Positions 1 through 64,000 of a stretch of DNA of 64,000 bases are shown here, in pieces. Where the stretch lies: NCBI GenBank assembly GCA_021613535.1, contig CP075497.1, forward strand, positions 11,656,001 to 11,720,000. The letters are read 5' to 3'. The stretch is from Adineta vaga (lineage: Eukaryota > Animalia > Rotifera). The notes beneath the pieces were generated by a model, which was not told where the DNA came from, ran no database searches, and worked only from the letters and a program-made list of their open reading frames with translations. The position numbers were made by a program, and so were the translations under genes. The number at the start of each line of letters is the position of its first letter. Within the stretch, counting starts at the first letter, position 1.

Positions 1-261
1 CATGTTGTTCGAGATGATTTCTGTGTATGTCCATCATGTAATTTTCCGGCTATACATTCTGAATTTCTCAAGTAAGTCGATAGTTTTTTTAATATATTAT
101 TCGAGAGATCTCGAATTACCCCTTTTTGTTTTGTTAGATATTTAACTACGGATGATACATGTCCAATATGTTCAACGAAAATTGATGGAACTCGTCTTTC
201 TCGCATGGATAGTGGATCCGCTGTGGATAGTTTTCTTGCACAATCATCGGATATGTCTTGA
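1..261 (+). CDS. WDR19: 3' end (last two exons) of WD repeat protein 19 / IFT144
   Basis: Exons 1-71 and 138-261 splice to HVVRDDFCVCPSCNFPAIHSEFLKYLTTDDTCPICSTKIDG...*. This matches the C-terminal CPxCxFPA...CPxC zinc-binding region of WDR19/IFT144. Confidence 0.85.
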
Positions 262-2058
262 GTGCGAAGATTAGGATATTGAAATACAAATGACTTTTAT
301 ACGTGTTGTGTACATCATCTTTGTTATATTCATATATATGAAATAAAAGTTCTGGGGCTTTGATTATGATTTTTAAAAGGATTTCGATTGTTGTTTTTCC
401 TCAATAAAGTACGGAATAAAACCAAAGAGAGTTGTATTATGATAATGAAAATAAATATTCACACTTAGTTCAAGGCAGTGATTTCAATTGACAGAAACCT
501 TCGATCCGCAACAATAACTACTTCCGTGAAACTACAGAGAATGTTCAGGAACTGACCGTTTCCACACCGGATTCTTCGATTTGGGTTGTGATTCGTATGA
601 TATTAAAAGCATGTATTCGATTAAATGATAACCAACGTGTTAAAAATATTAGAAGAAATCGTTCATCAAAATCACTTATTCAATTGTATAATCAGTTATT
701 TTTATTTAATAATTAAACGATATAAATATTTTCATTGTAGTCACAGATTTCCGATTTTATTTTTCAATCTTAGTTTATTTTATCAACAAGCAATGGAATG
801 ATCAAATATGACTTTATCAATATAGAGTGATTGATCCAGAGAAGTTTTAACATCACACTTTCGAAGATATATTCCAGGCTAATGTTTTCATCAAAAAATC
901 CAATTAGTATTTCCTGTATTTTTCAAAGAAAAAAAAATCATGACACGTATAATCTATTCTAAATACCCTTAGGTTAGTAAGATTACATACATTATTGAAG
1001 CGGATATGAAAGTTTCTCTATACCTGGAGTTCAATGATTGTACGTCTTAGATTATAACTACGTTTCATCTAGAATTTAATATTTGGAAAGAGTTCGTTCA
1101 TCAAAGATATAAATAAGTGTTTATTACTCATAATATATATAAAAGAAATTCATCGAACATTCTTAAAGACGAAATAATCTGGTGAGATAAGTATCAAATT
1201 GATCTTATGCGTATCATTTTCTTCAATAATTATTGTCACAGTTAAAAGTACATTCTTGATATCCTTTTTTTCACATTAATGTACTAAATGCATGATATCT
1301 TAGTAATACTAAATCATTTATATTCAATTGACAGGAAATATCGAATGCGGGATAATGGCGTTATTTTATAAAATCTAAAATAACATATTTCTGCTCTCAC
1401 CGTAAAATAACATTTTAATTGATATCACTTTTTTATAAGGGAAATTTATAAGTAAGAACGCCTGACTTCATCGCTCGAAATATTCTACAGATTCTATTAA
1501 TGTATCCTAGTTTCCGTGAAATATATGAAGGCATGTAGTACAACGAGCATGTTGTGATACATGCAACTAAAATGTACTGACTCATTTTGATGAAAATATT
1601 CCAGAACAATGTTATTTCAAAGAATTTTTTGATTCAATCTGTTTCTAATGAAAGATTTCAATTATAATTATAAGAAAAAATCTTACAAAAGCACTTTTGA
1701 TCTTCTTAGATTTGTAATCATATTTATAAATAACTGAATCTTACCTGTTAAATTAAAGATCTGTAAATAGATAGAAAATTCTAGGCATCAAACTACCTAA
1801 ATATCATTTCACTTCTAATTAAAAATGAATATAAAAGACACATGTAATAGTTTCAGATCCAAAAAAAAACATTTAATCGATTTGTCTGACAAACAGACAT
1901 ACATTTATATATTAAACTCCAAAAATAAACCAACAACTACAATCACATACATAAAACATTCGTACAAAATAACAAAAACGTTTTCATATCTTAACATTCG
2001 ATTCACGTATGTGCGAAAAATGAGATAACATTAATTTTCACTTGAAAGAATAACATGA

Positions 2059-2226
2059 TCAAAACTTTCGCGATCGTCGAATATAATATCGAGGTCCAAA
2101 TTGTGTTCGAATTGCTCGAGCATAAAGAACAGTTGATGTTTGTGATCGACAACATGGTCTTTTTGCGGGTGGTAAAGATGCATATCCATGATAACATGGT
2201 AACGGCCGACAATATCTATGACCCAT
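2059..2226 (-). CDS. Small 55-aa basic Arg/Tyr/Cys-rich peptide, unknown function
   Basis: ATG to TGA ORF MGHRYCRPLPCYHGYASLPPAKRPCCRSQTSTVLYARAIRTQFGPRYYIRRSRKF. It is GC-richer than its flanks and preceded by a pyrimidine tract ending in AG. It falls below the ORF-track cutoff. Confidence 0.45.
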   Translation of the reverse strand: MGHRYCRPLPCYHGYASLPPAKRPCCRSQTSTVLYARAIRTQFGPRYYIRRSRKF

Positions 2227-3214
2227 CGTTGAAACCAAATGAAACTATAAGAATCGTGTTGTTGAGAGAAAGAAAAAAAAACTTTCTGGCAACCACGTCG
2301 CTGTTTTATTATAAAGATTTTTCTCCTCCTTCTAGAAAAAGAAAATCAAGCAGCGGAAATGAGAAAAAACTCGCGAATGTTAAATATTTAATCAGAAAAG
2401 AAAGTTCTGTATTTATAGATTATTTTCGACGAAAATTTCGCAATCAATTAAGAAATGTCAATGCCATTATTTTCGAAATTTGAAATAAATCCAAAAAATA
2501 TTTATATTTCTATATCTTACAGTTAATAATTGAACATCGTGACATTTTGTGTTATCATTACAGATCTCTTCACTTTATGTTGTTGCTTTTCGAAAATTCT
2601 ATTCAGGAAACTTTTATTGGTTTAATTACATATTTTTGTAGTAAAAAGCTGACGTCTTTCCTTTTTTTTTTTGAATGAAATAATCCATGTGAATCATGCA
2701 CAAGTGCTCTAATTGTATAGGAGAAGAAGCCAAATGAACTTCATTTCCTGTGCTTACGAGTATATGATAGTCATCTCTACGGAATTGCAAGTTATTGTTC
2801 TTGTCTAAGAATTATTTATATGAGTGGAGTTGTGAAAATTATTATCAAGGGAATCTTCTTCGTCATTCGTATTTTTTACTAAATGACTTTTGTTAAAAAA
2901 CATAATGTAATCTTTGTCTAGACTTGATAAATATTTATTTCAATACAAACAACAATAATTCTTAAGTGTTACAAATAACTATATGATTTGTTTCTATGTT
3001 AAAAGAAATAAAGCGCGTGTTTCCATTGGTGGTCAGTGACATCTTGTTCTTGTATTATCCCGCATCTCATACGCAGTCGTCAAGGGCAAATAAATAAATC
3101 TCATACATTATTCGTATTTTTTCTTCTTCTTCTTCCTCTCAAGTGTAGATTGAAGAACGTATGTATTGACCGAATCTATTCCATGTTTATCGTTTCGTTT
3201 AGATTATTTTATCA

Positions 3215-4149
3215 ATGATAGTTTATAATCTTCCAAACGATATAACATTTAGTAAAACAATTATTGAACGAGGTCAAGGTCTACACGCTCCTAATGAAGG
3301 TATGGAATTAACATGTATTAACGAAGGAAAAATCGAGTTATTGTAGGTTCACATTGTAAATTAATAATAAATTTTTCTCCAAATGAATATTCATTTTCGG
3401 AAGATTTCTATCACGATCTTCTTCCTTTCAACGAAGAAATAGTCATTCAACTTGGCTTCTATTCTTCTATTATTAGTAATTATGTACACAAATGTTTAGT
3501 GACAATGAAACAAAATGAATTCTCTCAATTAACTTTTAATTATCCACTAGATTCGTATGAAATTTTCTTCTTATTTAAACATTATTCTTACATATTTCAT
3601 TTCAGAAGTCAACCTCAACAGATCGAACTTTCCATTCGTTTAATTTCGTTCGAACGTTCACCGGAAATCTATTCATTTTCAATCGATAATCTCTATGATT
3701 TCGCATTAAAACACAAAGAAAATGCGAATAAATTTTTTCAAAACAAACATTATCTTCAAGCTTTTCAACTTTATCATCGTTCTTTATGTTACATATTAAA
3801 TTTCATTTCTGAACAACCATCCAGTGAATATTTAGAAAAATTCAATCAATTAATTCTCTCAATCTATTCTAATATGTCGGCATGTCAATTAATTTATGGA
3901 AATAATTTCAATGTTATTGAAAATTGTTCATCAGCATTGGATATCAATCCAAATTATGTCAAAGCTTTATATCGTCGAGGTTATGCATATGGAAATATAA
4001 ATGATTATGAATTAGCTATGAAAGATCTTCATTTAGCGAATCAACTTGAACCTAATGATAAGAAAATCGAAGAATTATTGAAAATAACAAAACAACGTTT
4101 TGAACAATATAATAAAACATTAGGAAAATCATTGAAAAATCTTTTCTAA
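3215..4149 (+). CDS. FKBP-like domain plus TPR protein (FKBP4/5/FKBPL-type co-chaperone)
   Basis: Spliced N-terminus SKTIIERGQGLHAPNEGSHC resembles a degenerate FKBP domain. TPR clamp motifs follow: KENANKFF, YSNMSACQL, YVKALYRRG. Introns at 3300-3346 and probably 3555-3605 (length 3n, no stop). Confidence 0.8.
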
Positions 4150-4212
4150 AGAACATTAAAATGAATTTTTCAAATTCTATTGATCTAGTCAGATATAATC
4201 TTGATTTTTCAG

Positions 4213-5159
4213 ATGTTTTTCATTTGGATTTTGTTCATTGCGATAACGAATGTTATCTGCGAAGATTTCTATTCGTTTACAGTTAAAGATTGGGAAGGAA
4301 ATGATGTTTCATTAGAACAATATCGTGGAAAGGTGAATCATTTGCATCGTTTTCCAACACCAAAATACATTCTTTTTTATCATTCTAGGTTACATTGGTT
4401 GTAAATGTAAGTTGTTTTTCTCCTGTAAATGGAAGCGGAAGATAATCGATAGATAATGTTCAGTTTGTTTGTTTGTTTCTTCAATTAAACAAATGATCCG
4501 ATAAGTTCGATATATACTATTGATATCTATATTTATTCTTATCATGAAGCCATAGTTTTGATGATTAGAAGAGAAGATTATTCTATCATTCTGATTGGCG
4601 CTAACTGTTTCGTTTAGGTTGCAAGTGAATGTTCATTTACTGATTCACATTATGAAGCACTTGTCGGTATTCAAGAGAAATTGAATAAGGGTAATCGAAA
4701 TATATTTCAAGTACTCGCTTTTCCAAGCAATCAATTTGGTGGACAAGAGCCGAATGTAAATATTTTTGAAAACAAAGACGATCTGTTTTTATTGTTCGAT
4801 ATTTCGATTTTTAAGAGTGATCGTCATATTCAAGCTTGGGCGAAAGATATGTTTGATATCAATTTTCCTATTTTTGCCAAAGGTGCTGTTATTAAAGAGA
4901 ATGACGAGGAATTACCAGATGTATGGCGATTTCTAAGTGGTAAATAAGATTTGCTTTTGTTGATTCATACGGAAAAATGATTCTTTTTTATTCTTCAGAA
5001 AAAACCGAACCACCCAATTGGAATTTTTGGAAATATTTGATTGATCCTGATGGAAACGTTATTCAAGCATATTCTCCACAAATCAATGTTCGTCAAGTTT
5101 ATCCTGATATTAAAAAATTACTTATTAAATATAATCTCCTCGATAAATCTGAATTATAA
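4213..5159 (+). CDS. GPX7: ER-type Cys glutathione peroxidase (GPX7/8-like)
   Basis: Signal peptide; VTLVVN|VASECSFTDSHY (Cys, not Sec); LAFPSNQFGGQEP; PNWNFWKYL; C-terminal KSEL, a KDEL-like signal. Includes an 18-nt micro-exon at 4389-4406. Confidence 0.85.
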
Positions 5160-5523
5160 ATGAACAAATCGTCAACATATTAAACGTTGAGTGCTCTATT
5201 TATTCTTCCGGTTGTTATCTTATTTACTATATACTCTAGTCGATCTATGTTATCATGCATGTGTGTGTACTCTTTTTTTATACTCAATGATGTTCATGTT
5301 TGCTGTTATCTGAATGACGTTTTCTAAAGATTTTTTTCTTACAATAAAAATATTCAATACATATGTCTAAACTTTGTTCTTATACTATGACCCGTTGGTT
5401 CGGTAATATTTGTTAAGAGAGAAAGGATTGGTTAGCAGATACTTCTTGACTTGATAGTTTGGCTTAGGATTTAACTTTTCGACTTATCTTCTTCAGATTC
5501 AGACGTTTCTTCATTTGTTTATA

Positions 5524-6456
5524 ATGTCTTCTAATCCTACCAGTCATTTTATCAGTTTACCTGATTGTCGTATTGTCGGAAACAATGGTGATATTACTCG
5601 TGGTTCATTGAAGCTTCATTATTGGGAATGGAAAGGTCATGAACCTACGATTCTCCTCTGCCATGCAACGTCTTTTCATGGTCGATGTTATGATCGCATC
5701 ATTAATGAAGCTCTACATGGTTATCATGTAATTGCTCTAGATTTCCGTGGTCATGGTCGATCACAACAACATCCACCTCCATATAGTTTTCCATGGCTTG
5801 GTGAAGATGTTTTGCATTTGATTGATGTATTAAATCTTTCCACGACTAATCTAATTGGTATTGGTCATTCAGCTGGCGGCTATGCTTTGACGTATGCAGC
5901 AGCAATTGCTCCAAAACGTTTATTTCAATTTCTAATATTACTTGATCCCGGTATAGTTTCTCGTTCATTATATGGAATTGGTGATGAAAGACAACCTGTA
6001 TTAGAATATATTCTTCGTCGAAAAAATCAATGGTCATCTGTGGAAGAAATGATACTAAGACTAGAAACTCGTGAACCATTCTCTCGATGGCCAAAAGATA
6101 CTCTTCGTAATTATTGTACCTATGCATTGGATGAAAATAATACACTTCAACTGAGTGCAGAAGGAGAACATTCAATGTATCATTCTGCTTTACAAACTAA
6201 ATCAAATATTTATCCAGTTATTGAGCAATCGAAATTTATTCATGATATTCCAATTTACATTGTAAGATCATCGTTACCGCTGATTGTTGGACAATTCGAT
6301 ACATCACCTTCAGAACCTGATCTTGTCAAATCGTTCAAGAAAGGACGAGATATCTTTTTAGAAAATGCAACACATCTATTCCCTATGGAAAATCCACCAT
6401 TGATGATTAATCTTGTTAAAAAACTGCTCCATGAAAATATACGTTCTTATCTTTAA
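5524..6456 (+). CDS. Alpha/beta hydrolase, tandem copy 1 (intronless)
   Basis: LCHATSFHGR, LDFRGHGRS, nucleophile elbow GHSAGG, catalytic His in HLFPME. Confidence 0.9.
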   Translation: MSSNPTSHFISLPDCRIVGNNGDITRGSLKLHYWEWKGHEPTILLCHATSFHGRCYDRIINEALHGYHVIALDFRGHGRSQQHPPPYSFPWLGEDVLHLIDVLNLSTTNLIGIGHSAGGYALTYAAAIAPKRLFQFLILLDPGIVSRSLYGIGDERQPVLEYILRRKNQWSSVEEMILRLETREPFSRWPKDTLRNYCTYALDENNTLQLSAEGEHSMYHSALQTKSNIYPVIEQSKFIHDIPIYIVRSSLPLIVGQFDTSPSEPDLVKSFKKGRDIFLENATHLFPMENPPLMINLVKKLLHENIRSYL

Positions 6457-6972
6457 AGTAACTTACTACGATAAGATAGGAATTCATATAAATGACCACA
6501 AAAACAATATTTTTATTTATTTTTTTAAATTTTTATTGATTTGATTCTTGCACTGATTCGCGATCTACAAAGTTATCGATAAAAGACAACTACTGTAATA
6601 AGATGAAATCTTTTCTATTCGTCAGTGAAACTGGTTGTTATATTTTAAAAAGGTTTTTGTTTTTTTAAGATAGATATGATCTCTTGTACCTCACGTATCT
6701 TTCGACGAACAATGTCTTCTAATCCTACCAGCCATTTTATTACACTACCAAATCGTCCCATTATTGGAAGCAAAGATGAACTAACATCAGGCCCGCTTAA
6801 ACTACATTATTGGGAATGGAAAGGTCATGAACCTACGATTCTCCTCTGCCATGCAACGTCTTTTCATGGTCGATGTTATGATCGCATCATTAATGAAGCT
6901 CTACATGGTTATCATGTAATTGCTCTAGATTTCCGTGGTCATGGTCGATCACAACAACATCCACCTCCATAT
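5617..6972 (+). repeat. 168-nt identical direct repeat (5617-5784 and 6805-6972) inside the tandem hydrolases
   Basis: Base-by-base identical from cattattgggaatgg to ccacctccatat; the flanking coding sequence is diverged. Confidence 0.92.
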
Positions 6973-7650
6973 TCTTTTCCTTGGCTTGCGGAAGATTGTC
7001 TACGATTTATTGAAGAAATGAATCTTTCAAAGACAAAACTGATTGGTATTGGTCATTCAGCTGGTGGTTATTCTTTAATTTATGCGGCAGCAGTAGCATC
7101 AAAACGTTTATTTCAAAGTCTACTTTTAATCGATCCAGTTATTATGCCTCGTTCAATCTATGAGGATGATGACATTGATTTATCCGCTACGGATTATGTA
7201 CTCCGTAGAAAAAATCAATGGTCATCTGTTGAAGATATGATATCACGATTAAAAAAACGTGGTACATTTTCACACTGGCCCAAAGATACTCTTCGGAATT
7301 ATTGTACTTATGCGGTTGATAAAAATTTTAAACTTGTTTGTACACCTGAAGGAGAAGCATCAATCTATCGATCTGGTTCTCAATCCAATTCCAATATTTA
7401 TCCATTAATTGAACAATCAAAATACATTCACGATACTCCTCTACATATTGTACGAGTATCACCAGGAGAAACCACTGGAGTATTTGATCAATCTCCAACA
7501 GCACCTGATCTTGCGAAAAATTTCAAAAAAGGAAAAGATATATTATTAGAAAATGTCAAACATCTCTTTCCAATGGAACAACCAGATATAGCAATTGATC
7601 TTGTAAAAAAATTTATGAAAGAAACTAATAAAATTTCTTCTCATTTGTAA
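6676..7650 (+). CDS. Alpha/beta hydrolase, tandem copy 2 (intronless), with an Arg/Ser-rich N-terminal extension and C-terminal SHL
   Basis: Same motifs as copy 1. The second ATG at 6712 aligns with the copy-1 start MSSNPTSHFI. Confidence 0.9.
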   Translation: MISCTSRIFRRTMSSNPTSHFITLPNRPIIGSKDELTSGPLKLHYWEWKGHEPTILLCHATSFHGRCYDRIINEALHGYHVIALDFRGHGRSQQHPPPYSFPWLAEDCLRFIEEMNLSKTKLIGIGHSAGGYSLIYAAAVASKRLFQSLLLIDPVIMPRSIYEDDDIDLSATDYVLRRKNQWSSVEDMISRLKKRGTFSHWPKDTLRNYCTYAVDKNFKLVCTPEGEASIYRSGSQSNSNIYPLIEQSKYIHDTPLHIVRVSPGETTGVFDQSPTAPDLAKNFKKGKDILLENVKHLFPMEQPDIAIDLVKKFMKETNKISSHL

Positions 7651-7795
7651 CGTTCCAACAAACAAAGCAATACTATATGTTTTATATGCATATGTCATGA
7701 TAGCATGACGATGCATTTTTTGTTTTTTAGTATAAAAGAAAATGAATATATATATATATGTATGTATGCTCGTATTTTAGATAGAATTAAAATAA

Positions 7796-8901
7796 ATGGC
7801 TGCAAAGAAACCTATAGCGGTAGTTGTCGGTAAGATTTTGATGAGATATGTATGATCATTTTTGAGTTTAATTAATTCATACCATAGGTGTCGGTCCTGG
7901 TCTAGGAACATCATTGGCTAAACGGTATAATCTTTTTAATATTATTTATTAAGACATGTGAAATTTCTATATGTTTGAAGATTTGCTGCTGGTGGTTACT
8001 CGATTGGTCTTATTGCACGAAAAGAAAGTAGTTTACAACCAGTACAAAAGGAACTTGAAGATCAAGGTCATATAGGTTATTAAGTCGTTTTGCTTTCATA
8101 GATATTTATATAATGAAAGAAATATTCTACTTTTTTAGCTTTAAGTGTTACGGCTGATGCAGGTGATGTTTCATCGATAAAAAATGCATTCGATACAATT
8201 CGAACAAAACTTGGAAATGATCCCGAAGTTTTACTTTACAATGCCGGTGGATTTACATATAGTAATTGAATTATTTCTTCGTTGATTCTAAATTTATTCT
8301 TTATTTTTTCTTACATAAAGAAAGTATTTTGGATTTAAAACCAGAAGAACTTCAAACAGCATTCAATATTAGTGTTGTTGGTGCTTTAGCAGCAAGTCAA
8401 GAAGTAAGTCAAGATAAAATAATGACTAAGATTCGAATTCGTTCTATTTTAGGTTTTACCAACAATGATTAAAAATGGAAAAGGAACAATTTTATTCACA
8501 GGTGCTACAGCAAGTCTTCGGGGTTCATCGAAATTCGCTGGTTTTGCTGCATCAAAATTTGCTTTACGTGCATTAGCACAATCCATGGCTCGTGAAGTAG
8601 GTCCACAAAGTGTTCATGTTGCTCATGTCATTATTGATGGACAAATAAATACACCTAATCAAGTTCAAAGTATTGTTTATTGTTTGATTATTTAAATGAA
8701 ATCTATTCATTCTCTTTATAGATCAATCGGACAAAAATATTGATTCATTTTTAAATAGTGATGCGGTATGAAGTCGATTTTACTGATAAAAAATTAATCT
8801 TCTTGTTTTAGATTGCTGAAACATATTGGCAATTGCATGTTCAACCTCGATCAACATGGACACATGAACTTGACCTTCGTCCATACGTTGAGAAATTTTA
8901 G
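7796..8901 (+). CDS. Short-chain dehydrogenase/reductase of a bacterial-type subgroup, 8 exons
   Basis: VVGVGPGLG Rossmann motif, YNAG, FTGATASLRG, FAASKFALRALAQSMAREVGP, HVAHVIIDG and YWQLHVQPRSTWTHELDLRPYVEKF. Seven GT-AG introns restore the reading frame. Confidence 0.85.
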
Positions 8902-11038
8902 AAAAACTTTCATCTTTTTTTTTCTCTTATATAATAAAACTATTTTAATGAGATTCGATGTATTCTATCTCCCTGTGAGAGCAAAACAAGAGTATGAAAA
9001 ACTATATAAACCTTGTAAAGTACGAAATAATAATGAGACAGACGGAAGTGCCATAAATAATAAAAGTTTTATATCCTGCCGTCTTGCGACATGATAGAAA
9101 ACAATCAAAAATATTTTGAAAAAAGTTTCATTCGATTGTCTTTCTTCTTTTTTTTCTCTTTAAATGAACATGTGAATTATTTCAAATCTCAAATATTTGA
9201 TCTCAATAACTAAGAATAACAAAGTTCTTTAGGAATATATGTTCCTGTAGCGGAAGATATTTCCCATGATATAAACACGTTGATCTCTTGTTAATAGAAT
9301 CTATGTCATACAGTGATCGATTGCGTGATGAAAACCTTGAACGAGAAGAATACAAATTTGTATTTTGTTTTTTATATTATTCATTTATTGCAACCCACAT
9401 TTTTATTTTAATTATAAATACATTGACATAGACTAATGAACTAGTCGTCATTGACACTTAACATTTTTTTTGCAGTTGAGTAAAAATATGCCGTTTTTTT
9501 TATCGATATAAATGTCCGTCATTTTCTCAGACAAACAACGTTATCAAGGAAAAGAAGACATATATCCCTATTGAAAGGATCACTGTAAGTAAATTCAATA
9601 TACAACAGTTGCTTAGATTAATGTTCCTGTAACCTTTTCAACTGAATTACCTTCGAAAACTCGTCTTAGTTCATAAGATAAATTTCATAGTTGTACAAAT
9701 TTATGAATCAATCTATTTCACAGATGTCAATCATTGATCTGTTCAATGTCTAAAACAACTCTTCATTGAAGATAGTAAGTCATTGAGATGAATATCTGTT
9801 TTATGTAAAAATCGACATGACTTTTATCTAATCATGCAACCGACAACCATGTCTGTTTCTACCGGATATTATGTTTTCGAATGAAATATTTTTGACAGAA
9901 CTCAAGTCAAATTGATAACGACACAAGCCATTTAACATGAACTTTATATAATTGAAAAGGCATATTTGTAGTTCCTGTAATTTTCTGAAGAGAAAATATG
10001 TTAGATATAGTGTTTTCCTTTTTTTCTTTAATTAAAATATTAAGAGTGAAAAAGCCACTTAGAAAATCAAATTTAGAGATATTTCTAAACGTCAATATTC
10101 ACAAGAAGAAAAGTATTTCCTCGTTATCTACAATTCCGGTTTGGCGAGTCATGTCTAATTGTTGATAAGAATAAAAGCACATCTCTCACCTCTATTCTCA
10201 CCTCTCATTTTTATCTTAATGACGAATTTTCTTTAGATACAATAAATGTACCTATGCATAACTTTTTCTTTGATCATTAAGATACTTTCCAATTACCATA
10301 AATGGTGATATTACCAAATGGAAAATCATGTCTAATGTGTTATCAGGTAATGCTAGACATCTGATTGAATTCCACAGCTGTTTGTTGACACGTGGGAGGC
10401 GTAGGAGAAAGAATGTTTTCAGAAAGATTATTTAGATTTGTATCAAACCAAATTGTCTGTTTTTTTCTACAGAATATTCTCTATTCTTCTTCTCCTTCGC
10501 TTCCTCAAAGCTTCAACTTAAATAATAGATAGCATTATTTCATTCTTGCTTGACTTCGTTTCTAGATGACTGTCAATTGATTATAACTCATGTCACTAAC
10601 TAAATACTGCTTTCTAGAACGACAGTAGTAACAAGAAAGGTATATTTACAAAGTAATCAACTGTTCAATTGAATTAATTTTTTATTTCTAGTTAAATTAA
10701 ACTTGTTGATTGACGTCAAAGATTGATCGATAAAGTGGGTGAGATTTCTTTACGAAAAAAAAAACAATTGTTCTTTGTAATTTTTCTATTTAATATTTAC
10801 GCACAGGTATAGAGGAAACTGAATTTAAAAGGAAAAATTATGCACGATTTATTCTATCATTGAAAGAACATAACATATCTTCGATAATTAAGAGAAAAAG
10901 CCTGATAAAACGACTACACGAACGGAAATATGTTTGTTGACTTCTTTTCTCTATAAAAGTATTTTATCTATCATGCAACAAAACAAAAACGTTCTTTTAC
11001 TTCAGATTAATACTTTTTATTCTTGAAAATATCTCATC

Positions 11039-12120
11039 ATGAACTTCTTTATTATTATTTTCTCATGTATTTTTATGTTAACAATTAAAGATTCAATTCA
11101 CACTTATCCATTGCCTGTTTCTTCTGCGTAAGTTTTACATTATTTTCTTTCATCAATTCACTTCTTACATATGATTTTTAGGCTTGATAGTCTATCTCCT
11201 AGTCAAATTGATCAACTTTGTTCGTATATGTCACAGTTCGTTTTTGATCTTAGTCATAGATATATTCCTATCCGAAGTTTATCATTTAGAATACCACAAA
11301 AACAAGAAAATGTGATTGAAACAAAAACGTTAAAATCTGAAACAACGTATGTTTAATTGTAAAATCATTTCAATATCTTTGAATGATTCTTTTCTTTTTC
11401 AGAGAAAAACGTTATGCGATGCCATTTCCTGATATGAATCGATTTTTATCTACGAGTCATAAAATTCATCATCATCATGAACCAACAATGAAAAGTGGAG
11501 CAGAACTAAGTGAAACAAAAAAACATGATTTTCATGCTTATTTATGCAGGTAATTAGCAAATTTTTTTTGTTGTCATAGGATCATTTCACTTTGTTTATT
11601 CTTCTAGTATAACAAAAGATTCAGAAGAAATGACAAATTTCATAAGTATTTTCATTGAAGAACATGGAGAAGCACCTGCATTTAATATCTTTGAATCATG
11701 TGCAGAAGTTTCAAAACGGTAAATTTCCATTGAAATGAATAGAATGTTTACTATTCTTCGATATTTTAGCGATCTTTCTCAATTAGAAGAGAGAAAGAAC
11801 AATGGATTATCTTCAGTTATTCATTTCAATGAACTATCGTATGTGTATCTCATTTGACAATGAAGTTTTGAATTTTGTTTATTCACTAAGACAATACTGT
11901 TCAAATCGTCCACAACCACGATTTGTTAAACGATGGAAACATTCGGTTGAAGGACCGATTTCAATTGATTTCATTCATCAAATGCTTGAATCTCGTAAAG
12001 TTAAATCATATCCATATCCAGCTGAAATGGATCCTTATCTTGTGTAAGTTAAACTATTGTTCTAATAAAAAACAAAATCTTCTCGTTTTTTTTCTTCTTC
12101 TTCATTTTAGTGGAAGATGA
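11039..12120 (+). CDS. Secreted prohormone / neuropeptide precursor (225 aa, 8 exons)
   Basis: Exons 11039-11127, 11182-11223, 11290-11346, 11403-11549, 11608-11718, 11770-11838, 11891-12043 and 12111-12120 give an open frame. It has a signal peptide, KR sites (EKR, SKR, VKR) and ends in ...MDPYLV-G-R*. Confidence 0.7.
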
Positions 12121-12695
12121 ATAAACAAAGGTAGAGACGACGAAGATGTTATACATGAGAAATAACCATCAACTGACTCTTGCCTTTTTGCTTTTGCTTA
12201 TTTAGAAATTTAAAAAAAAATATATGAAAAGAGATCGTAGCGATAATCAGCACGTCTACGATCAGATATTTAATAAATAATATATTGTTGAGTGGTACCT
12301 GCAAATATCTTTTTTTCCGTTTGTTTTCAATTCTCTCATCTTGCTATTCATTATTCTTGTTTATTTTCATCATGTGCAAATTAATAATAAATTTAATACA
12401 ATTATGAAGGAATAAACAACGGATAAGGAAATGTTTCTCTTTATAATCTCATGACAAAACGGGATATTTTCGAGATTATTATGAACCTTGAAAAGAAAAT
12501 TAATGTTCTTAAATTAACAAACGAAAAAAATGAAATATGAACTACTATGAATATTTCTTATTGAAATATCCTAATGTTATTCTATATATATATATATATA
12601 ACCATGTTATTTTTTGTCTATTCTTCCATTGAATGAATGTTATACATCTGTGACAAGCTACTACATTTCTATATTAAATATTTTACACGTAAAAT

Positions 12696-12845
12696 ATGTT
12701 TGGTTTGATTGTATTATTAGTTACTTTAACTTTAATCACATATAATTGTTGTGAACCATCGAATATAAATATTCTTATTGATGATCAACAAGACCAATGT
12801 TCAAGAAAATCGAATGATGATGATTCATTATGTGAAGATCCGAAG
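12696..12845 (+). CDS. Putative alternative first exon (signal peptide) of NDPK
   Basis: 50 codons, MFGLIVLLVTLTLITYNCC...CEDPK, end at a phase-0 GT donor. They are in frame with the acceptor at 13242 and the NDPK ATG. Confidence 0.55.
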
Positions 12846-13284
12846 GTTAGCTTAAAAATTATTGCCATCTATTGTATGTAATATTTATGGAGGAAACTGA
12901 TGATAACAGTGGATCGATTTCATTAGTTGGTGTACACGTCAGCACGTGTATTATATGTTATTATGTTGTCCTCTATAGCCCAGCTGAGCAGGCATTTTCT
13001 TTCTTTTTTTTCTTTCTCATCTTTTCTATTGCAGTCGAAGCCTCCACTTCGTTTTTCTTTTTTTTTCTCTTCGAGAAAAGGGGTTACACTTCTATGATGC
13101 TTGTTTTTCTCTCTTAGATGATTTCATATTCTTATTTTTGCCTCTATGTAGAAGACACTTTGTAAAGTAAACGATGTGACGAGCGAACACATCAGTCGAT
13201 CGAACGAAAGATTTGAAAATAGTTTGAAACTTTTGCTTTTAGATTTTCGATCAATTAACGTCGTCAAACCTTCATTTAGAAAAA

Positions 13285-13933
13285 ATGGCTGAAAATAACG
13301 AACGTACATTTATCATGATTAAACCCGATGGTGTTCAACGTGGACTTGTTGGTGATATTCTTCGCCGATTTGAACAACGTGGATACAAACTCGTTGCGCT
13401 TAAAATGATCCAAGTAAGATTCATTTTTATTTTTGAAGAAACAAAAGAAACATTTTTCATTTCTTATTTCTAGGCACCACGAGCTTTACTCGAAAGCCAT
13501 TATGAAGAACACAAAGGCAAAAAATTCTATGAACCACTCTTAACTTATATTGGTAGTGGACCAGTTGTTGCTATGGTATGAGAATATATGGAATTTTTTT
13601 TCTTTTTTGAAAATATTGGGTTTTCTTTTTTTTTCAAGGTTTGGGAAGGTTTAAACGTTATCACAGTTGGTCGTAAAATGCTTGGTGCTACTGATCCAGC
13701 TAAATCAGAACCTGGCACAATCCGTGGTGATTATGCTATCGTTACCGGACGGTAAGATATTGAAATTCGTCGTCTGAATAATTTCATTTATTGGTTTGTG
13801 TTTGAAATTTTTTAGTAACATTGTTCACGGTAGTGATTCAGACAAAGCCGCTAAACGCGAAATTGACTTATGGTTCCGTCCAGATGAAGTTGCCAACTGG
13901 CCACATACCGCTGAACGATGGATCTATGAATAA
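13285..13933 (+). CDS. NME: Nucleoside diphosphate kinase (group I, NME1/2-type)
   Basis: [36 protein letters not shown] and NIVHGSD (catalytic His), ending WIYE*. Three introns. Confidence 0.97.
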
Positions 13934-15978
13934 ATATGACATAGAATTCAACTGGAACAGACAACAGATTATTTAGTCGATCTAGAAAGCTGCTTTTAGT
14001 GTCTTTTTTTCTCTTATGAAACTATTTTTACCGGTGTCACCTTTTGTGTTTATGTTGTTTTCACTGTCTGTATTCCGAAAAGAATTGAAACGATGACAAG
14101 AGAATATATACTGGATTTAAAATCATATCTTGATTCATTCTTATTTTAAATTCTGTCAAACGACAATTATCGATCTAAGGTCAATCTAACATTAACCTAT
14201 CGAGTTATCTTTGAGAGGTTAGATCTGATTGGTAAAAGAATATTCTGTTACTAATTATGTCTTCAAAAGATGCATTTCTATGATTATTAAAGAGAAACAT
14301 TAGAAGACTGTCATTTGATAAGAAGCCCGTTTTCGGACAGAAATACGCTCCTTACCATGGTATTCAATCATATTAATAAACGAACTTGGTTGTCACGACT
14401 TTTCATAACGTGTCTCGTATAAAAAAAGTATTTGTCTGACGAAAATCCGCAGTTCTTTAAGTACGAAGGAGAAATTTGATACGAAAGAATGTTGTACGAC
14501 GAATAATCTAAATGCTTGGGTTCAAGTGAATTATTTTGAAATTAAAGAAAAATGGCACAAGCGTATGTTTATTGATGAGTATATATATTATCGAAACTAG
14601 CTGACTCAATTCGAACGATAAAATCACGTTTTTTAAATCCTTCAATGAGAATAATCTTTAGATTTTATTCAGATTCATGATATCACATTTTTAACTTCAA
14701 ATATTAATACTCTATAGACAATCAAAGTAATGTTTTGAAAGGGTAATGTATTAAAATCATAAATGTTACATAATTTATTCCGTCCTTGATCAAACTAGAC
14801 ATTGTGTTGTAGAATAATTCATATAGAAAAAAACTATCGCAATCGATTATTGTTGAAAACATTCGAACACTACTAATAAACATGACAAAATCATCAATTA
14901 AAATGACACTTGAGCAACTGATAACGTAGTATTTATCAATCATTCGATTCTCTTCAAAATTGCATATCTAGTATAGAACAAGAGTAACAAATCGTACGAT
15001 TAATCATTGATGATGAAGATCAGAGATTGAATATACTACAAAGTTTACGTCATACAAATCAATAGTAAAATGATTCTTTGTAGATCAAAAATTACACTAT
15101 GATATTTATATTATTCTTGAAATAAATGTTGTCTATTTTATGATCTTATTAGTCAAGATTTTCTTCAGAGAAATCAACAACGATTATTTAACAAAAGGAT
15201 TAAATCTTTGCATATATGATATAGTTTAAGTGCTCATCTCAATGACGACGACAATAAAATTAATTCTTCTTCGTTTCAAAAAGCTTTTTTGTTTGAACAG
15301 ACTTATAAAAAGCTTGTCGATTTTATGATATAATTCTCTCTTTCTCTCGCTCCCCTTATCGTTTCAGCTGTATCCATATGTAAAAAAAAGTAAATAGATC
15401 ACCTGTGTTAGTTAAAAAGCTGTTATCATTGTGAATTATCATTTTTCTCGTTTCTTCATTTTCCTTACATATCTTCATTGCACGCCTTTTTCGGCGTTTT
15501 TTTTCGCTCTCTCAGACAGAATCAAATATTTCTCATACATGAAATAAGTATTCATTTCGTTTTTTATCCTGAAAAACCCACACGCACACACATTTTCATT
15601 TTCGTGTATATCTGTAAGTAAGAGAAAAAAAGCGAAGGCTAAACGACGACGACGAAAAAGAGAGAGAGAGAGAGAGGCGGCTGACTGTCATCATCATAGA
15701 GAAACGAACAGAGAGAGGGAGAAAGATTGTTGTGCACTTAAGATAAGACTCTTTTACTTTGTATATGTGTGGTGAAGAATAAATATATATCATGAGAGAG
15801 AGAGAGAGTAGAGTGATAAACGAAATGCGACGACGAACAACAGATGAAGTTCTGGTGAAGTAGTAAGATGAAACGCTTGTTGGAAAGATGTGGCCAGTTC
15901 TTGTGATAGTCCTCAAATCGAGATTGAATTTATTTTTTGAGATTATCACGAAAGCTGGTCGCACAAGTGTTTGTTCGT

Positions 15979-18251
15979 TCAATGTTTCGTTCCTAGAATT
16001 TCATTATACGATTTAGATATTTTTAATTTCTTTTTAATTTATAGAAACCTGTGCGAGATTTTGAATGTGAAGCTGTAGCCGTTTCTCTTCCGCTGGTTGG
16101 TATTTCATCGGGTTCTTTACTTTTAAAAATAGGTTCACGACGATTCTTCAATAATGTTTGAATCTTTTCATAAGCTTCACATTCAGAAACAATAAAATCG
16201 TTTCGCTAGATAAAGAAAAGGAGAAAAGAAATAAGCTTTTATTTGTGTCGTTGTATTTTACTTGTAATTCAAGTCGAAGAAGACCTTGACTTGGATTCAC
16301 CGGTAATCCAGCTGATGACGAGTTTCGTGCTGAATAATTTAATTTAATAAACATTTCTTGATATTGTATTGCTTGAAGAAAATGTTGAATACCCGTTGAA
16401 GATATTCGATTTTCTTTTTTAAAAATAAAAGAGACTCAAATTTGAAATCGAAATCAAAGTAAATCTTACTTGTTAAATTTAAACTAAGTAAACATCGATT
16501 TCCCGGTAGAACAAGATCATCATTGATTAATTCAGCATTTTGATCAAGTAATGGAATACCTTCACCAAGATTAAACTGAAAAAAAAAATAATACAATGTC
16601 TATGTTGATACAAGACAAATCTTATTGAAATGCAAAGAAAGAATTGTTGATAAGAATCGAAAGAGAAAGTAATAATTTACGTCAGTTTCACTTTGAGTTG
16701 CTGAGCGAGTTCCTGCATTTTTATCGAAATTTTTCATTGTACTTGATAACTTTGGATTCTTTTCAGTACTTGGTTTACCAGCCGGACCTTTACTCGTTTT
16801 GCCAGCAGCTATTGTAGCACCAGCTTTCGCTGCTTTCTCTTCTTTTTTCGGACCTTTCGATGTATCTTTTCCATCTGCCTATTAACAAAAGGCAAAATTA
16901 TACAATCAAAGAAAAATAAAAACAAACTTTGCCACCGGTAGTACCAGTTCCACCTTTCATCTTTGCTGGTAATGTCGATGCTGCTAGACCAGATTTTTTT
17001 CTTGAAACACCTGTTGGACTTGAATTAAATGATGTTCGTCGATCGCCACGTCTAGCTGAATGAGCACCAGCTGCATTTTCTGATGATGAATATAGAATTA
17101 ATTTTCTTCGATAGACTAATTCTTCTTGTGTTAATGGAAATTTACTAAGAACTTCAGCAAGTTTTTCTGCACCTTGATCGGTAATATCATTAGCACTTAA
17201 ATTTAATACAAGTAAAGTTCGATTAAATTTTAAACTTCGTGCAATATATTCAGCACCAGTATCACCGAGAGAATTATAGGCTAAATTAAGTGTTTGTAAT
17301 TTTTTATTTTGTCGACGTTCAGTTCCTAAACCTTGAGCAATTGAAGCAGCACCACGTTCAGTAATTCGACAATGTCGAAGTGATAAATTTACAATTGGAG
17401 AAGTATCATCCATTAAAAGAACGTCATAACGTTCGAGAGGTATTGGATTATTATCGAGAATCAATGTACGAATATTTGGACATTTTGGAAGAAAAGAAGC
17501 AAGTTGTTTTAATGTTTCATCCGTTAAACTTGTATGCCAGAAATGAAGTGTATGTAAACGTTCAAGTGTTGGGAAAGATTGAGAGAAAATATCTAAGATT
17601 TGACGATCAATTTTCCATGCATGAATATAGATTTCTGTAAGAGTATCTTGTTTATCAGGATTGTCCATTTCTAATTGAATTTTTGGTTTAAAATATTCGA
17701 GATGATCACGAAGAGTGTAAGTTTTCGGTATTGCTTCTTCTATAAGAAAACTATACTGAGAAAAAGATAACTTCATTTCGGAAAATTACGAACCACGCGC
17801 AGATTCTCCAAGATCACCTTCCGTATGAGATTGTTGCTGTAGGAGTGCAGCAGCGGCGGCAGCCGCGGCCGCGGCAGCTTCACGTTCTTTATTTGCTGCC
17901 GCTTTGCCACCTTTCGGTGCTGCTTTATCTTTCACTTCTGCTGTTGATGATGTTGCCATTGAAGTTCCTGGTACACGTGCTCGTGGGACAATCGGTATGA
18001 TAAAATTAATTTGTGCTTGTCGACATAATGCTTCGAAATCTTCGAGAAACTTTCCTTTGCAATGATAAGGTTCCGCTAATAAATAAAAATATTAAAATGA
18101 ATATTTTATTTTATTCTCAATAGAATCTTCGTTTAATTGTTTTATTTTTCTCTTTCCTGTTTAAATAATTAATACCTGAATCGCTCTTTTTTGCAGCATT
18201 ACTTGCAGCACTTGCTGCTGTTGGTTTGATACGCGCTGCTTTGCTTGTCAT
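15979..18251 (-). CDS. LRRC71: Leucine-rich repeat-containing protein 71
   Basis: EPYHCKGKFLEDFEALC N-terminal motif, RI-like LRRs (NLSLRHCRITERGA, LNLAYNSLGDTGA), a Lys-rich linker, then LPGNRCLLSLNL and GLLRLELQRN. The last exon is uncertain. Confidence 0.8.
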
Positions 18252-18593
18252 TTCATAATGAATTAAAAAGAAATTGTAAAAGACGAAGAAAAAAGGGTTT
18301 TGTTAAGTTTGAAGTTAAATGATTGAAAGAAATAGAAGAAGAAAAAATGCTAAGAGAAAAGTTTGTGTGGACGACGTGAACAATGTCATTGTTCTCGTCG
18401 TTAACGACATCAATAAGCAAAGGTGAGTGAGAAGTGTTGTTGTTTGTATTAAATCATTTCAATTTCTTCGTCATTTTTCTTCTTTTTTTTTCTCAAGTGA
18501 GTCAACATAAGGGAATGAAATAGAGAAGAGAAAAAAGAGCTATTTGAACAAATCAAAGAGTAACAATCTTTTGTAACACATTTCTTTATTCAC

Positions 18594-18759
18594 CTTTTTC
18601 ATCACTTAAATCATCATTAATTGTCGAAGATGAAGAACGCTTTGATAAACTTTTACGATGATGGACACTTCTTAAGAATACAAATGAATTAGGCCATTTA
18701 CAAAATTAAAACTCAATGGAGAAAATCCGACAGATGATGTCTACTTACTTTGGTGGCAT
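18594..18759 (-). CDS. Putative alternative first exons of LRRC71
   Basis: Exons 18759-18749 and 18670-18594 encode MPPKSVHHRKSLSKRSSSSTINDDLSDEK. They end in a phase-1 donor compatible with the LRRC71 exon starting at 18075. Confidence 0.5.
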
Positions 18760-18942
18760 ATCTTTTCTTTGTGTACAAGAGAAAAAAAACCGTCGATTTT
18801 CTTTCTTTATATATATATGATAGAATAAAAAATGAAGTCTGACATATGAAATAAATCGGATCAATTTATAAATCACTGTTCGTTTACACACTTGAACAAC
18901 TTCACTTTTCTTTCCAAATAAATCAAATTTGCATATGAAACA

Positions 18943-19632
18943 TTAGTTATTCATCCAAGAATCACCGTCGTTCTCGCCAATGTTTAATAATGAATTAAAA
19001 TTTATTGATCGAAAAAATTCTAATCGATGAAAATCAGGTTTGTCACTATCGATCGGTGCTGGATAAAGAGATTCATAAATTCGTTGATCATTTTCTCCAT
19101 GAATAGCATAGGCATTGAATCGATCAATATGAGCGGGAAAAAGTGCGCGAGGAATTTGTGCTTGCCCAATCCATCGATTTGATGAGGGTCGTTCGACTTG
19201 ATAGAAAGGTAATGGTAACATTTGTTTTAATTCTTTTCGACGATCAAGTAAAAGAAGAACAAGATAATGACCATGAGGAGAAAATTCCAATTCAAGATAA
19301 TGATTTGTTGACGACGAGAGAAAGAAAAGCTCGACAACTTCATAATTCCATAATTCAGGATATGGACCAGGATTCAATGATTTGGTCGGAGGAGCTGGAT
19401 CGTTGAAGAATGGTGCGTCGATTTTAATTACAAGATGATTTTTATCATCACTTGTTGAAAGACTAATTTGAACTGGTTGATGATCAATAATCGGTTTCGA
19501 ATTCCATTGATTTTCAATCGAAAAATTCATCTTTCTTGCACTTGTTCGACGTTTAGTCAATAGATATAAAATAATGATTGTTAAACTACTATAGATAAGC
19601 AATTTGATAAATTGTTTCTTATCATTGACCAT
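18943..19632 (-). CDS. C4orf33: UPF0462 / C4orf33 homolog
   Basis: IDAPFFNDP, LWNYEVVELFFL, YLELEFSPHGHYLVLLL, FNAYAIHG and PDFHRLEFF. The conserved start is MNFSIE at 19530. Confidence 0.9.
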   Translation of the reverse strand: MVNDKKQFIKLLIYSSLTIIILYLLTKRRTSARKMNFSIENQWNSKPIIDHQPVQISLSTSDDKNHLVIKIDAPFFNDPAPPTKSLNPGPYPELWNYEVVELFFLSSSTNHYLELEFSPHGHYLVLLLLDRRKELKQMLPLPFYQVERPSSNRWIGQAQIPRALFPAHIDRFNAYAIHGENDQRIYESLYPAPIDSDKPDFHRLEFFRSINFNSLLNIGENDGDSWMNN

Positions 19633-20071
19633 AGAAAAAAAAGAGATAGATAGTTTTACTTTCTAAAATTTCATAGAAAAAAAAACGAATCCTTATTTAT
19701 TCGATTTATTTACATAAGTAATAGAGAAATTTCAGATATAATTTAGTTTCATTTATTTTATTCAATCGAATGAAGGTCAAGAGAGACATAACAGATGTTT
19801 TGGAATAATCTAAAAGAATCCAGACAAACAAATACTTCGATGAAAGATTCGATTCTCCATCGATACTTTTATTCTATGAATATAAAGTGAACTAATCTGC
19901 CATTACTTCAGTCAATGAATTAGTTGATATAAAAGTTTTCTTTTTCTTTATTATATTATGAAAATATATAAATATACACACGCACACAGATATTACAAAC
20001 TAGTTATTCTCGATTTATCAGATCTTAACCGTTTGTTTTCATTAACTTAATAACAAAGATGAAGAATTAAC

Positions 20072-22179
20072 CTAGGCTTTTTGTGATTCTAATTGCAATT
20101 CTAATTCTTGAATTCTCTTCTCTTTATCACGTAATGTTTCCTGTAATTGATCAATAATCATTTGTTTCGTTGAACTTTGTCGTTTTCTTATTCGTTGTTG
20201 AATTTCTTTCGAATATTTCATTAAAATTTCCTCCACACTTAATCGTTTTTCACTTTCAATCTGTACTAATTGTTCAATGAGACTCGTTTCAAATGGATAA
20301 TTTTCTGCGAAAATCTCTCCAACTTCCATATATGCACGTAAATCACTTAAACGACGACAGCGTTCGCTTTCCGTAACGAAAATATTGAATAATTCAAAAA
20401 GTACAATTCCTAAACTATATGAATCGGAATATGCTGTTGCAATACAATGATGTGAATTGAGTTGTTCAGGTGGAGCATATAAAGGAGTTCCAACACCTGC
20501 GGATTCGTCGGTTTTAAAGTGTGATGGTGATTTTGAGGTGACTTCAGAACCGAAGATTGTCGCTAAACCAAAATCTCCTAAACGAACATGAACAGATGAT
20601 CGATCTTTTTTATTATATGAGAGAAGAATATTTCGTGGTTTAATATCACGATGAACAATCGATTGAGAATGAAGATACTAAAAGAATCGAATAGATTTAT
20701 CTTATTAATGGATAGGATCTTACTTGAACTGCAGATAGAAGTTGTTTGAATAGATGCCAACATTCACTTTGACCTAATTCATTCAATGTATAAGATACAA
20801 TTTTCATTGTATCTGACGTTTCATCAATAATCACTTGATCACGATGACGCAACCAATCGTATAATGTTGTATCACAGAATTGCATTTGAATAAAAAGGAC
20901 AAGGCGAGAATTGATATATTTTGATTGAGGAGTAGGAGTAGTTGAATCGAGTTCATCATGTGTCGTTTGAAATGGTACCAATTGTTTAGTTTTTGAACTT
21001 TCAATTGTTGTTGAATATTGGGAAAGACTTTTGGAACGAGTGAAAGATATATTACTACGATCTGAATGAGATTTACGATGACTTTGAATATTAGAAGTTT
21101 GACTTTGTAATCCAAGATCGGATTCACCGGTAGTATCCTCATCATCATCATCTGGTGAAGTCGATGAATATTTTGTTTGGGACTTTTCTTCTTTAATTGA
21201 AGAAGATGAATTTTTAAATTCAATTAATTTATCAAATGAATCGAATCGATCATCTAGCGGAAGAGATTTTTGTGTTTGCAGATGGGGTGATGCTGATTTT
21301 TGTCGAGGTATCGTTGTTTCACATGGAACTAATTCCAACCATGCACAATGATATTGAACGATATTTGGATGACTTAATGATGCTAAAACTCTTACTTCAC
21401 GTAAGGCATATTTCGCTTGGCGACGTGTTCGATCTGAATTATCTTTGAAAACAATTTTCTTTATTGCATAAGTACAATCATCTAAACGATTTTTTGCACG
21501 AAAAACTGATCCTAAAAATAAAAATCATTGATGAAAGAAGAGAACAAACATTCATCTTACCAAAAGCACCTTTGCCTATTTTACTAAGCTCATAAAAATC
21601 TCGTGCATAACGTAAAACGACAATATTATCAAAACCATTCGATGAAACTGTTCCATTCATTGTTAAAGGTAATGGAACTTTTAATTGAATGTCTTGTTGA
21701 GGAATATCAATACTGATATTTGAAGCAGGCGTTACCGGAGGTGTTGGAATTGTTAGTAAAACTTTAGCAAATTCTTTTTCTAAAACACTGATAACTGTTG
21801 CTCCATCAGTTGTCGGTGGTGGAGGTTGTTGAATAATATTCAATGCTGTTTGAATTGTTGCTTGTAAAATTCTGACATAATTTTTCACAAAATATAATTG
21901 ATTTATGGCTATAGCTGACATATTCATTGATGCTGGAAGTAATCGACTAGTTGTAAATAGATGAAGTAATAATTGAACTAATGGACGTGTTTTATTTGGA
22001 TCATTATTTGTTAATGTTGATGAAAAAACTTCTAATAGAGCGAAAAATAATATTTGTAAAGAAATAACTTCTTGTTGTTTTAATGTTGGACAATGATTAA
22101 GAATTTGAACTGAACCACGATCAAATTGAGATATGGTATTATTCAAACGAGAATTTCCCTTTGACGATTTTGATGACAT
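20072..22179 (-). CDS. EIF2AK1: eIF2-alpha kinase, HRI-type
   Basis: RYARDFYELSKIGKGAFG, YAIKKI, HPNIVQYHCAWLE, a long Ser-rich kinase insert, LFIQMQFC, HRDIKP and DFGLA. The N-terminal region and C-terminal coiled coil are HRI-like. Confidence 0.85.
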
Positions 22180-22321
22180 TATCTAAAAGAACAATGGATG
22201 ATAATCGATTCTTTGTTTTTCCTTTCTCACAAAATCAAACAACAACAACAACAACAAAATAAAATAGAAGTGTTTTTTTTTCTTTTCTTTTGATGAAGAA
22301 TTAGTATTAGATCAATCTCTT

Positions 22322-23143
22322 TTAATTTTCACGATGTACTAAAACGAAGAAACCAAGAACAGCTAAGACACAATATTTCAATTGAGGATAATCATTCATT
22401 ACAATTGTCACCATGCCAATATATGGAAGAAATCTAAGATGAAAAAAAAAAAATGAAGAACATATAACTCAATAGAAAAGAAATACCCCCGAGCACGACC
22501 GATCACATCTTTCTTTTCAAGCCATAATTGTCCAGGAGAATAAAGACCACGATCATCAACTTGATTATTATCACCTTTCGTTAAGAATTTCACATAACCA
22601 TCATCTCTAGATAAAGATAGATGAGATTGAGTTTTAGAGAATAAAACAAGAAATAACATACTTTTCATGTACTTTTAGTACTCGATGAACAATAGGAATA
22701 TCGCGACCCTCAATACGAAAAACGACAATATCACCAGCACGAATAGGTTCTTCACGATAATTTGTAAGTAAAAGAAGATCACCACGATGAAAAGCCGGTT
22801 CCATACTACCACTACAATGAATAACATGCTTTCCCTATTGCATCATTGATTCATTCAATGTTAAAATGAATTTACCTAAGTACAACGACAATTGGACTTT
22901 CACTACCTGTTACGACCATAAGTCCCTTCCATATCATTAATGCAGTTGAAACAATCATACCGAAGTTGAGTACTTGATATATGGCCTAATGGATAATGAA
23001 TATACTTCGATAATAAACTCATTGTGTTAATAAGAATTACCTGTCGTTTATCCATACGTCTAAAAAGAAAAGAATAATTCAATGAAATTTTCGATTTATT
23101 ATTATTTTTACTTGATATCGTCAACGAACGAGAAGAGTTCCAT
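22322..23143 (-). CDS. SEC11: Signal peptidase complex catalytic subunit SEC11
   Basis: Six exons give [47 protein letters not shown] and TKGDNN...DDRGLY, ending VLVHREN*. Confidence 0.97.
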
Positions 23144-23637
23144 TTTAGTTATTCTTCTGAGTAGATCTAAAAGAATTGAAGAATATTTTATATGAAGAGA
23201 ATTTTAAAGATCTGTTTTCCAAGTTGCTCAGAATATTCCTTTATTACATTCGATTACAACATCCTTTTTCGAAGAGATGAACACCTTTCTGCCTGGAGCA
23301 TCACGAATAGATTAAACGAGCAACGAATCGGAATCGAGTTTGTTTTCTATGATTACAACTAACGACATCTTTCATTTGCATTCTATTATTATTCATTTCT
23401 TCGAAACTTTTTCATAATGATTGGACAAATCACCGCCATCAGTACAGCACAATTTCTTTACTTTCTTTGTTTGGCCCTAGACAGACAGAAAAGATAACAC
23501 TAAATTAATATAACCATGGAATTGTTAGAATTGAATGATCTGCGCAATTTCATTCTTTCATCTGTTTTGTTTTTTCTGTCTGTTTGATCCCTTTATTGAT
23601 TATCTTTCTTTTCTTTATCTTTGGAAAAAAAATTGAA

Positions 23638-24534
23638 ATGCAATTAACTTTTGAACACTTCCTAAATACCATCATGAAAACCCTCGTTCACAACAAAAAA
23701 TTGTTGATTTACGAACAAATGTTTTATCAAAACGTTATTTATCACCATTAGGTGACGAAAAATGTTTAATACTTGCACAAGTATTTAAATCAACATTACA
23801 TTGCTCAAAACAATCAATCGCTCGTGATAGTCTTGATCAACTAGAAAAACAACAACCAGTCATCATGTGATAACATCAAATACAATGTATTATGAATCTG
23901 TAGAAGATTTTGAACGTGTTGATGAAATTTATTCAATAATATTAGAAGATAATGGAACAGATGCAATTATTCGAAAATGAAAAATTAGTCTTTTAAAAGA
24001 ACAAAATCAAATATGTGAAGCAATTAGTGAATTAAATTTCTATTGAGATGAGAACTTTATTAAGTAAAGATTTATAATTTTTCTCTTTTTAATTTCTTAT
24101 TGATTTCTTTTTTTTTGTAAAAGGCTGATCAAGAAGTTTGGTGTGAATTATATGATCTTTATTTATCTAAACCTGATTATGTTAAAGCTGCATTTTGTAC
24201 TGAAGAATTTCTTTTAATTAATCCACATAATCATTTAAATCATGAATGTTATGCATCGATTCGTTACTCTCAAAGTAATGATTACGAAAAAGCTTGAACA
24301 TATTATTTTAGTAGATTAATAATTAATCCAACAAATATTCATGCATTATCTGGACTTATATTAACATCAACAAATCGTGTCATGAAAAATTCATTTCGTT
24401 CAAATGAAAATAATCAAATTTTTATTGAATAGATTCAACGGGTACGTCAACAAATCATTGAAAAATATTAAGAAACAATATCAGATCTTCATCCAGTTAT
24501 TTAATTAGCTTTACAGAGTGTATCATTAGAATAA
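23638..24534 (+). pseudogene. EMC2: EMC2 (TTC35) pseudogene
   Basis: LGDEKCLILAQV, IRK*KISLLKEQ, EAISELN and ADQEVWCELYDLY...DYVKAAFCTEEFLLINPHNHL align with EMC2. In-frame stops at 23978, 24295 and 24430, plus frameshifts. Confidence 0.85.
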
Positions 24535-24594
24535 AAAATATCTCTCTCTTTGTCACATTCTTCTTAGTTTTGATGTTGTTCTTGTTCTATTTAG

Positions 24595-25550
24595 AATGAT
24601 AAAGGAAATACATCAACATAAATCTTTGCTTTTGGATATAAGTGTAGTTGCTAAAGATCGAGGAGAAGTAATAGTTGTTAATGAAGACCACTATGATCGA
24701 TCAACAATAAATGCAACATCGAACAATCTGTAACAAATCAGCATCGAGTAAGTTTTATCAGTTGGATCAATGATTGTTTTCTAATCATGAAATGGTTTTT
24801 TTTGTTTAGCCGTATGAAATAGAAAAACAAATATCTGATTAAAAATGCGAACATTTACAAAATGAAATTATTTTCTTTGATGAATGGCATAAATAATGAA
24901 CATCTTCCAAATAGCATGAAGACAAATTCTTTGTTGAAGTAAAAGTACGAGTTTTGAACGGACAGGTAAACAATTATTATCTTTTCGAAGGAAAATCATT
25001 GAAAATATTTCAGATGAATTGTTCATTGTAGAAAAATAACACAATATGTTTTGTTGAATTATTTAGTAATGTTTGTTTCATCTTGTGAAAAAGTACTTAG
25101 TTTTGGAATGAAAAGGTAAAGATATTTGTTGAAAACTTGTATTCATTGTTCGTATGTTGTTTAGTGTATGTCATGAAACAAAAGTATGTTGATCTTCGAA
25201 TGATCAAGAGAAGATTATTAAGTTATATGGTATTTTCAAGTCATTAGAAAAGAAATCTCTCATAAGAAGAAGAAGAAGAAATGGAGTTGATTAAGTATTA
25301 TGGTTTTTCATAGATTTATCTTTACTTCACACAGCTGATTTGTTACAAACAAAAGATGCAGAAAAGTGAACTATAATTCAAACAGGTGCACTTATTCATT
25401 ATGGTATGTATTTGATGAATTTGAATTGATAATGAAAATATTTGTATTGTTGATTTTTTTTCAAGAGATCTTGGTAACAATTATAATGATAAATTATATT
25501 TGAATGATAATTTTAATGTTTTTCAAATATATATTCAACAAGAATAGATG
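24595..25550 (+). pseudogene. Decayed multi-exon gene, unidentified
   Basis: Regularly spaced intact gtaagt/gtaaac...ag introns separate coding-like, stop-riddled segments. Its first part is duplicated at about 27430-27600. Confidence 0.45.
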
Positions 25551-25677
25551 AGTGTCAATTATTGATGCTAATAAATTATCTTTCATTAGATTCGAATCTA
25601 GTTTTTCGTATTTTGTTTCAACGTTTCATACAATAAGAATGAAAATAATTCAACTGTATTTTGTTCTTTTTCAGATC

Positions 25678-25981
25678 ATGAGTGTACAATCTATCAACTT
25701 GAAAAAAAGAGGGAGGTACAAGGATTTATCTGATCCGCGTGGATGGTGACAACGGAATGAGTATGAAAGCTGTACGTGTGATTTTTCCAGAAGCAGTGAC
25801 GATTGGATATTTAAATCATGAGAAGAAGATTGCGTTGTAAGTTAAATGTAATTCATTGATATTTTATTTGGAATTGGTTTTAGGTTACAACTCGATAACA
25901 CGTCGCAAAAGGTTTCTCCACTACCAAATGAACAATAGCAGGATGATATTGAGTATTTAGTGATATTTCCGCGATATTCAA
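25678..25981 (+). pseudogene. Decayed gene with a TDP-43 N-terminal-domain-like segment
   Basis: After a frameshift in an A7 run: IRVDGDNGMSMKAVRVIFPEAVTIGYLN...LQLDNTSQKVSPLPNEQ*QDDIEYLVIFP. This resembles the TDP43_N pattern (DG..L..V...FP.A..L.Y...P...W...Y.V.YP). Confidence 0.45.
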
Positions 25982-27159
25982 GTAAGTGAAAAAGAGTTTT
26001 GCTCTACATATGTAAATATGTATATGAATGTTTTTCTAGGTAAGGAAGTAACAAAGTCATCGTCGAATGAACAAAAATGGTTTGTATTTGATAAAGGTAA
26101 ATAGCTACTTTTCTTTTATTCTGAAGATTTTCATAGATAACACTTTAATCTGAATGTAAAGTTGTAGAATATATTTCAAGTGAACTATCATTTCCCTGCT
26201 AAGACATAAACAGGAATGCATCTATGTTTCATTTTGTTGAAATTAATTGAAAAATATAAAGTTAATAGTATAAGAATGATTGTCGTTGATCGATGATTGT
26301 TCTTGCGACATAACAGAGATCAGAGAGATTTATTTTATGTGGAAAGTATGGACACATCATGTCAAGTTATAATAGAATCGAAATCAAATAAGAAGATTTT
26401 AAATTTCATTGGCAAATTATGTATAATGCAAAAGGTTCATGGAGTAGAAAACATAGAGATCATATGGAACTATTGATCGTTTTGTCGATAGTACAATAAT
26501 ACCCGATGCAATCTAACTCATCTTCACAATATGTAGAAGATAATCGATGAGACTAAACTGTGAAGAAAAGTTACATGAAAATTGAGTTGGATTATCAGAA
26601 GTTATTGTGCAAATGGAAGAACGACCACAACCATTGATTCTCATAGTATATTAGCTTTTTTCGTAGTATATGTATTTGACATTAGAGTTTGTTTTAGATG
26701 TATATATCTGATACTTTCTTCTCAACAATATTCTTGTAATTTAGATATCAATATTTCTCAACGAATTTACAATTGGTGGATGAGATATTTGGATAAAAAT
26801 CTTAAAACTGATTAGAAGCTGATTTTATTTGTATCACAATTACCTGTAAGTATCATGTGATTATCGATCATTTCTATTCAAGTTCTCTTCCATATTTCCT
26901 TTGTGTTCTCAATATATTCTTATACCATACATCGAGCTAGAAGTTGAGAACGTTATTAGTAAGCGAGTCCTCACCACAAAACAATTAGCGAGAGCAATTC
27001 ATAAACAGAATTTTATCCAATGTATATTCATCAGTGTATTCGAAAATTTCTTATTGATTTTTAGTTTTTCTTCAAAGACTGAACAAGAACCATGTATTGA
27101 AATATGTATGACATTCATTAAGCTGAACATGATCATTTTAAAGTTACAGTTTATGTTGA

Positions 27160-27393
27160 TGAACTTCACCTAATTAATCCACATAATCATTCAAATCATG
27201 AACTTTATTCTTCGATTCGTTAGTAACAAATGAACTTATATTAACATCAACACATCGTGCAATGAACAATTCATCTCATTCGATTGAAAATAATCAAGTT
27301 TATTTTGAAGAAATTATTGAAAAATATCGAGAAACAATACGAGATCTTGTTCTGCTTAATGAATTAGTTTCACAAAGCTTAACTTTGAAATAA
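27160..27393 (+). pseudogene. EMC2: Second, internally deleted fragment of the EMC2 3' half
   Basis: ttaatccacataatcat, cttatattaacatcaaca and gaaaataatcaa also occur at 24216-24420. Translation LINPHNHSNHELYSSIR*. Confidence 0.75.
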
Positions 27394-27738
27394 AAACTAT
27401 TTTCTCTTACTTCTTGTTTTATTTGGTATTAGAAAAGAAAAAAAGAATAGGTGAACATAAATTCTTTATTTTAGATAGTGAAAATAGAATTGTAAAATAA
27501 ATATAAAATATTACTAAATGAATTTGCTAAAGTTCATGGACAAATAATAGTTCTTAAGAAAACTGTTATTGATGAACAAATAAAATTTCAACTATTTCAA
27601 GTAACATTTTTTCTTCTAATAAATCATCTTCTTACATTTTCTTTTGTTTTTTCCTAGGAAGATATCAGTCATAAGGGTGAGGGTGAGTGATTAACACAAT
27701 ACCCACACTCTTTTTATTCTATTTGGTTTTGTATTTAG

Positions 27739-28090
27739 ATTTTTTATAATGCGAGAACAATTGCTGCACTTGAACAAGAAAAAGAACATTGGCGTTTAGG
27801 ATATCAATTATTAAAAGTAAAATTTGAGAAAATGCGTGATGGACATTCCAAACAAATCGAAGAGTTAAAAGAGAAAACAGTAATAACAACAAATGAACAA
27901 ATAGATGGACTTATTTCAACTTCACCACCAATAGTGAGTATTTCTATAGAAAAATAGAAATATACGAAAGGAAATTCTCTTTTTTTTTGTTTAGTCAACA
28001 GTTAATCTTCATGAGATTCTCGAACAAGTTTTGATCCACGAAGTCAACGTGAAAGCATCATAAAACAATATTATTCACAAAAAATTCTTG
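27739..28090 (+). pseudogene. PPP1R21: PPP1R21 (KLRAQ1/CCDC128) internal gene fragment
   Basis: IAALEQEKEHWRLGYQLLKVKFEK and QRESIIKQYYSQKI resemble PPP1R21 LEQEKEHWMLEAQLAKIKLEK and REDLIKNHYMARI. One intron is retained; the rest of the gene is absent. Confidence 0.7.
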
Positions 28091-31000
28091 ATGGCGTGGG
28101 AGTGAATGAATCGAATGAGACAGTCACCCACATCGTTAAGTTAATTGAAAAAGATTTAGGGGTGCAACAAATCTTGTTGAAAATTTGAATTTAAGATTTG
28201 AGAATTGGATTTGGATCGAAAATAGTAATGAAATTATGGTTAATGTGAAAGATGTTTACCTCTCTGTGCAAACTTCTTAGTTCTTTCAAAACGATGGAAT
28301 CATTTTTGTGAATTTATGTTAATTTTCTATGAGAAAGTTTCATCAGAACTCGAACTCTTTTTAGATTTATTACTAAATTTGATGTTTAGCTTCTGGTGTC
28401 TATTGATTATCTTATTCACCTAAGTTGAGCCGATTTGACTCATTTAATATCAGAGTAGCATAACTTACAGACATCTGATATCCAAATCATTGGATTTGGT
28501 GCACCTCTGAGAATATTCATTCTACTTTCTTATAATGATAAAGAAAATTATGATAACGATTTGTATTAAAATTTATTTATTCGTAATGTGTCGTTGTATC
28601 GAAATGTTTCATATTAAATAGATGTTTCCATTTTCTTTCTTTTTATAATATAATTCAAAGATTTTGCTACCTAGAATCGGAACCGAAACCACGGTCCCGA
28701 TTCGCTTCCGGGTAACATTTTTTTCCTTGGATACAAACAAAATATTCATATTTATTACGACAAAATTTTTTTCATAAAACGAGTGAGTTTCATAGTGCAT
28801 AGACATGTTATATTTCCCACTTTTAGAATTAATGATGAAACGCATCGATCTGCCAGTCTACGAATCAATCACACGACTCTTTTTCATCACGTCACGGCTC
28901 ATATGATGATTAGAACAAAATTAATATTGATCATTGTATTCTGATGTATCATTTTCAAGAGCTACGATGTTCATCATTTTTTTTTAGGTGTAATCAGTCA
29001 TCCATATCATACGATGTTCATTCTTTTTCGTACGAATAGTCAAAATGGTGAATATATTTTGTAAAATCTTTCACTCATATAGTAAGTTGTTGAAAAGGTA
29101 TTTTCTATAAAAATGAGAAATGAATTATTTAGTGAGGGTCAATGTTATAAAAAAAAAGTTTGATGGTAGATATGCTTGATTGAACACGTAGTTTGGAGGA
29201 ACGAGAATATTTTATGCGTAATCAAATATAATGTTTTTTTTTTCAACTATTTGTAGACAAATTTTATAATGTATTTGACGAGAATAGTTTTTTTCGTATT
29301 GATTATTGATTCATTGGCAACAGATATTGATAATACTACTGTAGCTGATGAAAAAGATGATGAAATTGATACTGTTACAGCAAATTATAATCTGACTAAA
29401 TTAGCAGCAATATTATTTAATCAAGATTCAAATATAACTTGTTAAAACCATTCGATTTTCTATGAAGAATATATGACAATCATTGTATTTTGTTAATAAC
29501 AGTAAAAGAATGAAATATTTGTATGAATTATTGCTGCACATGGTTGAAATCATTCATTTTCTATTGATCCATTTTCATAATAATTATAAAAACAAATCAT
29601 ATATTCAAAATATAGTAGTCAAACAAACATTTGAACCTTTAATTCGTTCACTTTCTATCTTACAATGAGATAAGTCATTCATACAAATGATATTTTACGC
29701 AGTTAGATAAAATATTTGAATAAAAATTTTGTAAAAATTATTCAATATGTTCATCATTATAAATATGAAATTGATTAAATCTAAAACCAGTAAATCTAGT
29801 GAATATTTGAACAAAGTGATACCGATACTTTTCCTTGTTGTCATGGCTCTGTGAATTATTCAGATATCTTCTAGTGATTTATGATTTTGAAACATAAATA
29901 ATCTTCCGATAAGATATACAAAATATTTGAAAATACATATTGCCGTTAGAATTATTCATATTTCTTGTTATCAATGGATATTATGCTTTCAATCAAGATT
30001 CTTATATGAAGAACTCTAATTGTTGATTAGATATTTCTTGGTTTTAATTGTTCATTTTCTTTATAATATATATAACATACACTTCGATATAAAACTTCAT
30101 TGACGTATACAGTCAATAGTTTAATAAATCGATTTTTGAATCTATTCATTTTCCTTATGATCTTTATACGTATCATCATATGAGAATATCATCGATCATA
30201 ATAAAACCGATTGTTGATTAGTTGCATTATGGTCGTATGAAATATTCAGTTAACACATGATCATCGAAAAATTTGCTGTGTAGATCACTTCACGTAAACA
30301 TCAATTGAATTTTTGAATGGAAATTTGGTAGAAATCATTCATTATTGCTTTGTACATAAAATATTGAATATGAGTTTAAGTTTAGATGTAAAGAAACCAA
30401 ATATTTGACTGAACATTTTCTAGATGTTATTCATTTATGCTGTCATTAACTTCTATATCATTTTAAAGGTAATAATGAAATACATCCTGGAGTTAATTGG
30501 TGAAGTACTTGGTAAGATCTGTTCATATTTTTTGTACTGAACAACTATCGTAGTGGGTCGATGTTTATAGAGAAAAGATGCATCTAATAGTTGATTAAGA
30601 ATATATTAGAACTAGTTCAACTTCATAATAATTAATAAGTGATTTGCTTTCGAGAAACAAAGCTAGATAAAGACTGAAATAAATGAACACTTACATTATA
30701 TAAATTATTCATTTCTCATATCATCATTGAATACACAAACTTTTACAAATATTCGAGAAAAATTCAAAAAATACTGAGATGAAAACTTCATATTTTCATT
30801 TATTCATATTCCGTATAATCATCTGACATTCAATATTTCAAAGAAATGATTAAGCATTAGGTAAAATAATTGATCAAAATTCTAATACAAACTATTCAAT
30901 TATCTCATTATCTACATTCATTAACTATTTCTTCATATGTATCTACCAAAAAAATAACATAGTGAAACAAAATTTTATATGTTTAAACCATTCAAATACC

Positions 31001-31227
31001 TTCAAACATTCTACTGATAATCTATTTCAATGATTCTTTTAAATAACAACATGAATATTTAAACAAAATCCTAAATCAGATCCGTATGTAAATCTTTAAC
31101 AGAGATTAACAAATTTATATTTTCTTTTATATATAGAAAATCGAATCCATAAACATTAACAAAATTATTTCTTAGTTCTTTTTTTTTACAAAAACATATC
31201 TATAATCAAACCAAAAATGAAACATCA

Positions 31228-31659
31228 TTAATCTGTTTGTTGTTCATCTTTGCTTGTTGTTTTATTCTTTCCATGCGCTTGTTGCCAAAGTGCATTTCTC
31301 ATTAATCTTGTTGTTGCTTGTTTATCAATTTTCGATGCTGTTTGTCGATCAACAACTGATTTTAATTTATCCATATAAGATTTTACACGATCTAACTCAT
31401 TTTTCAATTGCGTTTGTTTAGGATCAACACCACGCGTTCGTAAATAAGCCCACATTAATGAATTTAATGTATATGTAGCTGTTATATCAAATCGTGCTTG
31501 ATCAAGTGGTGTTAAACTTTCATGTAATGTTGTATATGAAACTGAATCAAGACGAGATAAAAAGGTTTCTAATTCATTTAAAGAACTTTCAAGTTGAGTT
31601 GCGCGAGCATTGAAATCATTTTCAACTTCTGGATCAGGTTGATTAGGTTTTGTTGTCAT
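31228..31659 (-). CDS. C1D: Nuclear exosome cofactor C1D/Rrp47
   Basis: LTPLDQARFDITATYTLNSLMWAYLRTRGVDP, KNELDRVKSYM, RLMRNALW. Confidence 0.93.
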   Translation of the reverse strand: MTTKPNQPDPEVENDFNARATQLESSLNELETFLSRLDSVSYTTLHESLTPLDQARFDITATYTLNSLMWAYLRTRGVDPKQTQLKNELDRVKSYMDKLKSVVDRQTASKIDKQATTRLMRNALWQQAHGKNKTTSKDEQQTD

Positions 31660-31789
31660 TTGTAAGATCTTATGAAAATCTGAAATAAAAAACAAACAAA
31701 CAAACAAAAAATAGATCCCAAATCAAAACAATAGCTTCCGTTTTTAAAAGAAAGTTGAATAAAACAACGATAACAAATAAAGTCATTCA

Positions 31790-34700
31790 CTAGTTTCGTC
31801 CTCGTCCACGACCACGACCTCCTCGTGAAGGACCTCTTCCTCGACTGCTTCCACCTCGACCTCGACCACGACCACGACCACCACCTCTTCCGCGACCTTG
31901 GCCACGACCACCTCCTTGTCCACCACGACTATAACTTGGTCGATTTTGCATATTTGTTATATAAGTTACTGTTTTTTGAATTGTATCCATAAAATATTCA
32001 TGACAAAGTATACACGCAGATGTTAAATTCGTTAGATCTGCATTCTTTTCCTATAAAAATCAATCTTCTCATCAATCATTTAAATTCTCCTTTTCTCTTA
32101 CCTTATTAAATTCTACATTCATCAATGCTGTGTCACATCGATTACAAAATTCTCCATCTTTCATCGTAATCTTTTGAATAGCTTCAGGTAATGACAAAAC
32201 AAACGGACATCTATATCAATAATTTCCATGAAAAAAGACCCAACCCATTTCATTCAAAAAGTACATACTTATTACAAGCAACACGATATTTCGGCATTGA
32301 TGTGACATCTAATACAAACATACCTTGTTTACAAATGTAACAAGTACAAATTCCATTATGTCCAAGAGAATATCGACATGTTGGATGTGTACATTCATTA
32401 CAGCCAGAATTTTTACGCATATCATCAAATGGTGGATTATTATAACAATAAGGACATAATGAAAAACTCTAAATGAATTAAATTTGAAAGGAAAATTTAA
32501 TAAAATCAAATTACTTTTCCATTATTATTAGCAGCGTATTGAACAAGTTCAAATTCATCTAATGGACATCGAAGTTCTTTGAAGGATTTAATTAAACCAT
32601 TTTGTGGAAGATTATAAGTTACTTTACATATTTCACAATGTAAACGACTTGGTCGAGATTCAATTAATTTCATATAACGACGACATTTTCCACATCTAGA
32701 ATATAATTCAAATGATTTGTTTCAAAAAAGAAACTAATCTTGAAGATTTTTTTATTCTACTTGGAAAATGGTTTGCCACTAGCAGCTAATGATGAAAATG
32801 ACACTTCAAAAAGTGCATCCATTCCTAGAATATGTTGAACAAAATAATGAAATTTTTGTTCAAATATTCGAATAACATGTGCCACAACTTGTTGATAATT
32901 CACCCGACCCATAGCAATCTAATCAAACAAAACTTGATTCACTTTCACTAATTCAAAACAATCAAACAAACTTCATTCAATTCCGTTTCGACAGATGATC
33001 TCATATGTGGTAAAGATAATTCTGGATCAATCTAATTCACCAATGACATGTTGAATATTTTCGATGAAACGTTTTTTCCAACTTACTTTTTGATAACCAT
33101 GTACAAGTACAATACCTAGAGATGTTGGAATTAAACGTCGTCCATTATCAACTTTGACATAATTTCTTTCACAAATATTATTAATATGTACTGGAATACT
33201 TGCATCCGTTCCAATGCCATGTTTTTCCATTAAAGAAATCAATTCACTTTCGGTTAAATAATCCGGTGCTGATGTATGTCGTTCATCTAATTTTACATCT
33301 TCTATTGTAAAAATTTCATTGATAGTAAATGTTGGAATAGGATCATCATCAGAAACACGTTTCCAAGACATAATCGCTGTAAAACCAGGTTCAATAACAT
33401 TCTTTCCTGTCAAGGAAAATGTTTCATTGGCTCCTTCGAATAGAACCGTTTTTTCTTCATAAATACAATCTGGACTAACCTAAAATTCAATTGAAAGAAG
33501 AAACAAAACGTTTTTATCAAAAGATTAAATATTATACTGTAGCAATGAAATGACGACAAACATAATCGTATAAACGCCAATAATCACCGCCACCAACGGC
33601 TGCTGGACTTGCTGCTTTGACAGGTGTAATGGGAGGATGGTCGCCAACATCTTTTCCACGTTTTGCTGAAGTATATTGTCCTTCGGATAGAAGACTTTTG
33701 ATATGACCTTGCCAATCAGCACCCGAACAATTTGACAATTCACGAAGAACACCTCTAAAACAGAAAAGCTTAATCATCGAGTGCAGATAGTTCGTATCGA
33801 AAAGTTCACTTTAGATCAGCATTATCAGCATATTGTGTTGTTTCTGTACGTGGATAACTTATAAAACCTGATGTATAAAGACGTTCAGCAATTTGCATAG
33901 CATGGTGAGGACTCATTCCTAATAGAAAAGGAATATTTCGTTTGTTTTTGGAATGAGAAATCATATGAATATTAATCTTACCAAGACCGGCACTAGCTAC
34001 TTTAAGTAAATCAACAGTATTCAATGCATTTGGACGACCTTTGTGTTTCTTTTCTGTTTTAACTGAAAGAACTCTAAAGAAAATCGAAGAACATCATCGT
34101 CTCATATTAAATATTAGTTCAATTTTAATTTACCGAACTTTATTTGCTGTTTTAATGTTATTGAGAAAAAAATATGCGATTTCTTTATCAAATAAATGAC
34201 CACGATCCCAATATAGTTTCAATGTTTTTTCATTCGTATGTTTTATCTACAAAAACATACACAAACAAACAAATCATAGGTAGATATATAAATTTACTTC
34301 AACAGTTAATAACCAATAAGGTTCGGATTGAAAGGATTGTATTTTATCATAACGATCAACACAAAAACCAAGTGTTGGTGTTTGACATGGTCCATACGAT
34401 ATACAACTACTATCTAAATCACCATATTTTCCCTAGAATAAACATAAAAATGAAAAGAGAAATAAATAATTATGATTAATCCATACTTGAAAATATCGAG
34501 TTTGAAAACGTGTAAATGCACAACCAATACGTAAATCTAATTCTTGTCGAGCTTCAACTGATAATGACTGATTCTTATCTGGATAGCCAAGATTATTAAA
34601 TGCATGACGAATATCTTTATCAGTAATTGAACTAAATTTCGCTCGAAGAATTTTCGCCTATATTAAAAACAAAACAATAATTGATGAAAAATTTCATTCT

Positions 34701-35195
34701 CAAACACACATTTTGATTAATTGATGATTGAATACAATCAATAACTTCGAAACAAATATTTTCACCTTCTTTATCACAATCCAACCATAGAATGATCACA
34801 TCAGCACCTCGAGCTTCTTTTTCAAGAAAATTTGGCATTCGATGATTTGGTGATGCTTCTTTTTTCAATGTTTCACCAGCAAATAATTCAGCCTAGGAAA
34901 TGATTCGATCGAATATCTTCTCTTCAGAGATAAACAAAAAAGAAAACGATTTGAGTCTTACTGGATCAACTTTATCCCAATTATTATAACGCGGAACGAA
35001 ATCAATACCAAAAACATGTCCAGCTACTGATGTCATACGATAACGTGCGGATGAATTGGATTGATATTTTCCTGTCCATTCATGTATACTACAAACATTA
35101 TTAAAACCTTTTCGTGATGATAATTGACCATTGGAAAGAATTTGTGAAATTGATAAAGCCAATGAAGGCTTTTCTGCGACCATAAAGATAATCAT
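31790..35195 (-). CDS. TOP3B: DNA/RNA topoisomerase III beta
   Basis: MVAEKPS (TOPRIM), [24 protein letters not shown] (catalytic Tyr), [17 protein letters not shown], a Cys-rich zinc region and a C-terminal RGG tail. Confidence 0.97.
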
Positions 35196-35416
35196 CTTTT
35201 TATTTTTTTCTTCTTTCTTTTGAAAAGAAAAGATATCTATTTGAATTAAAAAGAAAATCTATAAAGATCGATTCGCATGTTTTCTCACTCCTTGTCTGTT
35301 GCTTTTTTTTTAAAAACACAACAATGGCATCATTTTAACAAAAAAAAGGAAAAGAAAAGAAAAGAAAAAAGTTGATGTTCTTGGCTAAATCTTCGATATA
35401 TTTGGTTAATTGAGTT

Positions 35417-36263
35417 TTACATATTCTTAATAATATCTTCGATTTCTTCTTTTTTAAATAAACGATAACCTTTGGCATTGACAGTTGCCATTTCAACATT
35501 AGTTGCATTTAATTTTTCTTCCATAACTTGTTTAAGAATTGTTAAAACATGTTTACATGCTTCTTGTAATTTCATTGATTTATGATAAACATCTTGAAGT
35601 GTTTGATCAGCACCTTCACTACCTGAACCAATGGCTTTGGCATCATATTCTGTATAAGTGCCTGATGGATCAAGATGAAAGAGATGAGGACCATTTTCAT
35701 CCCAACCAGCAAACAAAAGTGCAACACCAAATGGACGTGATATCGGTGCAACTTCATCAGAATCATCACTGAATGCTAATGCCATATTTGATACGGATTG
35801 AGTGATGGATTCAATGGTCATTTGTTCATTATGTGTGAACCAATGATTTTGAGCTTCGACACGAGCTTTATCAATTAAAGTTTTTGCATCAGCAATTAAA
35901 CCGGACATCGCACAACCACAGCTAAGGATACATTTGAAGAGTAAGAATACAAAAAAAAAACGATTGTCGAACAGATTAACTTACTGAACATCAACTTCAA
36001 CAATCTTTTCAATACTACGTGGTTCGATAAGAACGGATGTAATACGTTTTTCTGTTGCTAAGACAACGCCTAAATCATATTCATTCGTAATCAGACTTTT
36101 CAACAGATGAATATTCTATCAAATACGAACCTTCTGATGTCATGATTCCAATAGCTGTTGTACCGAATTTAATTGCTTCGATAGCATATTCAACTTGAAA
36201 AAGACGACCTTCAGGTGAAAATGTATTAACACCTCGATCATATTCACTTCTTGTCATAAACAT
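35417..36263 (-). CDS. PSMA5: Proteasome subunit alpha type-5
   Basis: [47 protein letters not shown]. Two introns. Confidence 0.97.
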
Positions 36264-36583
36264 TTTGGAACGATTTTCTTTGTTTCACTCGGGACGTTTA
36301 AAACACGTGTGAAAATGATCTAGAATACCAACAAAAACATATATCTTTTTTTATTTTGATCTACAATCGACAAAAAAAGAATCCATTTTTTCTCATAGAT
36401 GATCGATATATATATATATATGTAAATTATGTACAAACAAAAAAGAGAAGTCAAAAAGAACCGAATAACTACATACGATGGTAATAATAATAATAATAGT
36501 GATGATGGTAGTGAGAAGGAGAATGAAGATCAGTTTGCTAAAAGAAAAGCAAAGACGGGTACGCAAAGCAATTCGATGGTTCA

Positions 36584-38739
36584 TCATTGATGAACTTTAT
36601 TGGGTAATTTCGGTACAGGTGGTAAATTAACCCAATTTACATTCACACTGGATATACGTAAACGAAGCTTAGGTGCAAATACACGCATATCACCAAATTT
36701 CAAACCGTGTTGTTCTTCGTATTGAGAAATAATACGTGCATATTTTTTCGATGGATCTTCCTGTTGTTGTGATTGTTGCTGGTGATGTTGAGAAGGTGGT
36801 CGACTAAATAAAATAGATGTATATGAGTACACAAAACGATCGAGATCAATATCTTACCCTCGTCGAGCAGGTACTCGTATTGTTTGTTGAAAATCTTCTT
36901 CTTGTTGTTGCTGTTGTTGTTGTAGCTGTTGTTGTTGTTGTGTATCTTGATTAACATCATATTCTTCATCATCTTCATATTTTCTATATCGATTTTGTTT
37001 TGCATATTGTGATTGTCGATTATTGCCATTAGATGAATAATCATCATCATTTGGACGAATACGTTTTCTCATTTGTTGTTGATCATCGTCTTCATCGTCA
37101 TTTTCATAATATCGTTTCGAATTCTGATAATTTGATGAACGTTTATAAGGTTGAGTAATGGTTGTATTACGAAATTGTAAACGATTTTCTTCATCAATGA
37201 TTTCCTCACCGCCAGGACCTTCGATATGTTCTGTTGTTAAACCAGCTTGTTTCTACAAAGAAAAGAACATATTGTTCTTAGAAATCTGATTCATCTGAAT
37301 TTAGAGTATCGAATTCTCTTGTATATCAATGATAGCTATGTTTGATCAGTACGACTTACCTTATCAGGTGAAACAATATCAATTTGATTTTTCGTTGATC
37401 CATCTGTGTTTGTTGGAAGTTTGGAATTATTTGATGATGAATCAATAGTTGCATCTTGTAAGAGCATTTTTTTTGATTCTGGCAATTGTTCATAGAAACT
37501 TGGTAACATATTACCAATATAGGATGATTTAATTGTTCCTCCTGTTGGTTTAACAGGAGGTGCAGCTGGAGGAGGTGGTGGTAATTTCACTGGTGATGAC
37601 ATTGTTTTTGTACTTGTTGTTTGAACATTCATTTCATCATCATCATCTTCGTCAAGTTCTTGATCTTCTAACATATCCATTTCTGTCACAGTTGGTGCGA
37701 TGTCATCATCAAGATCTTCATCAGCAATTGATGAACGAAGATGATTTGCTCGAAAACGTTGTACAGCAATACGAGCAGCTGTACGCCGTGGTGGTTTATT
37801 TCGACGTTGAATTGGTTGATGAAGATCACCTTCAAGACTATCCTCATCTTCTTCGTCCTCATCAAAATCATCACCTGAATTGAAATCATTTGAATGACGA
37901 AATGTCACACGTTTCGACGAGGCACTAGGTGGATATTCTGAACGAGGATAAAGACGTGGTGGAGGAGGAATATTACGACGTATCTGATAATTATTACCAC
38001 GTGTACCACTATATGATGATGGAATGCCACGACGAGGAATCATTGTCGATGGTTGACGATAAGATGAAGTTGCTGATGGAATCACTGGTCGATTAACCAT
38101 TCCACCACGAGATCGACGTTCCTCTTCAAACGATGGTCGACTTGTATAACCACCTCGCATCTAAATATGAAAATCAAAAGATTACATGCTTTACGGTATT
38201 AAGATCAAAGAAGTTTACAGTAGGAGGTTTAATTCGTCGATCTACATGTCCAATAGCTAATGGATATTTCACTGGTGTATCATCATCAGCAAAATTATAA
38301 TGTCGATAATTATTAACTAAAGGAGAAGTCGAATGTGAAGGTATGACTGCAAGGGGAGCACGTTCACGTCCATTAATCGTTCGACGTGTATTCATTCTCA
38401 TAAAAACTTCATAGGGATCATAATCATCATTATTTTGTTGAGTTGTATTATTTAAATCTATTGCATCAACTTCAAGACAAAGATCAACATTAAGACCAGC
38501 ATATGGATCATAACCATCATCCGTTGTTGACATATATTCAAATGCTGCATAAGATGTTGATGTTGGTTCTACTTCACATTCAAAATTAGCTTCATCTTTT
38601 CGTTCTAAAATACATATTGATTAGTACTTCTATTTTTACTTGAAAAATTCTTACCGCGAATTTCTGCATCTCGTTTTAATTTCCATCCAAGTAAAGTAAG
38701 ACCTTCGGTAAGTGTAGGCTGATGATGTATAGTAGTCAT
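36584..38739 (-). CDS. Low-complexity, probably disordered protein (RG-rich, acidic, poly-P, poly-Q), unknown
   Basis: Five exons join in frame through GT-AG introns, from MTTIHHQP... to ...LPNKVHQ*. No recognisable domain. Confidence 0.7.
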
Positions 38740-38846
38740 CTAGAAAAACAAAACAAAACAAAAACACAAAATTAAACTTTCTCTTTAAAATAAAGAGATA
38801 ACAACGATAGATGATTGCTGAAGATTTTTTTTTCTTTAAATTAAAA

Positions 38847-41800
38847 CTATTCATCAGTACTATCATTTTTTTTATGGCGAGAAGAATTTTTCGTTTTTCG
38901 TGCTTCCATTTGACCTAGTTTTTTGTAAACGACTTTTTTCAATTGTTTATGTTTTTGTAAACGTTTTATGTCTTGAGCTTTTTGTTGTTTTTTATGTTGA
39001 GCATAGCGTGTTTCTTGAGTTTTCTGTTTCGTTTTCAAACGATCTTTGTAAACTGTTGTGAACATTTTCATAATATCAGCCATCTAAAATACGATTTCAT
39101 CTTTGATTTAAAAAGCAAAAAAATATGAGATTATCCTAGTACCTTTTTCTCTTCCGGTTCAAGAATAACAGCAACACGTTGTTTTTCTTGAATTGGATCT
39201 TTAATTGTTGTTGTTTCTGTTGATTTTGGTTTTAGATGGAATGGTAGATCGCTTTGAAGTTGAGTAGGAATTTGTAATGGACGAAAAATACGCTCTCTTC
39301 TTTCGATTGGTTTATAAAGAGAATCAACATTCGGTTCATTCCTAATGTTTTTATCACGTTTAAGTTGACCAAGAGATCTGAAAATTGACTCGTCTTCTAT
39401 GATAATCCTTTTGAATTTGAACAAATCTTACCGAAGTCCTTGCCATTGATCTTTCTGTTCCGTAGTCATTAAAAGATTTGTAACTGGTGTATAAAATCTC
39501 GGTACTTGTAATGGAAGCCATGCTCGAAGAAAGATAATATCTTAAGAAGGAAAATCAATTTGAAAGATTTCAATTCCTGATTGTTCTTACCACTGAGAAG
39601 AATTTTATCTTCAAATGTCGCACGAAATGCACCTGGATGTTCTTTACAAATCTTTTTTATTTGCCCACGTATTCCACTGACAGTTCGAATTGATGCACCT
39701 TGAAATTTCGCTACTTCCAATGAAGTATTGAACATTCCCTAGATAAACACGAAGTATATTAAAAAGAATTAGTTTATTCATAAGAGATTTTACTTTAATA
39801 AACGCTGTTTTCTTAAAGATTTTATAAGGTGTACCAATTAATTTTAATTTCTTCACAATTTTTGTTGATTTATCTAAATCAACCACAACACCTGTTGCTG
39901 TCACTCGAAAATCGGTCTAAACAACAGAACATCATTGATTGACAAATTTCAACAATCAACTTACTCGTCCAGCTATTTGTTGAACAGCAATAAATCCCGT
40001 ATTTTGTGGAGTAATAGGTCCTATAAACAAAAATATAATCAAATATTTGCTTCTAGACAAATTTCATACCATAAAATAGTGCATGACAATACATATGTTG
40101 TGGTGTATATTTTAATAATCGATGTCTCATATTATGATCTTGCATGAAATAATATGGAATTGTTTGAAAACGTCGCCAACCCAATGAAACAATCAATGGA
40201 TCTTTGCTTTTCAAGATTTTCTTATGCCAACGATGTTTTTTCAAACGAACTTGAACATAACCTGTATGAGATTCTGTAACAGGCATTCCACCAAGAATAG
40301 TTATATAACGTGGATCGAAATTATTAACAAATTCACATGGAATTTGTGTTAATTCACAACGAACATACATTCCAGGACGATAACCTTCGTATTGAACACG
40401 AATATCATCGGGCATATTTTCAAATTCTGATCGATTTAACTAGAAAAACGAAAGATAAATTGAATGATCGAGAAAGAAATATCAAGTTATACATACTTTA
40501 GTTTGAATGTCCACTTCTTTTTTTAATTCATCAAGATATTTGGAATCTGGATCTTTTGATTGATCAAATTCGGCATCAAATGTAGATTTTAATTTCGCTT
40601 TTTTATTTCGAAGTTTAGCTTCTTCCGAATCATCTGCTTTTTTATCATCATCGTCATCGTCATCATCTAAATAACACTTTTATAAAGATATTTCATCAAA
40701 ATATTGGATTTTTACCATCGAAATCCATCTGATTGCCTTCACCACGACTCTTTTCACCTGTTTCAAGATCTTCAAAATCACCAAATACATCTTCTGAAAA
40801 AACAAACCTATGAAATGATCTTCCAATCAAACAATAAACAAACATACCATCATCATCATCATTCATTTCATCATCTTCTGCAAGTAAATTTGCTGCATCT
40901 TTATCTTTTTCCCATTTTCCTGTTACAAAACAATCACGAATCAAATCACAAACCTAAAATTAAAAAGAAAATCGATTCTAATCATTCTCTTTTCTCCTTT
41001 TATTCATCATACATCTTCTAAGTTCCAATCATGTTTGTCATTTTGATTATTTAATGTATAATCTTCTTGATCATTCACATTGATTTTCTTTCGATGAGAT
41101 ATATGAAATAATCCACCAACTTCGGAGTGTTTGTTTTTAGAATTAATTTCATCAGTAGATACATCTTCATTTCCTTTTTCTATAAATCAAAGAAAAGATT
41201 CTTTTCAAATAACAAATTTCATTATCCGTACCATAGACAAGTTTCGTCCAATTAATAGCTTTATTTGGAACATAACTGATTGAAAATTTCTTGGATATAT
41301 TTTCTTTCCATGATGAACCTAAGAAATGTATAAGTGAACAATTCGTTCGTATACAAGGATAAATCTAGATAATCAAGCTACTTACCAAATTCGCCTTGTT
41401 CGGGTTCCTAAAATAAACACAAAAGATGATTATCCTGTAGTTGTCTTACATTCTGTACTTACTTGGTCATCATCATTATTATCATCATCTTCTTCTTCTT
41501 CCTCTTCTTCGTTGCTTTCATTATCGTCGTCGTCGTCCTCCTCCTCCTCTTCTTCGTTATCATCCTCGTCTTCTACTTCAGAAATATCTTCATCTTCTGT
41601 TTCAAATTTCATTTTTCTTCGTTCTGTATCTTTACTACAAACAAAATCATGAATATATATATTTGAAAAAAATGCAACTAATCTTCTCATACTCGTCTTC
41701 AGCTGTAACTGGTTCGCTATCAGCAAATAATTTCAATTGACTTGATGCTACTTTGTCTTCAATTGTTTGTCGTGTTGATAAAATATTTGCTACATATTCA

Positions 41801-43281
41801 CTGATTGGTCTTGTCTAAAACAATTCATTAAATTTAAATGCTTTTCAATATATTTGAATTTACTTTTTCATTATTATTCGTCGGTCGATGTGAATGTGAA
41901 CCACCTAATTCAATATATACAGCATCTTTATCATAAACAATTCCACCAACACCAGAAAATGGTGCATACATAAGTCGTTCTTTTTCATTTAAAACTCGTC
42001 GAGCTTTTTTCGTTTTCGTCGATCGATCACCTGGTAATCCACATGGATCCGGTAAAGCTGATATATTCGTCAGTTTGTAATCACCACAACCTAAAAAACC
42101 ATTTAATCTTCACAATAACTCGAAACTAAAGTCGTTTACCTGGAATATGAATTGGTGTATCAGATTTGATTGGACATCCACGTACATAACCATACAAACA
42201 TACAGTACGACTACATAATGGATCTGTTCGAATTAATTCGGGTTCTGTTAAATCTTCCATTCTGAAAAGAGATTTTTATGAGAAGAAGAAGTGGAAGAAA
42301 TGAAAGATTTACCGATCAGCAACAACGAATGGATGTGTTGTTTTCCATGTTGATGGTTTAAATTTCATGACAGAAATAAATCTTGCTAGATTATGAACAT
42401 CCCGTTGAATATATTCGCCATTTTTCATTCCGGACATGAGAAATAATTTAGCACCCTGATAAATCTCAGTCCAAAATCGATGCTTCAATTGTGTTTTTCG
42501 TTTATTCAATTGTTTATTCATTTTTTTATATAAATCCATATGAGTTAAAACACCCATAATTCTTGGTAAACCATAAATTTGTGCAATATTTAAAAACTCA
42601 AATGTTTCCATTTCAAAACCAAATTTCGCATCGATTAAAAGCAAAACCTATTCAATTCAATAATATTTTCCCATGCATCAAAACAATGAAACCTTACTAA
42701 ATCAGCTATTTTTGCCACATCAATCATTGAATTAATATCATTTCGACATTCAATAAAAGTAATACGACGTTTTCGTCCTTAACAAACGAACAATCATAAA
42801 TTAAAATTCATTTTGTAAAACTTCCACAAACCTGAAACGATCGTAACTGGTCCTCGAATATCTGTTAATTTTTGTCGTGTAAAATTTTTAATTAAACATT
42901 TCATTAATAAACTTTTTCCAACTTTTCCTGGTCCAACTAATGCAACGACAACAGGCGGTGGCTCAAGTGGTGTTCGATCAACTTCAGGTAGATGTATTCG
43001 TTTTTCTTTGATATCTTGTGTTCTGATTTAAATTAAAAAAAATCAAAAGTTTCTGAAAAGAAAAATGAATCTTATCATTACCGTCGAAATACTTGTTGAG
43101 CTTTGATAGGATTTTGTATACTAAATGCTTTTGGATTTCGTCGCTTTGCTTCTTCTAAAGTTGTTGCTTTCGTCGACGATGGTTTTTCTCCTCCTACTTC
43201 TTCTTCTTGTTTCTTTTTCTTCCGTCGTTCTGCTTTCACACCTGTAGTTGCTTTTCGAAATGCTTTCTGTTTTTTCTCCAT
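38847..43281 (-). CDS. BMS1: Ribosome biogenesis GTPase BMS1
   Basis: [17 protein letters not shown]-loop, [70 protein letters not shown]. Confidence 0.97.
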
Positions 43282-43305
43282 CTGAAAGAAAAATCAAAAG
43301 AAAAA

Positions 43306-44138
43306 TTATTCAGATTTGCGCATCGATTGAACAATAGAAGGGTCAAAAGGTTGTCCTTTAAATGGAGAGCCCTCTGCATTCCATGCTTGTTTCATAATAT
43401 CCTGATATTTCTAAAGACAAAGAAATCAAAGAAATTTCATTAAAAACTAAATATAAATTTGTTTCACTTGTTCTTCGGATGTCGGTAAACCCATAGCTTT
43501 TTGTCTTTGATCATACATCATCTGATGAATTTTCATCTGTTCCTCTTGATTTAAATCTTCCATCGATTTTTCAGGTTGAATATGTTTTAAACTGATCTTT
43601 TTTTCATCAATAAGAAAATTTTCCCACCAACGTTCCAGTGCTTTTTCCATGGAAATCTAAATATGAAAGAAGTTATCTTAGAAGATTTTCAAGAATTTAA
43701 TTTACATGAATATGTTCACCAGGAACTAAACTCCAGGTTGATTCCTCGGAACGTATTGCCCATGGTAAATCACTATCAATGATTGTTCGAATACCAGTTG
43801 ATTCAATTAAATCAATTTTAATGTGTTGTTTCGAGAAAGTTACTTTTACTTCTTTGCCTTTCTTAATCGTTTTTGGAATCTAAATTATGAAAAATTTCTT
43901 CTATGAGAATCTGAGGAATTGAAAGTTTGATTTACTTTAACTCGAACATCGATATCGTTGATTGTTTGTGTCCAAGAATAAAGATCACGTTCAGCACCAT
44001 TGTATGTTTCAGGACGAGATTGAAAATCTTTTTGTTCTCTAAATAGATAGAAAATGCAATGCAAACAGATCATAATTCTGCTTACAATGCTTCAATTGGA
44101 TCAGCAACATTAGAATTTTCAACAGGATTTGAAGTCAT
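43306..44138 (-). CDS. NUDCD3: NudC domain-containing protein 3 (CS/p23 plus NudC-C), lacking the N-terminal domain
   Basis: YNGAERDLYSWTQT, ESTWSLVPGE, MMYDQRQKAMGLPTSEEQ and AWNAEGSPFKGQPFDP. An in-frame TAA lies two codons upstream of the ATG. Confidence 0.88.
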
Positions 44139-45600
44139 AATTTAAATAAGAATTGATTCACCTAAAAAATTTCAGAAAATGGATGAATATATTCGTATAA
44201 TGGTGAGTCTTTGTTTATCGAATTCTTTGCCCTATTCTGATTGATTGTAATTTATTGACCAATCAGAATACGGAAATGTACCTCCTTGTCTTCAATATAA
44301 ATTTTATAAATCAAGATCGAATATTATGCAAACAGCGACGGATATCTTTGAAAATCATTCCGAAAAAATATTTTTGTAATGAGAAATATGAATAGATTAT
44401 TAATACGACATCTATTCTATGAATGATGTATTTTAGATGTCGCTAATTTTCTGTAAAACATGAAATGAAAGATTTTTGTCAAGTTTAATTTTGTTCGATG
44501 CTCGTTTTTGATTAATTTTATTATTATTAAGATTTCATAATTACACTACAATCAAATATTCGATGTGAGAGATATTACATACAGATTAATGCATTGTGAA
44601 CTTCTTCTTAAAAAAGCTTCGACATACAATTCATATGAATAAACTTTTTCGTTTCTAATACCATTGAATGATCTTAAGCTCGATCGTTCATTATTATGAA
44701 AAAAGATATCAATGTCAAAACCCTCATTACATTTATTGATTATTGTCATAGTAACATTATTTTTATTTAAGAACTATTTTTAAGAAACATGTTTCTAATC
44801 ATTAAATATCACATTTTTTAAATGAGAAGAAAAAATAATTTTCAGCTTTATTGAATAGTCAATAGTAATCGTATTTTATTTTTACTATTCTTTATCAAAT
44901 AAAGGGTCATCGCACGGTCACATCGTCGTTTTTCGTTCTTTTCGTTTATTACTAAACAACAAGTAGCACGTATACTTTTCATTTACTCATCAATGCACAT
45001 GCTTTGTATACTACGAGTAAGTAATGTTGAACTAATGTGTGAGATATAAATACACTTTTCTTCGCTCTACTTGTTTAAATGACTCCAGAAAGTAATCCTG
45101 TTAAATCAGTCATGAATGATAATTATAGAAACAACATAAATTACTAGTCGATGTTCTATTATTAAGAGTATAAATAATATTTTAAATTAAATTGATAAAA
45201 GTAAGATTTAAAAAGACATGAAGTATAATTTAGTTTTATTCATGAGAACTACGAAAAAATTGATTTATTTTTTCTTTCTTTCTTTCTCAATTATAAACTC
45301 ATAGTCGTTAAGAAGAAGAAGAAGAAGAAGAAGACAGGTAAGGTGTCTTTTTTTGCGTTTCTTCTCTCCAGTACAAATTTATAAACTATTCGTCCATGAA
45401 AGAATACAAAAGTTGAGTAGAGAGAAAGAAATAATGAACGAACATAACTTATTTAACGTCGTCAAACAGAACGAAAGAAATCTTCATATACATCAACTTC
45501 ATTCCTTGTTATACTATTCGTATAAAGTATTGTCTGTCATTCTTGAACTTATATCTATCTATTCTTATTCTAGATCAATTAGTGGAATAACAACGTTAGA

Positions 45601-48600
45601 ATGACTTCAAAAAATGCTCAACTTGCTCTGTATAAATCCTTTGCAGATGCATATAAGAAGGGTCATCCTGGAATGACAAAATATGTAATTGACTACTTAA
45701 ATATATCTTCAAATCATATCGAGTATTTTATTTTATAGGCATGTCATTACAATACTGAAATGGAATGGAAAAAAATTAAAACTAATGAACAATTAATTAA
45801 AACTGAAATAGAAAAATATCTAGAACTTGCTAAACAACCGGATAAAAAAGAAAATAACAATGAAGTAACTGCTAATAATACTTCAAAAGAAGAAAAATCA
45901 AGTACAATAAATGAACGAAAACGAACATTATCTTCGGATGATGAACATGAACCCTATGAAGTAGAACTCGAAGATAATGTTATTACCCCTGTTGAACCAA
46001 CATTTACTAAACGTGATTCAATAAAACATACGGAGTTCAATGATCCTAATAAACCATGGGTGGCTCTTTCACTCGCAAGAGCTCATGCACGAGCCGAAGC
46101 GCGTAATGCTAAAGTTCAAGCTCGACGTCTTGCTAGTGAAAATCGAATCAAAACTCCTGTACAAGAAGGTGTTATACAAGAAATCAAAGAGATTTCGGAA
46201 CGTATTGCTAGTTTAGTTCAAGTGAAAAATATGGGTTTATCAACAACGGATTCGAATCAAACATTAAAAAAATTACTTCAACAAAAAAAAGAACGTACTG
46301 CTGAATTAAGTCGTCTACAGTCGAAACAACGTTCATCAGCACGTTATCGTCAACGAAAGAAACGTTGTGTAGAATCCATTTGTGCTGCTGATCCGGAAGT
46401 AGCTGCTGAACTTTTAAAACTTTATAAACCTGCGACACTTCGCGTGCAAATCGATAATATTTGTCCTGATCTAATTCAAACTATTGAAGAAATTGCTCGA
46501 ATTGCTGGTGCAACTGATACCAATCCTCGATTAATTAATGTCGCACCATGTACATCATTAGATGATTTGAGAGTCAAAATAAAAGAACGTGGTTACGAAA
46601 TTCGACGATCATCATCATTTTATCGGTAAAGAAAAAGAAGATCAACAGCAATTTATTGATTTTTCTTTGTTTTTAGTTTGATTCCAACAGGAATTTTTAG
46701 TGAAGATGGAAAACGACATGTCACTTCGGAACTTGTTCGTCTTCGAAAACTCCAAGGAATTGAACAAACAAAACATGAAGGTAATACAATTTTGTACAAA
46801 TCGATTATTTCTCGATACAAATTGATTATTTAGATTGCCATTTTATTGTTGCAACTTTACAACATATTAAAGATTTAGCTGGAACATTTGGAAATGAATG
46901 TGTCTTTTATTTTATTCAAGATCGAAAGGCTTCTGTTCGAATTGGTCGACCATCAGCAAGAGGACATTCACCTTTCATTATGCATTTAGATTATCAAACA
47001 AGTACAGCAGATTCAACACCTCTACCACCCAGTGTTCCTTATCAATTAAAACCGACGTAGGTTCTATTTTTTTTAACATTAACTTTTGATTTCATTCATT
47101 CATTTCTAGAGTCTATGCTTCATGTGTTATTGATGATTCTGGTCTCGTTGGCTTTGCCGGTCCAACATATATATCAATACGATCAGCAAAACATGATCGA
47201 TTTAGTACTGAAAGTGATGATGTGGATTTCGATTGTATACTTAAATTAAAAGAATTTGAAAAAACTGCTCGAAATCATCTGGGAACGATCAAACCAATTA
47301 TAATTATGGGTGTTGATAATCTTGAATGGAATGATTATACACGTCTTCCATCAACTCTTACTTCAGCCATAAATAAATTTAAAAAATATAATCTTGATGC
47401 TCTTTTTATCATAACAGAAGCACCAGGTCAAACAGCATTCAATGTTGTTGAACGACGTTTAGCATCGTTGGCAAAAGATTTAACTGGTTTAGTTTTACCA
47501 TATGATTATTTTGGTACACATTTGAATATTAGTGGTGTAACGATTGATGCTGAACTAGAAAAAATTAATTTTAAAAAAACCGGTGAAGTCCTCGGAGAAG
47601 TCTGGAGTATGGATATGATTGATCAACATCCGGTTGTTGCAGAATATATTGATCCACCAGAATCGGTTGATGATACACTTCGATTAATTGATAGTCAATT
47701 TACATTAGATGCAATTATTGATGAGTAAGTTGTAATTGGATCTATTTCACAATTTACTAAGATATATTATTGATATGAATAGAATTTGTGATGAAGAAGA
47801 AGAAACACCACTTCATCTTCGTATTGCTAGTGGTCGATCTGCTCCATCTAGACATTTAGTTCTTGATACTCCTGCAAAACCAATTGATACTACTATCGAT
47901 GAGTAAGTTTTCTTTTTTTGATTTCTCATTTTCTACATGATTGATTATTTTAGATATTGGTGTGCAACACATGTATTTCAAACTCAATACTCCATACAAA
48001 TAATTCGTTGTACAAAACCAGAATGTTGTGGTCCATGGCGTTCCAATTATATTCAAGTATTTCCACATCGTTTTCTTCCACCACCTGTTCCCTTCGATCG
48101 TTCATCAGATGGTGTTCGTTTAGCTGAACTTGAATCTTCAATTGCTACAACAAATCCCATCTCACCTTATTACGGCACTTTATTTCAACGTATACAATTT
48201 CATGGTATCGTTATGCAAGGAACCAATAATTTACTTTTACCGTTTGATTCTTATTGTCCATCTGTACAAACGAAACTTCATTCTCGAGTATGTTCAATCT
48301 GTAAACAATATATTCCATCTGCTACTCGTTTACGTAATCATTACAAAGTTCATCAACAACGATATGCTTTGAATTCAATTGATTATAAATTTCATAAAGA
48401 TGAAGAATTAATTGATGAACCAGATCCAATTGAACCAATAACAATTCTTCCATGTCAAACTAATCCAAGTCTCAATGGTGTTTCTCTTTTTTCTGATATG
48501 GCCGAATGGCTTAAATCAGATTTCGAAGTTGATCCTGTAGTTGAATCCAAACCCAAATCATCAGCTACAATTGCAAATGCAATGATTCGAAGAGAAAGAC

Positions 48601-48914
48601 AATTACAAGAAGCTGCAGCAGCAGCAATTGGTATAAGTCCAAATGACATCGGAAAACTAACATCAGTTGAACCTGTAGCAACAATATCTGTTGATAATGC
48701 ATTAACAACATCAACAACAACAAATGAAATAATATCTTTGGATGAAATTAAAACTGAATGTGAAATAGTTGATACGAGTACAGATAATACAAATGTTATT
48801 GATGCAATGGAACATTTAGTGGTTACAGATGATAGAACAGATTCAACTAGTGATCAAAATGATAACTTTTTGAATCAATATGATGATCTCAGTGATCTTA
48901 TTGATCAAATTTAG
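45601..48914 (+). CDS. Zator/TP36-type DDE transposase-derived protein with a C2H2 finger, 7 exons
   Basis: YRLIP...EDGKRHV, FIQDRKASVRIG, VYAS...GPTYISIRSAKHD, KPIIIMGVD, APGQTAFNVVERRLA, LVLPYDYFGTHL and CSICKQY...LRNHYKVH. Six GT-AG introns keep the frame open. Confidence 0.75.
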
Positions 48915-49049
48915 TGTGAATGACTACTTTATTGTTAAGTTTGTTTTACTTTTCTTGTTTTTGAAGAAAATATACAATCGTAGAACTAATAAATACAGAC
49001 AAAACAATCTATTAATGGATTTAATTTGATCATAAAAGTATACAAGTTC

Positions 49050-50256
49050 TTATGATTCATCAAAACATGCACATTCTCTTCGTTGACACCGATCACGTAG
49101 ATCAGATTGATAACATTTGAATAAAGTTGTCCATGCTCGTTCAACTGTATGACCAAAAATCGGATTATCAGGTGTTGATTTAAAAACTAAAGAACGAGTA
49201 TCACGATGAAGCCAATGAGAACTATTTGCCTAAGAAGATTCAACGATACAAATTTGAATACCCAAATAACAAAAATTTTTCTTACGGTAAGAAGATCATA
49301 CAGGTATTTATAAATATGAAATGGCCGCTTGTGAATTCGTTTCTTACTAACAAGAAATTGACCACGAAATGCAATCTTAAAATACAAAATTAAAGTATTT
49401 TACGTATAGAATTTTCATTATTATGAGAATGTTTGAAAGAAAAATATATTCTCATTTGTTAGAACTACTCGGTAAATATAGCAGCGTCGTGATCTCTTCG
49501 GTACACCTCTAAGCGAATATCTTTAAAGAATGATCTTTCTCTCATAATAAATCTTACTGCTTGTCCTCCCGGTGGGCATAAGGTTTGTTCCACTAGCGCC
49601 CAGATCTGTACCAATCTTGGAAAGTTTCCTGTAAAATGTGTACCACAATCAATTGTAACTATCATACTAGGATGAACTAATGGCATATAACCAACAGATG
49701 AATTAAATTGATTTTCTAATCGATCAGAATACCAATCAGCTAAACCTTTATCAGTAAGACCTTCAACACCCGCTTGAGAAAAGATTGTATGATTCGCAAG
49801 AATCTGATAATGTTCAATAATATGATAAAGATAAGTTGCACCTTCTCGACCTAAATTTGGTAGAAACTGAATAATATCAGCATCAAGAAGAATTTTCAAA
49901 ACTTGATTATTAATTTTTGAATTTTTGTTATAAACAATCACACGTGGATGAAGTTTTCTTAACTTAACAGTATTTCTTAAATCACGAATATATTGAGCAA
50001 CATAATCCACATCTTCCGAATAATAACTAATGACAATATCAAATGAATTTGAAGTTAAAATTAAATCATTATAAGTATTAATTTCATTCGATTTGAAATA
50101 TAAAAGTGTAGCATGTTTATTCGTATATTTCAATTCACTACGCCATTTATTAAAATAAATAACTAGATTAATTAATGCAATAATAAAACATGTCATAATT
50201 ATGAAATATTGTTTGGAGAGATGTTTAAATGATGATCGAATGGATCTAGTTTTCAT
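49050..50256 (-). CDS. DUF3431-family protein with a type II membrane anchor, 3 exons
   Basis: N-terminal TM segment, IVISYYSED, LPNLGREGATYLYHIIEHY, FRGQFLVSKKRI and FGHTVERAW. Confidence 0.8.
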
Positions 50257-51361
50257 TATTAGTCGACGAGAAAGACAATAATGAAATAAAAAACACATTG
50301 AAAAATTCAGTGTAAAGTTTTCGGATTGTTCATCATGGAAACAATGTCAAATGAACTACTCTTGAATATAAGTAGAGAAGATATTCTGACGGATAGGAAA
50401 GATGAACTCAACGTAGGAATGAAATCTTTTTTTTCTCACAAGGAAAAAAGAATAATGTCAAGGCGAAAGAAAGAAATCTTTTTCTTGCTTATGAAAGATG
50501 GCACAAAATGATTCATCCGCTTAGAAACATCGAGGGATGGCTTTACATCTCTCAACACGAGCTTTTTCTTCCTTGGAATGCACTTTTTCTTCTGAAAAAG
50601 GTCGCTACTTCTCCGTCTAACAGAATAATTATCAGTAAGATTAATAAAGGCTTTTGTCAAACCAACAAAGATTTATATTAAATAGAATATTATGACTGAT
50701 AGCATGAAAAATTCCTTAGAAAACATGTAAAAAGAAATCGATATATTAACTATGATTGAGAATGAATGTATTCAGAGAACTGTCGAAGAAGATGAGTAAA
50801 AATAGGTTTTCTTCTATCATGTTTTAATCGAAACGATAATTAAGATAAATTTAATGTTACACATGAATTTCAACAAGACTATTATTAGTTTTCTTTTTCT
50901 TTTCCAATAAGGATCATCGCTATTATGAATGCTTAGAATGATATAGATAATTAATGATGCAAATAATAAAATAATAGAAATTGAAACTAAGAATACTGAC
51001 ACAATACTATGCGGTATAAGGTTTCATGGCATTAATTCTCATGTAGAAGATTCCAAAAGTTACTTTTCTTTCCAAGAAATTCATATGAAACGAGATGAAA
51101 AGCGCGAATCACAATGAATGTATAAAACATAGATTTACTTACCTCTCTTCCTCATCTAGTCAACGGATATACAAAATATTTGTTTTCTTTCTTATCTCAC
51201 TAGCGATCGATTTACTTTTTTCGTTATCTTTTGCAATAGATATCATAACTATTGTCTATTATTTCTAACTGGTGAATCTTTGACATCGATAATTCAATAC
51301 TGAACAATAACTTTGTTCTTTATTTATTCGAAATAAACAAATAGATAAACTGCGAGACTTG

Positions 51362-52426
51362 TCATACATGAATTATATATGGATGTTTTAATTTCGTTTT
51401 TAGTGATATTGGTGCGTATGGATCAAGAATAGTTTTCATATGTTTTGTAAAATTTGATTGATTTAATGTAGATTTTATTGCAATATCAATTTGATTATTG
51501 TATAATTTAACATTTTTTCGACAATAAGAAAAACACGAATGACCAAGAAAACCATATTCATAGGCAATTTTATCAGTGACAGGAATTTGAATTCCAAGTG
51601 ATCGAACTAATTCACGTTCAATATAAATAACATCCCAAAAATCAACTTCAACAAGTACATAATCAAATGAAAGAAGTAATTGTGAAAGTGCGGTTAAACT
51701 ACATCCATAGAATGGCCCATTAATCGTCCATAAAGATGGTTTCCAATCATTCTTTGTTGTCGAATTATAGATTGGTTTGAAAATAACAGGTGGTGGAAAA
51801 ACAGGATTGAATTCTGTATGAATTATTTGCGGTCGATAGCCAGCTTGAAGAATATTTTCAAGTACAGAACATTCATATGAATCAATATCTAATTTGAGAA
51901 CAGTGAATTGTTTTGAAATGTTATATTTTTGAAGAATATCTTGTACAATTGTTTCACTCCAGATAAAATCATGTGTAAGACGAATATTTGTTCGATTTGG
52001 ATATGCAGAAAAAAAGATCGGATTACGATTTGGATCAATTAGAAGTGCACCGAATGATGAATTAATAGTAGTAAGAATAGGATAAGTTGGATCATAACGA
52101 CCACCATTCCATGATGCAGCACCAATATTAAGAAGAAAAGGGACTATGGGAGAAATATGTTGAACAAGATCAATAAGTTGCCATGCATCAGATGAAAGTT
52201 TATCAGTCGGACATGGACCACAAAAACCATGATCACGATTAACATATAACGGTCTTTTAATTCTTTGTTCTGGTGTATACCAAACTCGAACTGGTGTCCA
52301 AATTAGAGCAATTCGTTTTTGTTGAAAAATAAAATATCCGAAAAAGATGACTGCTATAAGAATACATCCATATCCGAGGACTTTTTGACAAGTACGTATC
52401 GGTCGTTGTTCGTAAAATAAATACAT
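51362..52426 (-). CDS. FkbM-like SAM-dependent methyltransferase with a type II membrane anchor (intronless)
   Basis: TM segment at about residues 17-34; LLNIGAA, GALLID, VLKLDIDSYE, YRPQIIHTEFNPVFPPP and YGCSLTAL. Confidence 0.65.
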   Translation of the reverse strand: MYLFYEQRPIRTCQKVLGYGCILIAVIFFGYFIFQQKRIALIWTPVRVWYTPEQRIKRPLYVNRDHGFCGPCPTDKLSSDAWQLIDLVQHISPIVPFLLNIGAASWNGGRYDPTYPILTTINSSFGALLIDPNRNPIFFSAYPNRTNIRLTHDFIWSETIVQDILQKYNISKQFTVLKLDIDSYECSVLENILQAGYRPQIIHTEFNPVFPPPVIFKPIYNSTTKNDWKPSLWTINGPFYGCSLTALSQLLLSFDYVLVEVDFWDVIYIERELVRSLGIQIPVTDKIAYEYGFLGHSCFSYCRKNVKLYNNQIDIAIKSTLNQSNFTKHMKTILDPYAPISLKTKLKHPYIIHV

Positions 52427-53457
52427 GTTGTCCTCAATGAATATAGTACGACTTTAACTGTCAATTATTTTTGCATATTTACGTATATTATCGATTCTGT
52501 AGAAAAAAAAAAGATTAAAGATCAGGACTTCATAGTTACATTACAGTACAGGAGAGAAAGAGAATTGAGGGTAATACCAGAATGAAAGAAAATTCTGATT
52601 GATCTAAAATGTCGTTATATGGTGAAAGGTGCTTTTTTTAAATATGGAATCTTGCGTTCTTCGATTCAAGATGATTTTTGCATAAGTTGAGTTTTTAATC
52701 AACTGGTTCGAGACGAAGAAGAAGAAAATAGAAGACATACTACTTTTTCTCCAATGTATTTGATAATTCGAATCATCTCTGTAATATACATTTATATGTC
52801 TATGATCGAATTAAGTATAATATATGTATTAGCTACGTTGATAAAGATTCGATAAAGTTGTCACGAAAAACAGCGTCATTCGTAACAACATATAGTAGAA
52901 TATTCTGCTACTACTTCTAAATATCGAAGACAAGTTTTTAATAAATGATCTAAAGTATTATGATCGTACAAAACCTAAATTCTAATCATATATTCAGAAG
53001 AATATTTGCTAGGTGAATTCAATCAATTGATATCAAGAATACAAAAGTCAGACGAAATACATTTATTCGATTAGTAATCAAAATAATAAAACAGTTTGAA
53101 TAACTCTCTTTTATTAGAAATCAAAGCTTCTAGAAGAAATCCGATAGTACGCGTAACATAAACTTGGTAAACTAGCAAGTCGATTTTTCCATCAAACATC
53201 TACATCAAATATCCGGTAATCTCCAACAACAAAAAAACTTCTACCATAAGCCATATACTTTTGCAATATAAAAAAAATAAACTATAAATACTGCCGAGAG
53301 AGGAAAGAATGAAGTTGATAAAGATTATAAATAATGGATTCTTCCAAGTAACAAAATACACCTGTTTAAAAATTTCTTTTTTCGTTATAGACTGTATAAA
53401 TAGCGAATTCAACATCATCGAATTTCAGCTAGAAGTACAAGCGAATAAAATACTACA

Positions 53458-54365
53458 ATGTTGTCACGTTTATTTGGACATCAAAAATCAATAATTCGAT
53501 CATACTCATCTGCAACGGATAAATCTTCAAATAATAAGGAATTCACCGATTATTCATCTGCTATTAAACTAGAAGAATCTAGTAAAATAATCAGAATATT
53601 TCTTTCCTATGAATTTTCTGTTTTATTTTAGCAATTCGTTTACAAAATGCTCAACGAAAATGCTTCACTGAATTTATTACAATTCTATCAAATTCGTCAA
53701 TAGAATTGGAAAAATGGAAACAAAAATGGCATCAATTCTATGAAAAACATCAATATGATGAAGAAATTCTTGAGAATCTTTGGGAACTTTTTGATGCTTG
53801 TATTCTATCAATGGATATTCGAGTCGAAGAAACCAATCTATCAATGCAAGAATTAATCGATGTTCGAGATTCTATACCTACATCACACAAAAATCAATCA
53901 TTAAAATCTAAAATTAATCAAGCACAAGTAGATGTTAATGAACTTGATAAAGAATTAAATCATTTGAAGGAAAATGAACTTAAACTTAGAAGAAAAATAC
54001 AATCTTCAAGTAATATAACGATCCCAAAAGATCTCGATCGACAACGAACTAAACTTCAAAAACAAATAACGAAGAAACAAAAATTATTAAATGAAGCAAT
54101 AGTAAAATTTGATAGAAAACAAATCAAACTTTATGAACAAAGTCAAAAGAATGAATTAACACGATGTGCTTTACTCAAAGAAAAACTTGAGGAATTTGTT
54201 GATATATTACATATTGAATCCGATGATTTTAATCAAATATTTAACGATTTTAATCCGGAAGAAGAACTCGAACAATGGCGACAAAATACTTATCCTCAAG
54301 ATATGGAACAAACGAGTGATTCGCAAAAGATTCTCAAAGAAGAAGAAACTGGTATACCTGTTTAA
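53458..54365 (+). CDS. PACSIN-like F-BAR coiled-coil protein without SH3
   Basis: Two exons. LEKWKQKWHQFYEK, EQSQKNELTRCALLKE and NPEEELEQWRQN resemble PACSIN F-BAR helices. Confidence 0.55.
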
Positions 54366-55243
54366 CAAACAAATGGCTATATTCTTAATAAAGATATCAT
54401 TGTAAATGATAAAAAGACTCGATTTTTCTAATGCAAGAATAAAATATGAACATGTACGCAGACTCGATTTTCCTCTAACTTCAAATTTATATTAGGTGGA
54501 ATTGAGTATTTTTCTTTTCTTTTTCGAGATTTCGTTTTATAATTCAACGAAAAATTCTAGCATTTGAAATATCGATTGGTGACGATACGATGAGTATGAA
54601 CAAAACGAAATAATTTCTCACATCTTTTTTTGTGCTAATAACCAATTCAACATATCCATAATTTCAATTCTCTACATTTTCGGTATGCAGCTGTTGCTAT
54701 ATATTCGTATCTGAACCCAGCCGGGTTAAAAAAAACGTGGACCCGCACTTCCTTAACGAACAAACAATACGTTTTATCAAAAGAAAAAATGAAATTAAAA
54801 CGTTCGATAAGTATTTCTCGATAAAACCAAACAGAAATTCATTTCTTCTAACCAATCTATTATCGAAAATCAAGAAAACTCATTAGATATCCTTGACATT
54901 TAATATTCTTTATCTATAACTAAACAAAATCCATCAATAATATCGATGAAACTATATTCTTGACAAGCTAATCAACATCTATCATCAATTCATTTAACAA
55001 ACATTTCTAATTAATTATTTATTTTCCAAGAAAAAAAAGATAAATATATATATTTATATCCCATCACTCTTTCACATATACAATTCACATAAATAATCTA
55101 TCTGACTTTTTTTGATGGCAAAAGAAAAACGAATACAATTTGTATCAATCAATTCATCCATAAGAATAAGAAAAAAGAAAACTAAACGAGAAATAATATT
55201 TATAAGAAGAGAAAAAAAAACGTTTTGTTCTATATAAAACAGT

Positions 55244-55753
55244 TTACATTCGTTTGGAAAGAATGGAAAGTGCATGAGCATCGATACGAGCTTGTTCTTC
55301 ACGTAAGTGATTTAATGCTTGATCAATGAAACGATGATCTTTCTTTCCTAATTGACTTTTTCGTTTAGATTTATTTTCCTTTGTTCGATAAGTCGATGTT
55401 CCATTCAATCGTTTTCGACCTTGATCTAAATAGATTCTCATTTCATAAACAATAACAAAAAAGTCGTCTGAACAAACTTTGACTAGTTTTAGACAATGAA
55501 CTCGTATTATCTTCAAAGACATCATCATCAAACATTGAATCATCTTCAAATAATGATTCTATGAAAAAAGAAAATCTTGAATAAATTAAGATTTATAAAA
55601 ATGATTAATTCTACCTGATGATGTCGATGTTGAATGAGATTGATTATCTTTTAATTCTCCAATATCAAAATTTAAATCAATAGCTGAATCATTTTTTAAA
55701 CGTTTATTTTCATTTGTTAAATCATTTAAAGTTCGTTTAGTATTTGTTGACAT
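55244..55753 (-). CDS. Small charged protein, unknown (3 exons)
   Basis: MSTNTKRTLNDL...|ESLFEDDSMFDDDVFED...|NQGRKRL...IDAHALSILSKRM* join in frame through two short introns. Confidence 0.6.
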
Positions 55754-56103
55754 CTGAAATTTAATAAAAAGATTACACATCTAGACAAGAAGAAATACTC
55801 CCCAGAATTATATTGACAAAGAGAGAGAGAGAGAGATAAACAAACAAATGACGAACGAAAAAGAAAACGACTAGTTCCAATAGAATATCAACAGGTATAG
55901 AGAAAGATTCACTAGAAATAAAACGACTAAAATATAGAAGAAAAGAAAGAACGAAAGAAATGATTATGACTAATTCTCATGCCAATTGCATTATTCACGC
56001 GGCTTGTTTTGTTTAACTTTTTATGCGTAGTTTCCTTTTGCTTGTATCTGATGTAATACAAAAGAAAGAACGAAGTTGTTTTTTTTTGTATGAATTTAAT
56101 TGA

Positions 56104-59100
56104 TTAAACGTTTAAAAAGTTTTTATTTGGAAATGTTAATGTTAAAGATGATGAAGCTAAAAATGAAATAAATCTTTTCTTTTTTCAAATCAAAAACAAT
56201 TTTACCTGCAGATGGTTCAGCAAGAAAACCATTTTCTTTTGCATACTGTTCCCATTTATCATCGTCTTCGGCAATCGTTAACCAACGTTCACGACCACTT
56301 GAATCTTCAAGTTTACGTAAATCACAATATAATTGATAGTCCTGTAGAGAAACATTATCGTTAGTTTCTTCAAGAAAAGGAAATAAAACACTTCATGCAC
56401 ACACCTCGAAAAAAGCTTGTTTGAGTGCACTAGCTGCAGCTAGTCGATGTCCAGCATTAACTTGAAGCAAATGATGTGCAATCAGATCAATTGCTAAAAG
56501 AATTCGTTAATTATCATGCAAGAAAATCAAAACAATCTTTTACATGCATTATCAAATCGAATCTCATGCAAAGTCAAATCATATATTTCGAGAAAAGAAA
56601 AAAAGAATCTCAACCTGAAGCCATGGTTGAAGAAAAACTTTATTAATCAATAATCTCCTTCGATTATCCAATGTTAATAAACTTTGTAAAAAACTTAATG
56701 CTATGAAAATGTAAAAGATTCGATGTTCGATCTCAATAGAAGAACACATACCTTCATTTGATATATCTCTCCATGGAGTTGTTGGAAACATAAAATTTGC
56801 ATTACGAATTTGCTGAAAATTACAAAGAAAGATGAAACAATGAACAAAATTTGAAATATTTTCTTACATCTTCAATTTCTTCGTCTTCATTAAATGGAAA
56901 TGTACCACTTAATCTAAATGTATGAGAATAGATTTAGTTCCAGAAATTGAATTCTACTTACGAAACATAGATGATTACGCCACAAGACCACATATCTAAT
57001 GATCGATTATATCCTTTTTCCAATCGAATTTCAGGTTTCAATGCTTCTGGAGCTGGAAATAAGAGAAGACAAAAATATATTTAGAATCTAGTTCTAAACA
57101 ACAAGCCAATGTACCCGTGTAACTTAAAGAACATATTAAGGATTACAGAAACATTTCTTTTTTCTAAATACGCCCCCATGAGTACCATCGATTGAAAAGA
57201 AAGTACATATTTAATATTTATATCAGTATGAATTTCCACTAAAAATACTACTCTTCTATTCTTTTCATAGATTTTCTATAGAAGTAATGTAAGACTATTG
57301 TGTTAACACACTTTCATCTCGAATTTATTTCATCATTGTTATCAAAGAAACCGTCTAACACGCAATTATGCATACTTTTGTAGTTATTTCTCAGATTCAA
57401 TGAAGACGTGCAAAATATGATTTTCTATTTCAAATTGAGAAATTTAGTTTCTGATAACTTTCATCTTACTCTCAACGAACAGATGATTAATTTTCTCTAG
57501 ATTCATTTCAGCTTATGTATCGTCAACTTTTTTTCCGAGTAAATGATGATTAAAATAATCTCTTAGTCTAAAAGAGAAACTTTCCATACGTAAATAAGCA
57601 GGCGTGCCAACAATGGATCGTCGAAATGATTTTTCTCCAATAATTCTCGCAAAACCGAAATCACATAGTTTTGTTTGTGGAAAATCTTGTGCTTGTGCCA
57701 AAAGAACTATTCAAACAGCAAAAACAAACGGAACTTCAGCAATGAAATTAAATTCAAACAAACCATTTTCAGGTTTTAAATCACAATGTACAATTGATTT
57801 ACTATGTAAATATCTTAATGCTACAAGAACCTAGACAAGAATCAAAGATTTTCAATCAATCAAATCATTGTTTCTTTCTTTACTTGATAGATTAAAAACT
57901 TTGTTTGTCGTTCATTCAAACGTTTTGTTGGTTGCGATAAAATCATTTCCAACATATCTGAATGTAATTTTTCCATAACAAGATAAAACTAAATAAAATA
58001 TAAAAGAGATTCATCGATTTCATGTTTTTCTTCTTCTCTTACTTTCCCTGGTGTATCGAACATTGCATGTAATTTAATCACACCAGGGTGTGAAGCTTCT
58101 TGTAAAATATCAACTTCTCGATGAATTTTTTCTTCCTGTTCACTAAACCGCGCTTTATCAATAACTTTAATGGCTACTTGTTCTCGTGTTTCTAACGAAT
58201 GACCACCATAAACTGTTCCGAATTGTCCACTACCAAGAACTTCAATGGGATTTATTTTATATAATTCATTAATATCACGATTTTGTGATCGAGATGAAAC
58301 AATTGTAAACACATTTTTTACTTCATTTCCACTATTATTATATGCTAAAAGTGCTTGTCGAATTTGTGTATAAGCATTTCGAGCATGTTGCGATGAATGT
58401 GTTAAATCATATTGCTTCGAAGAAAAAGATCATCAATTTTTTTTTGGATTAAGAAAACAAAGTGAAACTTTACTCGATTTCTTGTTCGTTTACATCCACA
58501 ATAAAAAATAAGTTGTTCCGTTCGAATTTCAAAATAATGCTCTTTATCATCATTAGTATTCAATTGTAATAAGACGTGTTCCAAAGCAATTTCACGAGAA
58601 AATTTATTAGTTGTTTCGTTTTGATACATTGTGATATATCTAATAAGAAAATAAAAGAAAATTCGTCATTGATTTTTATGAACATACGAAGCATCAACAC
58701 GCCAATAATGACGTTTTTCTGTTAATGGATCTTTCTCGGTTATATGAATCATCCATCCTTCCCAAAAAAGAGCACCACCATCAGCTTTCTTTATACGTTT
58801 AATACTTTGAATAAGACGTTGTGCACGAATATTTGCATGATGAACATTTTCACCATCCTCATCTTCATCTGGAGGACAATTGATTGGTGATGAAGAAAAA
58901 TCTCGTAAATGATTGCCAACTGTTAAATCATCACTGGTTTCACGAGATGATTCATCATCATCTATACAAAACTCAACAATGCATATAATTCATTTTTCTA
59001 TTATATTTTATTTTTACCTTGATTACTGTTCTGCATCGTCATTCCTCGACAATTTTTTGTTACATTTGGTATACATTTTTTATGTACACTCATTTTACAA

Positions 59101-61782
59101 TCTAAATTCAACGATTTTTAAACAAAAATTTAGTTGATTTTCATCAAATACCTTTACACCGGTAACCTTGTTTAACAAGACCTTTTAATAAACGTCTACA
59201 AATATAACATTTCGTTGGAGCACGATAACTATGAACGTAAAAGCAATGTGGCAATGCAGTAGGTAATTCGGCACCGGTTAATGTCAAACGTTTTTTAATA
59301 TCGCCAGAAATCTATAATGAAAATGATATTCTCTTGGAAGAATCAAACGTCAATTCAGTCAATTTTCATTCGGATAGATATTTGATTAATTATCTTATGT
59401 AAAACAGATGATCATGCTCATTTGTTTAGTATTCTATTCAATTCCCTGAGAAGCAAATACAAAAATGAATCATATTTACATCATCATCATGTGAGCATGC
59501 CACATCGGATATTTTTCTTGCCATCGGCGAACAATTATCAGGCAAATCGGATACACATCTTTTATGAAAATTTCGAGCGCATCCTATGAAAAGACAATGG
59601 ATTTATTTCAAAATAAAGAAAGAACTTTTACCTTCACATTTCATTCCTTGTTTATAAAGACCAAATAGAAATTGACCACATAGATCACAAAATGTTGGTG
59701 ATAAATATGTATGTAAACTGAGAACATGTGGAACGAGACGAGTGCATTCGCTCATGATGTACGCTAGAAGAAAATAAACGGGAAAAATGAACTGATTAGT
59801 TGATGTTTCTAAAGAATGAGAATCGGAGTTATAGATCGATTGATTAATCAACTTTGACGAGAAGAAAAAAAAGACAAATCGAAAACATCATATTCTCTTT
59901 TTTTTATCTTTTAATTTGCACCTAATGAATAAATAAATATTAGTTTGAAATAACAATAGAAAGAAAGAGAGAAAAAAAGGGGGGAGAGAGAGAGGAACTC
60001 CAAAGGAAATAGATATGTGTGAAGTTTCCTCTATATAATTTATGGATATATTTCAACGAATATGAAGATGTTCATCGGCCGTATAATTAAATTGATTATA
60101 CAAGCGGATAACATACTAATAAGAAAGAAGAATATTCATTTTTTTTTATAGAATTTCGTTAAATCAATGACTGAAGATAAAAATACTTTCTTTATCTGGT
60201 TTTTAGTAATAAACTTATCAAATAGTTGATCTGTATTCTAGAGAAGAAAAGATCCGTTTATATTTCTTATTTTTTCCTTCTTTGCTCGACTATTTGTTGA
60301 TAGTCGATACAACAAGCGATACCGGACGAAAAAGATAGTTACAGAAATGCCACCATACACAAATACAAATTCTCCTTTTGTCTACTAGCCCTTTTTTTGG
60401 TTCTTCTTTGTGACGAATACTCGACAAACACGTGTTATCTTTGTCGTAGTCAACAGAAGTAAAATTGGCATGTGTAAGACGAGCAAACGTGCGATAAGCA
60501 TCCGTTATTGTTGTCAGTTGAAATAGGACAAAAAGAAAAATACTATAAATCAAGGTTGATCACACATTGAGATCATTAACAAATATATACTGAATAAGTC
60601 AATAGAAACTCACAAGAGAAACGATATTATTACCTGGATCTAAATATATTTATATGAAGAAAAAGAAGAAAAACGGAAATGCTTGCCTTTCTTCAAACCG
60701 ACATAGAACGCAATTACAAGCACTCTTTATACATCATATATATTAGCAAATGCATGCTTTTGATTAAAAAAAACCCGAAGAAAATGAAGACATACCAAGC
60801 AAAGTTATACGAGACTATGGGAGAGAATAAAGAAAAGAAAATGATGATAATGAAAAATAAGGCGAGCACATATAAAAGCGAAATTCTATGTAAACATGAA
60901 AAAAGAAATGATAAATAGAACTCGAAATATGATCAGTTATGCACGTAATACTAGTTGCTCTCAATTAGAAGAGAAAACGCGTCAAATAATCTTGTCGACA
61001 AAGATGGATTTCGGATGACGGGAGGTCCACTATTTTTCTGTTGCTTATTGTTATACATTCACTATACATTCTTCAACACGCACATCCGATTGTCTGTATA
61101 CATTCATAAGCATGAATCTAAATATGTTGAGATAAAAAGGCATATTAGCTCTTTAAGAGAGCACAAACGTTCTGCTGACATTTAGAAAAGAATCGAGAAA
61201 AATTAGCTTGATTATTTTATTTATTAATTGAAGAAAAACATTCAATGAAAATATTATATCAACAGAAGACTTCAAGGTATTTAGAATTGCCTTTAGAAGA
61301 AGAAAAAAAGAAGGAAAAGTCTTTTTCTTCTTCTTTGCTCAGAATCCATTAAATTCATTACTTTACTGCTTTTCTTTTCATTAATAACTTACGTGATATA
61401 ATGACTTCAACAATTGTATCTGGAATAAGAATATCTTTCGGTTTAAGTGGTATGATCATTGAATATGATGATGGTTCGTATCGAAATAATAATATTCGAT
61501 TTTGTAATGATTTGATATTTTGATCAGGACACTGAATTTCAAAAGAAAACATCGAATTATCTTATTTTCAAATACGTTTTTTTTCAAACAAACCATTGTT
61601 TCAATGAATCGTACTGCAACTTCTCGTAATGTATTCATAGTTAAATTAAATGGACTCATAGTAATGTTCACCTTTTGATGATAGATACCAAATTTAATTT
61701 CAAATGTATAATTTTTATTTCGAATATCTGTTGACGACATGCCATGGAAACAGGAATTAGTTCCACTAGTTAAACGAACCAT
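56104..61782 (-). CDS. PRKD: Serine/threonine protein kinase D
   Basis: N-terminal ULD, two C1 domains ([19 protein letters not shown]; [15 protein letters not shown]) and a PH domain (WEGWMIH, KRHYWR). Kinase motifs: [49 protein letters not shown]. Confidence 0.96.
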
Positions 61783-62417
61783 AGACTAACTCTTGTTTTT
61801 TATTTGTTTACATTTTCGATTGAAGAAAATGTTTATTATTTCGAATAAATATTTTCCCGAAACGAAATTATTCTTAACATTTACGATGTTTTTACAATAG
61901 AAAAATCGTTTCTACAAACAAAATTAATTGTTTGATTTGTTTTGTTTTCAACTAGCGACATCTTAATTAACCAATCCATATCGATTTTTCAAGATTTATA
62001 AGAACAGGAAATATTTTCTTTTGTTTGATTACTTTTTTCCAAGTACTTCAATTGAAATAAGAATAAAATGCTCATAAATAAAGAGCTTTATTAGACTTAC
62101 TCATGCGAAAGTACTTTTTTAAATCATAACAAAAAAAACAAAATAAATCTTTTAAAAATATTACAATCAATTTATTTTTAATCTAATCGATACTATTAAA
62201 GAATTCGAAGTACATGAAATTATCTTAATCAGTTTATATTATCACGAATAATTCGTGTGATCAAACACTTTGTTGTTTTTTTGAAAGGTACATTCTAATT
62301 TTGAAGATTTGTTCTTTGCTTTTTATTATATGAGAAAAGAAAAGAACATAATTCATTTCGACGAATTAACACAGATACTAATAATCGCATACGGAAATAA
62401 ATAATTTTCTTTGACTT

Positions 62418-63766
62418 CTATTCAACACCATGTGCAAATATCATGACAATACCAGGTTCTGTAACTAAAAAATTCAAATCAAAATTTTCTCTACATCAAA
62501 TAGTTTTCGATCTTCATACTCATCAATTGATCCATATGTCGATTATCACAACCAAGTACAACTACTGCTTGTTTACCTATAATACGTCGACAAACATAAC
62601 TTTCATAATGTCGTCTATTCAACTGTCGGAGTTTCTAAAAGAAATCAATTCATTTGTTTTTTTTTCAATAAACTATTGATTTCAACGTACCAAGTGTGGA
62701 TAAACCTTGTGGCCAATGTCGTTCATGTGCATTTTCCATAAGATCATTGGTTATATTTATTGGACAACCACTTTCTAATAGAGCACGTTTAATAACTGCT
62801 TGTAAAACACCATCAGGAGTTGAAATCATTCCACCCCAACGTGTCACCCGTGCCAATTGTAAACTAATCGACCATCTAAATGAATTCCAAATCATATCAT
62901 CAATAAATATCTCATTTAATTTTACCTTAAAATTTCATCATTTTCTACTCGTTCAAAGACTCGAGATATCGTTGGATTATTCATACGAAGAACACGAATG
63001 AATTCCTATGAATAAAAACACAAAAAAACAAATTCCTCGATTAGTCATTTAGAAAATTTTTACTTGAAGTGTTCGAACTTCTCCTTTATACAAATCCATA
63101 TCCGTTCGATATCTTTGTAATTCATTTTTAACATTATCAAGTTCATTTCTCAATGATTGAATACAATTATGAGTCTATTTGATTCGAAAATAATATTTAA
63201 AAAACAAGAAATATATCGAAAGAATATTCTTACAGTAGCATTATCTTTTGATATCATCATTCCACATCCATTTTCACATTCAATTAATTTCTTTGGATTA
63301 AACTCACATTCAGCTAAATGATTTGCAAGTGCATCTAATTTAACTATTGCTGTACATCCTTCATTTTCACATGTAATATTCAATCTAGTTAAATAAATAC
63401 AATGGATGAAATTAAATCAAGAATTCAAACTTACCGACTAAGTAAGTTTTTTAAGATTCGTGGAACGGGTTTTAATTGATCTGATTCCATTGGTGTTCGA
63501 TCGATCGGACATGTTTGAACACGTGAAAGCCATTCATTAATACAAATCTAATAGAATTTAAAATGAAAAAAATGAAGTTATTTTGTGATATTTACTTGAC
63601 AAAAAGCATGTTCACATGTTGGAGCATGAAGAGGATCTTGAAGAACACCACCACAAATCGCACCTAAGAAAAAATTCTTTCAACGAAATCTTTTTTTTTA
63701 AATCATAGACATACAAGTTAGTTCTTCATCTACACCATTAGGAAAACGTTGAATATCAAAACCCAT
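62418..63766 (-). CDS. RNF41: E3 ubiquitin ligase NRDP1
   Basis: MGFDIQRF, RING CAICGGVLQDP...CEHAFC...CPIDR, ARVTRWGGMISTPD, GKQAVVV and EPGIVMIFAHGVE. There is an apparent 1-nt frameshift near 62630. Confidence 0.93.
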
Positions 63767-64000
63767 CTTTAATTATCAATCAGACTATTTACAAAAATGA
63801 TTGTCCTTCATTGTAATGGAAAAATGTGATTGTCAAATGATCATCGTTATCGGATGGCTGATAAGACTAACCAGTGTTAAACGATGTTGTTTTTTCTCAT
63901 TAGTGACAACTATTGAAATGAAAATAAGTTATATCGACATCTATAAAACAAACTGATTTCAAATGAACTTGTGAAAGATTGAAAATATTTTGTTCGTTGG

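Follow-up and report, generated by a model that had tools for sequence, protein, structure and literature searches.

Array architecture and gene identities

The window analysed here, a 64,000-nucleotide stretch of the Adineta vaga genome, carries six co-oriented, unrelated housekeeping genes arranged head to tail on the minus strand. They encode a CS-domain (NudC-like) protein, BMS1, an orphan protein, PSMA5, TOP3B and C1D. The stop-to-ATG distances of 24, 107, 320, 221 and 130 nt given in the original prediction all match the sequence, as does the AG that it placed before every downstream start (G at 43282, 38740, 36320, 35237 and 31680). The array is distinct from its surroundings, with gaps of 24-320 nt versus ~1.46 kb of divergent intergenic DNA on the upstream side and, on the downstream side, AT-rich, ORF-free DNA for at least 7 kb (24000-31228). 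A search of the same genome for a second (homoeologous) copy of the cluster found none for BMS1 or C1D and returned a single weak CS-protein match, on C5. The main features, all on the minus strand and with junctions (J1 to J5) numbered in gene order, are as follows.

44204..44263, minus strand: candidate promoter region of gene 1 (sequence reading and an 18-nt match in L032)
ATG 44138, stop 43308-43306, minus strand: gene 1, CS-domain protein, 5 exons
43282..43305, minus strand: J1 gap, 24 nt, AG at 43283-43282 abutting the BMS1 ATG
ATG 43281, stop 38849-38847, minus strand: gene 2, BMS1 (Pfam and RNA contigs)
38740..38846, minus strand: J2 gap, 107 nt, acceptor abutting the orphan ATG
ATG 38739, stop 36586-36584, minus strand: gene 3, orphan, 628 aa, 5 exons
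36264..36583, minus strand: J3 gap, 320 nt, AG at 36321-36320, probable unit boundary
ATG 36263, stop 35419-35417, minus strand: gene 4, PSMA5 (Pfam and structure match)
35196..35416, minus strand: J4 gap, 221 nt, AG at 35238-35237
ATG 35195, stop 31792-31790, minus strand: gene 5, TOP3B (Pfam and structure match)
31660..31789, minus strand: J5 gap, 130 nt, AG at 31681-31680, 20 nt before the C1D ATG
ATG 31659, stop 31230-31228, minus strand: gene 6, C1D, single exon, last of the array

Gene identities were tested exon by exon against Pfam and solved structures. The proposed assignments of BMS1, PSMA5, TOP3B and C1D were borne out by the Pfam families RIBIOP_C, Proteasome, Topoisom_bac and Sas10/C1D, respectively. 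The exons of BMS1, a ribosome biogenesis GTPase, also match GTP_EFTU and are connected by numerous GT-AG joints in RNA contigs, and the Rotaria sordida ortholog (1107 aa) is annotated beside the same neighbours. The best solved-structure matches of PSMA5 are proteasome alpha type-5 (E 5e-72). For TOP3B, which carries a C-terminal RGG tail, the best solved-structure match is TOP3B itself (E 4.5e-47 versus 5e-16 for TOP3A), and Zn_ribbon_TOP3B is recorded in relatives. C1D belongs to PF04000 (Sas10/Utp3/C1D family) and has 30 bdelloid homologs at 66-91% identity.

The first gene had been called NUDCD3. A Pfam CS domain on exon 43700-43879 establishes that it encodes a CS-domain protein, and the narrower label gained no further confirmation; its introns (44039-44085, 43880-43935, 43657-43705 and 43411-43467) are spliced out in RNA contigs. 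The third gene is indeed an orphan. Its five exons join into a clean open frame in a check of frame and length, exon-by-exon searches of Pfam and Atlas gave no match, and its occurrence was limited to the fetched bdelloid loci and contigs, with orthologs in L030, L032, L013 and L020.

Conservation of the gene order among relatives, a question raised with the original prediction, is evident in at least six bdelloid contigs although the introns are saturated. The same order recurs in R. sordida (L030/L031), in an ENA assembly (L032) and in L013/L014, L007 and L020. None of 19 introns can be aligned to relatives, the gene order is nonetheless strict, and the genes that flank the cluster differ between lineages. 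The C1D-anchored contigs of relatives are genomic DNA and carry synteny information only. This order is kept by selection.

Spliced-leader genes and splice acceptors

[quoted passage not shown] The SL system on which the original prediction drew is present in this genome, where the published SL occurs 59 times versus 0 for a control. All 59 copies represent one SL type, and each is followed by GTAAAT, which supplies a GT donor. The 12-mer at the SL 3′ end without the following G shows no genome-wide excess (12 occurrences versus 10 in the control), and the C1D-anchored loci fetched from relatives, all genomic, contain no SL match besides SL genes.

A weight matrix for acceptors was built from 19 local introns and used to score ~2,900 AGs on the same strand. 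The acceptors at J1 (9.8), J2 (9.3) and J5 (13.0) fall within the top 1-2% of these sites, and those of J1 and J2 score on a par with true intron acceptors. The J3 acceptor scores 5.7 and is surpassed by another AG within its gap, and the J4 acceptor scores 1.5; neither stands out on sequence alone. Among the acceptors predicted ahead of the starts, those of J1, J2 and J5 are strong and conserved, and those of J3 and J4 are weak by score yet conserved. The further claim that the gaps lack donors is nearly right, the exceptions being a donor-like GTATGT at 36476 in J3 and a donor-like GTGAGA at 35288, ~50 nt before the J4 AG, neither of which is kept in relatives.

Junctions 1 and 2

The gap between the CS-domain gene and BMS1 consists, as had been proposed, of the acceptor itself: all 24 nt read tttttcttttgatttttctttcag, with the AG adjoining the BMS1 ATG. 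Single, fully spliced contigs of X1 and X15, from two studies, are unbroken over 43082-43410 at this junction, as is a contig of X13, a third study, over 43180-43410. Other single, fully spliced contigs of X1 and X15 are unbroken over 38655-39083 at J2. All of this RNA evidence consists of assembled contigs, and a contig that spans two genes does not demonstrate a single molecule. Bridging of two genes can also arise from overlapping UTRs or from a start site within the upstream gene. Among the assembled contigs of four A. vaga runs, from which short tips are dropped, neither 43282 nor 38740 had a reported loose end with SL sequence, and the loose end of X5 at 43141 is not SL.

The AG|ATG of J1 is kept in L030, L032 and L033, where the gaps measure 45, 37 and 35 nt versus 24 nt in A. 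vaga. The AG|ATG of J2 is kept in L030, L032 and L020, with gaps of 107, 99, 102 and 88 nt (A. vaga first). Both junctions always end in AG|ATG, in A. vaga, R. sordida, the ENA assembly and a JGI contig, and this is so even though the J1 gap sequences have diverged beyond alignment. J2 also carries a candidate hairpin at ~38798-38780 (GTTATCTCTT ... AAGAGA). It is part of the best fold in four of five lineages; the loop measures 3-19 nt, and at two positions both sides have changed. Genome-wide, its core is no commoner than a reversed control, and the hairpin is locus-specific. From these data, the assignment of J1 and J2 as operon junctions is well supported.

An environmental bdelloid RNA contig, L034 (3868 nt, intronless), holds the complete coding sequences of both the CS-domain protein and BMS1 and terminates in a pyrimidine tract just ahead of the orphan acceptor. 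The 12 nt directly before its BMS1 ATG are identical to the 3′ end of the SL, and over the full SL length the agreement is 16 of 22 positions. The exact piece comprises 12 nt only, and shows the join only in a relative. Because this piece lies inside the contig and not at its end, it must be either a genomic relic or a chimera. One rather speculative reading, to which we give little credence, is that a trans-spliced BMS1 message was reverse-transcribed and recombined into the operon, after which the 5′ half of the SL-like 22 nt decayed to a pyrimidine tract. If true, the relic would be a trace left by RNA-templated repair or gene conversion in bdelloids, and would provide independent proof that the BMS1 message bears the SL directly on its ATG.

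Junctions 3 to 5 and candidate promoters

Junction 3 looks like a unit boundary. A contig of X1 ends near 36522, ~62 nt past the orphan stop, and does not cross the gap, which is long in all lineages (306-345 nt). The gap includes a hairpin-like block at ~36560-36535, an invariant TGTACATAATTTACATA at 36435-36419 and a 65-nt block (36373-36309) that is kept in four lineages. Within this last block are TATAT (36343-36339), the AG (36321-36320) and a TCA (A at 36316), with TATAT positioned 27 nt before TCA. By blastn, L013 and L030 align over 62-65 nt with 90-92% identity, while none of the 19 introns aligns. Conservation is found on both sides of the AG, unlike at J4 and J5, and a 17-mer from J3 is locus-specific, being no commoner genome-wide than its reversed control. 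These sequence motifs suggest that J3 holds a promoter of the TATA/initiator type. A candidate C/D-box snoRNA past the orphan stop (TGATGA...CTGA) was rejected, as it is not kept in relatives.

Upstream of gene 1 are an ATTGG (inverted CCAAT) at 44263-44259 and an 18-nt block (44221-44204) that matches 18 of 18 positions by blastn at the orthologous place in L032. A TATATT that starts at 44191 lies just downstream of this block, and RNA contigs end at 44163 (X1) and 44169 (X13), ~25-30 nt past the TATATT. We infer that 44204-44263 is a candidate promoter of gene 1.

At J4, a 38-nt block (35342-35305) is conserved, with a match in L007 of 97% over 38 nt (E 6e-14), and the acceptor itself lies in a conserved TTTTAATTC[AC]AATAG|AT. 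A 19-mer from J4 is no commoner genome-wide than its reversed control and is likewise locus-specific. The block was also considered as a microRNA or structured RNA, which was rejected: the Rfam match to MIR158 is sub-threshold (E 0.42), and fold z-scores are non-significant in three of four lineages. Locus-specific conserved blocks of the kind present in J2-J4 could be ordinary promoters.

Junction 5 ends in the strongest acceptor of the array, ttttttatttcag. L007, L009 and L013 all retain the sequence GTTTTTATTTCAG|AT, L019 has it nearly intact, and the letters past the AG vary freely. Judged by sequence, co-transcription of PSMA5, TOP3B and C1D, resolved by SL addition, is plausible.

Models for expression of the array

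We interpret the array as a spliced-leader operon architecture, which most likely, though by no means certainly, comprises either a pair of neighbouring three-gene units or a single operon that has an internal promoter. That at least the first three genes act as a worm- or sea-squirt-style operon is well supported. In the first unit, a promoter ahead of the CS-domain gene would initiate a transcript near 44165 that continues through BMS1 and the orphan. The precursor would then be converted to single-gene messages by formation of upstream 3′ ends and trans-splicing of the 22-23-nt SL, joined at the AGs at 43282 and 38740, both of which abut start codons. The SL end (...AAGAG) would thereby provide both a leader and a purine at -3. 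In the second unit, PSMA5 probably has its own TATA-type promoter within the 320-nt gap and is probably followed in the transcript by TOP3B and C1D, for which the splice sites would be 35237 and 31680. For A. vaga, we infer SL addition at each individual site, the poly(A) sites, the J3 promoter and co-transcription across J4 and J5.

The original prediction was of one trans-spliced polycistron. This is well supported for the path from gene 1 through BMS1 to the orphan, by the bridging spliced contigs, the conserved AG|ATG and the SL remnant in L034, and is not supported for all six genes. A single six-gene polycistron, with one promoter upstream of gene 1 and SL addition at all five junctions, would accord with the shared orientation of the genes, the AG ahead of each start, the order conserved across bdelloids and the retention of the J3 and J4 AGs in relatives. 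However, we consider it unlikely, given that the J3 acceptor is weak and is not the best AG of its gap, that conservation there extends to either side of the AG and covers motifs resembling a TATA box and an initiator, that the X1 contig stops before crossing J3, and that this gap remains long in every lineage.

Somewhat less probable again is a set of compact, separate genes, each with its own promoter in the upstream gene or gap, whose AGs are outron acceptors or chance occurrences and whose bridging contigs reflect overlapping UTRs. Contigs cannot show single molecules, the conserved blocks of J2, J3 and J4 could serve as such promoters, and no SL was seen in the A. vaga contigs. However, the AG|ATG is kept where the gap sequence is otherwise free to change, the BMS1 ATG of L034 directly follows an SL remnant, and the six genes hold a strict order despite saturated introns and lineage-specific flanking genes. 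Moreover, the J1 gap consists of 24-45 nt of acceptor alone and therefore cannot contain a promoter. A stable two-gene message for the CS-domain protein and BMS1, with re-initiation after the 24-nt gap and without trans-splicing, would explain the fully spliced two-gene contigs of three A. vaga studies and L034, but is highly improbable because the gap is a strong, conserved splice acceptor and not any known re-initiation signal, SL-derived letters precede the BMS1 ATG in L034, and trans-splicing is established in bdelloids (PMC3795323), with SL and donor present here.

Comparison with known operons

The operon reading that we favour resembles several known systems. Tunicate operons (Ciona, Oikopleura) and the SL1-type operons of C. 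elegans use a single SL, have very short or absent spacers and contain housekeeping genes. With gaps this short or absent, the end of the upstream message must coincide with the position of the downstream acceptor. The A. vaga array is similar in its single SL, its J1 gap (24-45 nt across lineages) and its housekeeping genes, and L034 ends at such a site, the orphan acceptor. The array differs in that A. vaga belongs to another phylum with an unrelated SL, and in the greater length of J2-J5 (88-345 nt) and the locus-specific blocks conserved within them.

SL2-type operons of C. elegans have co-oriented genes, gaps of ~100 nt, a trans-splice acceptor near the ATG and a specialised second SL. 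The array shares the co-orientation, the ~100-nt gaps (J2 and J5) and the acceptors close to the ATG. The J2 stem-loop and the U-rich stretch that follows it, upstream of the acceptor, recall the Ur element, although we treat this as a lead only. In contrast to the SL2 system, one SL type was seen in the A. vaga genome, with no second, operon-specific SL, and the J2 hairpin is not a genome-wide recurring motif. We know of no operon-specific second SL in rotifers.

In the chaetognath Paraspadella gotoi, ~18% of genes are in operons, as defined by gaps <250 bp and SL evidence; these operons have no operon-specific SL and are enriched for proteasome and protein-metabolism genes (PMC12460157). Chaetognaths are gnathiferan relatives of rotifers, and the array shares with their operons the lack of an operon-specific SL and the presence of a proteasome gene. 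The same study treats trans-splicing and operons as independently evolved among lineages and reports no rotifer operon. A 2021 methods paper likewise describes operons and polycistronic messages as unreported in rotifers (PMC7986045), and no later report of rotifer operons was found in the literature searched.

If the operon reading is true, a conserved rotifer operon would bring one more phylum into the small set of animals with operons, and within Gnathifera operons would then occur in rotifers as well as in chaetognaths. According to a hypothesis of Zaslaver (2011), as it is cited in PMC12460157, operons make recovery from growth arrest faster. Bdelloids, being able to recover after drying out completely, are suited to a test of this hypothesis, which would become directly testable in these animals. 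Bdelloid genome annotation would also need a different model for the starts, UTRs and promoters of downstream genes.

Gene content and layout of the array

Re-reading of the sequence confirmed every coordinate of the original prediction for the six genes, their gaps and the AG dinucleotides before their start codons. The genes were assigned as follows, with domain searches of the spliced models run one exon at a time.

44138-43306, minus strand, gene 1: CS domain by Pfam scan of each exon
43281-38847, minus strand, BMS1: confirmed by exon-by-exon scan
38739-36584, minus strand, orphan: clean frame of 628 aa in five exons
36263-35417, minus strand, PSMA5: proteasome alpha by exon scan; solved-structure search E 5e-72
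35195-31790, minus strand, TOP3B: type IA topoisomerase; solved-structure search E 4.5e-47, versus 5e-16 for TOP3A
31659-31228, minus strand, C1D: confirmed by exon-by-exon scan

The earlier identities of PSMA5, TOP3B, BMS1 and C1D are upheld by the exon scans, and those of PSMA5 and TOP3B by solved structures as well. Gene 1, which had been named NUDCD3, is a CS-domain protein, and the name finds no support beyond that level. The orphan returned no matches in Pfam or Atlas. The window (C6:11656001-11720000) has a G+C content of ~30% and contains numerous short GT-AG introns (47-67 nt), and both its gene content and its closest relatives (Adineta steineri, A. ricciae, Rotaria sordida and Didymodactylos) are bdelloid. 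A whole-genome search of the haploid A. vaga assembly found no second copy of BMS1 or C1D.

From stop codon to ATG, the five gaps between consecutive genes (J1 to J5) measure 24, 107, 320, 221 and 130 nt, and their AGs end at 43282, 38740, 36320, 35237 and 31680. The flanks of the array are quite unlike these internal gaps. Upstream, ~1.46 kb separates gene 1 from a divergent gene; at the other end, beyond C1D, AT-rich DNA lacking open reading frames extends for at least 7 kb (24000-31228; 24-27% G+C).

Spliced RNA contigs cross the first two junctions

Assembled contigs from four A. vaga RNA runs, each from a different study, were compared with positions 38500-44450 (5951 letters), a region that covers J1 and J2. 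Introns are removed in all four runs, and therefore the contigs derive from RNA. In one contig set (X1), a single contig of 2563 nt carries all five gene 1 exons and BMS1 exons to 40848, and it is unbroken through 43082-43410, where the final gene 1 exon runs through the 24-nt gap into the first exon of BMS1. A second set (X15) has the identical arrangement. A contig from a third (X13) carries gene 1 exons and is unbroken to 43180, and its break just past this position falls at a polymorphic site, 43179, where an A>G difference accounts for the broken contigs. Other study-specific differences from the window, a TT insertion and a T>G change at 38824 and 38833, lie in J2; all three are strain or allele differences.

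For J2, contigs from X1 (3456 nt) and X15 (2389 nt) are each unbroken over 38655-39083, which comprises the last exon of BMS1, the gap and the first exon of the orphan. Three independent studies therefore contain RNA across J1, and two contain RNA across J2, in each case as contigs that are not equivalent to single molecules. None of the four assembled-contig runs was reported to carry a loose end with the rotifer spliced leader (SL) at the J1 or J2 acceptor, which is not evidence of absence because contig assembly tends to drop such short branches.

A spliced leader 3′ end adjoins the BMS1 start codon in an environmental bdelloid contig

When up to two mismatches are allowed, the published rotifer SL, GGCTTATTACAACTTACCAAGAG (PMC3795323, Table 1), matches the A. 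vaga genome (100.8 Mb, six contigs) at 59 sites, versus 0 for the reversed control, and a GTAAAT donor lies directly 3′ of the SL in the genomic copy inspected. The SL machinery is therefore present in this genome. SL RNA genes often form head-to-head inverted pairs with starts ~154 nt apart, and they cluster on contig 5.

SL RNA gene loci (L001-L006) in the A. vaga assembly (G000)
C1:2551160-2551336
C2:8684673-8691979
C5:9.88-9.93 Mb
C5:10.91-10.93 Mb

A metagenome collection was scanned for the last 11 SL nucleotides joined to a degenerate BMS1 start, and a single contig was returned (JGI24214J29971_1012241, 3868 nt; L034). It carries the whole coding sequences of gene 1 (197 aa) and BMS1, and it was taken as RNA-derived because introns are absent at 20 or more positions occupied in other lineages. 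The 44-nt gap between its cistrons (L034:606-649) ends in cttcgtttt ACTTACCAAGAG directly before the ATG. The last 12 nt of this gap exactly equal the 3′ end of the SL, and 16 of the final 22 positions match it. With the BMS1 ortholog as a given, 11 SL letters would occur at that place by chance with a probability of ~4^-11.

Because the SL letters are internal to the contig, two readings are left. In one, the contig is a chimera of a precursor and an SL-spliced message. In the other, a trans-spliced message would have been reverse-transcribed and have left a relic in the genome, in which case the DNA gap of that species would end in cgttttACTTACCAAGAG immediately before ATG. The relic reading is made less probable by the A. 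vaga genome, which has no excess of SL relics (12, versus 10 in the control). Either reading implies that, in the L034 lineage, the SL was added immediately 5′ of the BMS1 ATG, which is where the original prediction placed it. L034 terminates within the pyrimidine tract just 5′ of the orphan acceptor, which fits a BMS1 message ending at the acceptor of the next gene.

Gene order and acceptors are retained in bdelloid relatives

Loci from relatives were found by anchoring on C1D, one BMS1 exon and one gene 1 exon. R. sordida (L030, L031) has gene 1, BMS1 (1107 aa), the orphan (570 aa) and PSMA5 in this order, and an ENA assembly (L032) retains the order from gene 1 to TOP3B. Shorter loci carry the orphan, PSMA5, TOP3B and C1D (L013/L014), the last three of these (L007), or BMS1 and the orphan (L020). 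The J1 gap measures 24 nt in the window, 45 in L030, 37 in L032 and 35 in L033, a second diverged copy. These gaps are unalignable between lineages, yet all end with a pyrimidine tract and AG directly before ATG. J2 (107, 99, 102 and 88 nt across lineages) likewise ends with AG before ATG in all. None of 19 introns compared with relatives by blastn gave a significant orthologous match, and conservation within the gaps therefore reflects constraint.

The tract of J5, GTTTTTATTTCAG followed by AT, is retained and the sequence 3′ of the AG varies freely, a pattern that would be expected of a splice acceptor. In J4, TTTTAATTC(A/C)AATAG followed by AT is retained in four lineages, and the leader after the AG ranges from 3 to >200 nt. 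With a weight matrix trained on 19 RNA-supported local introns, the acceptors of J1 (9.8), J2 (9.3) and J5 (13.0) rank in the top 1-2% of AGs in the window. The J4 acceptor scores 1.5, and that of J3 scores 5.7, with a better AG in the same gap. The gaps had been described as free of obvious consensus donors; two donor-like hexamers do occur, GTATGT at 36476 (J3) and GTGAGA at 35288 (J4), but alignment of the gaps shows that neither is retained in relatives.

We consider it likely that J1 is a true operon junction resolved by SL trans-splicing, and J2 is probably another. J5 and J4 are candidates, with an even to slightly favorable chance of the same assignment.

Conservation of order and gap size had been proposed as a check of the array. 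Gene order is kept in the bdelloid loci. In the more distant GCA_041442895.1, however, the gene 1 homolog (69% identity) adjoins an opposite-strand INTS8 rather than BMS1, and so the linkage of gene 1 to BMS1 is not universal and is limited to part of the tree.

Conserved elements within J2 and J4

When ~54-nt segments were folded in isolation, an element in J2, GTTATCTCTT ... AAGAGA, formed a hairpin of 6-9 bp in all five lineages; in four of the five this hairpin is also present in the best fold of the whole gap. Its loops are 3-19 nt, two stem positions are altered on both sides, and its fold z-scores are modest (-0.9 to -2.9). The element contains a GATA-type site (TTATCT).

Positions of the J2 hairpin
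Window, ~38780-38802
L030:16744
L032:14979
L020:1778
L034:3809

J4 holds a 38-nt non-coding block (35305-35342) that is 97% identical in L007, whose introns are saturated. The block has no significant RNA fold, and its one Rfam match (MIR158) is sub-threshold. Genome-wide, the motifs of J2, J3 and J4 are no commoner than control, and they are therefore specific to this locus rather than general operon signals. These elements are candidates for promoters acting at the DNA level, or for RNA-level signals in 3′-end formation or regulation.

J3 as a candidate boundary

Across four lineages J3 remains long, at 306-345 nt, and it carries three conserved blocks: a hairpin-like TTTGCT...AGCAAA just 3′ of the orphan stop, the invariant TGTACATAATTTACATA, and 65 nt with 90-92% identity among lineages. 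Unlike the retained sequences of J4 and J5, the 65-nt block spans the AG and runs past it. Within this 65-nt block, TATAT at 36343-36339 precedes the A of an initiator-like TCATTTT (36316) by 27 nt, and gene 1 has a similar layout, with TATATT from 44191 and RNA contig ends at 44163-44169. The X1 contig reaches 1864 letters below 38655 and the orphan exons total 1802, which places its end ~62 nt past the orphan stop, near 36522 and short of PSMA5.

The long gap, its blocks, the TATA/initiator layout, the weak acceptor and the X1 end together favor a PSMA5 promoter in J3, and we infer such a candidate from motifs and the length of this one contig. A single transcript of all six genes, as originally predicted, is therefore unlikely: spliced RNA contigs cross J1 and J2, but J3 looks like a boundary and X1 stops there.

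According to Wenzel et al., 2021 (PMC7986045), neither operons nor polycistronic messages had been reported in rotifers, and a 2025 chaetognath genome paper describes chaetognath operons and none for rotifers (PMC12460157). No report of a rotifer operon was found in the literature searched.

Neighboring genes and additional copies

Several relatives have a seventh gene on the same strand, ~100 nt after C1D, that encodes a cysteine-rich protein of 199-219 aa; it is absent from the window downstream of C1D (24000-31228).

Loci of the cysteine-rich gene, same strand as C1D
L007:4752-5351
L013:7568-8206
L016:1237-1896

The second gene 1-BMS1 pair (L033:3636-5297), on another contig of the ENA assembly that contains L032, has only 5′ BMS1 exons detectable, and its 35-nt gap ends with AG before ATG. 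An additional lone gene 1 copy (L033:9900-10303) lies 6 kb downstream of this pair. The divergently oriented upstream neighbor in the window (47300-48616, plus strand) has the same position and orientation relative to gene 1 in R. sordida (L030:8194-9823; 60% identity over 443 aa). In L032, the upstream neighbor of gene 1 is instead a different gene on the same strand, which matches window positions 51365-52366.
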